NCBI GenBank assembly: GCA_026770705.1
Contig: JANJGN010000016.1
Span: forward strand, 112,158,001-112,222,000
Source: Isurus oxyrinchus
Taxonomy: Eukaryota
DNA: 64,000 bases
Direction of reading: 5' to 3'
Every line of letters starts with the position of its first letter. Positions within the stretch are counted from its first letter, which is position 1. A program made the position numbers and the translations under genes. Shown piece by piece: positions 1 through 64,000 of this stretch. The notes beneath the pieces are model-generated. The model saw nothing but the letters and a program-made list of their open reading frames with translations. It ran no database searches and was not told the DNA's origin.

Positions 1-1309
1 TATTACTGTTCAATGCTAGGAAAATTATAAGTAGAAGCACAATGAGGGAGACAGCTGGCCATCATGGGTTTACACACATTGTTTATCTTTAATTCATTGT
101 CAGCCTACTTCTGTAGACTTGTTAGAAGTCAGCTGACAGACATGATGAAAAATACCATTTCTGTCTCTCTGCCAGCATCACACTCAAATGTCACTGTACT
201 TTTCCCCTGGTCAATACAATCTCGTTGGCATGTTTTAATGTGAAACATTCATGTAGTAAATGTCAAGTTGCTTTGAGAAATACAGGACCAGACCTGTCGC
301 AGGTACACACACACACAATGATTCCAGTTACACAGCAAAGGATCAGCGCTTTTAAAATGGATAATACTGTACCTGGGTCCCTCTGGTAAGAAATCTTCCT
401 TTCCTCACATAAATGCTTCCTATCATTGATTTGAGTCATTGTGGGAGTGGGTTTGGATACTCACTCAGAGGGTGACAGTAGTGAGGAGAAGGTTCAGGTA
501 TAATGTATTGCATTAATAAAATGACTCCTAATACATTGTGTCATACTACACTGCAGACATTTTTCAACAGTAACTTAATGATAACTACTATATATAAATT
601 AACTTGTATGTAGCACACAGTTCCATCTTTACATGCTTTTAAAAGTGTGGCCTATATGTGATCTAATACAGTATGGTCTATTTTGTGTCATGTTATAAAT
701 TGGGGACCAGTAGTGGCTGTTCGTTTGGGTTGTAAACATTTGAATCCTCAACTCTAGTACATGAGAATGTAGCCATTGCAGTGAAGACATTGCCAACAAG
801 TCTATGGCAGCATTTAAAGGTCGAAGACACATTAGCTCAGATTTCTGGATGTTTCTCTACATAGATTCCTGGAGAGTGATCCAAATAATCAATGTCTATT
901 CCAGTAATAGGTGTTTACAGCTTACCTTGGTAACCTGAAATCATTCCATGTGCTCAAAAGATTGCATTATCCAAAACTTGAATGAAACAACATAAGTGAT
1001 GCAGCAAAATGAAAAGTTAATGCCAAAATTCAAATTAAAAGACTTTGAATTGAAAGTATATAAAAATCAAATCTCATATATCTCAAAAACGTCCACAGAT
1101 CTGTCTCAAATCCTGGGCATGCCACTGTTTGAAAGTCATGAACACATTACCCTCATTCATCACCGTACTGAAGAAATCCTACAGACAAAAAAATCTGTAT
1201 CCAATACAATTTGTTGTTAGTACTTTTTTTTAAGCGAAAGTTCTCTTTTCATATATATGTTATATTCAGAAACTAAATTCAATATCACCTCCTATATTAT
1301 CTCTTGTGA

Positions 1310-1750
1310 CTGCAGTATGTCCTATATGCGGGGCACACTGCAGCAACTCAACAAGCTTGCTGTGAAAGAACTTCCCAGCCCTGAGAACTCCATCACTGAC
1401 AAAGAAAAAAGCAGCAATATTGTGGCAGCACAACTTTCTCTCCAATTCACACACCAACCTGACGTCCACATAGGTAATTTCTTCATTATTACTGGGTCAA
1501 AATCATGGAATTGCCTACCCAACAGTAGAAATAGAGTGGTTCCAGAAGAAGGGTTCCCACCACCTTCTTAGGGTAACTAGATCTTTCTGGGCACTGATCG
1601 ACCTTAGCAGTCACCTAGGTTCCCACCGGAACCCTACTAAACACACAGATGATGACCATTTTCACCTTGAAGGATAAACAATAGGGTAACCAGGACTGGA
1701 CAATGGATGGACACCTGCTGAAGTTACCCACAGCCAAAGAAAAAACAAAC
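1310..1750 (+). mobile_element. Degenerate 3' fragment of a CR1/L2-group LINE
   Basis: 'cactgcagcaactcaacaagct...tcatggaattgcctacccaacag' resembles the reverse complement of the LINE 3' ends at ~11300-11600 and ~13800-14150. Confidence 0.5.
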
Positions 1751-3324
1751 AGGAGGCCTCTATATTATTCACAGTATGATTTATTCAGAGAAATACATTT
1801 CCACAATCCTGCAAGTAGCTTTAGAGAGCTCCTGACACTAAGACTCAAAGGAGATAATCAAGATCTATAAATCTATAATGCCTGATGGCAAACTTGTCAG
1901 CAATTGAATAAATGAGCATTTTAGCCTTGAAAGGAGGAACTTGAGATGGGCTTCATAGAGGGGTACGGAGTAGTAAATGTAACAAAAAGATAAATGCAGA
2001 ACATAATTCAAATTATAAGTGTGATAGCTGGACAATGGTTCACAGATTCATACTGGTGAAAGGCAAATTTAAGGCTGATTTAGGATTCCTTCACATAAAG
2101 TGTGATCAAAATATGCAATAGATTTGTGGGTAGGTTATTAGGACAACTTGGAATAATTTGAGAAAAATTAGATGGTGTTTTTCTCTCTCTCTGGTATTTA
2201 AGGTAGCTGGTCTTGCACTTCTATATCTATCTTGCACTAAAATCATTTTCAGAAGATAGATTTGCAACCCATGTTTAACTTATAAAGGAATTTAAGTACA
2301 TCACTAGTTGAATTCTGCTTCTCCCTGCTATTTAGGGAATCTGTTCTCTCATTTCATCTTCAACAAGACTTCGGAGCTGGGGGCTGACTGCATCTGTATC
2401 TGCAGACCAGTTGACTCAGCTCAGACTGCAGAAGGGTATTGCTTTATCCACTTTCCTTTTGCACTTTAATTATTCTTTCATTTTCTGCTAAACCACCCCC
2501 CCTGATCCTGCAGTTTTAGATGCACCCCAGGGTTCTCCTGTCTGCTCTGCTTCACTGCCTGGCCACAAAAATAAAGTAGATTCACACATGCACAGAGTTT
2601 TGCTCCACAGCATCCAAATTCTTGCTACATTTTTTAATGTCAGAAGTGGCGTAACTTGTAAAAATGAATGATTGCATTTTAAAAATTCCCCAAGGTCTAC
2701 TTGCTGTTATAAGCTACAGCTGATGTGGAGTCAAACAAAAGTGAGGTTATCTCTCCCGGATGATCTTGCACTGCTTGACAAGAATCAATTTTGATTAGCT
2801 TAAACACGTTATGCCATCCATTCTGGGATAATCTTAAGTTTGTGTGGCTGGCAGGAAGCATTTTGTGCTCATGTAAATTAATGAACAGAAAACATAACTG
2901 CATTGTTACAAAGTTAACTTTTCCACTGATGTAGAAATTCATTTTCAAGGGATAATTCGATGGGCAGCAGCTCAGCTGCAAGTCCTCCTTACCATCAACA
3001 TGTACTCAGAAAATTACCTCTTCTCTATTGATCCAAAGCCAAAACACTTCACATTGATGAAAATATATGGTATAACTTGTCTCCCTTACATGTGAAATTG
3101 CTGTGTTCTTGCATGTTATGCTGCATATTAATCTCCATCAGACCATGACCAATGATTATTGGAATTGCAGTGTCTTAACCATTGTCAGTGTGTAGAGACC
3201 CTGATTTGGGCTGTGTAATCTACTTCCCTTGATCTAGTCACTATGTGTTACAATAATATCTAATATTTAAATAGCATCTCCATAAAATGTCCCAATGTGT
3301 TTTATAGGAGTGTAGTTAGACAAA

Positions 3325-4360
3325 TATCCACATTGAGTCAAAGGAGGAGACATTAGAATGGGTAACTAAAAGCTTGGGCAAACGTATAGGTTTTAAAAGA
3401 GTGTCTTGAAAAAGGAAGTCCAGGTAAGGTATTCCAAAGCTTTTAGGGTCTAGACAGCTGAAGGCAGAGTTGCCAACTGGGCAAAATGTGTGCAGGGTGC
3501 ACAAAATTAGGGGAGTGGGGTTAATTGGATAGCTCTACTGAAGAGCCAACACTGTGCCAAATGGTGTCCTTTTGTGCTATAACATTCTATAATTCTAAGA
3601 AGCTAAAGTTCAAATAATGACAGATTCTGGAGGATTACATAAAAACATAAGAAATAGGAGTTAGAGGGCCATATGGCCCTAGCACTTACTCGACTATTCA
3701 ACAAGATATTGGCAAATCTTCTATCTCAACTCCACCTTTGCACACATTCCTATATTCCTTAATATCCAAAAATCTATTGATCTGTCATAAATATACTCAA
3801 CAACTGCTCATCTACAGCTCCCTGGGATGGAGAATCCCAAAGATTCACAACCATTTGAACGAAGAAGCCATTTAACATATTTTGTGTCAACTCCTTATTT
3901 CAGAGCTAAATGGCCAAACCCTTATTTTGAGTGTGTGACCCCATGGTTTAGATTTCCCAGCCAGGGACATTTTTTCAGTATCTACCCTGCAAGTCTCTTT
4001 AGAATTTTATATGTTTCAATTGGATCATCTATCATTTTTTCTAAACTCCAGGAATAAATGCTTAGTCTACTCTACCTCTCCTCATAGGACAATCCCCTCA
4101 ATTTAGGAACCAATCATCGAACCTTCATTGCACTCCCTTTAGGCGAGTATATCCTTCCTCGGGTAAGGAGATCAAAACTGTGCACAGTGTGACATCTCTA
4201 AAATTCATGCATAATTTTAGTAAGCCTTCACTCTTATACTCCAACCCCTTTGTAACCGAAGCTAACGTACCAGGATTGTAGGACTTGAGATTCCAGAAAT
4301 AGCAAGGGATGAGGTTATGGGGGATCTGAACACAGGGATCAGAATTTTAAAATAATATAG
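3325..4360 (-). mobile_element. L2-like 3' fragment interrupted by a CR1 3' fragment (~3640-4270)
   Basis: 'aaaagcttgg...ggttttaa' L2 tail as at 12430; CR1 tail 'aacataagaaataggag' as at 28055. Confidence 0.55.
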
Positions 4361-5700
4361 CACTAAATTTCTAGAATATTTGCATACCTTAATTCCAATA
4401 ATTTGGATAATTTTCTTTAAGTGGAAAAATTGAATGGATTATCAGGAGTGGCTTCTACATCAGGCTCATGAATATGAACATTCCTGGCCTTGTTTCCCAA
4501 CTCATCCCACTAGGCTAAACAAATCATTTGCTATCATGTCCCAATTTTAATAAACAAATCTTTCGGAATGAACAATTGATTAACAGATGTATTGTACTGG
4601 TCTAAACGATGCCTCAAAATAAACGAGATCTTGAAACAGTTGTTGAATTAAAAGGAATATGTATTTACATACGTCTTGTGTAAATTCCACATGAATGCCA
4701 TTTTCACATTATTTTTTGAATTTACTATTTGCAGTTTGGAACAATACATGCCATTTAACATACTTCGTGTCAGCTCCTAATTACAAAAGTTGAATAATTT
4801 AGACAAATCATTTTGTGCCTAAAGTGTAATTTTTCATAGTAATGCTATGCAACAAATCTGGACAACTGGTAATTACATTTTACCAATGTTAATAAATTAA
4901 TAGTTGACGATATTAACAACATATGGTTGGAGAGTGGAGTGACAACCTGATACATTCAAAATGACAGTTGAGATTAGTTAGTAACATCTTTAATTTTCAA
5001 CAATTTGATACTATATTCTTCTTATCTTACATTACATAATACACTTGAAGGCACGTACTCTAGAATCTAGTGCCTGATATAGCATCTCTAAAATATTCGG
5101 CCTCTTAGGAAAAGTAACTTCACCAAAGTCACATTGTGGCCAAGCGGTTAGGGACTTGCCCGTCCTTTCACGAGATGCTCTACACCCCTGGAATCTCGGC
5201 CACTCGCCCAAAGAACTGCATTGCTCGACATGAGCTGCTTTCACACCAGGATTTCCAAAGGATGATACAGCTTTCGGAAGTTAAAAAAAAACACCCTGAA
5301 GCAGATCCTCTTTCAAAATTGCATTTGCCTCCTTTCAAAAGTCTGAGATAAGTTTGTCCTTGCACTTTATTTTTAAAAGAGAGAATCTTCAAACATCAGT
5401 TTAGTCCTGCTACCCTTGGAAATGTTGGAGAATTAAGACGAGATTTACAAACTCCAGTGCCTGGTCCCAATATCTCCAGGAGTGTCTACTTATATGAATA
5501 AAGGGTGAGAATTACATTCCCACGCCAACTTGGATCTGTTGGGAGGTCGAGGGCATTAAGGGCCGGGGTGATCCAATGCTGAATGGTTCCCACTCTCTTG
5601 TCTCTTGCACACCCACCTCCTCCTCCTCCTCCTCCACCCTTCCACTCCTCTCCCCCCACCCCCACCCCCCCAACCTCCCCAAGTTCGGTCCAAACGAGCC

Positions 5701-6834
5701 TCACGCCGACGAGTTAATGTTTCCTGAGGACATCAGGGTCTCGGGGGTGCCGCACTCGTCCTTGTGCTGATGGGACGAGTTGTCGGACTTGCTGCGGCTG
5801 AACTCGTGGGTGGCCACCAGCGGCGGCTTGTGCTGCCGGAGCCGGTGGGCCGCCGCCCGGCGGCACAGGCAGCAGAGCAGGCGGAAGAAGGCCCGCCTCA
5901 TCTCCCGGCTGGTCAGCGTGTAGATGATGGGGTTCATGGCCGAGTTGAGGACGGCCAGGGCCAGGAACCACTGGGCCCTGTAGAGGACCGGGCAGCCCCG
6001 CACCTGGCAGGCCACGTCCAGCAGCAGCAGGATGAAGAGGGGCGACCAGCAGGCGATGAAGGCGCTCAGCACGATCATCACCGTCTTGAGCAGCGCCAGC
6101 GACTTCTCGCAGCTCTTGCCGGGGCGGACCGAGTACTTGCGGAAGGCGAGGCGCCGGGGGCTGCGGGCCCGGACCAGGGCGTAGATCCGGGCGTAGAGCA
6201 GCACGATGGCCAGCAGGATGAAGCTGAAGGCGGTGGTGCAGAAGAGGATGTAGTGCTTGTGGTAGAGGGGCAGCACGGTGGAGCAGTGCGGGAAGCGCCG
6301 CAGGCAGTTCCAGCCCATGGCCGGCAGGCCGCCCAGCAGCACCGAGAGCAGCCAGCAGCCGCTGATGAGCAGGAAGACGCGGGAGCTGCCGCCCGCGCTG
6401 TGGGGCTTCATCTTCAGCATGGTCAGGTAGCGCTCGATGGCGATGGCCAGCAGGCTGAGCACCGAGGCGGCCAGCGCCACGAACATGCTGCCCTCCCGCA
6501 GGAACCACTGCGCCGGGGTCAGGCTGTAGGTGTTGGAGCCCGACAGCAGGATGTTGGCGGTGTAGGCGGCGCCGGCCAGCAGGTCGGAGAGGGCCAGGTT
6601 GCCGATGAAGTAGTACATGGCCCGGTGGAACTTCTTGGTCTGCCAGATGGCCAGCAGCACCATGAGGTTCTCCAGGACGATGCAGCCGCAGACCACGATG
6701 AAGACGATGGAGGCGACGGTCAGGTCGGTGCCCGGGCCGCCGGCGCCCACCCTCAGCTTGCCGGTGTAGTTGTAGTGCTGCCAGATGACCTCCGAGCCGC
6801 TGTGGGGCACGTGCCGCCCCGCGCCCGCCTCCAT
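5701..6834 (-). CDS. S1PR1: Sphingosine-1-phosphate receptor 1 (EDG1), 377 aa, single coding exon
   Basis: 7TM class A GPCR with HYNYTGKL N-terminus, [45 protein letters not shown] and the S1PR1-type tail [11 protein letters not shown]...[10 protein letters not shown]. Confidence 0.96.
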
Positions 6835-7045
6835 CGCTTTTTGTTTTTGGACTTTCCCGCGCCTTTTTGTTTCCCTTTTCTCTCCTCCTTCCTCCTCCTC
6901 CTCCTCCTCCTCGACCGTTGCCGGTGCCGCCCGGCAGAGGGCGCAGCGATCCCGGGGCGGGGGCGAGGGTTGGCGGCGGCGGGGGGGGTTCCGGGTGTCG
7001 AGTCAGTGAGCAGCCGCGGGGAGAACAGCCAGACAGGGCTTCACT
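6835..7045 (-). other. S1PR1: 5' UTR portion of the S1PR1 coding exon; splice acceptor AG at 7046-7047
   Basis: Minus strand reads gctcttgttctttgcAG|agtgaag; vertebrate S1PR1 has a non-coding first exon. Confidence 0.7.
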
Positions 7046-7200
7046 CTGCAAAGAACAAGAGCCACAACTTCAGCAAACGCCACAAACCAAACCCCTGCCT
7101 TCCAAAAATGAAAGGTACCTTATCAATTCAAATTTAATTGCCCCTTCAAGATCTTTAAAAGACTAAACTGACGCATTTTCTTCTCCTTTTGGAAATGAAT

Positions 7201-7403
7201 TAAAAATAAATAATAAGTAATTCATTTATGTAGACATAACTAAAAATAAATAATAAATAATTCATTTATGTCTACATAACTAAAAATAAATAATAATAAT
7301 TCATTTGTCTACATAACTAAAAATAAATAATAATAAATAAATAATTCATTTATGTCTACATAAATGAATTATTTATTATTATTTATTTTTAGTTATGTCT
7401 ACA
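7201..7403. repeat. AT-rich ~40-bp tandem repeat (about 4 copies) ending in a fold-back palindrome
   Basis: Unit taaaaataaataataaataattcatttatgtctacataac at 7201, 7241, 7281 and 7318, followed by its inverted copy; centre at 7356-7357. Confidence 0.9.
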
Positions 7404-8289
7404 GCTGAAAAAAATTACTTAATTGGCTGTGGTCGTGAAGGATGCTTTAAAAATATACGTCCCTCTACTTTTGACTAAATTGATTTAACGTTCAAAACAA
7501 CAAAAAATTAAGAGATTCCCCAAAACGGAACGTGAAATCTAATTTTGCTTAAGTTTCAAACTTGTAGAAATTAAACTGAAACTGAATGAAAGTCGAGAAT
7601 AAAACAACACGTTGCAACTTTGGTTAACAGTTTTAAACGTTTTGTCAGTGGAATGTTACCTTTATTTGTTGAAAACGCAACCAACAGCTTAGAGGAGCGA
7701 AACCGTGAGAACAGGATACTCTCTCTTCGATTGGAAACAATGGGAAGCGGCGGACGCTTCACAATACTGTACAGTTTGTGAAAAGGAACGCACTTCTGTC
7801 CCAGACTGATGTCTGTCGCCAACCCAGCAATATCAAAATAAACTAAATTGTGAGACTGGGTGGCAATAAATAGAAGATGCACACAGCTGATAAAAGTGCA
7901 AAACAGGAAAAAGGCTGACGCAAAGGATCCAGGCCAGGAGTAGCCAGACAACAGAAGTTCACACTCAACAGTTAGAACCGCCCCACCACATACTTAACAC
8001 AAAAAAAGTGTCTGCAATTTCTGATTTACTTTTTTTTCGCACAAGGGACTGTCAAATTGCTGTCCTGAATTTCAGATTTTGCATTTAAAGTTCTAATAAA
8101 TGAACACCTTGAACCCGACAGCAGCTCAGACTCAGGACATTACATAATTCAGGAATAAGTGACATCTATAAAAGGTTTATTTTTTAAAAAAAAAAAGTTG
8201 TAATTTTAAGTATTAGATATACAACATTTATCCCATAGAAGGCATTGATTTTCCATCAGTTTGAATAAGACAGCGAGCTGAAATGTATT

Positions 8290-9650
8290 TGGATTCCTTA
8301 CCCAGTGCAGGCTATCGGATGTTGCTGTGCAGTTTCACACGTGCTGCCAGGCTAAGCTCTTAGTTGTCACTGAGACACCGAAGAATCGAACGGGCTTTTT
8401 CACCGCTAGTTCACAGAGGCGGCCCCTTTTTCCTATTTGCTTCAGCGGTCTGCACTAAGCCAGCGAGAGGTGGATTCACTTGGCAGCGACCGCGTTTTGT
8501 ACTGCAAATCACCGAGAATAGCGGGACACACAAAAGTTATTTCTAGCACATACTTGAAGCGCATTCAATTCATTCCGCTTTCTCCATCAAGCGAATGAAC
8601 ATAAAGTGAATTGAAACACAGGGTAGATTTCCAGGACATCCAGACATTGCAAGCACTTTATAAACACAGACATGCCACAGACAGGTCTTTTCAAACCCTG
8701 TACTCTTGAATTTTCAGGAGTTAATAATCTTAGACACGGGGCTGTTTTCTGTACTGCCAGTTGTATGTTATTTATGTTTTTAAAAAAGAACCTTATGCAA
8801 ATTGGCTGCCACTCCCTTACAAACCAAACTGCATAGGTTTTGAGTGCGGTGGAAATGCTTTGCACGCAGCCTCGCATATTATCGTTGCATGGGCACAAAA
8901 CGGCAAGTCCATGTCTGAAACCTTGAGGACTGCCTCGTGTATTTGCAATTGATATAAAAGACAAGGGGGGTGGGGGGAAACCCTCCTGATTACACCACTG
9001 AATGCCACAATCAGGGGCGCTATTGAAAGGCGGTGATTCAGTCTCCCGAGAACCCCGTGTCATTAGCTGTTGGCTACAATTCCGACCAGCCGATTTGCAG
9101 TTACAAGTGTTGAGTGAAATGCGCTGAGGGCGGGGGTGAGGGAGTGGAACGAGGACGAATTACCTCAAACTGTAATGGTGAGCCTGATCCTCACTCACTC
9201 ACTGCCCAGAGCAGCTTGTTTTTCAGTGTAACTTGGATGTCAGGGAACTGCGCCTTTGCCCCCTTCATAATGGTCTGGACAGTCCGCTGTTGTGCAGGAA
9301 GTGGCTGCCGGAATCATTTGTGGTGAATGTAAGGCCAAGTGGGAGGGGTGCGAGGGGAGGGGAGGGGAGGGGAGGGGAGGGGGACGGGGGAGGGGTGTGA
9401 GTGGAGAGATGGTGGGGGAGGGGTGTGAGGGGGAGCGGGAGAGTTGGGGAGGGGGAGATTCCGGTAACCAGCATGTAAGGACGGGTGGTTAATAGTGCTG
9501 GGATCCCGCAGGCAGCACCAGCTGGCTGTTTCAGCTCCCCTGGCGCTCCTCAGCTCAATTCCCGGCCTCTCCATTAAAAAAAGGACTAACTCACGTTATA
9601 AGGGGGAAGAGCTAATTAAAGCCGTTTGGTGCTTGTTTTAAAGGCCAACC
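8290..9650. promoter_or_regulatory. Probable S1PR1 promoter and non-coding exon region, possibly bidirectional
   Basis: TE-free and CpG-enriched; minus-strand donor-like sites GG|GTAAGG (8296-8301) and GAG|GTAATT (9158-9163); kB-like GGGGAAACCC at 8974-8983; GC box near 9128; G-rich tract with GGGGTGTG (KLF-type) at 9340-9457. Confidence 0.55.
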
Positions 9651-9816
9651 ATGGGAAAGTGGTGCACACTCGCCTGCCATTGGAGACACCTGGAGAGCAG
9701 AATATTTAACCCAAGGTCAGAGCTGGCGCCCAGCAGGCTCAGGAACAGAATATTCTCAAGGATCAGGAAAGCAGCCAGTGGAGTGGATTGGAAGGAGAAC
9801 TTTGCAGGCCTACAGC

Positions 9817-10959
9817 ATGGGTGCAGCAGCCATTGCTGGGTTTCTCCTTGCAGAGGAGGAGGAGGAAGAGGAGCAGCAGCAGCAGCAACAGAGGCAGACA
9901 GTCCAGGAACGCCGAGGGCACAGGAGGATAACCACACGCCGAACCAACTACCCCAGGCACAGGGTGTTTCGGAACAGAGTCAGTTACTTAGGCTTGACGG
10001 AAGAGCAGTGCCTGAAGAGGCTCCGGCTCAGCAGGGAGGCTGTGACTGAGGTCTGTCGCTTGGTCCAAGGCGACCTACATGGGGAATCGATCATTCGCAC
10101 CGCGCTGCCAGTGGCAGTGAAGGTCACTGCTGCCCTTAACTTCTATGCCACAGGGACTTTCCAAGCACCCACAGCAAACATCACTGGGATCAGCCAGTTT
10201 GCCGTGTACCGTTCCATTAAGGAGGTGACTGATGCACTGGTTCGACATGCACCCACCTACCTAAACTTCAGGAGTGATGAAGAGCAGCAGCGACAACGGT
10301 ACTTTTTCGCCATTGCTGGCTTCCCCAAGGTGCAGGGCATCATTGATTGTATGCAAGTAGCCATTTGTGCACCTAATAACAATCCTATGGCCTACCTGAA
10401 TGCAGAAGGCTATTACTCCCTCAATGTCCAAATTATATGTGATCATCGCCAGAAAATAATGAATGTCAATGCATGCTTCCCAGGAGGCATGCATGATTTT
10501 TACATTCTGAAGCAATCTGAGGTTCCCTTGATCTTTGAAGGGGAGGGAAAGCTAAATGGATGGCTCCTTGGAGATCTCGGCTATGTGCTGCAACCATGGC
10601 TGATGACACCACTGCATAACCCTTTCACCGCAGCAGAGAACAGATACAATGTTGTACACGCACAAACCAGAGTAATCATAAAACAGACATTTGGACTGCT
10701 GAAGAAACGCTTCAGGTGTTTGGATCGATCAGGGGGAGCCTTGCGATACGCCCCAGAAAAAGTCAGCAAAATTGTAACGGTATGCTGCATGCTACACAAT
10801 ATTGCCATGGACAGTGGCCTTTCCCTGGATTTAGATGAGCTTCAACCCATTGAAGATGAGGAGGATCATGGTCCACAGCAGCCACCAGCACTGGATCAGC
10901 CACTACAGGGAGCAAGACAGATGCGTGAGGAAATCATCACTCAGTTCTTCAGTAGTTGA
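9817..10959 (+). CDS. Intact PIF/Harbinger transposase-derived (HARBI1-like) protein, 380 aa from the first ATG; catalytic E replaced by K
   Basis: GFPKVQGIIDC, YSLNVQIICD, FPGGMHD, WLLGDLGY, FGLLKKRFRCLDRSGGALRYAPEKV and CCMLHN motifs; agcATGG at 9817 (the ORF-track start at 9778 is GTG). Confidence 0.88.
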   Translation: MGAAAIAGFLLAEEEEEEEQQQQQQRQTVQERRGHRRITTRRTNYPRHRVFRNRVSYLGLTEEQCLKRLRLSREAVTEVCRLVQGDLHGESIIRTALPVAVKVTAALNFYATGTFQAPTANITGISQFAVYRSIKEVTDALVRHAPTYLNFRSDEEQQRQRYFFAIAGFPKVQGIIDCMQVAICAPNNNPMAYLNAEGYYSLNVQIICDHRQKIMNVNACFPGGMHDFYILKQSEVPLIFEGEGKLNGWLLGDLGYVLQPWLMTPLHNPFTAAENRYNVVHAQTRVIIKQTFGLLKKRFRCLDRSGGALRYAPEKVSKIVTVCCMLHNIAMDSGLSLDLDELQPIEDEEDHGPQQPPALDQPLQGARQMREEIITQFFSS

Positions 10960-11078
10960 GGACTAATGCTGTTCTTCGGGCAGATTTATAATCGGACTTG
11001 GCTCTTGTTCTACTTTTGCATTTTTGATGTACAACAGTTTTTGATATCTTTGCTACTTTTGTCACTTCTGTTCTGCAC

Positions 11079-11084
11079 AATAAA
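11079..11084 (+). terminator. Putative polyA signal (AATAAA) of the HARBI1-like ORF
   Basis: AATAAA 120 nt after the stop codon, preceded by a U-rich tract. Confidence 0.5.
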
Positions 11085-12319
11085 ACAATGGAACTATCAT
11101 AAAAGTGTGCACTTTATTAAATAAATGTGTTTTTATTGTGAGTTAGTGGACTTACCCCTCCCTGACCTATGAATCTTAGTATGCTGCCTTTCCAAAGGTC
11201 TGCACCTCTACACACTCCCTGGATAGGGAAAATAACAATAAAGGATGGCTGAGCCCAAAAATGACCGTAACTGCTCTTGAGAAAGCAATGGTAAGCTGCC
11301 TTCTTGAACCGCCACAGTCCATGTGGTCCAGCTACACCCATTTTGCTAATAGGGAAGGAGTTCCAGGATGTTGATATAGCAACAGTGAAAGAACAGTATA
11401 TGGTTCTAAGTCGGGATGGTCTATGACTTGGAAAACTTGGAGGTTGTAGTGTTCCCAAGCATGTGTTGTCCTAGTTTTTCCAGGTGGTAGAGGTCATGGG
11501 TTTGGAAGGTGCTGTCGAAGGAGGCCTGGCAAGTTCCTGCAGTACATCTTGTGGAAGGTATACACTGCTGCCAATGTGCGCCAGTGGTGGAGAGTGAATG
11601 TTTAAGGTGGTGGATGGGGTGCCAATCAAGCTTTGTTCTGGATGGTGTTGAGCTTCTTCAGTGTTTCTGGAGCTGCACTCATGCAGGCAAGTGGAAGTAT
11701 TTCATCACACTCCTGACTTGTACCTTGTAGCTGGTGGACAGGCTTTGGGAAGTCAGGGGCTGAGGTACTACCACAGAATTCCCAGCCTCTGACCAGTTCT
11801 TGTAGCCACAGTATTTATATGGCTGGTCCAGTTAAGTTTCTGGTCAATAATGGTAATGCCATTGAATGTCAAGGAGAGATGGTTAGATTCTCTCATTGCA
11901 GATGATCAATATCTGGTACTTGTGTGGCACGGATGTTACTTGCTCCTTATCAACCTAAGTCTGAGTTACCAAGTCTTGCTTCTTGTGGGTACAGACTGCT
12001 TCATTATTTGAGGAGTTGCAAATGGTACTGAACATTGTGCAATCATCAGTGAACATCCTTCTGACCTTTTGATGGAGGGAATGTCATTGATGAAGCAGCT
12101 GAAGATGATATAGCCAAAGGCACTAGCCTGAGGAATTCCTGCGGCAATATCCTGGTGATTGACCTCCAAAAACCACAATCATCTTCCTTTGTGCTAGGTA
12201 TGGCTCCAATCACTGAAGAGATTGATTCTCAATTTTGATAAGGCTCTTTGATGCCACACTTGGTCAAATTCTGCCTTGTTATTAATGGCAATCATTCTCA
12301 CCTCCCTACTGGAATTCAA

Positions 12320-13185
12320 CAACTACTTATACTTCTATAGCACTTTTAACATAATGAAACGTCCATTCATAGGAATATTATAAAACAAAGTATGACACTC
12401 AGCTGCATAAGGAGATTTTAGGTCAGGTGGCCAAAAGCTTGGTTAAAGCAGTAAGTTTTAAGAAGTGTTCTAAATGAGGTAAAGGGAGCAAATTCCAGAG
12501 GTTGAGGCCTAGGCAACTTAAGGTACAGCCACCCATGGTGGAGCAATTATAATTGGGAATGCGTGAGAGGCAAGAATTAAATGAGGGCAGATACCTCGGA
12601 GGGTATGGGGTTGGGGAAGGTTACAGAGATAGGAGAAAGGCCATGAAGAGATTTGAAAACAAGAATGATAATTTGAAAAATAAGACGTTGCTTGACCTGG
12701 AGCCAGTGCAGTTTACCAAGGATAGGGGTGATAGGGGGACAGGACATGCTGCAAGTTAAGACATGGGCAGCAGAGCTTTGGATGACCTCAAGTTTGCAAA
12801 AGATAGAATGTGGGAGACCAGCCTGGAGTTTATTGGAATTCGATTCTAGAGGTAATGAAGGCACGAGTGAAGGTTTCAGAGCGAAGAGAGGGGTGAAGTT
12901 GAGTGTTGTTATGAAGGTGGAAATAGCGCATCCTAAAGATGGCAATTGAGGTCAGAAGCTGGTCTCAGGATCAAGTGTGACATCAAGGCTGGGAACAGAC
13001 TGGCTTAACTTCAGACAGTTGCCAGGGAGAAGGATGGAGTCAGTTGTTAGGGAATGGAGTTCGGCGCAGAGAGCAAAAGCAATGGTTTCAGAATTCCCAG
13101 TGTTTAATTGGAGGAAACTTTTGCTCATCCAGTTCTGGAAGTCAGATAAACAGTTTGATATTTAGCAACAGTGGAGGAGTCAGTT
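12320..13185 (-). mobile_element. L2-like LINE 3' fragment nested in the LINE above
   Basis: ITPILGKLHWLQVKQRLIFQIIILVFKSLHGLSP, the typical L2 ORF2 C-terminus. Confidence 0.8.
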
Positions 13186-13789
13186 AGCTCATTTGTTCAT
13201 GTTTGGACAAAGGCTGCAATGAGGTCAGGATCCAAGTGGTCCTGGTGGAACCCAAACTGAACACCGATGAGCTGGTTATTGATGACTAAGTGTCAGTTGA
13301 TACACTTTTTTGACACTTTCCATCACTTTTTGGATGTTTGATAGTAGACTGATAGGCCAGTTATTGGCCAGATTAGATTTATCCTGCTTTTTGTGGACTG
13401 GACATTATGGGCAATTTTACATTTTGTTGGGTACATGCCAGTGATATTGCTGTACTGGAGCAGCTTGTCTAGAGAGACGGTAAGTTCTGGAACACAAGTT
13501 TTCATCACCCTAGCCAAATGTTGTCAGGATCTCGTGCCTTAAGTCAATTCTTGATATCAGGTGGATTGAATAGAATTGGTTGAAGGCTAGCATATGTGAA
13601 GCTGGGGACCTCAGGCGAAGGTCAAAATGGATCATCCACTGACCACTTTGGGCTGAAGACGGTTACAGATTCTTTAGCCTTGTCTTTTGTGCTGATGTGC
13701 TGGGCTCTGCCACTGGTGAAGACGGAGATATTGTGAAGCTTCGTTCGCCATTAGTTGTTTAATTGTCCACTAATATTCGCGACCAGATT

Positions 13790-15232
13790 TTAAAAAAATT
13801 CATTTATGGAATGTGGGTGTCGCTGGCAATCCCTAATTTCCCTTGAGAAGGTGGTGGTGAGCTGCCTTTTTGAAATGCTGCAGTCCATGTGGTGTAGGTA
13901 CACCCACAGTGCTGTTAGGGAGCCATTTCCAGGATTTTTATCCAGTGGCAGTGAAGGAACGGCGATATATTTCCAAGCCAGGATGGTGAGTGACTTGAAG
14001 GGAAACCTCCAGGTGATGTTGTTTCCATGTGTCTGCTGCCCATGTCTTTCTTGATGGTAGCGATCATGGGTTTGGAATGTTCTGTCTAGGGAGCCTTGGT
14101 GAATTCCTGCAATGCATCTTGAAGATGGTACACACTGCTGCCACTGTGCATCGGTGGTGGAGGGAGTGAATGTGGATGTGGTGCCAATCAAGCGGCCTGC
14201 TTTGTCCTGGATGGTGTCAAGCTTTGAGTGTTGAGGCAAGTGGAGAGTATTCCATCACACTCCTGATTTGTGCCTTGTGGGCAGGCTTTGGGGAGTCAGG
14301 AGGTGAGTTACCACAGGATTCCTAGCCTCCGACCTGTTCATGTAGCCAGTGTATTTATATGGCTAGTTTAGTTCAGTTTCTGGACAATAATAACATCCAG
14401 GATATTGATAGTGGGGGATTTAGCAATGGTAATGCCATTGAATGTCAAACAGCGATGTTAGATTCTCTCTTGTTGGAGATGGCTATTGCCTGGCACTTGT
14501 GTGGCGTGGATGTTACTTACCAATTGTCAGTCCAAGCCTGGATATTGACCAGGTCTTGCTGCATTTGGACATGGACTGATTCAGTACCTGAGGAGTTGTG
14601 AATGGTGCTGAACATTGTGCAATCATCAGCGCACATTCCCACTTCTGATCTTATGATGGAAGGAAGATCATTGATGAAGCAGCTGAAGATGGTTGGGTCT
14701 AGGACACTACCTTGAGGAATTCCTGCAGTGATGTCCTGGAGCTGAGATGACTGACCTCCAACAACCACAACCATCTTCCTTTGTGCTGTGTATGACTCCA
14801 ACCAGCAGAGAGTTTTCCCCTGATTCCCACTGACTCCAGTTTTGCTAGGGCTCCTTGTTGCCATACTCGGTCAAATGCTGCCTTGATGTCATGGGCAGTC
14901 ACTCTCACCTCACTTCAGGAGCTCAGCTCTTTTGTCCATGTTTAACCAAGACTGTAATGAGGTCAGGAGCTGAGTGGCCCTGGTGGAACCCAAAGACTGC
15001 CAGTGAACAGGTTATTGCTAAGTAAGTGTCCCTTGATAGCACTGTTGATGACCCCTTCCATTACTTTACTGATGATGGAGAGCAGACTGATGAGGCAGTA
15101 ATTGGCTAGGTTGGATTTGTCCTGCTTTTTATATACAAGATGTACCTGGGCAATTTTTTCACATTTCTGAATAGATGCCAGTGTTAAAGTTGTACTGGAG
15201 CAGCTTGGCTAGGGGTGGAGCACAATTTTTCA
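13790..15232 (-). mobile_element. Second copy of the CR1/L2-group LINE (3' 1.4 kb)
   Basis: DIKAAFDRVW, GIPQGSVLDPTIFSCFINDLP and MCADDCT RT motifs. Confidence 0.8.
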
Positions 15233-16354
15233 AGTGACTCGCAGCAAACTCTCTTTAGGGTTAAATTAGAAATAAAGTTTATACACATTCACACCCAGAG
15301 AATGGTCAAAACCTCATACACACATATAAGCACATAATAAGAAGATAGGAAAGAGGAGTTTTTGCAACTATGAATAACTTAAAGAAAAAGCACCACAGAT
15401 GTGGATATCAGTTCATGTGATTGCCCGAGTGCGGAAAGTCAGAATCCAGTGAGGGTTCCTTCATGGAGGAACTACAGTTCAGCTGGCTGAAGTAGGGTTT
15501 TTGCAGAATTCCTTTAAAATTGATGGTGGCGTAGTGAGACGAGGTTGTTAGTAGAGAGAATTGATCTGCTCGGCAGGCGACAGCAGGAATCCTCCAGAGA
15601 AACAGGCTCCAAGGAGGCTCAGACTTGATGCAGGTTCGTGGTCAGCCTAGAGTTCTGCTTTGATGTTTGCAGGCTGGAGTTTAAACAGCAGACTGAGCTG
15701 TGAGTCTGGAAAGGTAATGTTAAACCTTTACAAAGGCCAGATGCTTAGGTCATATGACGTTGCCCATTAATGAGTCAGTTGCAGGCTAACAAGCAATTTC
15801 TATGCCTCTAGTCAAAATCCATCATTCACCTTAGGAGATAATAGCATAATAAGCCATAAAACCATAGGATGTAGGAACAGAAGTAGGCCATTCAGCCCAT
15901 TGAGTCTGTTCCGCCATTCAGTGAGATCATGGTTGATCTGATAACCCTCAACTCCACTTTCCTGACTTTTCCCCATAACCCTTGATGCCATTACTGATAA
16001 AAAAAAATCTATCTATAAACGGTGGCTTTTAGCACCTCTGCAGGGTATAACAAGTTCCAATGGCTTCCCCTTTGTTTTAGGACCAGGCTGTGGAGATGAA
16101 TTGTCCGTTGGTCCCTGGTTTCATTGTTTGTAAAGTGTTCTCACAGTGAGAGGTGTGAGATTCCACAAGGATGCGGTTTGAGCTTTTGTCCTGTCATTGT
16201 TATTGAAAATTTCCAGAAACTGTAGCCAACTTGCGAATCATGTGATATGTAGTAGCCATCTTTTGGTTCAGCAAAGTCCACTTCTTAACTAAGCAAAAAG
16301 ATAAGGTTTGATTTAAACTGTTTATGATCTCTTCATTCTGTTAGAGGCATGACA
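15233..16354. mobile_element. Unclassified ~1.1-kb insertion, possibly a solo LTR, containing a CR1 tail at ~15855-16010
   Basis: Non-LINE sequence between LINE segments; ends ...GCATGACA (TGTCATG on the minus strand); no TSD confirmed. Confidence 0.35.
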
Positions 16355-16584
16355 GAGTGCTGCTTCTGCTGTTTAGCATGCACAGAGCTTGTGTTGTAGC
16401 TTCACCTGGTTGGAACCTCAGTTTTAGGTAAGCCAGATGCTGCTCCTGGCATGCTCTTCTGCACTCTTCATTAAATCCGGGTTGGTCCCCTGGCTTAGTG
16501 GTAAGGGAAGAATGAAAGATATCCTGGACAATGTGGTTACAGATTTGCAGGTGGGTGGGGGGTGGAGGGGGGTGGTGGTGGTGG

Positions 16585-16790
16585 TGGTGGTCAGTTCAGT
16601 TGGCTAGTGTGATGCAGAATGAAGCAACAGCATGGATTCAATCCCCATGCCAGCTGTGGTAGCTCATGGAGGCCTGCCTCCTCACCTTGCCCCCTGCTTG
16701 CAGAATGGTGCCTCTCAAGCTATACATAACCAATTGTCTCTTCTAATGGGGAGAGATACATATAGTCCTTTATGGGTTATGGCTAATTAC
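16585..16790 (+). mobile_element. tRNA-derived SINE
   Basis: A-box-like 'tcagttcagttgg' and B-box-like 'ggattcaatccc'; interrupts LINE sequence. Confidence 0.5.
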
Positions 16791-18031
16791 AAGGTTACAG
16801 ATTGTAGTTAAATAAATTCTGCTGTTGTTGATGGCCCACAGCATCACATGGTTGCCCATTTTTGAGCTGCTAGATCTGTTCTGAATCTATCCTATTTAGT
16901 ATGGTGGTAATACCACACAGCACTGCCCTCAGTGTAAAAATGGGACTTCATCTACACAAGGACTGTATTGGTCACTCCTACCAATACTGTCATCGACAGT
17001 GTATCTGTGACAGCTACATTGGTGAGGATGAGGTCCAAAAGGTTTTTCATATGAATATACATATGAATTAGGAGCAAATGATTCCCTCACCATTTGCCAC
17101 AGGCCCAGTCTGATAGATGCATCCTTCAGAACTCAACCAGCTCAGTCAGAAGTGGTGCTTCCCAGCCACTCTTGGTGATGGATATTGAAGTCTCCCACCC
17201 AGAGTACATTCTGCACCCTTACTACCCTCAGTGCTTCTTACGAGTGGTGTTCAATATGGAGGAGCACTGATTGATCAACTGAGGGAAGACAGTAGGTGTA
17301 ATCACCAGAAGGTTTCCTTGCCCATGTTTGATCTGATGTTATGAGACTTCATAGGGCCTGGAGTCAATGTTGAGGACTCGCGGCGCCACTTGCCTCTGAT
17401 TGTATACCACAATTCCACCATCTCTGCTGGGTCTTTCCTGCCTGTGAGGCAGACTTATCCAAGGATGGTGATGGGGAGGAGTTTGGAACATTAGCTATAA
17501 GTTTTGATTAGGTGAGTATGACTATGTCAGGCTGTTTCTTGACTCATCTGTGTCCCAGTTTTGGCATGAGTCTGCAGTTAGTGAGGAGAGCTTGTCAAAA
17601 GGGAAGGGTGTGTCTTTGTTGTTTCCTGTGTTTAGGCCAATGTGGGGTGGTTAATTCAGCTTTATTCTTACTAAATTTTTCTGTAGCAGTATGATTCTTA
17701 CTGAGTGGTTTGCTAGGCCATTTTGGAGGGTAGTTAAAAGACAACCACATTGCCTGTGGGTCTGGAGTCACATGTAAGCCAGACTGGGTAAGGACATTAG
17801 TTTTGTGAACTAGATAAGTTTTTACAACAATCTGGTAGTTTCATGATCATTGTAACTGATAGTAGCTTTCTGTTCTAGATTTTTAATTAATTAATTGAAT
17901 TTAAATTTCCCACCTGCCATGGTTTGAATTGAACTCATGTCTCCAGGCCTTTGGCTCAGACCTCTGGATCACTAGTCCACGAACATAACCGCCATCCTGT
18001 CCAGCATAGCCGACCTAAGGACCTAGGCATC

Positions 18032-18392
18032 ATCTATGGCTCAGTGGGTAACATTGTCAGAATTTTGCGTGATCAAGTCTCACACCAAAAACTTGAGCAT
18101 TTAAGCCATGAGGTGCCATTTTCACTTGCCCTTGAAAATGGATGTAAACGATCCCATGCCACTATTTGAACAAGAGCTGTAAGTTCTCCTAGCATATTGA
18201 CCAATATTTATTTTCCAGCCAACATCACAAACAGGTTTTCTGGTCGTTAGTTGTTGTACTTGGGATCTATCTGTGTGCAAAGTGGCTACCATATTTCCTA
18301 TTATAACGGTGACTACACCTGTACTTAATTGACTGCAAAATATTTTGGGATAACGTGTGGCCATGAAAGGCACTATATAAATGTTTTTCTAA
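18032..18392 (+). mobile_element. Deu-domain SINE (SacSINE/AmnSINE-like)
   Basis: tggctcagtggg head, Deu-like core 'ccaatatttat...tgggatctatctgtgtgcaaagtggct', L2-type tail 'cactatataaatg'. Confidence 0.7.
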
Positions 18393-18569
18393 TACTACTT
18401 CCTGTGACGGGCCTTGGTGCATCAACATTTATATCAGGCCTGTGCTTCTGTGTTTATAGAATATTTGCTTGTGCAGCTGAGGGCATAGAGCTGCTCTTGC
18501 TGACATTAAGGCTCTCCAGCTAATGTTGGATTGTGTCACTTCTGGATCACCCAATGAACACCAGGAAGA

Positions 18570-18980
18570 ATAAGAATTTGTATTTACATAGCATCTTTCA
18601 CATCCTCAGGATACCCCAAAGTGCTTCACTGCCAATTAACTACTTTTGATGTGCAGTCACTGTTAGTGGAGATAATATGGCAGTCAATTTATACACAGCA
18701 AGATCCCACAAACAGCAAAGAAATCGGCAGTCAATCTACAATTTGGAATGGTCTTGATTGAAGGATAAATATGCCCAGGACACTGGGAGAATTGACTCTC
18801 CTGCTAATCTTTTAAAAGATCTTATATGTTGAGCTGAAAAGAGAGAAAAGCCTCTGTCTAGCGTTGCTTCCAAAAGACAGATTTATGTGCAAGCAGGTGG
18901 GCTTAAAAGAAGTACCTAAATTCCTCCTTAATGATTGCCTGCGTAATGGACTGGAACTATTAACACTTCTTAGATGTTAT
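18570..18980 (-). mobile_element. Deu-domain SINE, inverted relative to the previous copy
   Basis: 'cagcaagatcccacaaacagcaa' and 'ccaggacactgggagaa' are the reverse complement of the Deu core. Confidence 0.65.
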
Positions 18981-19034
18981 AAAGCCTCCATTTCAGCAGT
19001 GAAAGAATTAACATGCAATGTTCAAGTCATATCA

Positions 19035-19160
19035 AGGTCTGAAAAATGTGTCAGAAGGACTCGAAACGTTAACTCTGTTTCCCTCTCCACAGATGCTGCC
19101 AGACTTGCTGAGCTTCCCAGCATTTTCTGTTTTTATTTCAGATTTCCAGCATCTGCAAGC
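19035..19160 (+). mobile_element. Short Penelope-like terminal fragment with a degenerate hammerhead
   Basis: 'gactcgaaacgttaact...gatgctgccagacttgctgag...gatttccagcatctgca' matches 52686-52785. Confidence 0.7.
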
Positions 19161-19927
19161 CATATCTATGGTTTGTACAACTGTGATCCCCATGACAGAC
19201 TGGCATGCAAACAAATAGTCATCCATTACATCACTTGTGTGGGAGAAAACACCCTTGATCCAGCTGCTAGATTTGCGATGACTTAGCGTCAATTGTCCTA
19301 CTTCAAGGGACAGTTCACTGCTTGATACGATCTGTCGTACCAGTTTAATTTTCAAGCCAGAGCCATTGAGGTGATTGTGCCAGATTTGGGCACCATAATG
19401 TGTCCTGTTATAAAGTATATCTATATTGTTAGCTTCTTCTATCTTAAATTCTGACTAGGTCAAATATGTCAGTTTTTAACGTGGTTTTGTCAGTTGCACT
19501 CTGGAGGTGTTTCTTTTTTCTTTGAATTGATGTGGAAGGGAGTAAAGAAAATTCTACTTTTTGCCCCAGTAGGTTTTGAACGATAGATATCAAAATATTG
19601 CATTGCTTGAAGCTGAGATAGCCAGGACCACACATGGCCACTGATCTCTGGCACCTGGCCCTGAACACTCAGAGAACTCAGCCCAATTTGATTTAATGTT
19701 TATTTACTCATCTGCCCAATTAGAGTTTTGAGTGGCAGAAGGCTGCCTTTAACCTCTTGTTATCAGAACTCCAAGGTCAACTGGAATTAGCAACTTGAGA
19801 TATACGGTTTACAAAGAAAAATCTTGCACACCTTTGCCATGAATAACAATGGTGACTTCCTTTGTAGATTCTGTCAGACAAATGTGAGTTTACATATGTA
19901 GTCATCGCAAATGAATGAAGTTTGATC

Positions 19928-20875
19928 AAAGCAAAATACCGCGGATGCTAGAAATCTGAAACAAAAACTAAAATAGCTGGAAAAACTCAGCAGGTCTGAC
20001 AGCAGCTGCGGAGAGGAACACAGTTGACGTTTCGAGTCTGTATGACTCTTCATCAGAACTAAGGAAATAGAGAAATGAGGTGAAATATAAGCTGGTTGAG
20101 GGGGTGGGACAGGTAGAGCTGGATAGAGGGCCAGTGATAGGTGGAGGCAAAGAAGAGATTGCCGAAGATGTCAGAGACAAAAGGACAAAGGGGTGTTGAC
20201 AGTGGTGATTTTAGCTAAGGAATGTGCTAATGGTGACATTAAGGGTAGCAAGCAGGACAAACAAGTGGCAGATGGCCCTAGTGGGGGTGTGGGGGTGGGG
20301 TGGGGGGAAGGGATAGAAATGGGCTAAAAGATGGAGATGAAACAATAGATGGCAATAAATTTAAAAATAGGTGGGAAAAAAATATATTTTTTAAAATTAT
20401 AAATTATTGGAAAAAGGGGGATCAGAAAGGGGGTGGGGTTTGGAGGAGAGAGTTCATGATCTGAAATTGTTGAACTCAATATTCAGTCCGGAAGGCTGTG
20501 AAGTGCCTAGTCGGAAGATGAGGTGCTGTTCCTCCAGTTTGCGTTGAGCTTCACTGGAACATTGCAGCAGGCCAAGGATGGACATGTGGGCATGAGAGCA
20601 GGGTGGAGTGTTGAAATGGCAAGCGACAGGGAGGTCTGGGTCAAGCTTGCGGACAGACCGAAGGTGTTCCGCAAAGCGGTCACCCAGTCTGCGTTTGGTG
20701 TCTCCAGTGTAGAGGAGACCGCATTGGGAGCAGTGAACGCAGTAGACTAAATTGAGGGAAGTGCAAGTGAAATGCTGCTTCACTTGAAAGGAATGTTTGG
20801 GCCCTTGGACGGTGAGGAGAGGGGAAGTAAAGGGGCAGGTATTGCACCTTCTGCAGTTGCATGGGCAGGTGCCGT
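19928..20875 (-). mobile_element. Penelope-like element 3' end (GIY-YIG endonuclease region and tail)
   Basis: NLVYCVHCSQCGLLYTGDTKRRLGDRFAEH...GLNIEFNNFRS. Confidence 0.9.
20022..20060 (-). ncRNA. Minimal type I hammerhead ribozyme with a canonical core
   Basis: AGTT-CTGATGA-A-GAGTC-ataca-GACTC-GAAAC-GTC-AACT: stem I AGTT/AACT, 5-bp stem II, GUC cleavage triplet. Confidence 0.8.
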
Positions 20876-22350
20876 GGTACGACTTGTTTCCACTTCTGTT
20901 CATGATTTTCATGGACAGGATATCAAGGCATAGCCAAGGTATGGGGAGTAAGGATGTCTTGCTGCAACTGTACAGGGCCTTGCTGAGACCACACCTGGAA
21001 TAGTGTGTGCTGCTTTGGTCTCCTAATCTGAGGAAAGATGTTCTTGCTATAGAGGGAGTGCAGCGAAGGTTTATCAGACTGATTCCTGGGATGGCGGTTC
21101 TGACATATGAGGAGAGATTGAGTCGGTTAGAATTATATTCGCTGGAGTTCAGAAGAATGAGGGGGCATCTCATAGAAACTTATAAAATTCTAACAGGACT
21201 AGACAGGGTAGATACAGGCAGGATGTTCCCAATGGTGGGGGAGCCCAGAACCAGGGGTCACAGTCTGAAGATACAGGGTAGACCATTTAGGACTGAGATG
21301 AGGAGAAATTTCTTCACCCAGAGAGTGGTGAGCCTGTGGAACTCGCTACCACAGAAAGTAGTTGAGGCCAAAACACTGTATGTTTTCAAGAAGGAGTTCG
21401 ATACATCTCTTGGGGTGAAAGGGATCAAAGGATATGGGGAGAAAGTAGGAGCAGGCTATTGAGTTGGATGATCAGCCATGATCATAATGAATGGCGTAGC
21501 AGGCTCGAAGGGTTGAATGGCCTTCTCCTGCTCCTAGTTTCTATGAGTATCCAGTTTGGGGACAGGAGGGTGGCATCTCTGCTGTTTGCAGATGATGTTG
21601 CGTTTCTTGCCTCATCTGGCTGTGATCTCCAGCATGCACTCAAACGTTTTGCTGTCCAATGTGACACGGCTGTGATGCGGACCAGCATCTCCAAACCTGA
21701 GGTCATGGTTCTCTCCCGGAAAAGAGTGGGTTGCTCTCTCCAGGTGAGGGGGGAACAGCTTCCCTTGGTGGAGGAGTCCAAGTATCTTGGGATCTTGTTC
21801 GCGAATGATAGCGAGGGAAGCCTGAGATTGATCGCAGTTCTGTAAGCGCTCTACCAGTCTGTGGTGGTGAAGCGGGAGCTGAGATTTAGGATGAAGCTCT
21901 CTGTTTACTGGTCGATCTATGTCCCCATCCTCACCTATGGTTATGAACTGTGGGTACAAGTGGCGGAAATGAGGTTTCTGCACAGGGTTGCTGGGCATAC
22001 TCTCTGGGACAGGGTGCAGAGTTCGGAAATCCGGAAGAGCCTTGGAGTAGAGTCACTGCTCCTCTGGATCGAGAGGCACCAGTTGAGGCGGTTTGGAATT
22101 CTGATAAGGATGCCCCTTGGTGGGCTCCTGCTGGAGCTGTACCAGGCATGGCCCATTGGGTGGAGACTTCGAGGCCGACCCAGAACACGCTGGAGGGGTT
22201 ACATCTCTCGGCGGGCCTGGGAACTCCTGGGAATCCCCCAGGAGGAGCTGGAATCTGTGGCTGAGGAAAGGGAAGCCTGGTTGGCCCTGCTCACCTTACT
22301 GCCACTGCAACCCTCACCAGGGGAAGCGGTGCGAAAATGGATGGATGGAT
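20876..22350 (+). mobile_element. RTE-clade (Rex3/Expander-like) LINE 3' part, split by a CR1 insertion
   Basis: LFPLLFMIFMDRISRHSQG | IQFGDRRVASLLFADDV...PILTYGYELW...RGRPRTRW; GGATGGATGGA tail. Confidence 0.85.
20940..21545 (+). mobile_element. CR1 LINE 3' end nested in the RTE
   Basis: LYRALLRPHLE, EGVQRRFIRLIPGM, RNFFTQRVVSLWNSLP. Confidence 0.9.
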
Positions 22351-24720
22351 TGTGGGGTTTTACTTCCACTTCAAACAACTTCCATCCCAACTTGGACCCA
22401 CCAATCACCACTCTCCCATCCATTTCACACTCCACAGCACAACATTTCCTTGCCCAACATTCAGCAATAAAAGCCACCAATAAATACCTTCACGAAACAT
22501 TTTTAAGCAAAAACACATATAACAATACAAACAATAAACTTCCCTTAGTGTCTGTTTCGTGATGCCTTTGTTTGGCTTCATGCTCCCATGCAGTGTCACC
22601 TCAGAGGCTGCAGCATGGCTGGCAGAAGACTACTGACTTTCACCGCAGGCGACATCAAATGGCCTTGCAGGACGACCTTGAGCAGCTCTGAGCCAAAAAG
22701 GCCCTACTTTGATCTGCATCACCTTGGTATGGGTAGTAGCAGTCTGGGCTGGCTGGCTGAGAGGCACCAGCAAGGACACTGGCAGTAGTGGGAGAAAGGA
22801 CAGTAGATTTGTGCTCCATGGAGCCGCTGGCATTCCTCGGGATGACATCTCTGCAATCCTAGTAATCTGCAGAAGGACAGATTCCTGGACTGCTATAAGA
22901 GCCTACATGACCTGTCAAGCACTGATATCTGCACCCATGATAGCAACAGTCTGAACCTCTATGGCAGTAGCCAAGGCTCTCATGACATCTGTCTGAGTTT
23001 CCACGACAGCATTTGAGAGGTTGGAAGGCATCTGCCTGTGTTGCAGTGGAAGTTGAGACAGCAGCCATCAGGTGCTCCATCATGGGTCGGCCCAGAAATA
23101 CCTCATGGGGCTGGCCAGCACTTTTGCAATGGAAGGAATGGACTGTGCTGGCTGTGCAGTAAGTTCTGCCATGTTGGAGTCAGACTCCTCCATGGTCCTA
23201 GAACATAATTGAAGGTTACCTGGGAGGCCTGCCAATGCACCATGTGCCTTGGTGTGCTCTGTCATCACTGTTCCCCGATCAAAGTCCTCAGCTGAGTTTG
23301 TAGTGGCAGAATTTGTCTATGATCTTGTGCTCCAGGATGCTGACAAATGAACTACTCTGTCCTCCTGGCCTTGCTTTAGCCCACTCATGCTTGGTGACTC
23401 ACCAAATGCTATTTGTGACTCTATAATACCCTCGAAATACCAGTATCAAAGTGATAGTATCTGAGCTGATGACTGCTAATATCAAGTGATGTTGCCTCCT
23501 CATCACTTTCGTAGGGTATCGTTCTCTTCACCTCTCTCTCTCTCCCTCCCTCCTACATCTGCTGAGGCTGACTAGGTAGCAGTTCTTCTCTATCTGAAAG
23601 CAGAAGGGGAAAGTTGGGGTGAGGGAAGGGGATGGGAAGGAAAGCAGATTTCCTTGGTCACACAAGCTGAAGTTTCCATTTGATGCCACATCTGAGGATG
23701 AGAATGAGGAGGGAGTTGAAAGATGATAAGGTTGTTGTTTACTGTTTACCTGGGCAGCCTCTCCTGCATCAGATGTCATGGGCCATCTTGCCTCCATCCC
23801 CATGATGCAAAGCAACATTTCCTCTAGGGAGCTCAGGTGATGGAGCTGCGGTGTAACCCCCTCCTCCCACCCGGCCTCTACTGCTCCCTGATGTTATGGG
23901 CAACCTTTGCCTGAAGGAGAGAGTGTAGAGTGTCAGTGATTGTGTGGTGCTGTACTTAGGTGATGCGCCTGCCATAGCTGACTAGTTAGAGGTGTGTGGG
24001 GGCAGGGAGATGTGGGTGTGATGTTGGCAGCATTTGTAGATGTGTGTGGGTGAGTTGGAGTTTGTGAATGTTAGGCAAGAGTCCTGAGTGCCAGGGAATG
24101 CAGTTGGGTGAGTAATGGGGTGTGATGCATTGAGCAAAGTGAGAGGTTGTTGATGTGGTGGGCATGAGATGTACTGTGAGGATGCATTCACTCATCTATG
24201 CCACCCATGTGAAGTCAATGTCTTTTTTTGCTGCTTTGCTTCCACATCCATGGTGCAAGACTCTGGGAATTCGTCCTCCGAGCGACAGGGTTCTTGTTTT
24301 TTTGATGACTTCTTTTCCACTGGGGAAACAGTACCTCCTTCCTGGAGTACACTTCGGTGACCAGAGATTTTAGTGTGGTGTCGCTAAAGTGGGGAGCCCT
24401 GTCCTTTGCCAACTGAGGCATCCTTATAATCTTGTGAAATGATTTTTCATCACTTGTGATTTCAGGTGTGCAGTCTCCTGTAATTGACAACGAGCCTTTA
24501 AAAGGAGCAGGCAGTCTGGAGCACATGGTTGCCAAACATTGCTGCTGGGCTCCCCACTCTGTGCAGAGGCTGCAGGCAGCATGGAGAGCGACAAAGCAGC
24601 ATGGGAGCCACTCGGCCCAACGCTACTATCAGTCAAATGAGGTGGGTAGATGAAAATTGATCTGATGTAGGCAGGTCGCAAATCATGTGTCCTGCGCCCA
24701 AAAATCAGGGCAACGCAGTT
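22350..24720 (-). pseudogene. Relic of a Harbinger Myb/SANT-like accessory gene (first exon ~24196-24421)
   Basis: MPQLAKDRAPHFSDTTLKSLVTEVYSRKEVLFP...NSQSLAPWMWKQ resembles Harbinger Myb-like DNA-binding N-termini; low-complexity downstream exons ending in GRPARP. Confidence 0.6.
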
Positions 24721-25099
24721 GTTTGCTGCACATACCTTCCAAAATCCCTGCAAAGGTTCAGTGATTTCCTCCGTGTATATTAGCAGAACTTTTGGGGTTT
24801 GAGATTCACCAGTTGTTGCTCCTTGTACATTAAACTTTTCAAATGTAAGAAAAGGGGAAATTGAAGTGGGCAGGTGATTGACCTCATCTTGAGAAATCCC
24901 TACAAAATATTTCTCCCTCCTGTCATAACTCTTATACTCTGATGTGTTTTGATGTTTTAAATTACACCATGTTTGCCACATTCTGATGAACATCTATCCA
25001 TTAACAATGCACTTCTGCATTTTTATTAACAATGTAACATTTATCCTGTTCTAAATTACAGGAATATTCATGCATTGCCTTGATGGTTTTTCCCAGGAA

Positions 25100-26120
25100 C
25101 CCCTTACTTGATTCGCTCCAGTCAGGTTCTTGCCCTAGACTGAAATGGTTTTTATCAAAGTCTTGAGTGACTTCCTATGTAACTTTGACAAAGGTAATCT
25201 ATTCCTCCTATTTTTGAACATTGATGATACTCAGCTCTATGTCACCACCGCGTCTCTCAACTCCTTCACCATCTCTAAATTATCAGCATGTTTACCTGAT
25301 ATCCAGTACTATATGAGCAGACATTTCCTCCAGCTAAATATTGGGAAGACCAAAACCACGCTCTTTGGTCTCTGCTACAAATTCCGTTCTCTAGCTACTG
25401 ACTTCATCCTTCTCCCTGGAAACTGGCTGAAGTTGAACCAGAATGTTCACAATCCTGGTGACATATTTGACCCCAAGGTGAGCTTCTGACCACATACTGG
25501 TGCAATCTCTAAGGATGCTTATTTCCAACTTCTGCAATATTACTCAACTCTGGTCTGCTGCTGAAACCCTCATCCATGCCTTTGTTACCTCTACACTTGA
25601 TTATCGCAATATCCCACATTCTACTCTTGGTAAACTTGAGGTCATCCAAAACTCTGCTGCTGTGTCCTTATTCGTATCAAGTCCTGTTCACCCATTACCC
25701 TCATGCTCACCGTCCTGCATTGGCTCCCGGTTAAGCAATGCTTCGATTTTAAAATTCTCACCCTTGGTTTCAAATCCCTCCATGGCCTTGCCCCTCCCTA
25801 TCTCTGTAATCTATGCCAGCCCCACAGCCTTCCAAGATATCTGCAATCCTCTAATCCTGGCCTCCTGAGCATTCCCGATTTTAATTGCTGCATCATTGGT
25901 GGTGATGCCTTCAGCTACCTAGGCCCTAAGCTCTTCCCTCCCTAAAGCTCTCCAACTCTATCTGTCTTCCTATAAGGTGCTCCTTAAAATCTACCTCTTT
26001 GACCAAACTTCCTTAATATCTCCTTATGTGGCTTGCTGTCAAATTTTGCTTTATAGTGCTCCAGTGAAGTGCCTTGGGACATTTTATATTAAAGGTGCTA
26101 TATAAATACAAGTTGTAGTT
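25100..26120 (+). mobile_element. L2-like LINE 3' part
   Basis: DDTQLY, FLQLNIGKT, AETLIHAFVTSTLDY, LHWLPVKQ; tail 'aggtgctatataaatacaagttg'. Confidence 0.85.
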
Positions 26121-26719
26121 GGTCTTTGCAGTGTGTACAGTCATTCCCTTCATTTCCTGCCAAATCCTTTGCATTCTTGGAATTGTAATCATCCTTGCAG
26201 AAGGGTGACCCCTTGTAAACTGCTTCCTGTAGTACATTTCATTCTGACTTCTATACTCTTGTGTTTCTATACACGCCTCATTCTCTGCCATTGCATAGTC
26301 TTACATATGCCTCATTCTCTGGTTATTTGGAGCTCTTTTATGAATATCAAAGCTATCTTCTGATACTCCGTTACAGCAATGATGAGAACTGTACAGCCAT
26401 TATCTCCTCCGATTGTAGATTCACTCCACAGCTGCATTAGTGAATGTGGAGAGATTTATGTCAGTTAAGTGACTCACTGCTTGCCTGTAAAGTGTCAATG
26501 GGTCATTTCTGTGGGTGGGTCCTGATTGTTCGACAATACTGCCAGCATATTTATGCATTTTCAATAGAATTATACATGCATTCCACTATTCCATTGTGTA
26601 TTCATTAGTATTTTGTACTTAAGCATAAAAAGAGGTCTCCTCCATTTAATGCTAAGTAAGTTTCAGCCCTTGGTTGTTCTGCACAGGGTGAGGCTACAGG
26701 CTTCTCAGCATCAGCATCA

Positions 26720-27205
26720 ATTTATATTTATATATTACCTTTAATATAATGAAATGTTCCAAGGTGCTTCACAGGAGCATTATAAAATAAAATGTGATCC
26801 TGAGCCATAAAAGGAAATATTAGGTCAGGTGAAGTAGCGTAGTGGAGAGTCTTAAGGGAATGTATTCCAAGAGTTTAGGGTTTAGGCAACTGAATGTGTG
26901 GCCACTGATGGTGGAACTGTTAAAATTGAGGATGTTCGCAGGAGGCCAGAATTAGAGCAGCATAGATATCTTGGGAGGGTTGCAGGCTGAAGGATATTAC
27001 AGAGACAGAGAGGGGGATAAGTTTCAGAGGGATTTAAAATAAGGTTGAGAATTTTAAAATTGAGGTGTTGCTTGACTGGGAGCAGATGTAGCTGGATGTG
27101 AGCACAGGAGTGATAGGAGAATTTGACCTGATGCAAGTTAAGACAGGGGCAGCAGAGTTTAGGATGATTTCAAGTTTATCAAGGGTAGAATATGGGAGAC
27201 CAGCA
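26720..27205 (-). mobile_element. L2-like LINE 3' fragment
   Basis: LHLLPVKQHLNFKIL; same tail as 12330. Confidence 0.75.
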
Positions 27206-27689
27206 GTGATAAAAGGTACCTTCTCTGCCTTTATACAAGGCTAAATATTAAAATTAACTGCAACACATGGTTACAACTAAGAATAATGACTAACCATTAA
27301 ATTAAAAAAGCTTTGAATGTGGGTAATGATTTACAAAGTTGATGAGGAAAAGAGAGTGGGAGAGATCCTGCCAAGTACCACAGGGCCAGCCCAGCCTCAT
27401 GGGATGCATTGTTCTTCCCTTTTCTTATATATAAAGTAATATAAAAAAATGAGGCAGTCCAGAAATAACCTAAAGATAACCTTTTCAGTTCAATGTAGAA
27501 AACCCCAGAGGGGTTGCAAATGAGGAGCTCAGTAGCACCACTGAGCACTCATTAGAAAACTGCCAACTGCACTAAGCCAATCATGTGGTGCTGACTGTCA
27601 AATGCACTGTATGAAGTGTATGGGACCAACTATGCCATTTGTTTTACTGCAATAACAATTTTTTATTGCATTTTTAATAAACATCCTCA

Positions 27690-29361
27690 CGCTTTTCACA
27701 GTGGAGAAACAGATAATGATTTAATGAGTAGAAGATGAATAAAAGCATAGTTTAAATAGTAGGTTTTCAAAGGCAGAGAGGTTTAGGGGGTCAATTAAGC
27801 TCTGTCACCATTAGTGGAATAAGAAGCACTGGAGGCCAGAGGCTAAAAGCCATAAGTAAAGATGTAGGATTGGAGAGATAGGATGGGGTCCATCCATGCA
27901 AGAAATGGGCCAACAGGATTTGGTGCAATGGTGGAGTTTTGAACACATTGGTGTTTGAGTAGAGGAAAGTTTAGGTGGCTGCTGAGGAGGGCATTGGGGA
28001 TATCAATTTTGGGAGTGACAAAAGCCTGGATGAGTTTCAGGAGTGGTAAATAAGAACATAAGAAATAGGAACAGGGATAGACCATTTGGCCCCTCGATCC
28101 TGCTCTGCCATTCAATGAGATCATGGCTGATCATGTGCTTCAATTTCCACATTCCCATCTAATCCCAATAACCTTCGATTCCCTTGCCTAACAAGAATCT
28201 ATCCATCTCTGCCTTAAAAATATTCTATGACCCCACCTCCACCACCTTCTGAGGCAGAGAATTCCAAAGTCATACAACCCTCAGAGAAAAAATTTCTCCA
28301 CGTCTGTCCTAAAAGAGCAACCCCTAATTTTAAAACAGTGCCCCCCTAGTTCTGGACAAGAGGAAACATCCTTTTGACATCCACCTTGTCAAGGCCATTC
28401 AGGATCTTGTATACTTCAATCAGATCACCCCTCACTCTTCTAAACTCCAGTGGAAACAAGCCCAGTCTGTCTAACCTTTCCTCGTAAGACAACCCACTCA
28501 TTCCAGGTATCAATCTAATAAACCTCCTTTGAAGCACCTCCAATGCATTTACATCCTTCCTTAAGTAAGGAGACCAAAGCTGCTCACAGTATTTGAGGTG
28601 CGGTTTCACAATGCCCTGTATTACAGAAGCGTAACATCCTTACTTTTATGTTCAAACCCTCTCGTAATAAAGGATAGCATTCCATTACTTCCTGTAACTT
28701 TTTGTGACTCATGTACTAGAACACCTGGATCCCTCTGCACCTCAGAATTATGCAGCTGTTCTCCATTTAAGTAATACCCTGCTTTTTGTTCTTCCTGCCA
28801 AAGTGAACAACTTCACATTTTCCCACATTAAACTCCATTTGCCAGATCTTTGCCCACTCAACCTCTGTTCATCTGCAACCTCCTCATGTCCTCTTCACAA
28901 CATACTTTCCTACCTTTCCGTCATCTGCAAATTTAGCTACCATGTCTTCACTCCACTCATCAAAATCATTGACGTAAATCGTAAAAAGTTGAGGCCCCAG
29001 TACAGACCCCTGTAGGACTCCACTTGTCACATCCTGTCAATCAGAAAATGACCCATTTATACATACTCACTGTTTTCTGCCAGCCAGCCAATTTTCTTTC
29101 CATGCTACCCCCTACACCATGCACTTTTACTTTCCGTAATAATCTTATAAGTAATGGAAGAGGCTTAATGATGTTATAAAGACATATGACAGATAGGATA
29201 TGGGATTTAAAACTCAGCTCAGGATTGAACAGAATATTGAGGTCACGGGCTTGATGAGCAAGCAGCTGGGGTGTGATGAAGTCAGGGACTAGGGTACAGA
29301 ATTTTGACTAGGAGCTAAATAAGATGGCTTCAGTTTACACAATCTACAATTGGAGAAAGTT
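27690..29361 (-). mobile_element. Old L2 fragment interrupted by a CR1 3' fragment (~28050-29150)
   Basis: KLIQAFVT (L2); PHLKYCEQLWSPYLRKD...ERLDRLGLFPLE (CR1). Confidence 0.75.
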
Positions 29362-29434
29362 CTTGCCATTTTAACACTCCACCCTGCTCTCTTGCCCACA
29401 TGTCTGTCCTTGGCTTGCTGCATTGTTCCAGTGA
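29362..29434 (+). mobile_element. Isolated 73-bp internal Penelope snippet
   Basis: Identical by eye to 52098-52170. Confidence 0.85.
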
Positions 29435-30261
29435 TAGACTAAATATGCTATTTCATCTGTGCCAGCAACAATGTAGCAAGCGTTCATAACTGAATGCTTT
29501 GGCTCTATTGGGATAAAAATGCAGCCCTTGCAATTATATAGAACAGGCGCCAAGTTCAGTAGACTAGGCATGCAACATTGCATAGACCAGCTACAACGTA
29601 GAACCAATTAAGCTAAGTGCATCACAAGAGCAAATTTTCAGGGCTGGTAATGCCAGTCATTTCAAAGTTTTGCAAGCGTCTGATCAGCTGACTATTAACA
29701 CAGTTCCAAAACCCCAGTGTCCTAAGTTTCAAACAATAGTATGGCTACACAAATTAAGCCTTAATAAGTATCAGCTAATACCACATAAACAGTTATATGG
29801 CATCAGCTAATACCACACAAGCAGTAATATAGTACTGTACCAGCTAATAATACTAAAATATTAGATAATACTGTGAAGCACTAATATCAACTAATATCGC
29901 GCAGGCACTAACACGTCAACCCCTTGTTGGACAATTATATAATCGTGGCAAATTAATTCATCCAATGAAACAGAAGCTTAAACTTTGGAACTGAATTGAT
30001 CTCATATGTTTTAAAAATATACCTTAAATCAGCTAATACTTAATACTGGAATTCGGGAGGGAGATTCAAAACTGGGCCTTCCCCTTGCTTCATGCCTATT
30101 TACTTATTTTTTCACTAACTTTTTACTGCCAATTTGCTTTTTTTCTGTCCTCCCCCTTGGATTCATTATCTCCTTTTAGGCACCTTGCAGTACCTTGTTC
30201 AATGAGTCCACAGAGTGAGTGCTGGCAAGCACCACAGCTGAAACCAACCTTGTTCTTACTT

Positions 30262-32080
30262 CAAAACAAAAACAGAATTACCTGGAAAAACTCAGCAGGT
30301 CTGGCAGCATCGGCAGAGAAGAAAAGAGTTGACGTTTCGAGTCCTCATGACCCTTCAACAGAACTAGGTGAATCCAAGGAGAGGGTTGAAATATAAGTTG
30401 GTTTAATGTGGGGGGGGGGGGGGGGGGGGGTGTTGGATGGGGGGAGAGAAGTGGAGGGGAGTGGTGTGGTTGTAGGGACAAGCAAGCAGTGATAAGAGCA
30501 GATGATCAAAAGATGTCACAGACAAAAGAACACAGAGGTGTTGAAGTTGGTGATATTATCTAAACAAATGTGCTAATTAAGAATGGATGGTAGGGCACTC
30601 AAGGTATAGCTCTAGTCGGGGTGGGGGGGGCATAAGAGATTTAAAAATAATGGAAATAGATGGGAAAAGAAAAATCTATATAAATTATTGGAAAAAACAA
30701 AAGGAAGGGGGAAGAAACAGAAAGGGGGTGGGGATAGAGGAGGGAGTTCAAGATCTAAAGTTGTTGAATTCAATATTCAGTCCGGAAGGCTGTAAGGTGC
30801 CTAGTTGGAAGATGAGGTGTTGTTCCTCCAGTTTGCATTGGGCTTCACTGGAACAATGCAGCAAGCCAAGGACAGACATGTGGGCAACAGAGCAGGGTGG
30901 AGTGTTAAAATGGCAAGCGACAGGGAGGTTTGGGTCATTCTTGCGGACAGACCGCAGGTGTTCTGCAAAGCGGTCGCCCAGTTTACGTTTGGTCTCTCCA
31001 ATGTAGAGGAGACTGCATTGGGAGCAACGAATACAGTAGACTAAGTTGGGGGAAATGCAAGTGAAATGCTGCTTCACTTGAAAGGAGTGTTTGGGCCCTT
31101 GGATGGTGAGGAGAGAAGTGAAGGGGCAGGTGTTACATCTTTTGTGTGGGCATGGGGAGGTGCCATAGGTGGGGGTTGAGGAGTAGGGGGTGATGGAGAA
31201 GTGGACCAGGGTGTCCCGGAGGGAACGATCCCTATGGAATGCCAACATGGGAGGGTGAAGGGAAGATGTGCTTGGTGGTGGCATCATGCTGGAGTTGGCG
31301 GAAATAGCGGAGGATGATCCTTTGAATGCAGAGGCTGGTGGGGTGATAAGTGAGGACAAGGTTTCTGGGAGGGAGGAGAAGGCGTGAGGGCGGATGCGCG
31401 GGAGATGGACCACACACAGTTGAGGGCCCTGTCAACAACCGTGGGTGGAAAACCTCGGTTAAGGAAGAAGCAGGACATGTCAGAGGAACTGTTTTTGAAG
31501 GTAGCATCATCAGAACAGATGCAACGGAGGCGAAGGAACTGAGAGAATGGAATGGAGTCTTTACAGGAAGCGGGGTGTAAGGAGCTGTAGTCGAGGTAGC
31601 TGTGGGAGTCGGTAGGCTTATAATGGATATTAGTGGACAGTCTATCACCAGAGATTGAGACAGAGAGGTCAAGGAAGGGAAGGGAAGTGTCAGGGATGGA
31701 CCATGTGAAAATGATGGAGGGGTGGAAATTGGAAGCAAAATTAATAAATTTTTCCAAGTCCCGACGAGAACATGAAGCAGCACTGAAGTAATCATCGATG
31801 TACCGGAGAAAGAGTTGTGGGAGGGGGCCGGAGTAGGACTGGAACAAGGAATGTTCCACATACCCCATAAAGAGACAGGCATAGCTGGGGCCCATGTGGG
31901 TACCCATAGCCACACCTTTTATTTGGATGAAGTGAGAGGAGTTGAAGGAGGAATTTGTTCAGTGTGAGAACAAGTTCAGCCAGACAGAGGAGAGTAGTGG
32001 TGGATGGGGATTGTTCGGGCCTCTGTTCGAGGAAGAAGCTAAGGGCCCTCAGACCATCCTGGTGGGGGATGGAGGTGTAC
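30262..32080 (-). mobile_element. 5'-truncated Penelope-like element (RT C-half, GIY-YIG, tail)
   Basis: AMGTHMGPSYACLFMG, RYIDD, VYCIRC...YIGETKR; frameshifted. Confidence 0.92.
30327..30365 (-). ncRNA. Minimal hammerhead-like motif with core variant CUGUUGA
   Basis: AGTT-CTGTTGA-A-GGGTC-atgag-GACTC-GAAAC-GTC-AACT. Confidence 0.6.
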
Positions 32081-32974
32081 AACTTGCCATCTAAACATGA
32101 GCCTTTCCAGCAGGATTTGTTGGATTCTAATCCGAAACGGAAACCCTGGTCAACTTTCCTCTCCCTAATTTGGGGGTCTAGAGGCCAATTACAGGAGATT
32201 TACTACCTCTAGCTGAGATCAGTTAACTCAACACTGACAGGTGATTGAACCTCAAACTATCCTGATCCATACAGCTCCACATATTGGGGAATTTAGTAAA
32301 ACAACTGATTTGATTCAGCCCTAATACTTTTTGTGATAATTCTTATGCTGCTTATCAACACAAATTAACAAATAGATAACTAGTGCTCATTTCACCACAG
32401 TAAGTTTATTAAGTAATTCCCACCGTTCTTCTTAAACCCAGCTCTCGGCTAGCAACACTGGTTATATAAACCGAGTTAAATGTACCCTTTAGGGAGGTCT
32501 TCAGTCAGCAGCAAAGCATCAAATTTGTTGTCTGGTGTCAGAGATTTCCTTCTAATAATTCTCAGATTTACTGAACTGTAACGATGAGAAGCCGCTTGCC
32601 AATTTTGCCAATTGCACCTGCTGTGCCAGCTTCCTGTGAACATGTTATTGAACAACACGTCACCTATTAGTACCTGAAAGAGGAAGTTCTGGAGGGACCA
32701 ATAACTGAAGTTTCTCAGTTTCCATATCAATTACAGAATGCAAAAATGTTTCATGCTTAAATTAGTGCCTCAAAAAATGCTTCAATATATTCTGTGGGAG
32801 GAAGACAGAAGTCATGCCTTGTACTTCTACATATGTTGCTATTAGTGAAGCCTGACTTTCTGCAATGGTGTATCACCATTCATTGCAGGGTCTCCCCCTT
32901 TAAAATCCTTTCCTTCAAATTTTGTTTTATAATTGAATCAATGCATTTAAATGACCATGTGATGGACTATAGTT

Positions 32975-33330
32975 GAAGGGAATTCAAGGGAGGCTACAGT
33001 CAGAATTGCAGAGGATGCTCACAGGCACAAAGAACTAGAGGTGGTTACAAAGGGGGCGAATTCAAATTGGAGAGACTTATGAACAAGAACAAGGATTTTG
33101 AATTCAATCAATTGTGGGATGGGGAGCCAGTGAGTGTTAGTAAGGATGAGGTGATAGGGAAATGAAACTTAGTGAGGAGGAGGATGCAAATTTTGGACAA
33201 GTTATAGTTTATGTAAAATAAAATTTAGGAAGCCAGCCAAAAGATTGAAAGTCAATCCTAGACGGATGAAAGTTCTCAAACTGGACAGGGAAACCAGTGG
33301 ATAGTGTATGGGATATGGTGGCAGTCCTGC
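32975..33330 (-). mobile_element. Highly degenerate L2 fragment
   Basis: 'acaaggattttgaatt...gggagccagtg' is similar to 12660-12720. Confidence 0.45.
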
Positions 33331-35955
33331 TGGATTCTGTTTTGTGGGCACTCCCTCAACATTCTTCCATGGGTTATTTCCTTTGTAATGACGTAAGTAA
33401 TAGGTCCAAGTAAAAGGTGCTGGAGGGTGCATTGTTATTCTGAAGAAAACAAGTGAGAATTCATTGAAATTTGGATTTGGATTTGGATTCATTTTTTAAA
33501 AAATTCTCGTTTCTGTCTCTTGAACTTGTGCAGTTTGTTTTTTGAGCTTTAAACCACAGAGATAATGGCAAAGTTGCCATTCCTGCATGTGTCCTATCAA
33601 GTGTTAAAATAGCAATTTGGTGATGTATTGGAAGAAAGACACAATGTAACTTTAATAAAGGTCTACAGTTACAAGATGAGATAGAAGCATTAATTTTATT
33701 CCCATTAAATATTTTCATGTCAGTTGCAGTACCTTTATCAAGCATCTCAGATCAAGAATAGCAAGTTCCTTATTCTATACCCAACAATGCAATTTAACCT
33801 GAAATTCAGAAGTGCACCTCTGCCAAAAAATTATGTTGTACCAACAAATTTTCACTTCCTTGTATCAAACGTTGGATCCTGGCATTGGAAGGGGTAAATT
33901 TTCTAATACCCACCCACTTACAATTATCAGTGATTCCTGAAATACACAGTTGTGTGTATGGAATTCAAGTTTAGGTGAGCGCAGATAAACGCAGCGTTTG
34001 CAGTGAGTGAGATTCAAACACACCTGGCAGAGTAGAGCTGATTTTCAGACTGCTAGCTGTGGATTCTTCAGTTTCAGGTATTGAAACTGCATGTTACACA
34101 CTCAGTACCGCTTTACTTTCTAACACATTTATATTTACCACAGTTACAAATGCAGTCCATTCGTCTACAGTTCAAAGATCAGGGAAAATTAATCACTTAT
34201 AGGGAGTTTGATTAATGATTCTACCCAAAATGTGAGACCATCGATCTGAGATTACAGACGAGCTACAGTGGATGTATGATGATGGCACAAGATAGATGAA
34301 CGTGACATACCATAACAGCAGACCTTCTGGTAGGAGTAACTACAAGCAGCAGCAATTTCAGGTGCTGACTGACCAGCTATGCAGTTGCAGTGTTTTTTTA
34401 GTTTTTATCCCTAATTCTCGAGTCTTTATGTAACTCGTTCTAGTGCTATGTAAAAATGGTGATTAACTCTGCTAAGAAAGTGTGGGAAGCAATGTTTGAG
34501 CTTTCAGTAATCAGCAGGACACCATTTTCAGGGTCATGAGCCTGTAACTCTGTTAAACAGCTTTGCTGATTAGCATTATTTGACTGCTGCTATTTCGATG
34601 GGTAGGCGCTTGGCACTGGTTTGTCACCTTCCCTGGATGCGTCAGCTGAGAGCAGGATTCCAGCATAAAGGTGGTATGGGCATCGGCCCCACAATCTATC
34701 ATGATCTGGCACTGTGTGCTGATTCTGTCATAGGAGAAGCAGCTAGCAAAGAAATAAAAAGAATCTCACGTTATTTACTGTAAGAAAAGCATAGATCCAG
34801 GTGTCGAGACTATTTGTCATTGCAGGATACAGATGTCATTTAGACCTATGCATTGCTGTTGTATTTTAGTATCACATGAAATTAAGGCTGTCAAATTTCT
34901 AAAATTCAAACCTAACGAAAGTCTGGTTTTTAAAACAGAAGTCTATTTTTTTCCCCATTTATTTAGTGATGTGATCTCATGGTGTGGATGCACTAGCAAG
35001 ATTTCTAATGAATTTCAATAGCAAGAGAAGTCATCAAAATGCAAGCTAAACCCCCAGCCCTAATCTATTCCTCAGTATGTTTTGGACTTTGGAAAAGGTG
35101 ACCATCTGAATTGCGCAATGGCTTTGTCATCATGCCAAGGTATTCATTAAAAATTTGGTATAAACCATTTTTAATAGATGCAATTATTCTACAATTTGAT
35201 TAAGTACACAAACATTTTAATTAAATATAAACACTTGCAATTCAAGTAATCAGTCCAGGATATTGTTACAGGCACACAGGTTTTTTTTTAAACATGATTT
35301 GCTGGTTACTTTAAATACTTATCAGGAGTTACTCTCAGGCTTATCTCAGAGCCATGCCCCAGAAATTCCTATGAAAAAATTACAAATAATAACAAATTTG
35401 GGTTTGTTACACTTAAACATTCTATGCCCTGTTGCATAATTCAGCTCAGAACGCCAGGTTAACCATAAGTTTAAAATGATCATGCGTCTCTTATTTCACT
35501 TTTAATTTCTCAATGGCCAATCCACACATTGGGATAAATGCAGCAATTGTTCTTTGCTTGTATCTGTAAATGGCAGCATGGGTTTTGCATTAGTAGCTAA
35601 AAATAAGATGAAAAGAAATGGAAAATATAAACAAATCAGCCACTGATATGGCACTGAGTGCCTGAAATAGAATAATCTTCAATTCTCAATTCTAAAAAGT
35701 AAAATAAAAGATGTGGAATAATTAAGATTCAAGGTTAAATTAGAAATTGCTTGACATTAGGATGCACCTATTCTACAATTTAAGGGCACAAACTTGACTC
35801 CCATAACGTTTTCCTGGAGTACTCCTTTAATGGAAAAGATAAAACTAAACAACTGGGGCATTGAATTGCAACAAAGAAAATAAAAATCCTCAATAAATGT
35901 GTCAATTTTGTTATACAACACATTGTAGGCATAGACAAAAACTGTCTCAACACAT

Positions 35956-36090
35956 TTAATGGACAATAGTTGGTTCTGATTGGAATTCCTGTTCCTTCCA
36001 TAAAGGGTAATTCAGCATGATCAGCTTTTTGGTATTCTTCAGTGAGTTTAGAAATATCATGTCTTCTTTGCTGAGTGAAAAATCAAAGAC
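35956..36090 (-). CDS. Aldo-keto reductase distal (alternative) terminal coding exon
   Basis: ttttacAG|GTC acceptor, phase 0; VFDFSLSKEDMIFLNSLKNTKKLIMLNYPLWKEQEFQSEPTIVH*; VFDFxLxxEDM is the AKR motif that follows IPKS...EN. Confidence 0.8.
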   Translation of the reverse strand, partial: VFDFSLSKEDMIFLNSLKNTKKLIMLNYPLWKEQEFQSEPTIVH

Positions 36091-36477
36091 CTGTAAAACA
36101 AATCACAGTCATCTGTCCCAGTGTATCACGAAAATACAGTCGCTACCCTGGAGGTTTGAAAAATAGCATTGTGTGGGGCAGATGCAATTATTCTTACAAA
36201 GGCAACTGTTATAATTTAGCCAAGATTATTGCACTGTTCAGCTTTCTCATGTAATGCAAGGAAAGACAATTAAACTTAAAACTAATAAAATTATAGCTCA
36301 ACAATTATACTACAGATTTTTGTAGATCCACAAAATCAGAGCATTAAAAAAATAGAAAACCATTCACTTCACACAAGCTTTGGGTGGGTTGTCCTTTAAA
36401 CACTACTCTCTATGCATGACACCCTCTGCTGACGATTTTTCCCATATTACCCTCTGAATATTATTATAATATTATGT

Positions 36478-39400
36478 CTCTACATCCCAGGGTACTAAAG
36501 GAGGTGGCTGTGGAAATAATGGATGTGTTGGTTGTCATCTTCCAAAATTTGGTAGATTCTGGAACAGTCCTGGCACATTGGAGGGAGGCAACTGTAACTC
36601 CACTATTTAAAAAAGGAGGGAGGGAGAAAACGGTGAATTACAGACCTGTTAGCCTAACCTCAGTAGTAGGGAAAATGTTAGAGTATTACAAAGGATGTGA
36701 TAATAGGAATTTAGAAAATATCAATGGAATTCAAAGTCAACATGGATTTATGAAAGGGAAATCATGTTTGACAAACCTACAAGCATTCTTTGAGGACGTA
36801 ACTAGCAGAATAGATAAGGGAGAACCATGGATGTGGTGTATTTGGATTTTCAGAAAGCTTTTGATAAAGTCCCACATAAGAGTATAGTGTGTAAAATTAA
36901 AGCACATGGGATTGGGGGTAATATATTGGGGAGAAGTCGCTGCAGACACTGCGACTCAGGAGGGGATCGAAGAGGACCCACTGTCAAAGAACGGAATAGC
37001 CCCAAACATTACATTGTTGTAGTGTTTCCATCCCTCCCTCCTCCTCAAACCTAAAAAAAAGAGAGAGGAAGAGGCAGTGCTTTCAGGAGTGCACCAGACC
37101 TGTGGGGGCACTCTTCTGAAAGTGGATTTTAAAGAAAAAGCAGCTGATTGGTGAGTAAATCCTGGGAGCAGACTTGGAAGGAGGAGCACCGGAGCGGTGA
37201 GTATAAATCTAGCTTACCTTGGGGATTCGCAGCCTTGTCTCCAGGGAGCAGACTCGGAGGGAGGAGCACCGGAGTGGTGATCTCGGGGCACAGAGTAACT
37301 GAAGCCAAGACTGAAAAAGTGATATCACAGGAAAGCTGTGACCTGACTGGTTGGTAGGAAATCTGCACCAAATTTGAAAAAAAAACACTGCAAGCTAATT
37401 AATAAATTAATTAACTAAGTAGAGATGGCTGGGCAGGTGAGGTGCTGTAGCTGTATGATGTGGGAGCTGGCAGATCCCACTGTGAGCCGCAGTGACCACA
37501 TCTGCAGCAAATGTAGATTGCTGGAGGAACTCCGGCTCAGATTTAATGAGCTAGAATCTGAGCTCCGGATGCTGCGGCACATCCGGGAGAGGGAGAGTTA
37601 CCTGGACACTTTGTTTCAGGAGGCGGTCACACCTGGTAGATTAAGTACCTCAAGTTCGGTCAGTGGTCAGGGTCAGCAGGGTGTGACTGCAAGTGAGGCA
37701 GGTAGAGGGATCCTGTGTTCAGGAACAGAGGTGCCTCAGCTCTTGGCCTAGTCCAACAGGTGCAAGGTACTTGCTCCATGTATGGATGAGGAACAAGGCT
37801 GTAGGGAGGATGAGCCAGCTGACCACGGCACCGTGGCACAGGAGGCCATTCAAGAGCAAAAAGACAAGTGGTGATTGTAGGGGATTCTATAATTAGGGGA
37901 ATTGATAGCATCTTTTGTAAGCAGGATTGAGAGTCCCGCATAGTATGTTGCCTGCCCGGTGCTAGGGTGAGGGACATCTCTGACCGGCTCGAAAGAATAT
38001 TGGAGAGGGAGGGGGAGGATCCAGTTCTTGTGGTCCACGTCGGCACAAATAACATAGGTAAGACTAGGAAAGAGGACCAGTTTGGGGATTATCAGGAACT
38101 AGGAACTAAATTAAAGAGCAGGTCATCAAGGGTTATAATCTCTGGATTACTACCCGAGCCACATGCAAATTGGCATAGGGACGCGAGAATAATGGAAGTA
38201 AACACGTGGCTAAAGGAGTGGTGCGGGAAAGAGGGGTTCCATTTCCTGGGTCACTGGCATCAGTATTGGAACAGGAGGGATCTGTACCGTTGAGATGGTC
38301 TCCACCTGAACTGATCTGGGACCAATGTTCTAGCGCAAAGGGTAAATAGGGTGGTCAACAGGACTTTAAACTACAAAGTGGGGGGAGGGAAGGGTAAAAA
38401 TTCTGACTAATGGGAAACAAAGCAGCAGGTTAGCATGTGGGGGGGGTGGATTCAACTTCATGGAAATTTATGAAAAAACTGAAAATTGAGAGCCCAGGAC
38501 AGGCTATTAAATTCTCCAGAACACAAAATAGGACAGAAAGGGCTCGGAATCTAACTTTAAGCACATCAGATAAAGGACGTCAATGAGAAAGGAGACGGGA
38601 AATACAGGACTGAATGTGTTGTATCTAAATGCACGCAGTATACAAAATAAGGTAAATCAGCTTGTGGCGCAGATTGAAATTGGCAGGTATGATGTGGTGG
38701 GCATCACGGAGACATGGCTGCAAGGGGATCAGGACTGGGAGCTAAATATCCAAGGATATACATCCTATCGAAAAGATAGGCAGGTTGGCAGAGGGGGTGG
38801 GGTTGCTTTGTTAGTAAGAAGCTGCTCAGTAAGATAACAGCCCATGGTGTTAGAGGCAAGGTACGTGCATGGATAGAAGATTGGCTGTCTGGCAGGAGGC
38901 GGAGAGTGGGTATAAGGGGATCCTTCTCAGGATGGCGGCTGGTGACTAGTGGAGTTCCACAGGGGTCAGTGTTGGGACCACAACTTTTCACTTTATACAT
39001 TAGTGATCTAGATGAAGGAATTGAGGGCATTCTGGCTAAGTTTGCAGATGATACAAAGATAGGTGGAGGGACAGGTAGTATTGAGGAGGCTGGGAGGTTG
39101 CATAAGGATTTGGACAGGTTAGGAGAATGGGCAAAGAAGTGGCAGATGGAATACAATGTGGGGGGGAAGTGTGAGGTCATGCACTTTGGTAGGAAGATTA
39201 GAGGCATGGACTATTTTCTAAATGGGGAGAGAATTCAGAAATCTGGGGTGCAAAGGGACTTGGGAGTCCTCGTCCAAGATTCTCTTAAGGTTAACTTGCA
39301 GGTTGAGTCGGTAGTTAGGAAGGCAAATGCAATGTTGGCATTTATTTCAAGAGGACTAGAATATGGATGTGCTGCTGAGGCTTTATAAGGCTCTGGTCAG

Positions 39401-41042
39401 ACCACATTTAGAATATTGTGAGCAATTTTGGGCCCCGTATCTCAGGAAGGTTGTGCTGGCCCTGGAGAGGGTCCAGAGGAGGTTCATGAGAATGATTCCA
39501 GGAATGAAAGGCTTAACATATGAGGAACATTTGAGGACTCTTGGTCCATACTCGATAGCGTTTAGAAGGATGAGGGGGGGATCTGATTGAAACTTACAGA
39601 ATACTGAAAGGCCTGGATAGAGTGGACGTGGGGAAGATGTTTCCATTAGTAGGAGAGACTAGGACCCAAGGGCACAGCCTCAGTAAAGGGAAGACCTTTT
39701 AGAACAGAGATGAGAAGAAACTTCTTTAGCCAGAGAGTGGTGAATCTATGGAATTCATTGTCACAGAGGGCTGTGGAGGCCAGGTCATTGAGTGTATTAA
39801 GACCAAGATAGATAGGTTCTTCATTGGTAAGGAGATCAAAGGTTACGGGGAGAAGGTGGGAGAATGGGGTTGAGAAACTTATCAGCCATGATTGAACGGC
39901 GGAGCAGACTCGATGGGCTGAATGGCCTAATTTCTGCTCCTATGTCTTATGGTCTTATTGGCATGGATTGAGAATTGGTTAGCAGACAGGACACAGAGAT
40001 TAAGAATAAATAGGTCTTTTTTAGAGTGGCAGGTAGTGACTAGTAGGTTACCGCAGGGATCAGTGCTTGGGCCCTCGCTATTCACAATATATATCAATAA
40101 TTTGGATGAGGGAACCAAATGTAATATTTCCAAGTTTGCTGACAACATGAAAATTGGTGGGAATGTGAGCAATGAAGAGGGTGTTAAGAGGCTTCAAGGC
40201 GATTTAGACAGGTTAAGTGAATGGACAAATACATGACAGATACAGTGTAACGTGGATAAGTGTTTGGCATGAAAAACAGAATGTCAGAGTATTATTTAAA
40301 AAGTGATAGATTGGGAAATGTTGATGTATAAAGGGACCTAGGTGTCCTTATACACCAATCACTGAAAGCAAGCAGGTGCAGCTTAAGAAGGCAAAAGGTG
40401 TGTTGGCCTTCATTGCAAGAGGACTTGAGTACAGGAGCAAGGATGTCTTACTGCAGCTGTGCAGGGCCTTGGTGAGACCACACCTGGAGTAGTGTGTGCA
40501 GTTTTGGTCTCCTTACCTAAGAAAGGATATACTTGCCACAGAGGGAGTGCAGGGAAGGTTCACCAGACTGATTCCTGGGATGGCAGGATCGTTGTATGAG
40601 GAGAGATTGGGCCGACTAGGCCTGTATTCACTGGAGTTTAGAAGAATGAGAGGCGATCTCATTGAAACATACAAAATTCTGGCAGGGCTGGACAGACTGG
40701 ATGCAAGGATGATATTTCCTCTGGCTAGGGGGTCTAGAACAAGGGTTCACAGTCTCCAAATACGGGGTAGACCATTTAGGACTAAGATGCAAAGAAACTT
40801 CTTCACTCAGAGGGTGGGGAGCCTATGGAATTCTTTACCACAGAAGGCTGTGGAGGCCAAGTCACTGAATCTATTTAAGGAGGTAACAGATAGATTTCTG
40901 GACTCTAAAGGCATCAAGGGATATGGGGAGAGTGCAAGAGTATGGCATTGAAATAGAGGATCAATCATGATCATATTGAATGGAGAAGCAGACTCGAAGG
41001 GCTGAATGACCTACTTCTGCTTCTATTTTCTATGTTTCTATA
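36478..41042 (+). mobile_element. CR1 LINE RT/3' region (outer copy), split at 36930-39955
   Basis: HPRVLKE, NYRPVSLTS, YLDFQKAFDKVPH...GIGGNIL | AWIENWL...PQGSVLGP, KFADN. Confidence 0.9.
36930..39955 (+). mobile_element. Inner CR1 with 5' UTR, ORF1 (zinc finger plus SGNH esterase) and internally deleted ORF2; TSD TATTGG
   Basis: MAGQVRCCSCMMWE...CSKC, VVHVGTNNIG, LYLNARSI, GVPQGSVLGP, KFADD; TATTGG at 36924-36929 and 39956-39961. Confidence 0.9.
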
Positions 41043-41497
41043 AAATCGATTCCATGAAGATTGGTTGAAATGGTTAAATTAATTCTACAGTATCTGTAGT
41101 GGCTCTTCAGATCATCATTGTTTTTTCAGTGTCATTTGCTGCAAATAAGGTCTGCATGAGGAATCCTTAGCTTCACAGAAGTTACTGGTGGAAGAAAGAG
41201 TTTAGACCAACTTTAAAGTCACACAGGACATCAGCAATCAGATCTGGCATAGTTCAATCTAGTTTAGGAAGAATGGGTCTGTAATTGTAGCTAAAGTTGA
41301 ATTAGCCCAAGAAATAAAAACAGGGCAACTGAATAAACCACGAGTAAATGCAGTATCTGTGGAGTCTGATGTGCAGACAGCATACCCAAGTTACAAAACA
41401 AAAATAAAAATACTTGGAAAAACTCAGCATGTCTGGCAGCATCTGCAGAGAGGAACACATTTTACTTAAGTTACAACTCCAGCTGCACCAAGTCCTC

Positions 41498-42041
41498 CTG
41501 TCTCAACTTAGATTTACACATTAAGAATTGTCACTTGGGTGATGTCATTGAAATGGTCGGAGAGTTGAAAGAAAATTGCAACCTTAACCTGGAGGTTGAG
41601 AACCAAGTGCTTAATTGTTTAAGTTACCACAATATCTTCATTTATTGTTTAAAATGTATTAATGCATAGCTTTTTGAGCAATCATCAATATATTTTATGT
41701 AGGTATTGTATTCCTTTTCCATGCAGTCTTTTCTTGTTAACTTCAGATTATCTTTGTGCGGTGTCAATAACCAGTGACCTCAATTTTCTTAAGCTAAACA
41801 AGATCAGTAAATATAACAATGGCAGATTGTATTTAAGATTCGCATGAGTATTGCCATTTGGGTATCCACAGAGTACAATAAATATATTAAACAATAAATG
41901 AATATATTGTGGTAACTTAAACAATTAAGCACTTGGTTCTCAACCTCAAGGTTAAACTTGCAACTTTCTCTCAACTCTCTTAACATTTCAAAGACATCAC
42001 CCAAGTGACATTTCTTAATGTGCAAATCTAGGCTGAGACAG
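41498..42041. mobile_element. Foldback element with ~155-bp inverted arms and imperfect 11-bp flanking direct repeats
   Basis: 41498-41652 is the reverse complement of ~41887-42041; accaagtcctc (41487-41497) versus accaagatctc (42042-42052). Confidence 0.75.
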
Positions 42042-42237
42042 ACCAAGATCTCTGGTTAATGAATTTATGTGGGGAATCATGGAGTTAACAAATAGACTGT
42101 TTTGGTAAAGGGATCCTGCAGTTTTATTTAGCAATTTATTCACTGTAGTTTTACAATACCTTCTTTACTGCAGTCAGATTTTTAAATTGTAATTTAACAA
42201 CCTGGATATGGATGATTGCTTACTTTCGCTATGTATT

Positions 42238-42525
42238 TTTTTTATTCGCTCATGGGATGTTGGCGTTGCTAGCTGGTCTAGCATTTATTGCCAATCACTA
42301 ATTGCCCTTGAGAACTGAATGGCTGGCTAGGCCATTTAAGAGGGCATTTAAGAGCCAACCACATTGCTGTGGGTCTGGAGTCACATGTAGGCCAGACCAG
42401 GTAAGAACAGCAGGTTTCCTTCCTTAAACAACACTAGTGAACCAGATGGGTTTTTACAATAATCGACAATGGTTTCATGGTCATCATTAGGCTTTTAATT
42501 CCAAATTTTTTTTATTGAATTCAGT
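42238..42525 (-). mobile_element. SINE sharing its 3' tail with the CR1/L2-group LINE
   Basis: 'aaccacattgctgtgggtctggagtcacatgtaggccagacc' also occurs at ~17745 and ~54810, and inverted at ~63430. Confidence 0.7.
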
Positions 42526-43107
42526 ACTGGGATTGATAGTTTTTTTTATTTTTAAAAATTAGCTGATAGTTAAATCCTTTGGTTTAGTTAATTTTCATTA
42601 AACAAAAGTGTTGATGATTATTTAAAATAAAACAGTATCTGTTATAGAGTTTAAATGTTCCTGTTTTAATCTGTTCATAAAATGAAGTACCGTAAGTAAA
42701 TTAATGTAATGTAAATCAATGACATGTCTAATTTGAAAGAAGTATCTGGAAAGGGACTGGTATTATGTGAAAGATGTACTTTGGGCAATTGTCTATGTCA
42801 GAGTAAGAGGAATTAATACATTGTTTTCAAAATAAGTTGAATTTATTTCTTGAGTGGTGTTGACTAATATAAGTCTGAAGCTTAAATTTGTCTGAAACCA
42901 CACCAAACATGCCTGCCTGAAATGAGAAAAGGTAGATTAATATTTCAGGTTGAGAATTTTCATCAGGATATCAGAGTGTCAATTTGAAACACAGTCAAGG
43001 ATGCAAAAAGTCTATTCAAGAAGACAATCTGTTCAAGGTCAACCCACTAATACACTAAAGCTTCCATCTTTGCATTTAGCTGCATTTTGGGTATTCTCAA
43101 TGCTTTT

Positions 43108-43225
43108 GGGCGGAATTTTACAGCAGTGGGATTTTACCTTCCCACCAAAGTCAGTGGAGTTTAGAATGGCTCGCCACACTTTACAGCTCTGGCCCCACCT
43201 CAACAGGGCTGTAAACCTCCGGCCC
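43108..43225. mobile_element. Tiny (~118 bp) Harbinger-type MITE
   Basis: Imperfect TIRs gggcggaattttac / gtaaacctccggccc; flanks ttt / tta. Confidence 0.45.
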
Positions 43226-43467
43226 TTATCTCTACCACGTTGTTATCACAGGAGATGGATGTGTGTGTAAATAATTTACATCTTCTCGGGTCAAAAAGAA
43301 ATGTAGCTTTGCCAACACCACATATATCCTGACAACCAAATCTAATATAAATCAAATATGAATTACTCTTGAGAAAATAAATTCTTGATTCAATCCATTT
43401 TAAATTTACTGTTCACCAACTTCAATCTTTTATCCTACTTTCTTGGCTTACTGGGAAATCATGGATA

Positions 43468-44378
43468 CAAGGGAGTTCTCCTGGTGTCCTGTTCAGCATT
43501 TATCCCTCAATCAAAGTCACCTTAGGCTGAATTTTCCCCCCATCGGTGGGGAGGGGCGAAGTTGATGGGCGGGCGCAGCCGCGCTTCTGATCGTCGCCCC
43601 CAATCAGAGGCATGGCGCCATTTTACGTGGGCGGGCCAATTAAGGCCCACGCAGCATGACGTCTGCAGAGATGTGCTATGCGATCCCTGTGCGGGTGGGG
43701 AATACCTATATCGAGAGTGCGTTCTTTCGCACATGTTCACAAAAGAGCACATTCATCTCCCTGAGGCTAAGTACTGGCTCAGCGAAATCAGCTCTACTTT
43801 CAACAATATTAAAAATAGAAAAAAAAAATTCTCTTACATGTCCCCTCAGGTGACAATGGCACATGAGCTGGGACATGTTCATAATTTCCATGGCAACTTC
43901 ATTAAAATTTTAAATACCCTACATGAAAGCTCATCCCGCCGGTGGATGAGGTTTCATGTTTGTTCTCGTTGCCGCTGGGGCTCCTGGCCTGCCCCAATTG
44001 CTTAATTGATCCTGTCGATGGCCTCAATTGGCCATTGACAGGTCGGCGGGCGCACAGCTGATTTTGCTGCGCCCCCACCTACCTGAAAATTTAAATGGGG
44101 CGCGGTGACATCGGGGGTTCCGCCCGACATCATCCCGCGTCACTTTACGCGTCGGTGAGCAGGCCCCACCCCCACTCGCTGACGGTAAAATCCTGCCCCT
44201 TAAATAAATTTTCTGCTCATTTACTTCGTCACAGCTTGTGGTATCTTGCTGTGTGAAAATTTACTACTGTATTTCTCTACAATACGACAATGATTATACT
44301 TCAAAAGTAATTAAACGGTCCTGAAGTGTTTTGGGATCTGCTGAGGTTGTTAGATGTACTTCGTAAATGCAAATTCTT
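43468..44378 (+). mobile_element. Deu-domain SINE split by a MITE
   Basis: 'gggagttctcctggtgtcct...tatccctcaa' before the MITE and 'tgtggtatcttgctgtgtg...cttcaaaagtaattaa' after it. Confidence 0.7.
43524..44198. mobile_element. Harbinger-type MITE, 675 bp, TSD CTT
   Basis: TIRs aggctgaatttt / aaaatcctgccc; CTT at 43521-43523 and 44199-44201. Confidence 0.8.
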
Positions 44379-44389
44379 TATTCGCATTC

Positions 44390-44985
44390 TGCAATTGTAT
44401 CGGACTTTAGTGAGGTCACACTTGGAATCTTGTGTATAGTTTTGGTCTCTTTACCTAAAGAAGGATATAGTCGCCTTAGAGGGCGTGCAATGAAGATTCA
44501 CGAGACTGACTTCTGGGATAAGAGGGCTCTCCTATGAGGAGCAATTGAGTGGACTAGGCCTATACTAGGCCAACATTCTCTGGAGTGTAGAAGAAATGAA
44601 AGCTGTTTTCACTGAAACATACATCATTCTTAGCAGATGTAACAGGGTAAATGCTGAAAGGTTGTTTCCCCTGGCTGGAGAGTGTAGAACTAGGGGCCAT
44701 AGCCTCAGAGTAAGGGGTTGGCCATTTAGCATGGAGATGAGGAGAAATTTCTTCACTTTGGGTTTGTGAATCTTTGGAATTCTCTACACCAGATGCTGTG
44801 CACGTTCTGTCAATGAATATATTCAAGACTGAGATGGATAGGCGCTTGTGCACCAAGAGAATCAAAGGATATAGGTGTAAGACAGGTAAGTGGAGTTGAT
44901 GAGAAGTACATGATCTTACTGCATGGTGGGGCAGGCCCGATGGGTCGTATGGTCTACTCCTCCTCCTATTTCTTATGTTCTTATG
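44390..44985 (+). mobile_element. CR1 3' fragment
   Basis: Similar to 20960-21545; tail 'tcttatgttcttatg'. Confidence 0.75.
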
Positions 44986-45110
44986 CAAGAAATGTGCCAT
45001 GGTGTCCTCCCAGACTGGTTAATTTGTTAGGCAGATGTAAATGGGAATAGATTCCCTCCTAACATTATGAAGTGCCCAGGATGGGGCTAATGACCAGTAC
45101 AAACAGCATA

Positions 45111-48100
45111 GGGTGGAATTTTCCAGATGCCCCCTCTCCCACGGCGGCAGGTTTAATGGTGGGTGGGGGGAACAATTCAATGGGAGCTGAAAAAATCTAT
45201 TTACCGCTGACGTTAAATGATGGCGGGAATGTTTGCTTCTGCCCATCATGGCAGGTCGCCATTCTTGCCAGAGGCTGGCATCAAACCGTTTTGCATCCTG
45301 TTAATGCAGATGAAGACCTGACTGGAAATCCCCCACCCCGCCCAATCATCTGTGCTGCCAGTAGGATTGCATGCTAGTCCAGAACATGTCTGGACCAATG
45401 TGGCATCCGCACTTCAGGATTTACCAGGAAGAAGGTCTGGGAGAATGGAAGGTCTCCAGCAACTGCAGACCCTGCAACACCAGGTGCAGCAGTGGGTGGG
45501 TGGAGCATCAACCACGTGGATCTTCTTGCTGCAGCAGCTTCCAAGGGGTGGATCACTTACTGCAGCAGCTTCCAGGAGGTGATCTTCTAGCTGCATGAGG
45601 TACTGTTGGGTAGTGATGGTCTGTGCTGGGGGTGGGAGGTATTAGATAGGGACGAGAGGAATGAAGAGGTGGGATGGGGAAGGTTGGGGGTGGTAGGGGA
45701 AAAGAGAGATGCTTGAGGGGGTCGTAGAATGGGTGAGGTGGATTGGAGCAGCAGGGTGGGAAGGGCCATGGTGGAGTGTCAAGATGGGGGGTGTGCAGGT
45801 GTGAACGGACATGGGGGGCGGGTGCAGGTGTGAACAGGAATGGGTGGGGAAGAGTAGTAGGGTTCAGAGGGAGGGGTCTGTGGTGTCAACTGATAAGTCC
45901 TGGGGGGAATTGGGGAAGGTATGGTGAGGGTTAAAGGGGGCAGTGGGAGCCAGTAGGGTGGGAGGGTGAGGGTTCGGCTATGATGGGTGAAGGGGAGCTG
46001 ACGGCTGGTGAAGGGGATATGGAAAGAGAAACAGATTCTGAGGTTCAGCAGAATGGGGAGGGGGGCAGATCTACTGTCACGTAGGTGGGCTCCTCAGGAA
46101 GGTAGCCGATGTGAACATTCACTTGCACGATGTGGAGGGTGACGGGGGCAGATTGAAAGGTAACCATGGGAAGGCCAAATATTATACCTGATGTGGGGTG
46201 GGGGGGGTGGGGGGGTCAATGGTTATGGCGGGGAGAGAGTGTGGGTCACGGGGGGAGAGGTAAAGGTATTGGACTGGACATTGAAAGTTATACACACCAT
46301 GGCCGATCGCAACTATCCAGAGCCTCATGATCAAGACCTCAAGATGCTACATGGGAGTTAGGTCATCAGGGGTGGGCAGAGAAGCATGACATCCCAACTG
46401 GAGAAGTGAAGGGGAACCCCAGCATGTAGTAGTTACAATGCTAGGGCATTGGAACAGATGTCTGTTGGGTAAAGGCTCAGCGTGCGCAGGAGGCTTCTTG
46501 CACATGACTTGCAAGGGCCCTGGCAAATACTTCTGCCTCCCTGCACATGCATGATTCTGGGGGACATAGGTCCAACCTGGGATGTCCCCCAAAGATGGTG
46601 TGGGGTTGGGGGGTGGAGGGGGGGAAGGGGGCTTAAGGATTACGAATCACAAATAAACCACATTAGACTTCATTAAAGTGCATGTGTACTCTAATTACAG
46701 AAGTGTCATAACATTAACAATCATAGTCCCCTGTGCAACCACATGTGAAATCGAAACTTCTAATCTTGTGTTCCCTACCACTTCTTCTAGGTGCTCCACC
46801 GACACCCGCAGCAGGGGTGGAGGCAGCCTGCTGACCAGTTGGCGCTGTTTCCTTGGCTGGCCTTGATAGCCATCCTCTGGAGGCCTGGAGGGCCCCGGCT
46901 TACTTCGGCTGTCTTGCTGCGGGCAGCTGCTCCCTCTGTGGTCACAGAGGATGAGGCTGAAGGGGTCACAGGCAAGTGGAATTCTGAAGGGCTGGACTCC
47001 TCAGAAAGTCCTGAGTGGAGGTTCCAGGGGTGTCCAACAACCGCTCCTCCTCCCTTTGGGTGCCCGAGGGCCTCTGCCTGACCCCTTGAGGGGCCGGGAC
47101 ACCTGGAGGGAGGTCAAGGTGCCCACCCCCCTCTTGCATAACCATTGCAAAAGATCACCCATGGCTATAGTGATGGAGTGCAGGTCTGTGCACATCTCTG
47201 GCAGAAACTGGACGTTCTGCTGGACCAGGTTCTCCATGGCGTCTGCCACCCTCCCCATGGAGACCTTGATGTGCACACGCAGCACCACTTCATCAGAAAG
47301 CAGGTGGATGGACTCTTCCACCTCACGTGCCACTCTGTTGAGGGCCTCTTTCTGATGTTCTCCCGCCTCTTACAGTATCTCCAACATCTCATGCAGGAAC
47401 GATCCCAGAAGCTCGTCATCCAACTTGGATGTCACTGGTGCCTCTTCCCCAGCAGTCCTCCGAGTGCCGGTGAGCTTGGCTGACACTGCCTCCTCCTGCT
47501 GTAGACACGTGGCTGGGTGGTGACCACCAGAATGTCAGACACTGCCTGAATTACATCTAGCACCCAAGTGAGGTGTGTGTCTCTGTGCTGGTGGAGGGTG
47601 CAGGTGACTGCTGTGATGCTTCTACTCCTCCCCAATGTCCTCTGTGAGCTGCAGGAACTGCTGGACAGGGTTTCCTCTTCTTCCCTTGCCCTCGCCCTCA
47701 TCCTGCTGGCACCTATAAGTGAGAGAGAAGAGAGTGAGTGACTGCATGAGCAGTCTCCAACATGGAGGAACGCGTGGCCCTTAGGTTTCTATGCGACATG
47801 CAGAGGATGGGGTTGACAGCAGTTGGGTTTCAGAGACACCCATACAAAACACCCATTGGATTGTGTGCCATCTGATTGATGGACTGCAAGTTGTCCAGAA
47901 GGGTTCTTGGCCAGCACCCTCCAGAGCGGTGAGTCCATGCAAATAGAAGGATAAGGCTCATAGAGGCATTTCATTAGCACGGCTTGCTGGTGCCCTCAAT
48001 GCTTAACTCCCTCCCCCCCAACCCCCCACAATCCCCAGGCAGCATCTGAGCTCTCTGTATGGAAGGGTCAGGGACCTGCAGTGGCCTCTCCACCTGCAAA

Positions 48101-48703
48101 CTACATGGACTGCAGTGAGGCTATAAGGCATCATCTTATCATAATGAGTAGCTCTTTTATGCATGGGCCACACAAATGGTGCCCTTGTCACCGAGGCCCA
48201 CATCCCCTTTACCATTCAGTGAGATGAGTGTGAGCAGGTGAGGGTTCACTTACCCTGGTGGAGCACTGCAGGGCAGTCCCTCTGGTGGAGGCCCTAGGCA
48301 CTGAGCACCCTGGAGACTTCCTCCCATGCAGGGTTGGTCACATGGCTCGGCCTCCTCCTTCCATCCTCTGGGTACAGGACACCCGCTCCCGGCTTCCACT
48401 GCATTAAGCAGAAACTTCCGAGGAAGCATCACTGAATCAGGGAACTGGAGTTCCCTGTGATCGGCAGGCTATTTCCTCCTTCAACGGTGGGTAAGTTGAT
48501 GTCCTGCCTTTTAAAGATAGCACCAGGATATGACAGCGGGTCCTGCCCCCCCCGCGTGAAATGTCGTGAAACTCCTGACTGCGTAATTAATTTGGCCATC
48601 ACTGAGCAATTCGGTGTGAATTCCCAACGGCTTCCGTGGCTGGAATCACTTCCATTGTCCGTCCTCACTACGGGACTTAGTCCTGGAATGGAATATTCCA
48701 CCC
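45111..48703 (-). mobile_element. Non-autonomous Harbinger element (3.6 kb) carrying a decayed Myb/SANT-like gene
   Basis: 14-bp TIRs gggtggaattttcc / ggaatattccaccc (1 mismatch), flanks ATA / ACA; FSDAS...NAVEA...LYPEDGRRRPSHVTNPAWEEV at ~48253-48450 with a GTAAGT donor; coiled-coil-like ORF 47001-47333. Confidence 0.75.
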
Positions 48704-49509
48704 ACAGAATGACAGCATACAAACACAACATGAGGGGCCATCAAATGGAGCAAACAAAGTATTGCAGAATGGCATTACACCAATCTAAAGGGGAGAGAAT
48801 GACAACTCACAAAAATAAGTGGTATAATGTGGCTTTACCCCAATACAGGGGGCAAAAGGTATCAGCACAGAATCATAGGAAGGACAGAGAGAACAAACCA
48901 ATACACTTACACAAAGTGGCTGCACAGTACAGAACGCGGCACGATAATCTCACCAACTGTACAAAGATACAGTGGCACAGAGCAGCAAGCACACCAGTAC
49001 ACTGTGGTGCAGAGTGGCATTTCACTAATATTCAAAGTGAAAACTGACCATAGCGTCATATTCATTCAGGATTAAACTTCACTGATTCCAATCTTAAACT
49101 CCAGATGTGGCTCTGACACAAATTAAATTTGGTATTTCTTTGCAACATATTTTGATACAAAAAATACAAAAGGCCTGATAGAGACCTCAATTCCTGTGGT
49201 GAAACTATTATTTACTTTGCAGCAAACATTAAAGTACTATTCCAGTTATGCCCTGTACTGGGAGGTACACATATTTTCAAAATAAGTCTCTCTCTTATTT
49301 GTACATTTACTTAATCCACTTTCTTCTTTTTCAATGCCACAAGCCACCACAGGCAAAAATAGCAGTGACACGATCAGCTCTCAACTCTCACTGGAGCTGG
49401 TCTGAATCTGTCCCTGGGAAGTGTGGATCCCCAACAACTTTCCATGTGAGATTATGTCTAGCCTCTGGACATGACCTCCTGTGATGGTTTGGCTGAGGAG
49501 ACCAGGCAT

Positions 49510-52500
49510 CCACTTATATTCCTTGAAGAAGTTCTGTTCCTCTCTGCGACAAGATTTCCGTATCTCTCTGTTGCCTTGTTCACCTTCTTTGCTTTCCATT
49601 TCCCTCCTGGTGTTTGACAAGGTGTTTACTAAAACCCGCTTTCACAGCCATATCTCCTTTCTCAGTGACTGTCTCCGTCTCCGACTTACCCCACGTGGAT
49701 TTCAACTGAAATTCCACCCCTCATCTTTCGAACCCACCCAGGATGACCGGTATTTCCGGGACATAAAACGTTTCTCAGACTGCTGTTCCCGTCACATTCT
49801 GAAATCCACACTCAGTGCCATGCGCCGCCATATGAACACACTCGACCTCTCCCTCCAGCAGCACCGCCGTACCCTTTTTCAAAGCTGCGCGTGCCCCCAG
49901 TTTCATTTTATCCTTCGGCTCATCCGACGCCTCAACAAGAAACTTTTTCTCTTTCTCTCAACTGCTAAGGAACGCAAGCTCCAACAACTCATCGACACCA
50001 ACACCCATCTAGGACCCTCCACCCCGGCCTGTCCCTCCGTCCCCACCCCATCTTCCAATCCCAGCCCCAGCCGTGTATTCACTATACCCCCTGATCTTTC
50101 CCTCTCCGATGCTGAACGTTCAGCGCTCAGCAAAGGACTTAGTTTCATACCCTTATGCCCTCACCTCAATGAATTTCGGGCTCGGCATGATACTGAACTC
50201 TTCTTTCGCCGTCTTCGTCTTCGGGCTCACTTCTTTGGGCAGGAGTCCTCTCCCAGTTCAACTGATCCTTTTACCCATCTCCAATATTCTCCCTCCACCT
50301 GGACCCCTCCCTCTGGATTCTTACCTTCTCTTGATCTTTTCATTGAGAACTGTCGGCGCGACATTAGTCGTCTCAATTTCTCTGCTCCTCTCACCCATTC
50401 TAACCTGTCTCTCTCTGAACTTACTGCACTCCATTCTCTCAGGCCCAACCCTGACATTGTCATCAAACCCGCTGACAAGGGTGGTGCTGTTGTTGTCTGG
50501 CGCACTGACCTCTACCTTGCGGAGGCTGAGCGTCAACTCGCAGACACTTCCTCCTACCTCTCCCTGGACCATGACCCCACCACTGAACATCAAGCCATTG
50601 TTTCCAGGACTGTCACTGACCTCATCTCCTCTGGGGATCTCCCTCCCACAGCTTCCAACCTGATAGTCGCCCAACCTCGGACGGCCCGCTTCTATCTCCT
50701 ACCCAAAATCCACAAACAGAACTGCCCCGGTAGACCGATCGTCTCAGCTTGCTCCTGCCCCACAGAACTCATTTCTCGTTATCTTGACTCCCTTCTCTCT
50801 CCCCTTGTCCAGTCCCTTCCCACCTACATCCGTGATTCCTCTGACACCTTACGTCACATCAACAATTTCCAGTTCCGTGGCCCCAACCACTTCCTCTTCA
50901 CCATGGACGTCCAATCCCTCTACACCTCCATCCCCCACCAGGATGGTCTGAGGGCCCTTAGCTTCTTCCTCGAACAGAGGCCCGAACAATCCCCATCCAC
51001 CACTACTCTCCTCCGTCTGGCTTAACTTGTTCTCACGTTGAACAATTTCTCCTTCAACTCCTCTCACTTCCTCCAAATAAAAGGTGTGGCTATGGGTACC
51101 CGCATGGGCCCCAGCTATGCCTGTCTCTTTATGGGGTATGTGGAACATTCCTTGTTGCAGTCCTACTCCGGCCCCCTTTCACAACTTTTTCTCCGGTACA
51201 TCGATGATTACTTCGGTGCCGCTTCATGCTCTCGTCGGGACTTGGAAAAATTTATTAATTTTGCTTCCAGTCTCCACCCCTCCATCATTTTCACGTGGTC
51301 CATCTCTGACACTTCCCTTCCCTTCCTTGACCTCTCTGTCTCAATCTCTGGTGATAGACTGTCCACCAATATCCATTACAAACCCACCGACTCCCACAGC
51401 TACCTCGACTACAGCTCCTCACACCCCGCTTCCTGTAAGGACTCCATCCCATTCTCCCAGTTCCTTCGTCTTCGTCGCATCTGTTCCGATGATGCTACCT
51501 TCAAAAACGGTTCCTCTGACATGTCCTCCTTCTTCCTTAACCGAGGTTTTCCACCCACGGTTGTTGACAGGGCCCTCAACCGTGTCTGGCCCATCTCCCG
51601 CGCATCCGCCCTCATGCCTTCTCCTCCCTCCCAGAAACATGATAGGGTCCCCCTTGTCCTCACTTGTCACCCCACCAGCCTCCGCATTCAAAGGATCATC
51701 CTCCGCCATTTCCGCCAACTCCAGCATGATGCCACTACCAAACACATCTTCCCTTCACCCCCCTTATCGGCATTCCGTAGGGATCGCTCCCTCCGGGACA
51801 CCCTGGTCCACTCCTCCATCACCCCCTACTCCTCAACCCCCTCCTATGGCACCATCCCATGCCCACGCAAAAGATGTAACACCTGCCCCTTCACTTCCTC
51901 TCTCCTCACCGTCCAAGGGCCCAAACACTCCTTTCAAGTGAAGCAGCATTTCACTTGCATTTCCCCCAACTTAGTCTACTGCATTCGTTGCTCCCAATGT
52001 GGTCTCCTCTACATTGGAGAGACCAAACGTAAACTGGGCGACCGCTTTGCAGAACACCTGCGGTCTGTCCGCAAGAATGACCCAAACCTCCCTGTCGCTT
52101 GCCATTTTAACACTCCACCCTGCTCTCTTGCCCACATGTCTGTCCTTGGCTTGCTGCATTGTTCCAGTGAAGCCCAACGCAAACTGGAGGAACAACACCT
52201 CATCTTCCGACTAGGCACCTTACAGCCTTCCGGTCTGAATATTGAATTCAACAACTTTAGGTCGTGAGCTCCCTCCCCCATCCCCACCCCCTTTCTGTTT
52301 CCCCCTTTTTTTTTCCCCTTTTTTTCCCCCAATAAATTATATAGATTTTTCTTTTCCCACCTATTTCCATTATTTTTAAATATTTTAAAATCTTTTATGA
52401 TCCCTCCACCCCCACTAGAGCTGTACCTTGAGTGCCCTACCATCCATTCTTAATTAGCGCATTCGTTTAGATAATATCACCAACTTTAACTTTAACACCT

Positions 52501-52800
52501 ATGTGTTCTTTTGTACCATTGTCGCTGACATCTTTTGATGATCTGCTTCTATCACTGCTTGTTTGTCCACACAACCACCTCTCTCTCTCTCTATCTCTCC
52601 GTCCCCCCCACACACACACCTTAAACCAGCTTATATTTCAACTCTTTCTTGGACTCGAACTCAAGTTCTGTCGAAGGGTCATGAGGACTCGAAACGTCAA
52701 CTCTTTTCTTCTCCGCCGATGCTGCCAGACCTGCTGAGTTTTTCCAGGTAATTCTGTTTTTGTTTTGGATTTCCAGCATCCGCAGGTTTTTTTTTGTTTT
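49510..52800 (+). mobile_element. Near full-length Penelope-like retroelement (RT plus GIY-YIG) with one premature stop
   Basis: ORFs 49481-51025 and 51038-52267 are in the same frame, separated by TAA at 51023-51025; IKPADKG, PKIHK, MDVQSLYTSIP, RYIDD, VYCIRC-YIGET. Confidence 0.93.
52664..52702 (+). ncRNA. Minimal hammerhead-like motif with core variant CUGUCGA
   Basis: AGTT-CTGTCGA-A-GGGTC-atgag-GACTC-GAAAC-GTC-AACT. Confidence 0.6.
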
Positions 52801-54429
52801 TATCACTTATATGGTGTGATGGATAATGGATTCACATCCTAATGCTCTCGTAGAGAGCAATGAGCAATGGTGCTGATGCCGTGCTGCTATACCATGAGTC
52901 TTCTACTCTGCACTGATGTAAAATGCACAATTAGAAGCAATACATCCCATTTTCTCCTCCCTGCACTGCAAAACTTCTGTGGGGGAAGTTGTCTGTCTCT
53001 GCTGCAATTGTTTTGGTGGCTTATGCTGCAGGGGGTGTGTGAACTTTGTTTTCTTTTGTTACACTCTAGGTGTGGCTTCTTTTGCTATTGTCTTGGTCAT
53101 GACACAGGATACCAGTATTCATCCAAGCATTTGCATATTTTATTCTGCACAATGGAATAAACAGTGAATCACGACAAGACATAATTGAAAAACAGTTATA
53201 TCTTTAGGGGTGTGGATTACATGTGCATATTGCTTCACTGTTATCCTAACAAAGGTACGATAAAGAGCATAATATGCCAGTATCAGTTTCTATAGATTCT
53301 AAAAGTTATTACATGCAGATTACTGAATAAGGAAGTAGCATCTATAGATGCATGAATAAAATATGCAATTTAGATGAAAAGAGCAGTGGTTTAAATGTGA
53401 AGCCCACTTCAGAGATCCTATATATCTAGAGAGCTTTTGGGAAGGACTCACATAAAAAGCTACAGAGATGATTTCCATGTTTAATTTCTTAGTAATATTC
53501 AAAATTGGGAAAAAATCTTTAAGTTATATCATCTTCAAATAGTGTTAGGATGTTTCTGGTACAGACCGTTGACTGTTTGAAAGATATTACTGTGCTTTCA
53601 GTCTCACTCAGCTGCAATCTTTTTTTACCATCTGCTATTTGATTATATGATTAATCAGCAGAAGCAAGTAAAGGTCAGTTGGAAATCTGACTGAAGAAAA
53701 ATGATAATCCCTAGTAATCCCTAGGGTATCACACAAGGAAAAGGGTGTAATGAAAGAAATTTGTAAATTACAGATTAGGAAGATCTGAGAAGTTCCAGAA
53801 CATCAGTAAGCAACACTGACTCTTCTGAGAAAAATAAGGGACTTGGTCTGTTTTAAAGTGATGTGCCTGTACGAGTGTAAAATTCCCCCAGTTGTGCTCT
53901 TTCTTCCTGCACAGTTCTCACTGGGATATGCACTTTCTGCTGCTGAGAGGACAAATGGAGGAATTCGCCCTGGGCATTTGGTAATACTGATCTTCAGCTG
54001 ACTGCCTGGAATATTGCAATAGCCCCATCATTGAGCTTTCCTTTGATATTCTTGCTCTCACTGCATCTGGTAAACTAAAACAGAATGTTCCTCCATCAAG
54101 CTAATCTGAATATGTTCCCAGTCCAGTGCAGCTTCATGTCAAAGAATCATAGAGGTCTACATCACAGATGTCATTTTGGCTATTTGCTAGAGCAACTCAA
54201 AACAAACCTATTGACCTTGTCTTTCTCCATGGCTCTGTATCTCCTTCTGCTCTAAATGTTTATTCCCTTTCCTCTTAAAAGATTTAATGATCTCTGCCTC
54301 AATCATTCCCTTGTGGCAAAGCATGTGTAAAGAAATGTCCCCTAACCTCTCTTCTCACTGAGTGACCATTTTAAATTTATGAATTTAAATTTTTAATTTT
54401 AATCTGCCGTCTTTACCCATCTAGCCTAT

Positions 54430-56770
54430 ATATGACAGTAATGTGGTTACTCTAACTTCCCTCCAAAATGGCCTAGCAAGCCACCCAGCTGCACCAAACT
54501 GCTACCGAAAAGTCGAATAAGAATAAAACCAAACGAATCACCTGGCAACAACCATGGCACTGGAAGTGACATAGGCACACCCTCCTCACTAGCATCTGGG
54601 GGGGGCTTGTGTCAAAACTGGGAGAGCCTCCCCACAGCTTAGTCAAGGAACAGCCATAACACCAGATCGTACCTGATAGCCATAGTCCCAGACTCCTCCA
54701 TCACCATTGCTGGGCATGTCCTATCCCACTGACAGGACAGACCCACTAGAGGTGGTAACAGAGTGGTACAATTGGGTGGCTTGCCAGGCCATTTCAGAGA
54801 AAGTTAGAGTCAACCACATTGCTGTCACATGAAGGCCAGACCAGGTAAAGATGGCAAATTTCTTTCCTTAAAGAACATTAGATGGATTTTCACGACAATC
54901 TGCTGGTTTCATAATCACCATCACTGAGACTAACTTTTTAAGTTGTGATTTATTAATTAATTGACTTGAAATTTCCCCTGTCTGCTGCGGTGGGATTTGA
55001 ACTCATGTCTCCAGGGCATTCGTCCAGGCCTCTGGATTACTAGGCCAATAACATTACCACTATGCTACTATCCCTGTTGAAAATTCTCTCAACTTTCCTA
55101 TCGTGTTGGTCAAAGGTGATGATGCCATCATATCCTTTCCTCCTTGCCCTTTCCTTGGTCTTTCTTCTTTGTGGCCCAGGTGAAGTCAGGGTCTCAATGG
55201 TACATTTATCATGGTATATTCCATTTTCTGGCACTGTTTCATGCCAGAGATAGAAACCTAGTTTTAAGGAAAGACTTCAGACTGGGAACTATTTTCACTC
55301 AAGCAAAGAAGGCTAAGAAGAGATTTAATAAAAGTTTATTTAAAGTTATCAAATGATTTAAAAGACTGAATAGAGAAAGTCTATTTTCACAGTCAGGAGG
55401 GAGTGGCTCTATCAGCCCTCAACATTGAGTCTGGGTTCCATGAAGTCTCTTGACATCAGATCAGACATGGACAAGGAAACCGCCTGCAGATTACCACCTC
55501 CCACTCTCCCTCTCAGCGCCACAAACACCCCCAACCTCAATGATTCCAATGCAAAAGACAAGGCTGAAGAATTTACAACCATCTTTAGCCAGAATTGCCA
55601 AGCAAATAACTCATCTCGGCTTCCATCCAAAGACCCCAGCATTGCAGATGCAAGTCTTCAGTCAATTCAATTCACTCCAAGTTATATCAATAAACAGTTG
55701 CAGGCTCTCGTTACGGCACAGGGTATGGGCCCTGACAGCAGCCTGGCTGTAGTGCTGATGAATTGTGCTCTAGGACGAGCTGCGCTCTAGCCAAGCTGTT
55801 CAGTGCACCTATAACACTGGCGTCTACCCAACATTATGGAAAATTAGCCCGTTATATCCTGTCCACAAAAATTGGACAGATTTAATCTGGCCAATCACTA
55901 GTCTACTCTCAATCGGTAAAATGATGGAAGGTATCATTGACAGTGCTATCAAGTGGCACCTAGTTAGCCATAACCTGCTCACCAATGCTCAGTTTGGATT
56001 CCAGACCTCATTACAGTCTTGGTCCTAACAAGGACGAAAGAGCTGAATTCCAAAGGTGAAGTGAGAGTCACTGCCCTTGACATCAAGGCAGCATTTAACT
56101 GAGTGTGGCATCAAGGAGCCCTATCAAAACTGGAGTCAATGGAAATCAGGGAAAACTCTCCACTGGGTGGAGTTTTACCTAGCACAAAGGAAAATGTTGT
56201 GGTTGTTGGAAGTCAATCATCTCAGTTCCAGGACATCACTGCAGGTGTCCCGCAGGGTGGTGTCTTAGACCCAACCAGGTTCAGTGGCTTCATCAATGAC
56301 GCTCCCTCCAACTTAAGGTCAGAAATAGGAATGTTTACTGATTGCAGTGTCCAATACCATTTGCAATTCCTCAGATTCCGAACCAATCTGTGTCTGCATG
56401 CTGCAAGGCCTGGGCAAATTTCAGGTTTGGGCCAATAAGTGGCAAGTAAGGTTTATGCCACATAATGCTAGGCAATGACCATCACCATTGCCAAACCCGC
56501 CACTTTCAACATCAGTGAGTTACCATTGACTAGAAACTTAACTGGACTAGCCATATAAATACTGTAGCTACAAGATAGGTCAGAGTTTTGGAATTCTCCT
56601 GACTCTCCAAAGACCATTTACAAGGCACAGTCAGGGGTGTGATGTAAATACTTGCCTGGAAGAGTGCAGCTCCAACAACACTTGTGAAGCTTGCCACCAT
56701 CCAGAACAAAGCAGCCTGCTTGATCAGCATCCTATTTACCACCTTAAACATTCACTCTCTCCACCACCGG
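54430..56770 (+). mobile_element. Degenerate CR1/L2-group LINE with a SINE inserted at ~54770-55070 (minus strand)
   Basis: AKDKAEEFTTIFSQNC, WHQGALSKLESM, AGVPQGGVLDP; same family as 13790-15232. Confidence 0.75.
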
Positions 56771-57025
56771 CTAAGACCTATTTAAATATGCCACAGTACC
56801 ACAAGAAATCAAAAGTCCTCACTTATGATAACTAGTCCCAAAATTTGCATTTGACGTTTCTGAGGTGTTACTTCCTGATGTTATATTTGCAGAAAGTTGC
56901 TCAATGCATTTTCACAAAATCAACCGTTATAAACTTAAACTATAAAATGTTTAACACACATTTCAATAATGAATACACTCTTCTAATTTATAAACAAATG
57001 AGTGTGAATAAAATTTTGACATACA

Positions 57026-57121
57026 TCATTCGATATTTGTAGGATCCCAGGACACATGCAGGCCATTATGCATTCCATTTAGAACTGCAACATCATCCTC
57101 CGTAAGAGAAAAATGCAATAC
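57026..57121 (-). CDS. Aldo-keto reductase proximal terminal coding exon (ZK1290.5-like C-terminus)
   Basis: cctcatAG|GTA acceptor, phase 0; VLHFSLTEDDVAVLNGMHNGLHVSWDPTNIE*. Confidence 0.85.
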   Translation of the reverse strand, partial: VLHFSLTEDDVAVLNGMHNGLHVSWDPTNIE

Positions 57122-57861
57122 CTATGAGGTATATATGGTGTAGACTTTCATTACTCCTTAAAGTTAGCAACTCAGTGGGGGAAAAAAACTATACGAAAAC
57201 ATCTGTTTATTTTATTAAAAATATTAATCTTTAATTGAGTTCAATAATTTTCATATAAGGTCATTAATGGATGTATTGATGTGGCTTATACTAAACACAG
57301 CCTCAAAATTATTTTGTTGCCATCAAATGGCAGACTTTCAAATGCAATTCAGATGATGTAGTAGTGTACTCTGTTGGAGGTCCACCACACTCAGAGGCAG
57401 GACCTAGCTTTGTGTCTGCTATTCCCAACACCAGTTCCTGATCTCGTGAGCCAGCCATCAGATGGAGGGAAATTCCAACATCAGCTCCTCACAGAGAATT
57501 GCTGGCTCATCCTAGCCTGCTCTCCTATGCCTACTCATGACTGAATCAAGAACAGATGCTAAGAGCAAGTCATGTGTCTCTCTGTGTAATGAAGAAATGT
57601 GATGGTATCGGTGTGACTTAAATAGATATACAGAAAAAAATCCTTTGGTTGTGCAGTAACATAGCTTTTGTGGTACTGAATCCTGATGCCCTTTTTGGTA
57701 CTATAACGGTGTGTCAATGATTCTGATTTGCTGTTGCTAACACTTTGCACCAGTAATTCTGTTACTGTACTGCACCAACATTCTGTGCCAATGATTCTGT
57801 TACTCATTCACACTAAAATTCTGCGGCAGTTTGCTGGTACTAACACTTTGTGCCAGTGAAT

Positions 57862-58530
57862 AGATAGGAACAGGAATAAGTTATTCAGACTCTTGAGTCT
57901 GATCTACCATTCAATTAGAACATGGATGACTGTGCCTAAACTCCATTTACCCGCTTTTGATTCAGATCCCTTGATCTCCTCACCTGATGAAAATACATTA
58001 ACAAACAGCCTTAAAAATTTCAATCAAACCAGCATCCACAGTCTTCTGGAGCAATGAGTTCCAGATGCTCTCTACCTTTATAAGGAAAATATGTTTCCTA
58101 ATTTCACTCCCAAATGGCCTAACTATCCTTACTGTTCTAGACTCCCCCGCCACTTTGCTACATCTACCCTATTGAATTCTATTATCATTTTAATCACCTC
58201 AATTAATTAATTCCCAAACCTTCTAAACTGGAAGGAATACAAGCCAGGTATATGCAACTTGTTCTTATAATTTGACCACTTAGGCCTCAGTACATTTCTG
58301 GTGAATCACTCTCTGTAGTCCGATCAAGGCCAATACATCCTTCCAGTGGTACGGTGCCCAAAACTGAACTCAATATTCCAGGTGAGGACTGACCAAAGCA
58401 CTAAACAACTGAAGTAAAATGTACTCACTTTTGAATTCCAATTCATCAGGATAAAAGCCAAAATTCTATTCGCCTTTTTGATTACTCTTTGTACCTGTAC
58501 ACTAACTTTTATTGATTTGTGTGATAGAAT
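57862..58530 (-). mobile_element. CR1 3' fragment
   Basis: QVQRVIKKANRILAFI; CR1 tail at ~57865. Confidence 0.75.
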
Positions 58531-58589
58531 TAGAGTAGGCAATAGTAAGTCATTAGATGCGGTCAGAATCAGAGGACAAGATAAAAAAA

Positions 58590-61500
58590 GCCTAAATCAG
58601 GGTTAGTGTGCATGTATGTGAATGCAGGGAGTATGGTTAATAAGATTAGTGCACCACAGGCATAGGTTGTCAAATGGAATTATGATATTATTGCTAATAC
58701 AGAAGGGCAGGACTGGTTGTTAAATATTCCAGGGAATAATGTGTTTAGTGGAGACAGGAAAAGAAGAAAAGAAGGGAGGTGGGCAGTGGCAGCATTGATT
58801 AAAGATGCATTACAGTACTGGAGAGAGAGGATGTTTCAGAGGGGTCAAGGACAGAATCTCCCTGGCGAGAGATACGGAATGAAAAAAGTGCCATAACATT
58901 GATTTGTGTAGTATATAGACCACCAACTATTGGAAGAGATGTAGAGAAACAGATTTGCAAATAAATTACAGAGAGGTACAAGAATTATAGAGTAATTATA
59001 ATGGGGGGCTTAAATTATCCAAATATAGACTGGAATAGGAATAGTGCAAAGGGACAACAGAGACGAGGAGTTCCTAGAATGGTTTCAACATAATTTTCTG
59101 CAGCAGTATTTTTCCTGTCCAACGAGAGGACAGGCACTGTTGGAAATGGTTCTGGGGAATGAGTTGGCCCAAGTGGATCAAATATCAGTGGGAGAGCATT
59201 TAGGCGACAGTGACCATTGTATCATAAGGTTTAGGCTGGCCATCGAGAAGGACAAGGAACAATCCAGAGCAGGGATAATGCCAACTTCGATGGAATGAGA
59301 ATGCATCTGGTCAAGTGAGTTGGAATCAAATGTTGGCAAAAAAAGGTGGTGGCTGAACAATGGGCCACCTTCAAAGAAGTTAGTTAAACATTGCAGACAA
59401 CGTAAGGCATATTCCCTTGAAGGGGAAAGGTGGGACAAAGAAATCCAGAGTGCCCTCAAGGACGAGTGAGATGGAGGTGAAGGTGTAAAAGAAGAGGGCA
59501 CATAAAACAGATGCCATGTAGAAAATACATTGGAGAATTAAGCTGAATACAGAAGGGCTAGAGGGGAAGTGAAGAAACTAATAACATAAACAAAGAGAGA
59601 GCATGAAAAGAGACTGGCAGCTAACATAAAAGGGAATTCCAAGGTCTTCTATAAGCATATAAATAATAAAAAGGTGGTAAAAGAAAGATAAAAAAGGGGA
59701 CTTGCACGTGGAAGCAGGAGAAATAGCGAAGGTGTAAACGAGTACTTTGCATCCTTCTTTACAAAGGAAGAAGATGCTACCCAGGCTGAGGCGAGACAGG
59801 AGGTAACTGGTAGACTAGAAGAATTTACAATTGAGAAGGAGGAGGTGTTAGAAAGGCTAGGTTTACTTAAGATAGGTAAGGTAGCAGGACTGGATGAAAT
59901 GCATCCAGAGTACTGAGGGAAGTGAGAGTGGAAATTGCAGTGATAATCTTCCAATCTTTCTTAGACACAGGGGTGGTGCCAGAAGATTGGAGAATTGTGA
60001 ATGTCACATCCTTGTTCAAAAAGAGGTGCAAGGATAAAGCTAGCAACTGCAGATCAGTCAGTCTGACTTCAGTGATAGGGAAACTTGTAGAAACTATAGT
60101 TCTGGACAAAATCAATAGTCACTTCAACAAGTGCAGGATAATTGAGGAAAGTCAGCATGGATTCATTAAAGGAAAATCATGTTTAACTAACTTGCTGGAG
60201 TTTTTTGAGGAGGTAACAGAGGTTGATAAAGGCAATGCTGTTGATGAGGTGTATATGGATTTTCAAAAGGCATTTGGTACAGTGCCCCACAACAGACTGA
60301 TGAGCAAAATTCTAGCTCATGGAATAAAAGGGAAAGTAGCCACTTGGATAAGAAATTGGCTGAATGACAGGAAACAGAGAGTCGTGATAAATGGTTGTTT
60401 TTCAGATTGAAGGAAGGTTTGTACTAGAGTTCCCCAGAAGTCAGTGTTGGAACCCTTGCTCTTCCTGATATATATTAATGACCTAGTCTGTGATGTTCAG
60501 GGCATGATTTCAAAGTGCGCAGATGATACGGAGATTGGAAACGTTGTCAACTGTGATGAGGATAGTCATGAACTTCAAAAGGACATGGACATGTCGGTGG
60601 ATTGGGCAGAAAAGTGGCAGATGAAGTTCCATACAGAGAAGTGTGAGGTGATTCATTTTGGCAGGAAGAATATGATGAGACAGTATAAAATAAAGGGAGA
60701 AACTCAAAACCAGGTGCAGGAACAGAAGGGCATCTGTATATATGCTATAGAAAATGGCAGGCTACGTTGAGAGAACAGTTAATAAAGCATATAGTATCTT
60801 AAGCTTTATTAATAGGGGCTGTTAGGGATGGGGAATGAATGATGGGACTTGCCAGTGACACCCACATCCATGAAAGAATAAAGAAAAATAAGTTGAGTAC
60901 AAGAGAAAGGAGCTTATGTTCAATTTGTCTAAGACACAAGTTAGGCCTCATCCGGAGTACTGCGTCCAGTTCTGGGCACCATACTTGAGAAAGGATATGA
61001 AGGCATTGGAGAGAGTACAAAGGAAATTCACAAGAATGATTCCTGGGATAAAGAACTGTAGTTATGAGGATAGATTGGAGAGGTTGGGATTGTTTTCCTT
61101 GGAGAAAAGAAGGCTGAGAGGAGACTTGATAGAGGTATTCAAGATCCTGCGGGGTATGGACAGGGTAAAAAGTGAGAAACTGTTCCCAATCAAGAAAGCA
61201 TCGAGAACTAGAGGGCAGTGATTCAAAATAATTGGCAAAAGGTGTAACAGCGACGTGAGGAAAGTTTCTTTTTAACCCAGAGGGTGGTTGGAGTCTGGAA
61301 CAAACTTCCTGAAAGGGTGGTGGAGAGAGGTTCGATCAAGGTATTCAAAAGGGAATTTGATTGCTATCTGAAAAGAGAGACTGTGCAAGGTTACGGGAAT
61401 AAGGCAGGGGAGTGGGATTAGGTAGAATGCTTTTTCAGAGAGCAAGTGTAGACTTGATGGACTAAATGGTCTCCTTCTGCACTGTAAAGTTTCTGTGATT
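58590..61500 (+). mobile_element. Long degenerate CR1 ORF2 (EN plus RT)
   Basis: [43 protein letters not shown]. Confidence 0.9.
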
Positions 61501-62106
61501 GTGTGTGCCTGGACACTCAAATTCCATCCCTCCTCGAAGGGCCCAATCTCTCCCCATAAGAAAATTCTATTGCTCACTGAGCACTAACATACTGGGTCAA
61601 TGATTCAGTGACTAGCAGGTACTAATCTCCTGTGACAATGATTCAGATTTGTTGGTGCTGTATCTTGTAACAGTAATTATCTGCTTTTCATTGTTTCTAT
61701 GATACAGTTCTAAAGCTATCTGCTAATAATTCTGTCACTTATTGACATGAACACTCTGCGCTAGTGACTGCTAATCATCAAAATTAATGCTCTTTCCCAT
61801 TGATTACGTAACTTGTTGCTCTAATAATACTCTTTGCCTGTGATTCTATGATAACCACAACTGTGCAAGTGATTCTGTGGCTCATTGATACTAATGCTAA
61901 GTCACTGAGTAATTACCCTATGTGCCATTGTTTTCATTCATAGCAAGGGTTCAGCAGGAGATACTGACTGTTAATGAGGCACTTTTTCTACAAGGATTGA
62001 GGAAAATTAGACTTTAGTTTGGGGAGTGGTGCAGAAGGACCTATTAAAGACAATCATGTGAAGTGATAATATTAAAAATATTAAATTTTATGAAAAAACA
62101 CCTTAC

Positions 62107-62166
62107 CTGACAGTTTTCCCAAATCCTTTCTTTCTTTGTAGACTTTGGAATGGTGACAACTCCATT
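62107..62166 (-). CDS. Aldo-keto reductase internal exon (NADPH-binding IPKS motif); the gene continues beyond the window end
   Basis: caAG|AATGGA...TGTCAG|GTAAGG; NGVVTIPKSTKKERIWENCQ, phase 0 at both ends. Confidence 0.9.
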
Positions 62167-62636
62167 CTTGGTTTTAAAAAAAGACAGTTAATCACAAAAG
62201 ATCAAAATAATATTTTATCCTGAGTGAAGAGTAATGAAAGAAATCATTTTGCTTCTCAGTCTCCTTACTTTGGTATCATTTAAAGAATAGTCTTTTCTTC
62301 AGCTAGTAGAAAGGAAAAGGCCTACTGATAGTGGACACTGATAGAATATTGTACATAAATGGCCATGATGTTTTGAGAGGTTAAAGTTATAAAAAAATAA
62401 AAGTTCTCAATATTTTTGTGAAGGAACAAAGATGTAGGGTGCTCTTTCTGTTTAATTCTCAGGTTATTACACTGCTAACAGCAGGCTTAGTACATTATAT
62501 ACAGTGGTGATATGCAGCAGGTTTAGTACATTATAAACATTATTTACATATAGCAGTGTTAATATATGATAAACATTAGTTACACACAGCAGGGTCAGTA
62601 GATTATATTCAGCAGTTATACTGGGGGAGACTCAGT

Positions 62637-63329
62637 GGGCAGAAAACGACGCTTGGCATGCGGGCATGCCCCTGATATGTCCGAGCGTGAAATAAAGCGC
62701 ATTGATGTTGGGCAAGCGTGCTGACATCAAAATGCACTCTCGCAATAGTTAGGTTGGTGGGTGCACGCTGGAGCCAAAAGCGCGCCTGCCAACAATTAAA
62801 AGGCCTATTAAGGCCATTAAGTAAATAATTATCCTGAATTTTTCACTGCCAGTTCAACCTAACAGTTGATGGGCAGGCGAAAAGGCCAAGCGGCCTTTGT
62901 GTTTTTTAGGAAACCTCATCCATGGATGGGATGAAGTTTCCTAAGGCAAATAAAAATTTAACACTTGAATTAAAAACATGTCCCTGTTCATGTGACAGAG
63001 TCACATGAGGGGGGGCATGTTTTATGACATTTTTATTTTCTTGATTTTTTTAAACAGTGCTTCATCTCCCTGAGGCAGCTCCATGACTCAGCGAGATTGA
63101 AGTGCTCTTTCATGCGCATGTACAAAGTTGGCACTATGCCCGCTCGCCCTCATCCTCCCCCCAGCACAGGCAGCGCTGAGTGCTGCTGCTCACATTCCAC
63201 ACTGCCTGGGCCTTAATTGGCCCACCCGCGTAAAATCGTGGTGTGGTGCCAATCGTGGGCAGCAGTTGGCTTCCCGACTGCCCCCAACTACCTCCACCGA
63301 GCACCCCCGCCAAGGGCAAAATTCTGCCC
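62637..63329. mobile_element. Harbinger-type MITE, 693 bp, TSD AGT; related to 43524-44198 in the opposite orientation
   Basis: gggcagaa... / ...ttctgccc; AGT at 62634-62636 and 63330-63332; shared core ggccttaattggcc. Confidence 0.8.
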
Positions 63330-63334
63330 AGTAA

Positions 63335-63582
63335 TGGTGACATGAAACTATCATTGATTGTTGTAAAAACCCATCTGGTTCGCTAATGCATTTTAGGGAA
63401 GGAAATCTGCCAATCTTTTCTGTTCCAACCGACATGTGACTTCAGATCCACAGCAATGTGATTGACTCTTAATTGCCCTTGAAAATGGTCTAGCAAGCCA
63501 CTCAGTTCAAGGGCAATTAGGGATGGGCAACAAATACTGACCTTGGCTGCAGTGCCCACATCCCATGAAAGAATAAAAAAAG
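63335..63582 (+). mobile_element. SINE 3' part (same family as 42238-42525)
   Basis: 'gggcaattagggatgggcaa...cccacatcccatgaaagaataaaaaaa' tail. Confidence 0.7.
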
Positions 63583-64000
63583 CAAGTTTAATATATTATA
63601 TACATGAGTTACCTAAGGCAGAGTTAGGATATTATGTACAATAGTTACATACAGCAGGGTTAGTGCATTATAAACATTAGTTACATACAGCAGAGTTAGT
63701 ACATTATATTCAATAGTTACATGCAGCAAAGTTGGTACATTATATATGGTTATACACAGCAGGGTTGTTACATTATATACAGCAGGATTGTTGGAAAGTA
63801 TAAAACAAATAGTGGAAATGCTGTAAGATGAGTCTGATCCAGTCATTTACCATTAAGTAATAGCATCTGGAGTTTAGGCTTTCATCTTCAAATAAAGATC
63901 TGGATTTGACAGTGTAATTTACTGAGATATTTTTATGTTTCCTGACAAATTGTACACACAGAGGAAGTATATTTTTGCTGTATAAACCTGATGACATTAC

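Follow-up and report, generated by a model that had tools for sequence, protein, structure and literature searches.

HARBI1 keeps its catalytic triad and adjoins ATG13. In the literature consulted it is named as the vertebrate Harbinger-transposase gene, with its function left open, and its partner, NAIF1, imports it into the nucleus (PMC9392472). In Arabidopsis, the ALP1/ALP2 (PRC2) and HDP1/HDP2 (IDM1 complex) systems each include a domesticated Harbinger nuclease whose triad is broken; ALP1 and HDP1, lacking it, work as members of chromatin complexes (PMC4671723, PMC7282668). Insect DPLG/APLG and other PIF domesticates arose repeatedly, are lineage-restricted and in some cases consist of the transposase only; insect co-domestications often arise from one insertion (PMC9710019). 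In teleosts, the DDE_Tnp_4 gene nxhl / zgc:113227 has been treated as a "HARBI1 homologue" (PMC8558974). As for cartilaginous fishes, PMC9179366 reports no Harbinger elements in the elephant shark and suggests others for study.

Here we describe gene A, an open reading frame in a 64,000-nucleotide stretch of Isurus oxyrinchus DNA (the window, in which positions are given unless a contig is named). Like HARBI1 with its partner NAIF1, gene A is single-copy, derives from a Harbinger transposase, encodes a DDE_Tnp_4 domain and has no element ends that we saw (PMC9392472, PMC5753468). It differs in its apparently separate origin inside the cartilaginous-fish Harbinger radiation, in being found only in galeomorph sharks so far and adjoining S1PR1, and in having an intronless coding region and no third triad residue. 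Gene A no longer has the catalytic Glu, a loss that plant ALP1 and HDP1 also underwent, and like them it retains the N-terminal half, by which those proteins bind their partners (PMC4671723, PMC7282668). The plant genes are of independent origin, however; gene A lost the Glu only, and its partner is only proposed. Its lineage restriction recalls the insect domesticates, although no linked Myb/MADF gene occurs at its locus, and it is a fish DDE_Tnp_4 gene like nxhl but without a close bony-fish match. With autonomous PIF/Harbinger transposons it shares transposase sequence, fold and D-D-35 spacing (PMC9179366), whereas it has no TIRs that we saw, no Myb ORF, no sister copies and no catalytic Glu. 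In the literature searched (mostly non-subscription journals, without supplements) we found no description of gene A or of a shark-specific Harbinger domestication; its proteins are already in RefSeq, under an automatic name only.

A Harbinger-Derived Reading Frame Beside S1PR1

The preliminary description of this DNA had proposed an intact, domesticated Harbinger transposase gene, and its account of the reading frame proved accurate. One uninterrupted frame of 380 codons occupies window positions 9817-10959 (+). The triad codons GAT 10345, GAT 10573 and AAA 10681 correspond to D177, D253 and K289, with a D253-to-K289 spacing of 35 residues, and the motifs IDCMQ and IIKQTFG, the E7Q6 tract (aa 13-25) and an AATAAA at 11079 were all found. 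The features of the locus are as follows.

5701..6834, minus strand: S1PR1 coding exon, the divergent neighbour used as synteny anchor and conservation yardstick (domain and protein matches)
9817..10959, plus strand: gene A, intronless ORF of 380 aa, very probably a domesticated Harbinger transposase (ORF list, homology)
9853..9891, plus strand: E7Q6 tract, aa 13-25, lying within an N-terminal helix as modeled (sequence, model)
9949..10251, plus strand: aa 45-145, a helical N-terminal region that includes a predicted helix-turn-helix at aa 72-144; the most conserved part (model, alignment)
10342..10800, plus strand: DDE_Tnp_4 / RNase H-fold domain, aa 176-328 (Pfam, model)
10345..10347, plus strand: D177, first catalytic Asp, kept (alignment)
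10573..10575, plus strand: D253, second catalytic Asp, kept (alignment)
10681..10683, plus strand: K289 at the catalytic Glu position, Lys in 8/8 species (alignment)

S1PR1 and gene A lie head to head, the S1PR1 start codon being about 3 kb from gene A. The E7Q6 tract varies in length between orthologues and is not distinctive, since such tracts also occur in related shark proteins (P0009, P0017). Pfam DDE_Tnp_4 matched aa 176-328 at E 3.5e-34 and 118 bits, against a curated cut-off of 24.8. In an AlphaFold2 model (mean pLDDT 84), aa 72-144 were predicted to form a helix-turn-helix-like block and aa 154-337 an RNase H fold; structurally the model came closest to piggyBac transposase (Z 10.1, rmsd 4.6, 234 aligned), followed by Tn5 transposase (Z 9.2, rmsd 5.7, 245 aligned). 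Foldseek gave nothing at E ≤ 0.001, a PDB sequence search gave six matches, all at chance level, and a search of the ESM Atlas confirmed DDE_Tnp_4 clusters and nothing more. As judged from the domain score and the modeled fold, the gene A protein is derived from a PIF/Harbinger transposase.

Single-copy status, named in the preliminary description as a sign of domestication, was observed. In the 5-Gb assembly the gene A protein matched itself, the next best match being 55% identical in amino acids; only 1 of the 108 listed matches exceeded 55%, the other 107 lying at or below it, and such counts are lower bounds. When gene A DNA with its flanks was used, 1 of 40 matches was full-length and the next was 68% identical over 540 nt. 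The multiple near-identical, dispersed copies that are a hallmark of an active Harbinger element are thus absent. Most of the other genomic matches belong to an abundant Harbinger family, only about 50% identical to gene A, whose copies are 92.9% identical in nucleotides (median of 325 pairs) and carry stops in 23 of the 26 best-scoring cases; this family is much younger than gene A, yet mostly broken by stops. Two hallmarks of an autonomous Harbinger element are also missing at the locus: the triad reads D177, D253 and K289 in place of an intact DDE, and there is no Myb-like second ORF within an element, no intact one being present in the window or in the 20 kb preceding it. No convincing pair of TIRs surrounds gene A among the 25 longest of 288 inverted-repeat pairs (7000-20000); old ends would have decayed. 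The earlier statement that every other transposable element in the window is broken was checked in part and held for the best other candidate, a nearly intact Penelope-like retroelement at 49484-52267 (+) with 927 codons and a single internal stop.

Read contigs and sequence signals point to the following possible elements of a gene A transcript and its promoter.

7450..9340, no strand assigned: CpG-rich, unique sequence separating S1PR1 from gene A, a candidate for a head-to-head promoter region used by both (sequence)
9465..9816, plus strand: unspliced 5' leader under RNA-like contigs, one of which reaches 18 nt past 9465 (read contigs)
9651..10049, plus strand: out-of-frame upstream ORF of 132 aa in strong Kozak context, overlapping the gene A start (sequence)
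11079..11084, plus strand: AATAAA polyadenylation signal; RNA-like contigs stop at 11087, 11093 and 11094 (sequence, read contigs)

RNA-like contigs from three runs of three studies each spanned gene A as one contig, from the leader to 3-10 nt past AATAAA. Over 11105-11268 they gave nothing, and a DNA-like run carried on to 11323. The three runs are only guessed to be RNA, none of the runs listed for this sequence being recorded as such, and the contig ends are a weak hint that a polyadenylated, unspliced transcript exists. In two species, several RefSeq records exist for one gene A protein. The upstream ORF at 9651 is a possible brake on translation of gene A; donor-like sites at 9329 and 9475 could remove its ATG, and no such joint was among those shown. 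On the minus strand, donor-like splice sites at 8301 and 9163, together with an S1PR1 splice acceptor near 7048, suggest alternative S1PR1 first exons within about 1 kb of the gene A leader. Gene A may therefore share a promoter region with S1PR1, possibly a bidirectional one. An AT-rich tandem repeat with an inverted last part, capable of forming a long hairpin, lies at 7190-7410 in a presumed S1PR1 intron.

Orthologues and Selection in Galeomorph Sharks

Protein searches with gene A recovered two clusters whose local identity was 90-91%, below which nothing appeared until 56%. Orthologues were recovered from seven other sharks of three orders; these are 91-99% identical, open and full length, and all have the Lys and IDCMQ. 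The Carcharodon protein is 99% identical (99.5% in pairwise protein identity, S1PR1 there being 99.2%), and those of Scyliorhinus torazame, S. canicula, Rhincodon, Hemiscyllium, Chiloscyllium punctatum and C. plagiosum are 91-93% identical. The frame is open over 375-380 codons in the eight species, all length differences being in-frame, and in the tree the orthologues form one clade (SH 100) with lamniform, carcharhiniform and orectolobiform groups.

The preliminary description had expected a domesticated gene to recur next to S1PR1 in other sharks, and consecutive record identifiers bear this out in six of the seven species, synteny being read here from identifiers and contigs of equal size rather than from DNA. 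Consecutive gene A/S1PR1 records are found in Carcharodon (XP_041064058/059), S. canicula (XP_038650666-7/668-9), C. plagiosum (XP_043555593-5/591-2), Hemiscyllium (XP_060686224/225-6), C. punctatum (GCC33086/33087) and Rhincodon (g46890/g46889); the RefSeq numbers of Rhincodon are not consecutive. In S. torazame the identifiers are not consecutive and the contig sizes are equal. Contigs of equal size were seen in 6/7 species, and every species passes at least one of the two tests; in C. punctatum the sizes differ, probably since its S1PR1 record also comes from a second assembly. Gene A is thus a single copy at the orthologous site in distant species, as expected of a domesticated transposase.

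A recent dead-on-arrival copy was the alternative raised at the outset. The E-to-K change requires one G>A substitution and is common, Lys occupying the catalytic Glu position in 13 of 123 rows outside gene A, and two other intact loci in this genome read ATC AAG there, the expected CpG-decay product of ATC GAG. This alternative is refuted by the orthologues, present next to S1PR1 in three orders whose split dates to the Early-Middle Jurassic (bioRxiv 10.64898/2026.02.13.705779), and by the absence of sister copies in the genome, and we give it practically no credence.

Protein searches found no orthologue in rays, chimaera, Heterodontus or squalomorph sharks, an absence that carries little weight because Stegostoma, Mustelus and Cetorhinus also gave none, though S1PR1 of all three is present in the collection; in these three the missing orthologue may reflect an annotation gap or loss. 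Shorter homologues amounted to 17 matches among 280 candidates, none above 53%, and 593 pattern matches to shark DNA in metagenomes included none that was confirmed.

Purifying selection, also anticipated in the preliminary description, is indicated at two time scales. Between orders, gene A proteins are 88-93% identical, 306 of 380 columns (81%) are invariant across the eight species, and conservation exceeds that of S1PR1 in 22 of 28 pairwise species comparisons, which are not independent. Compared with a close relative (organism B), the coding DNA shows five synonymous and two non-synonymous differences, a dN/dS of 0.12-0.16 (P 0.009-0.023) that rests on seven changes between two close relatives, with 54 repeat bases skipped, and may include polymorphism. 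The synonymous rate (1.6-2.0%) resembles that of the 3' flank (4/229 nt), and replacements are depleted. Gene A is thus an open frame under purifying selection, as would be expected of a domesticated transposase. These rates also bear on the idea that the DNA is conserved as regulatory sequence of S1PR1 and the protein is incidental. The location, in divergent orientation some 3 kb away from the start codon of S1PR1 and beside a CpG-rich unique interval, would suit such a role, and the upstream ATG could suppress translation of gene A. However, synonymous sites change at the flank rate while replacements are depleted, and the frame has stayed open over 375-380 codons in eight species with only in-frame length differences; we consider this explanation very unlikely.

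Single copy, open orthologues, synteny with S1PR1, purifying selection and Lys in 8/8 species together uphold the main proposal of the preliminary description, and we put the probability of domestication, with gene A a host gene of Harbinger-transposase descent, at about 0.96. It represents an independent domestication, at least Jurassic in age, that is more conserved than its receptor neighbor.

The Lysine, the N-Terminal Half and a Possible Myb-Like Partner

At the position aligned to K289, 26 of 29 other genomic loci have E, two have K and one has G, so K289 replaces the catalytic Glu; since Lys is common to all eight species, it predates the split of the orders. The preliminary description had counted a conserved K in favor of domestication. 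Lys is indeed conserved, but this is weak evidence, as 81% of columns are invariant anyway, and as proof of selection it was rejected on the same count (306/380). Gene A reads ATA AAA at this site, by which a CpG-decay route is neither shown nor excluded. The E-to-K change is probably an easy way to lose the site and not a designed feature. Considering that one triad mutation lowers Ping excision about 150-fold (PMC2836001), loss of nuclease activity is likely, and the triad suggests that the gene A protein is likely nuclease-dead. Both Asp residues and a nearby HD motif are invariant, and the protein may still bind metal or DNA, or even have residual activity.

The protein could alternatively remain a nuclease that uses the two Asp and another ligand (e.g., D227), or be a non-cutting DNA-end binder. 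D177, D227 and D253 are invariant in gene A, unlike in paralogues B, D and E (see below), where D177 or D227 is gone from some or all species, and the RNase H fold is predicted intact. Yet the residue at the Glu position is basic, the window protein has no acidic residue one helical turn away, the DDE domain is the less conserved half, and the invariance of most gene A columns blunts the argument from Asp conservation. A retained enzyme of this kind seems to us distinctly improbable.

Within gene A, 93 of 101 columns are invariant in the N-terminal region, while the DDE domain has 125 of 157 such columns (Fisher P 0.008). In transposon-like relatives the order is reversed (N-terminal vs. DDE, 55.7 vs. 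72.5% and 45.7 vs. 56.3%), these comparison sets being labeled by the analyst and far more diverged than the gene A orthologues. The same shift of constraint is found in paralogues C and D and in two bony-vertebrate clades, and not in paralogues B (P 0.44) or E. In Harbinger elements and domesticates, the nuclease uses its N-terminus to bind its Myb partner at the C-terminus (PMC7282668, PMC4671723). Because of the N-terminal shift and the precedents of ALP1/HDP1 and HARBI1/NAIF1, we favor a nuclease-dead adaptor bound to a Myb-like protein over a repressor or a retained enzyme, at odds slightly better than even. On this model, the gene, established next to S1PR1 across three shark orders and under purifying selection, encodes a protein that, with Lys at the catalytic Glu position, would no longer cut; its N-terminal half would bind a Myb/SANT-type partner and so reach chromatin; and the protein would work in a chromatin or transcription complex, as ALP1/ALP2 or HDP1/HDP2 do. 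Against it stand the missing constraint shift in B and E and the lack of a linked cognate Myb gene.

Gene A might instead have been domesticated as a transposon repressor that sequesters the Myb-like proteins of elements or poisons transpososomes. The Harbinger load of the genome is large (147,900 transposase and 17,227 Myb-domain first-look candidates), the whole fold and both Asp are kept, and if new families were repeatedly countered in this way, several dead domesticates of independent origin would be expected. On the other hand, gene A shares only about 50% identity with the abundant family, its sequence has barely altered since the divergence of the orders, unlike that of a participant in an arms race, and ALP1 and ALP2 did not bind Ping proteins (PMC7282668). 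Repression therefore appears unlikely, though it is the strongest competitor of the adaptor model.

If the gene A protein is a Myb-bound adaptor, candidate partners exist among intact, low-copy Myb-like genes of this genome, one of which is conserved in whale shark and rays.

C22:24114913-24115137, minus strand: Myb/SANT gene of Harbinger ORF2 type, open frame (genome search)
C17:19970170-19970394, plus strand: Myb/SANT gene of Harbinger ORF2 type, open frame (genome search)
C15:15615922-15616152, minus strand: Myb/SANT gene of Harbinger ORF2 type, open frame (genome search)
C4:4574884-4575102, plus strand: Myb/SANT gene of Harbinger ORF2 type, open frame (genome search)

The genes on contigs C22 and C17 are paralogous and intact, combine a Myb domain with a coiled coil in open exons and gave only two matches; the C15 gene has relatives in whale shark and four rays. 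All four genes are candidate partners of the gene A protein. A NAIF1-like query gave three weak matches in the genome, which are not readable as absence. Within the window, a Myb-like relic at about 24,210-24,400, 13 kb off, was rejected as cognate partner, being broken and having 44 other matches at 68-80%. The stretch at 22600-24700 (-), in which it lies, holds a Myb-like ORF2 in decay, from an old Harbinger family of many copies that are 68-80% identical.

The Wider Family of Harbinger-Transposase Genes

Family trees were built from 106 rows, and from 36 rows chosen among them, canonical HARBI1 not being included. Gene A, which sits on a long stem, fell within a clade of chondrichthyan sequences (100/100), as sister to gene B with moderate support (94/88). 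Three further intact loci are of interest in this genome.

C1:176200323-176201414: gene B (L002), intact divergent Harbinger transposase ORF, in sharks and sawfish (genome search, tree)
C21:69056509-69057630: gene C (L003), intact divergent Harbinger transposase ORF with K or R at the catalytic Glu (genome search, tree)
C31:20845396-20846322: possible gene F (L013), intact divergent ORF with K, also in S. torazame (genome search, tree)

Genes B, C and F closely match sequences of other elasmobranchs and are likely further domestications. Two elasmobranch clades, D (sharks and rays, with a heavily altered triad) and E (rays), are also conserved with damaged triads, and all of their members are automatically named HARBI1 (P0013, P0015, P0022, P0023, P0025; P0017, P0134, P0020). 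Orthology within clades B-F is drawn from sequence and tree only. A single origin of genes A and C was rejected (AU P 0.007), as was one of A-E together (AU P 8e-7), in tests whose groups had been chosen with an earlier tree in view, which makes the P values optimistic. Since A-E are not one clade, the trees point to several separate Harbinger domestications in elasmobranchs, with at least four conserved genes besides A. Gene A thus does not stand alone, several conserved Harbinger-transposase genes occurring in elasmobranchs.

The trees also bear on whether gene A corresponds to canonical HARBI1, either as its shark orthologue or as a duplicate of it. RefSeq names every gene A orthologue "putative nuclease HARBI1", and the trees lack the canonical gene. 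That label, however, is also given to plainly transposon-derived models. HARBI1 is described as conserved in all jawed vertebrates (PMC5753468, PMC9392472), yet the 120 matches to gene A that were listed, of 363, included no mammal, and the best matches with non-cartilaginous names were about 50% identical. Moreover, gene A nests among transposon-like copies in a 27-row chondrichthyan clade (100/100). Orthology with HARBI1 is accordingly given hardly any weight; from its tree position, the lack of close bony-vertebrate matches and the conservation of HARBI1 in jawed vertebrates, gene A appears distinct. In this genome, a search for the ATG13 family and a short motif pattern for canonical HARBI1 matched nothing, by which its presence is not judged. 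Under the label "putative nuclease HARBI1", several genuine genes that are not orthologous to one another are lumped with the remains of transposons.

Gene A and its paralogues offer replicated natural experiments on why Harbinger transposases that likely no longer cut are kept, and they are accessible to testing in catshark or bamboo shark. More speculatively, elasmobranchs may have repeatedly and independently domesticated Harbinger transposases (gene A and at least four others, whose triads are damaged in some or all species) next to several lineage-specific Myb/SANT coiled-coil genes, as combinatorial pairs of pseudo-nuclease and Myb adaptor that target chromatin regulators, an idea we hold only tentatively. 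If true, vertebrates would have an equivalent of what ALP and HDP are in plants, hidden by the automatic name HARBI1. Two bony-vertebrate clades also look domesticated, having broken triads and a better conserved N-terminal region: one from lungfish, caecilian, turtle and birds (P0041, P0053, P0058, P0059, P0065, P0071) and one from coelacanth, caecilians and turtle (P0047, P0048, P0051, P0052).

Follow-up and report, generated by a model that had tools for sequence, protein, structure and literature searches.

Does the aldo-keto reductase (AKR) locus of Isurus oxyrinchus encode one enzyme core with two alternative C-terminal tails? The first-pass annotation of the 64,000-nucleotide stretch analyzed here (the window) proposed that a single penultimate exon can be spliced in frame to either of two homologous last exons, the product of an old exon duplication. 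The three exons lie on the minus strand. The shared penultimate coding exon (62107..62166; 60 nt, 20 aa, phase 0/0) encodes NGVVTIPKSTKKERIWENCQ, including the IPKS motif; it is preceded by AG and followed by the splice donor GTAAGG (62101..62106, minus strand). From this donor, a minus-strand intron of 4,985 nt (57122..62106) leads to the proximal last exon, A, whose coding part (57026..57121, 96 nt) specifies 31 aa and a TGA stop. An intron of 26,016 nt leads from the same donor to the distal last exon, B (coding part 35956..36090, 135 nt), which specifies 44 aa and a TAA stop. All three exons are in phase 0 with AG acceptors, and the frames of A and B end in stops; exact translations thus reproduced the coordinates, frames and acceptors of the annotation. 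With a stop codon in each, A and B fall outside the strict definition of internal mutually exclusive exons. The core exons upstream fall outside the window, and orthologues were used to study the protein as a whole. By themselves the three short exons gave no informative Pfam result.

We compared 3,144 six-frame segments of at least 12 aa with full-length and tail profiles. Across the whole window only the three exons matched, with best E values of 2e-10, 3e-21 and 8e-20 (the exon A value, 3e-21, is a match to an A-tail profile that itself includes exon A), and the next best E value was 0.2. A tblastn search of the window agreed, finding the three AKR exons alone and confirming the earlier statement that the 20,935-nt interval between A and B (36091..57025, minus strand) holds no other AKR exon. 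A separate paralogue placed between A and B was considered and discarded, tblastn and profiles giving no match there. Repeats with another copy inside the window make up 35% of the interval. One of them, a LINE-like interspersed repeat delimited by self-BLAST cover (55552..56772, strand not assigned), sits just downstream of exon A and contains a reverse transcriptase (RT)-like ORF at 56103-56438.

The two tails begin alike and then part. Tail A (57026..57121, ancestral type) consists of a helix followed by H-[DN]-G-x-H-V-S-W-D-P; tail B (35956..36090, derived) consists of a helix followed by K-L-I-x-L-x-Y-P-L-W and then a variable shark extension. Their alignment is confined to positions 1-22 (hhalign probability 97%, E 5e-11). 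At the nucleotide level 37/66 positions are identical over the aligned part and 7/30 thereafter, and the mean pairwise protein identity past the aligned helix is 0.05. The flanks of A and B (3.1 kb compared around each) showed no similarity. Thus the shared helix followed by divergence, as first described, is borne out by the alignment. However, the helix motif V-x-x-F-x-L-x-x-E-D is present in all AKRs, so that it attests homology of the two exons and not duplication.

Exon B as query retrieved two shark proteins, whose clusters are named 'ZK1290.5-like / glyoxal reductase', and is 44/45 identical to basking shark isoform X1. Judged by sequence, the shark gene is orthologous to zebrafish zgc:110366, which encodes an AKR5-like reductase. 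Names of the kind 'glyoxal reductase' are assigned automatically in the databases, and the reductase activity of the vertebrate enzyme is a prediction. The catshark orthologues P0012 and P0013 score 164-165 bits against Pfam Aldo_ket_red (cut-off 24). The tetrad D51, Y56, K81 and H114 is invariant in 54/54 B forms and 59/59 A forms; each of K242, S243, R248, E251 and N252 is retained by 53-54 of the 54 B forms and by 56-59 of the 59 A forms. We take the IPKS motif and the R/E/N residues of the shared exon to be cofactor-binding residues of AKRs. All catalytic and cofactor residues lie upstream of the tails and are common to A and B forms. Orthologue models fold as a (beta/alpha)8 barrel (mean pLDDT 89 and 84), and the Foldseek matches listed were all AKRs. 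From this family membership, NAD(P)H-dependent carbonyl reduction is predicted.

The enzyme is 41-46% identical to the prostaglandin F synthases (PGFS) of T. cruzi and Leishmania and to YvgN and YtbE, 38-39% identical to T. brucei PGFS and 32-38% identical to AKR1 chains. The trypanosomatid PGFS and YvgN/YtbE presumably carry AKR5 family labels. Under the family rule of at least 40% identity to a member (PMC9427786), the gene would belong to AKR5, marginally. Scores against the DkgA equivalog (NCBIfam NF008598) were 218 and 212 bits, below its cut-off of 425. In a core tree built from animal orthologues only, all 35 vertebrate rows formed one clade (100/99) with amphioxus as its sister (94/88).

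Are both tails found on this one core? Classing 198 named proteins by tail profiles gave 116 A forms, 68 B forms, 8 other endings and 6 proteins without the IPKS exon, and both tails occurred in at least 29 of 137 named species. A further search brought this to at least 32 of 188; both counts are lower bounds, and a tail unseen in a species does not mean that it is absent. The two-tail species comprise sharks, rays, bichirs, sturgeon, paddlefish, teleosts, coelacanth, frogs, a lizard, birds and both monotremes. Over the final 80 residues of the core, the A and B forms were identical in 28 of the 29 species first found (the comparison excludes the 3 added later) and matched at 79/80 positions in the other. 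Fused turbot models were left out of pairwise comparisons, as were 41/150 representatives from the analysis because they fell outside 230-365 aa or lacked the anchor motif. Tail A is 31 aa long in 111/116 proteins.

Zebrafish has a curated RefSeq record for each form, NP_001017779.2 for A and NP_001278275.1 for B, and RefSeq NP records are transcript-supported. cDNA clone records from zebrafish and Xenopus also represent the A form. B is carried by 11/26 unnamed proteins on contigs of 1,004-3,098 nt; contigs of this length could not span the locus in genomic DNA, and the B-bearing ones are likely spliced mRNA. In a skate cluster, 7/7 listed read-assembled proteins end in B. Both junctions are therefore seen in orthologue proteins, and their use in Isurus oxyrinchus is predicted. 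The proposal of one gene with two in-frame alternative last exons was thus upheld in orthologues, where the isoforms are ancient, conserved and transcribed, and carries over to the shark as a prediction. Conservation, which had been suggested as a check, was also found: exon B is kept from sharks to birds and monotremes. The orthologue isoforms exclude the reading of exon B as a pseudogene or a leftover of another paralogue, which the long A-B distance and the second gene copy of percomorphs might suggest. B is joined to an identical core in 29 species, its frame is open and conserved, and the window has no further AKR exon; the recurrence of B on the same core across species argues directly against such an origin.

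A tree of 30 A and 30 B tails (29 species plus the window) contained one clean split (100/99), with one change of tail type versus about 20 in shuffles. Because A and B form separate clades, the pair is older than the shark/bony-fish split. In the sponge Dysidea the tail terminates in LHDGRHVSWDPT, and W-D-P tails occur in amphioxus, Owenia and Lingula, which marks the A type as the ancestral one. Scores above 20 were reached on the A distal profile by 40/106 other AKR tails and on the B distal profile by 0/106. On these comparisons, tail A is ancestral and tail B derived. Among the matches listed, a set without lamprey, hagfish or 12 further members of the amphioxus cluster, the B distal motif occurred in jawed vertebrates only. 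Nematode and crustacean tails were tried as old relatives of B and rejected, their best distal score being 7.7 against a background maximum of 9.7 among 106 tails and a mean of 51 for true B tails. In one tree the long-branched Ascaris tail grouped with B, a placement that we read as an artefact.

We measured constraint as protein identity. Over 32 species the mean pairwise identity was 0.74 for A positions 19-31, 0.68 for B positions 22-33 and 0.73 for the core (its last 80 residues); by this measure both tails are constrained about as strongly as the core. K22, L26, P29 and W31 are each present in 93-96% of the 59 distinct B tails. Past W31, the length of B ranges from 1 to 19 residues in 58/59 distinct tails, and this variability argues against a signal that needs a free C-terminus. 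B was found in 0/60 percomorph proteins from 45 species, a set obtained mostly with an A-type query and from the clusters listed; 9 of the 60 came from the B-form query, which returned 13 B and 22 A forms from other teleosts. In sturgeon and paddlefish, B is truncated and lacks Y-P-L-W. B is thus apparently dispensable in places (percomorphs, sturgeon, paddlefish), so that there seems to be no universal need for it. Among 261 named proteins the only mammals were monotremes, and the matches listed included no therian orthologue.

Where does exon B come from? The simplest reading is that B arose by duplication of A. Tandem duplication would have occurred on the vertebrate stem, and the duplicated B would have retained the structural helix (positions 1-22) while its loop was rebuilt. 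Alternatively, B could be a terminal exon captured from another, possibly AKR1-like, gene, which would have put an AKR1-like loop on an AKR5-like core. We consider capture unlikely, even though several observations point that way: the B-form profile runs into aldose reductase loop C as far as residue 300 and the A-form profile to 292, AKR1B7 reaches 25 bits on the B-tail profile, near A tails (mean 23), and a free tree of 28 columns without AKR1 tails did not join A and B in a clade. Against capture, an A+B clade was not rejected (p-AU 0.18), and over 18 aa the identity of B is somewhat higher to A (44.5%) than to 82 other AKR tails (39.5%). A and B also share strand, phase and junction, other AKR remnants are absent from the window, and the Y-P-L-W of B is reached by no PDB match. 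Of the old exon duplication first proposed, the homology and the antiquity of both exons are thus confirmed; the duplication itself is neither recovered nor rejected by the tree.

What does the exchange of tails alter? Tail position 1 corresponds to aldose reductase 275 in a gap-free alignment, and Leu26 of B aligns with Leu300 in the B-form profile; if there is no gap, tail positions 24-28 therefore correspond to aldose reductase 298-302. The swapped part thus maps to loop C, in agreement with its first description as the AKR C-terminal loop. Cys298-Ser302 of aldose reductase line the specificity pocket and are part of loop C (PMC8708191). At tail positions 24-27, A reads S/T-W-D-P (W, D and P in 95-96%) and B reads I-H/T-L-T, followed by Y-P-L-W. 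The fixed differences between A and B hence likely fall on the pocket-lining positions equivalent to 298-302. As the catalytic and cofactor residues are shared and loop C differs, the comparison supports a change in the substrate pocket rather than in the cofactor. In the AlphaFold models, pLDDT stays below 50 across residues 274-298 of the B form and is 50-60 across residues 271-285 of the A form. Structure prediction, advised at the outset for both isoforms, thus returned the AKR barrel and placed neither loop, so that pocket contact rests on the sequence register.

We lean towards the explanation that splicing of the shared IPKS exon to either last exon gives the same core a different loop C, a substrate lid, and with it a likely shift in substrate preference. 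A would keep the ancestral pocket of a small-carbonyl (methylglyoxal/glyoxal-type) reductase, and the loop of B, more hydrophobic and more aldose-reductase-like, would suit a bulkier lipophilic substrate. More tentatively, jawed vertebrates may for some 450 million years have made two enzymes by swapping this lid: A, a detoxifying form nearly unchanged since sponges, and B, a form under tissue-specific control for a vertebrate-specific lipophilic substrate (prostanoid, steroid or lipid aldehyde), with percomorphs having lost B and marsupials and placentals having lost the gene.

It is less probable, although worth serious thought, that both tails are real and used and alter location, stability or partners instead of the pocket. 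The B tail is hydrophobic and basic and has low confidence in the monomer model. In human data, terminal exon swaps are richer in exposed and poorer in ligand-binding residues (PMC9741552). However, the fixed differences fall at the equivalents of aldose reductase 298-302, and a signal at a free C-terminus is contradicted by the variable length past W31. We find it rather improbable that B is a low-activity or regulatory dead end diverting transcripts from active A, in the manner of truncated AKR1D1 variants, which are unstable and nearly inactive (PMC7965358). The three named isoforms that cleanly skip the IPKS exon all (3/3) carry B, and B is unseen in percomorphs among the matches listed and truncated in sturgeons, as a dead end might be. 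Yet the retention of K22, L26, P29 and W31 in nearly all distinct B tails and the B endings of every listed read-assembled protein of the skate cluster speak against it. One observation counts against a substrate lid as well: in human catalogues, terminal swaps tend to spare ligand-binding residues (PMC9741552).

How might the tail be chosen? The shared donor has 8/11 matches to the U1 complement, a level that only 0.9% of GT sites reach. The intron to A contains a branch-point-like CTAAC at 57167-57163, and the exon A acceptor tract is U-poor (6/20). Neither acceptor tract is unusual, 21% and 43% of YAG sites being equally pyrimidine-rich. For A, non-canonical hexamers that may serve as poly(A) signals lie at 56882..56992 on the minus strand (TATAAA at 56992, AATATA at 56887). 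After the A stop there are about 250 nt of unique sequence, followed by repeat from 56772, and the first canonical AATAAA comes at +1,686 nt, past a repeat. The candidate signals for B (34958..35831, minus strand) are ATTAAA at 35831 and AATAAA at 34963, that is +125 and +993 from the stop, in the repeat-free first kilobase of 3' sequence. This layout fits a weak near end (A) and a strong far end (B), though the hexamers occur near background density (0.59 per kb each). Splicing into the near exon A and cleavage at its weak poly(A) signal would then race against read-through, which would carry transcription another 21 kb, followed by splicing into B. Homologous C-terminal swaps are ascribed to alternative poly(A) use in PMC8373072.

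Alternatively, A could be a cassette exon with a stop that is spliced onward to B as 3' UTR; skipping of A would then yield the B protein without alternative polyadenylation. The GT of a GTATGT starts at 57024, one base past the A stop codon, and the distance to the first canonical AATAAA would also suit a cassette. However, the 57024 site matches the U1 complement at 6/11 positions only, as well as 18% of GT sites do, and we judge this alternative improbable. RNA pairing that would loop out exon A was considered and rejected, since one inverted repeat pair (90 nt, 74%) brackets A versus four direct pairs. Rfam gave 0 matches in the window.

Homologous C-terminal exon swaps form a known class, with 77/236 human events, mostly ancient (Martinez Gomez et al., PMC8373072 and PMC9741552). 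C-terminal substitutions derived from tandem exon duplication, as described there, resemble the present case: two homologous 3' coding exons on one core, ancient and conserved to fish. The shark gene shows two of the marks of this class, tandem homologous 3' coding exons and, in orthologues, their alternative use on the same core; duplication and choice by alternative poly(A) use would be further marks. In contrast to the class, which tends to avoid ligand-binding residues, the shark swap covers the predicted substrate-pocket loop. The human swap catalogues do not include the shark gene, and their sole AKR row is AKR1C3. The gene contributes a swap of deep conservation that human-centred catalogues miss, likely because it is missing from therian mammals. 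Searches by gene name and topic, with subscription journals outside their scope, found no paper on the two-tail event or the gene. Both isoforms are already annotated in RefSeq and apparently unstudied; the swap class being well known too, the surprise is moderate. The role of AKR loop C has so far been known from truncations and from paralogues that differ everywhere. The two forms of this gene are a natural pair without differences outside loop C; selection has maintained them across jawed vertebrates, and they are amenable to tests in zebrafish, Xenopus and chicken-like models.

The closest solved structures have a single tail. For the A model, the best matches were trypanosomatid PGFS and Bacillus YvgN/YtbE (TM-score 0.85-0.90, 38-43% identity), which have short loops; tail A aligns with their R-V-G-P-D-P end, and past position 26 no solved structure matches the B loop. 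In UGT1A/UGT2A (first exons), CYP4F3, KHK, PKM and ACOX1, exon choice tunes an enzyme on a common core; there the choice is made by promoter or between internal mutually exclusive exons, whereas the shark event is terminal. Nearer by family are AKR1C3, Drosophila CG10638 (ninna nanna) and C. elegans Y39G8B.1, where one AKR locus likewise gives two related enzymes (PMC9741552; bioRxiv 10.1101/2024.05.10.593616). Human AKR1C3 swaps its N-terminus, in a human-specific event, whereas the shark gene swaps its C-terminus. The ninna nanna forms share 24 aa only and differ in predicted cofactor (bioRxiv 10.1101/2024.05.10.593616); in the shark-type gene about 254 aa are common to both forms, including the catalytic and cofactor residues. 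Y39G8B.1 is an AKR precedent with homologous alternative exons (PMC9741552), and the shark-type gene adds a further independent AKR case of homologous exon swapping.

Among the listed members of the skate protein cluster (P0017), all seven read-assembled proteins of the AKR5-like reductase gene carried tail B (encoded by exon 35956-36090), whereas seven of the eight read-assembled proteins listed for the zebrafish cluster (P0124) carried tail A (exon 57026-57121) and none carried tail B. This difference gives a weak hint that isoform ratios vary by lineage or tissue. A third isoform class was also found, in which the upstream exon is joined in frame to tail B and the 60-nt exon that carries the IPKS motif (62107-62166) is left out. 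Orthologues from the great white shark (P0016), the cloudy catshark (P0009), and the reedfish (P0213) have this structure. Such a protein would be without the IPKS cofactor residues and is probably inactive. One base past the stop codon of exon A lies a donor-like GTATGT (57024-57019, minus strand), which is a weak match.

Several percomorph fishes have two copies of the AKR gene, 67-68% identical to each other and with tail A on both (protein pairs P0401/P0454, P0408/P0455, P0423/P0430, P0121/P0426, and P0201/P0447). Fused gene models in turbot suggest that these copies stand in tandem. Tail B was found in none of the percomorph proteins listed. The conserved Y-P-L-W is missing from the B tails of sturgeon and paddlefish (P0220, P0221, P0223, and P0224), which finish with either F-[TS]-C-C or an unrelated extension.

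Both elephant shark (Callorhinchus) models, P0271 and P0396, appear degraded, with altered motifs in the catalytic region and neither tail. The Callorhinchus gene may be a pseudogene, or poor gene models may instead account for this appearance. Nematode and crustacean orthologues (P0231, P0264, P0399, P0402, and P0412) end in a third, longer type of tail in which an LPDGYKL motif is conserved.

Between the AKR gene and a single-exon rhodopsin-family receptor ORF (5701-7002, minus strand; 7tm_1, E 2e-38), which is putatively S1PR1 in line with the first-pass annotation, lies an intact single-exon ORF of 447 aa (9616-10959, plus strand). It encodes a DDE_Tnp_4 domain (E 5e-34) and is presumably Harbinger/HARBI1-like. 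A young Penelope-like retroelement with a GIY-YIG domain (49475-52267, plus strand) is found between exons A and B; its 516-aa and 413-aa ORFs share one frame and are separated by one stop. A second, more decayed Penelope-like copy lies near 30750-31960.
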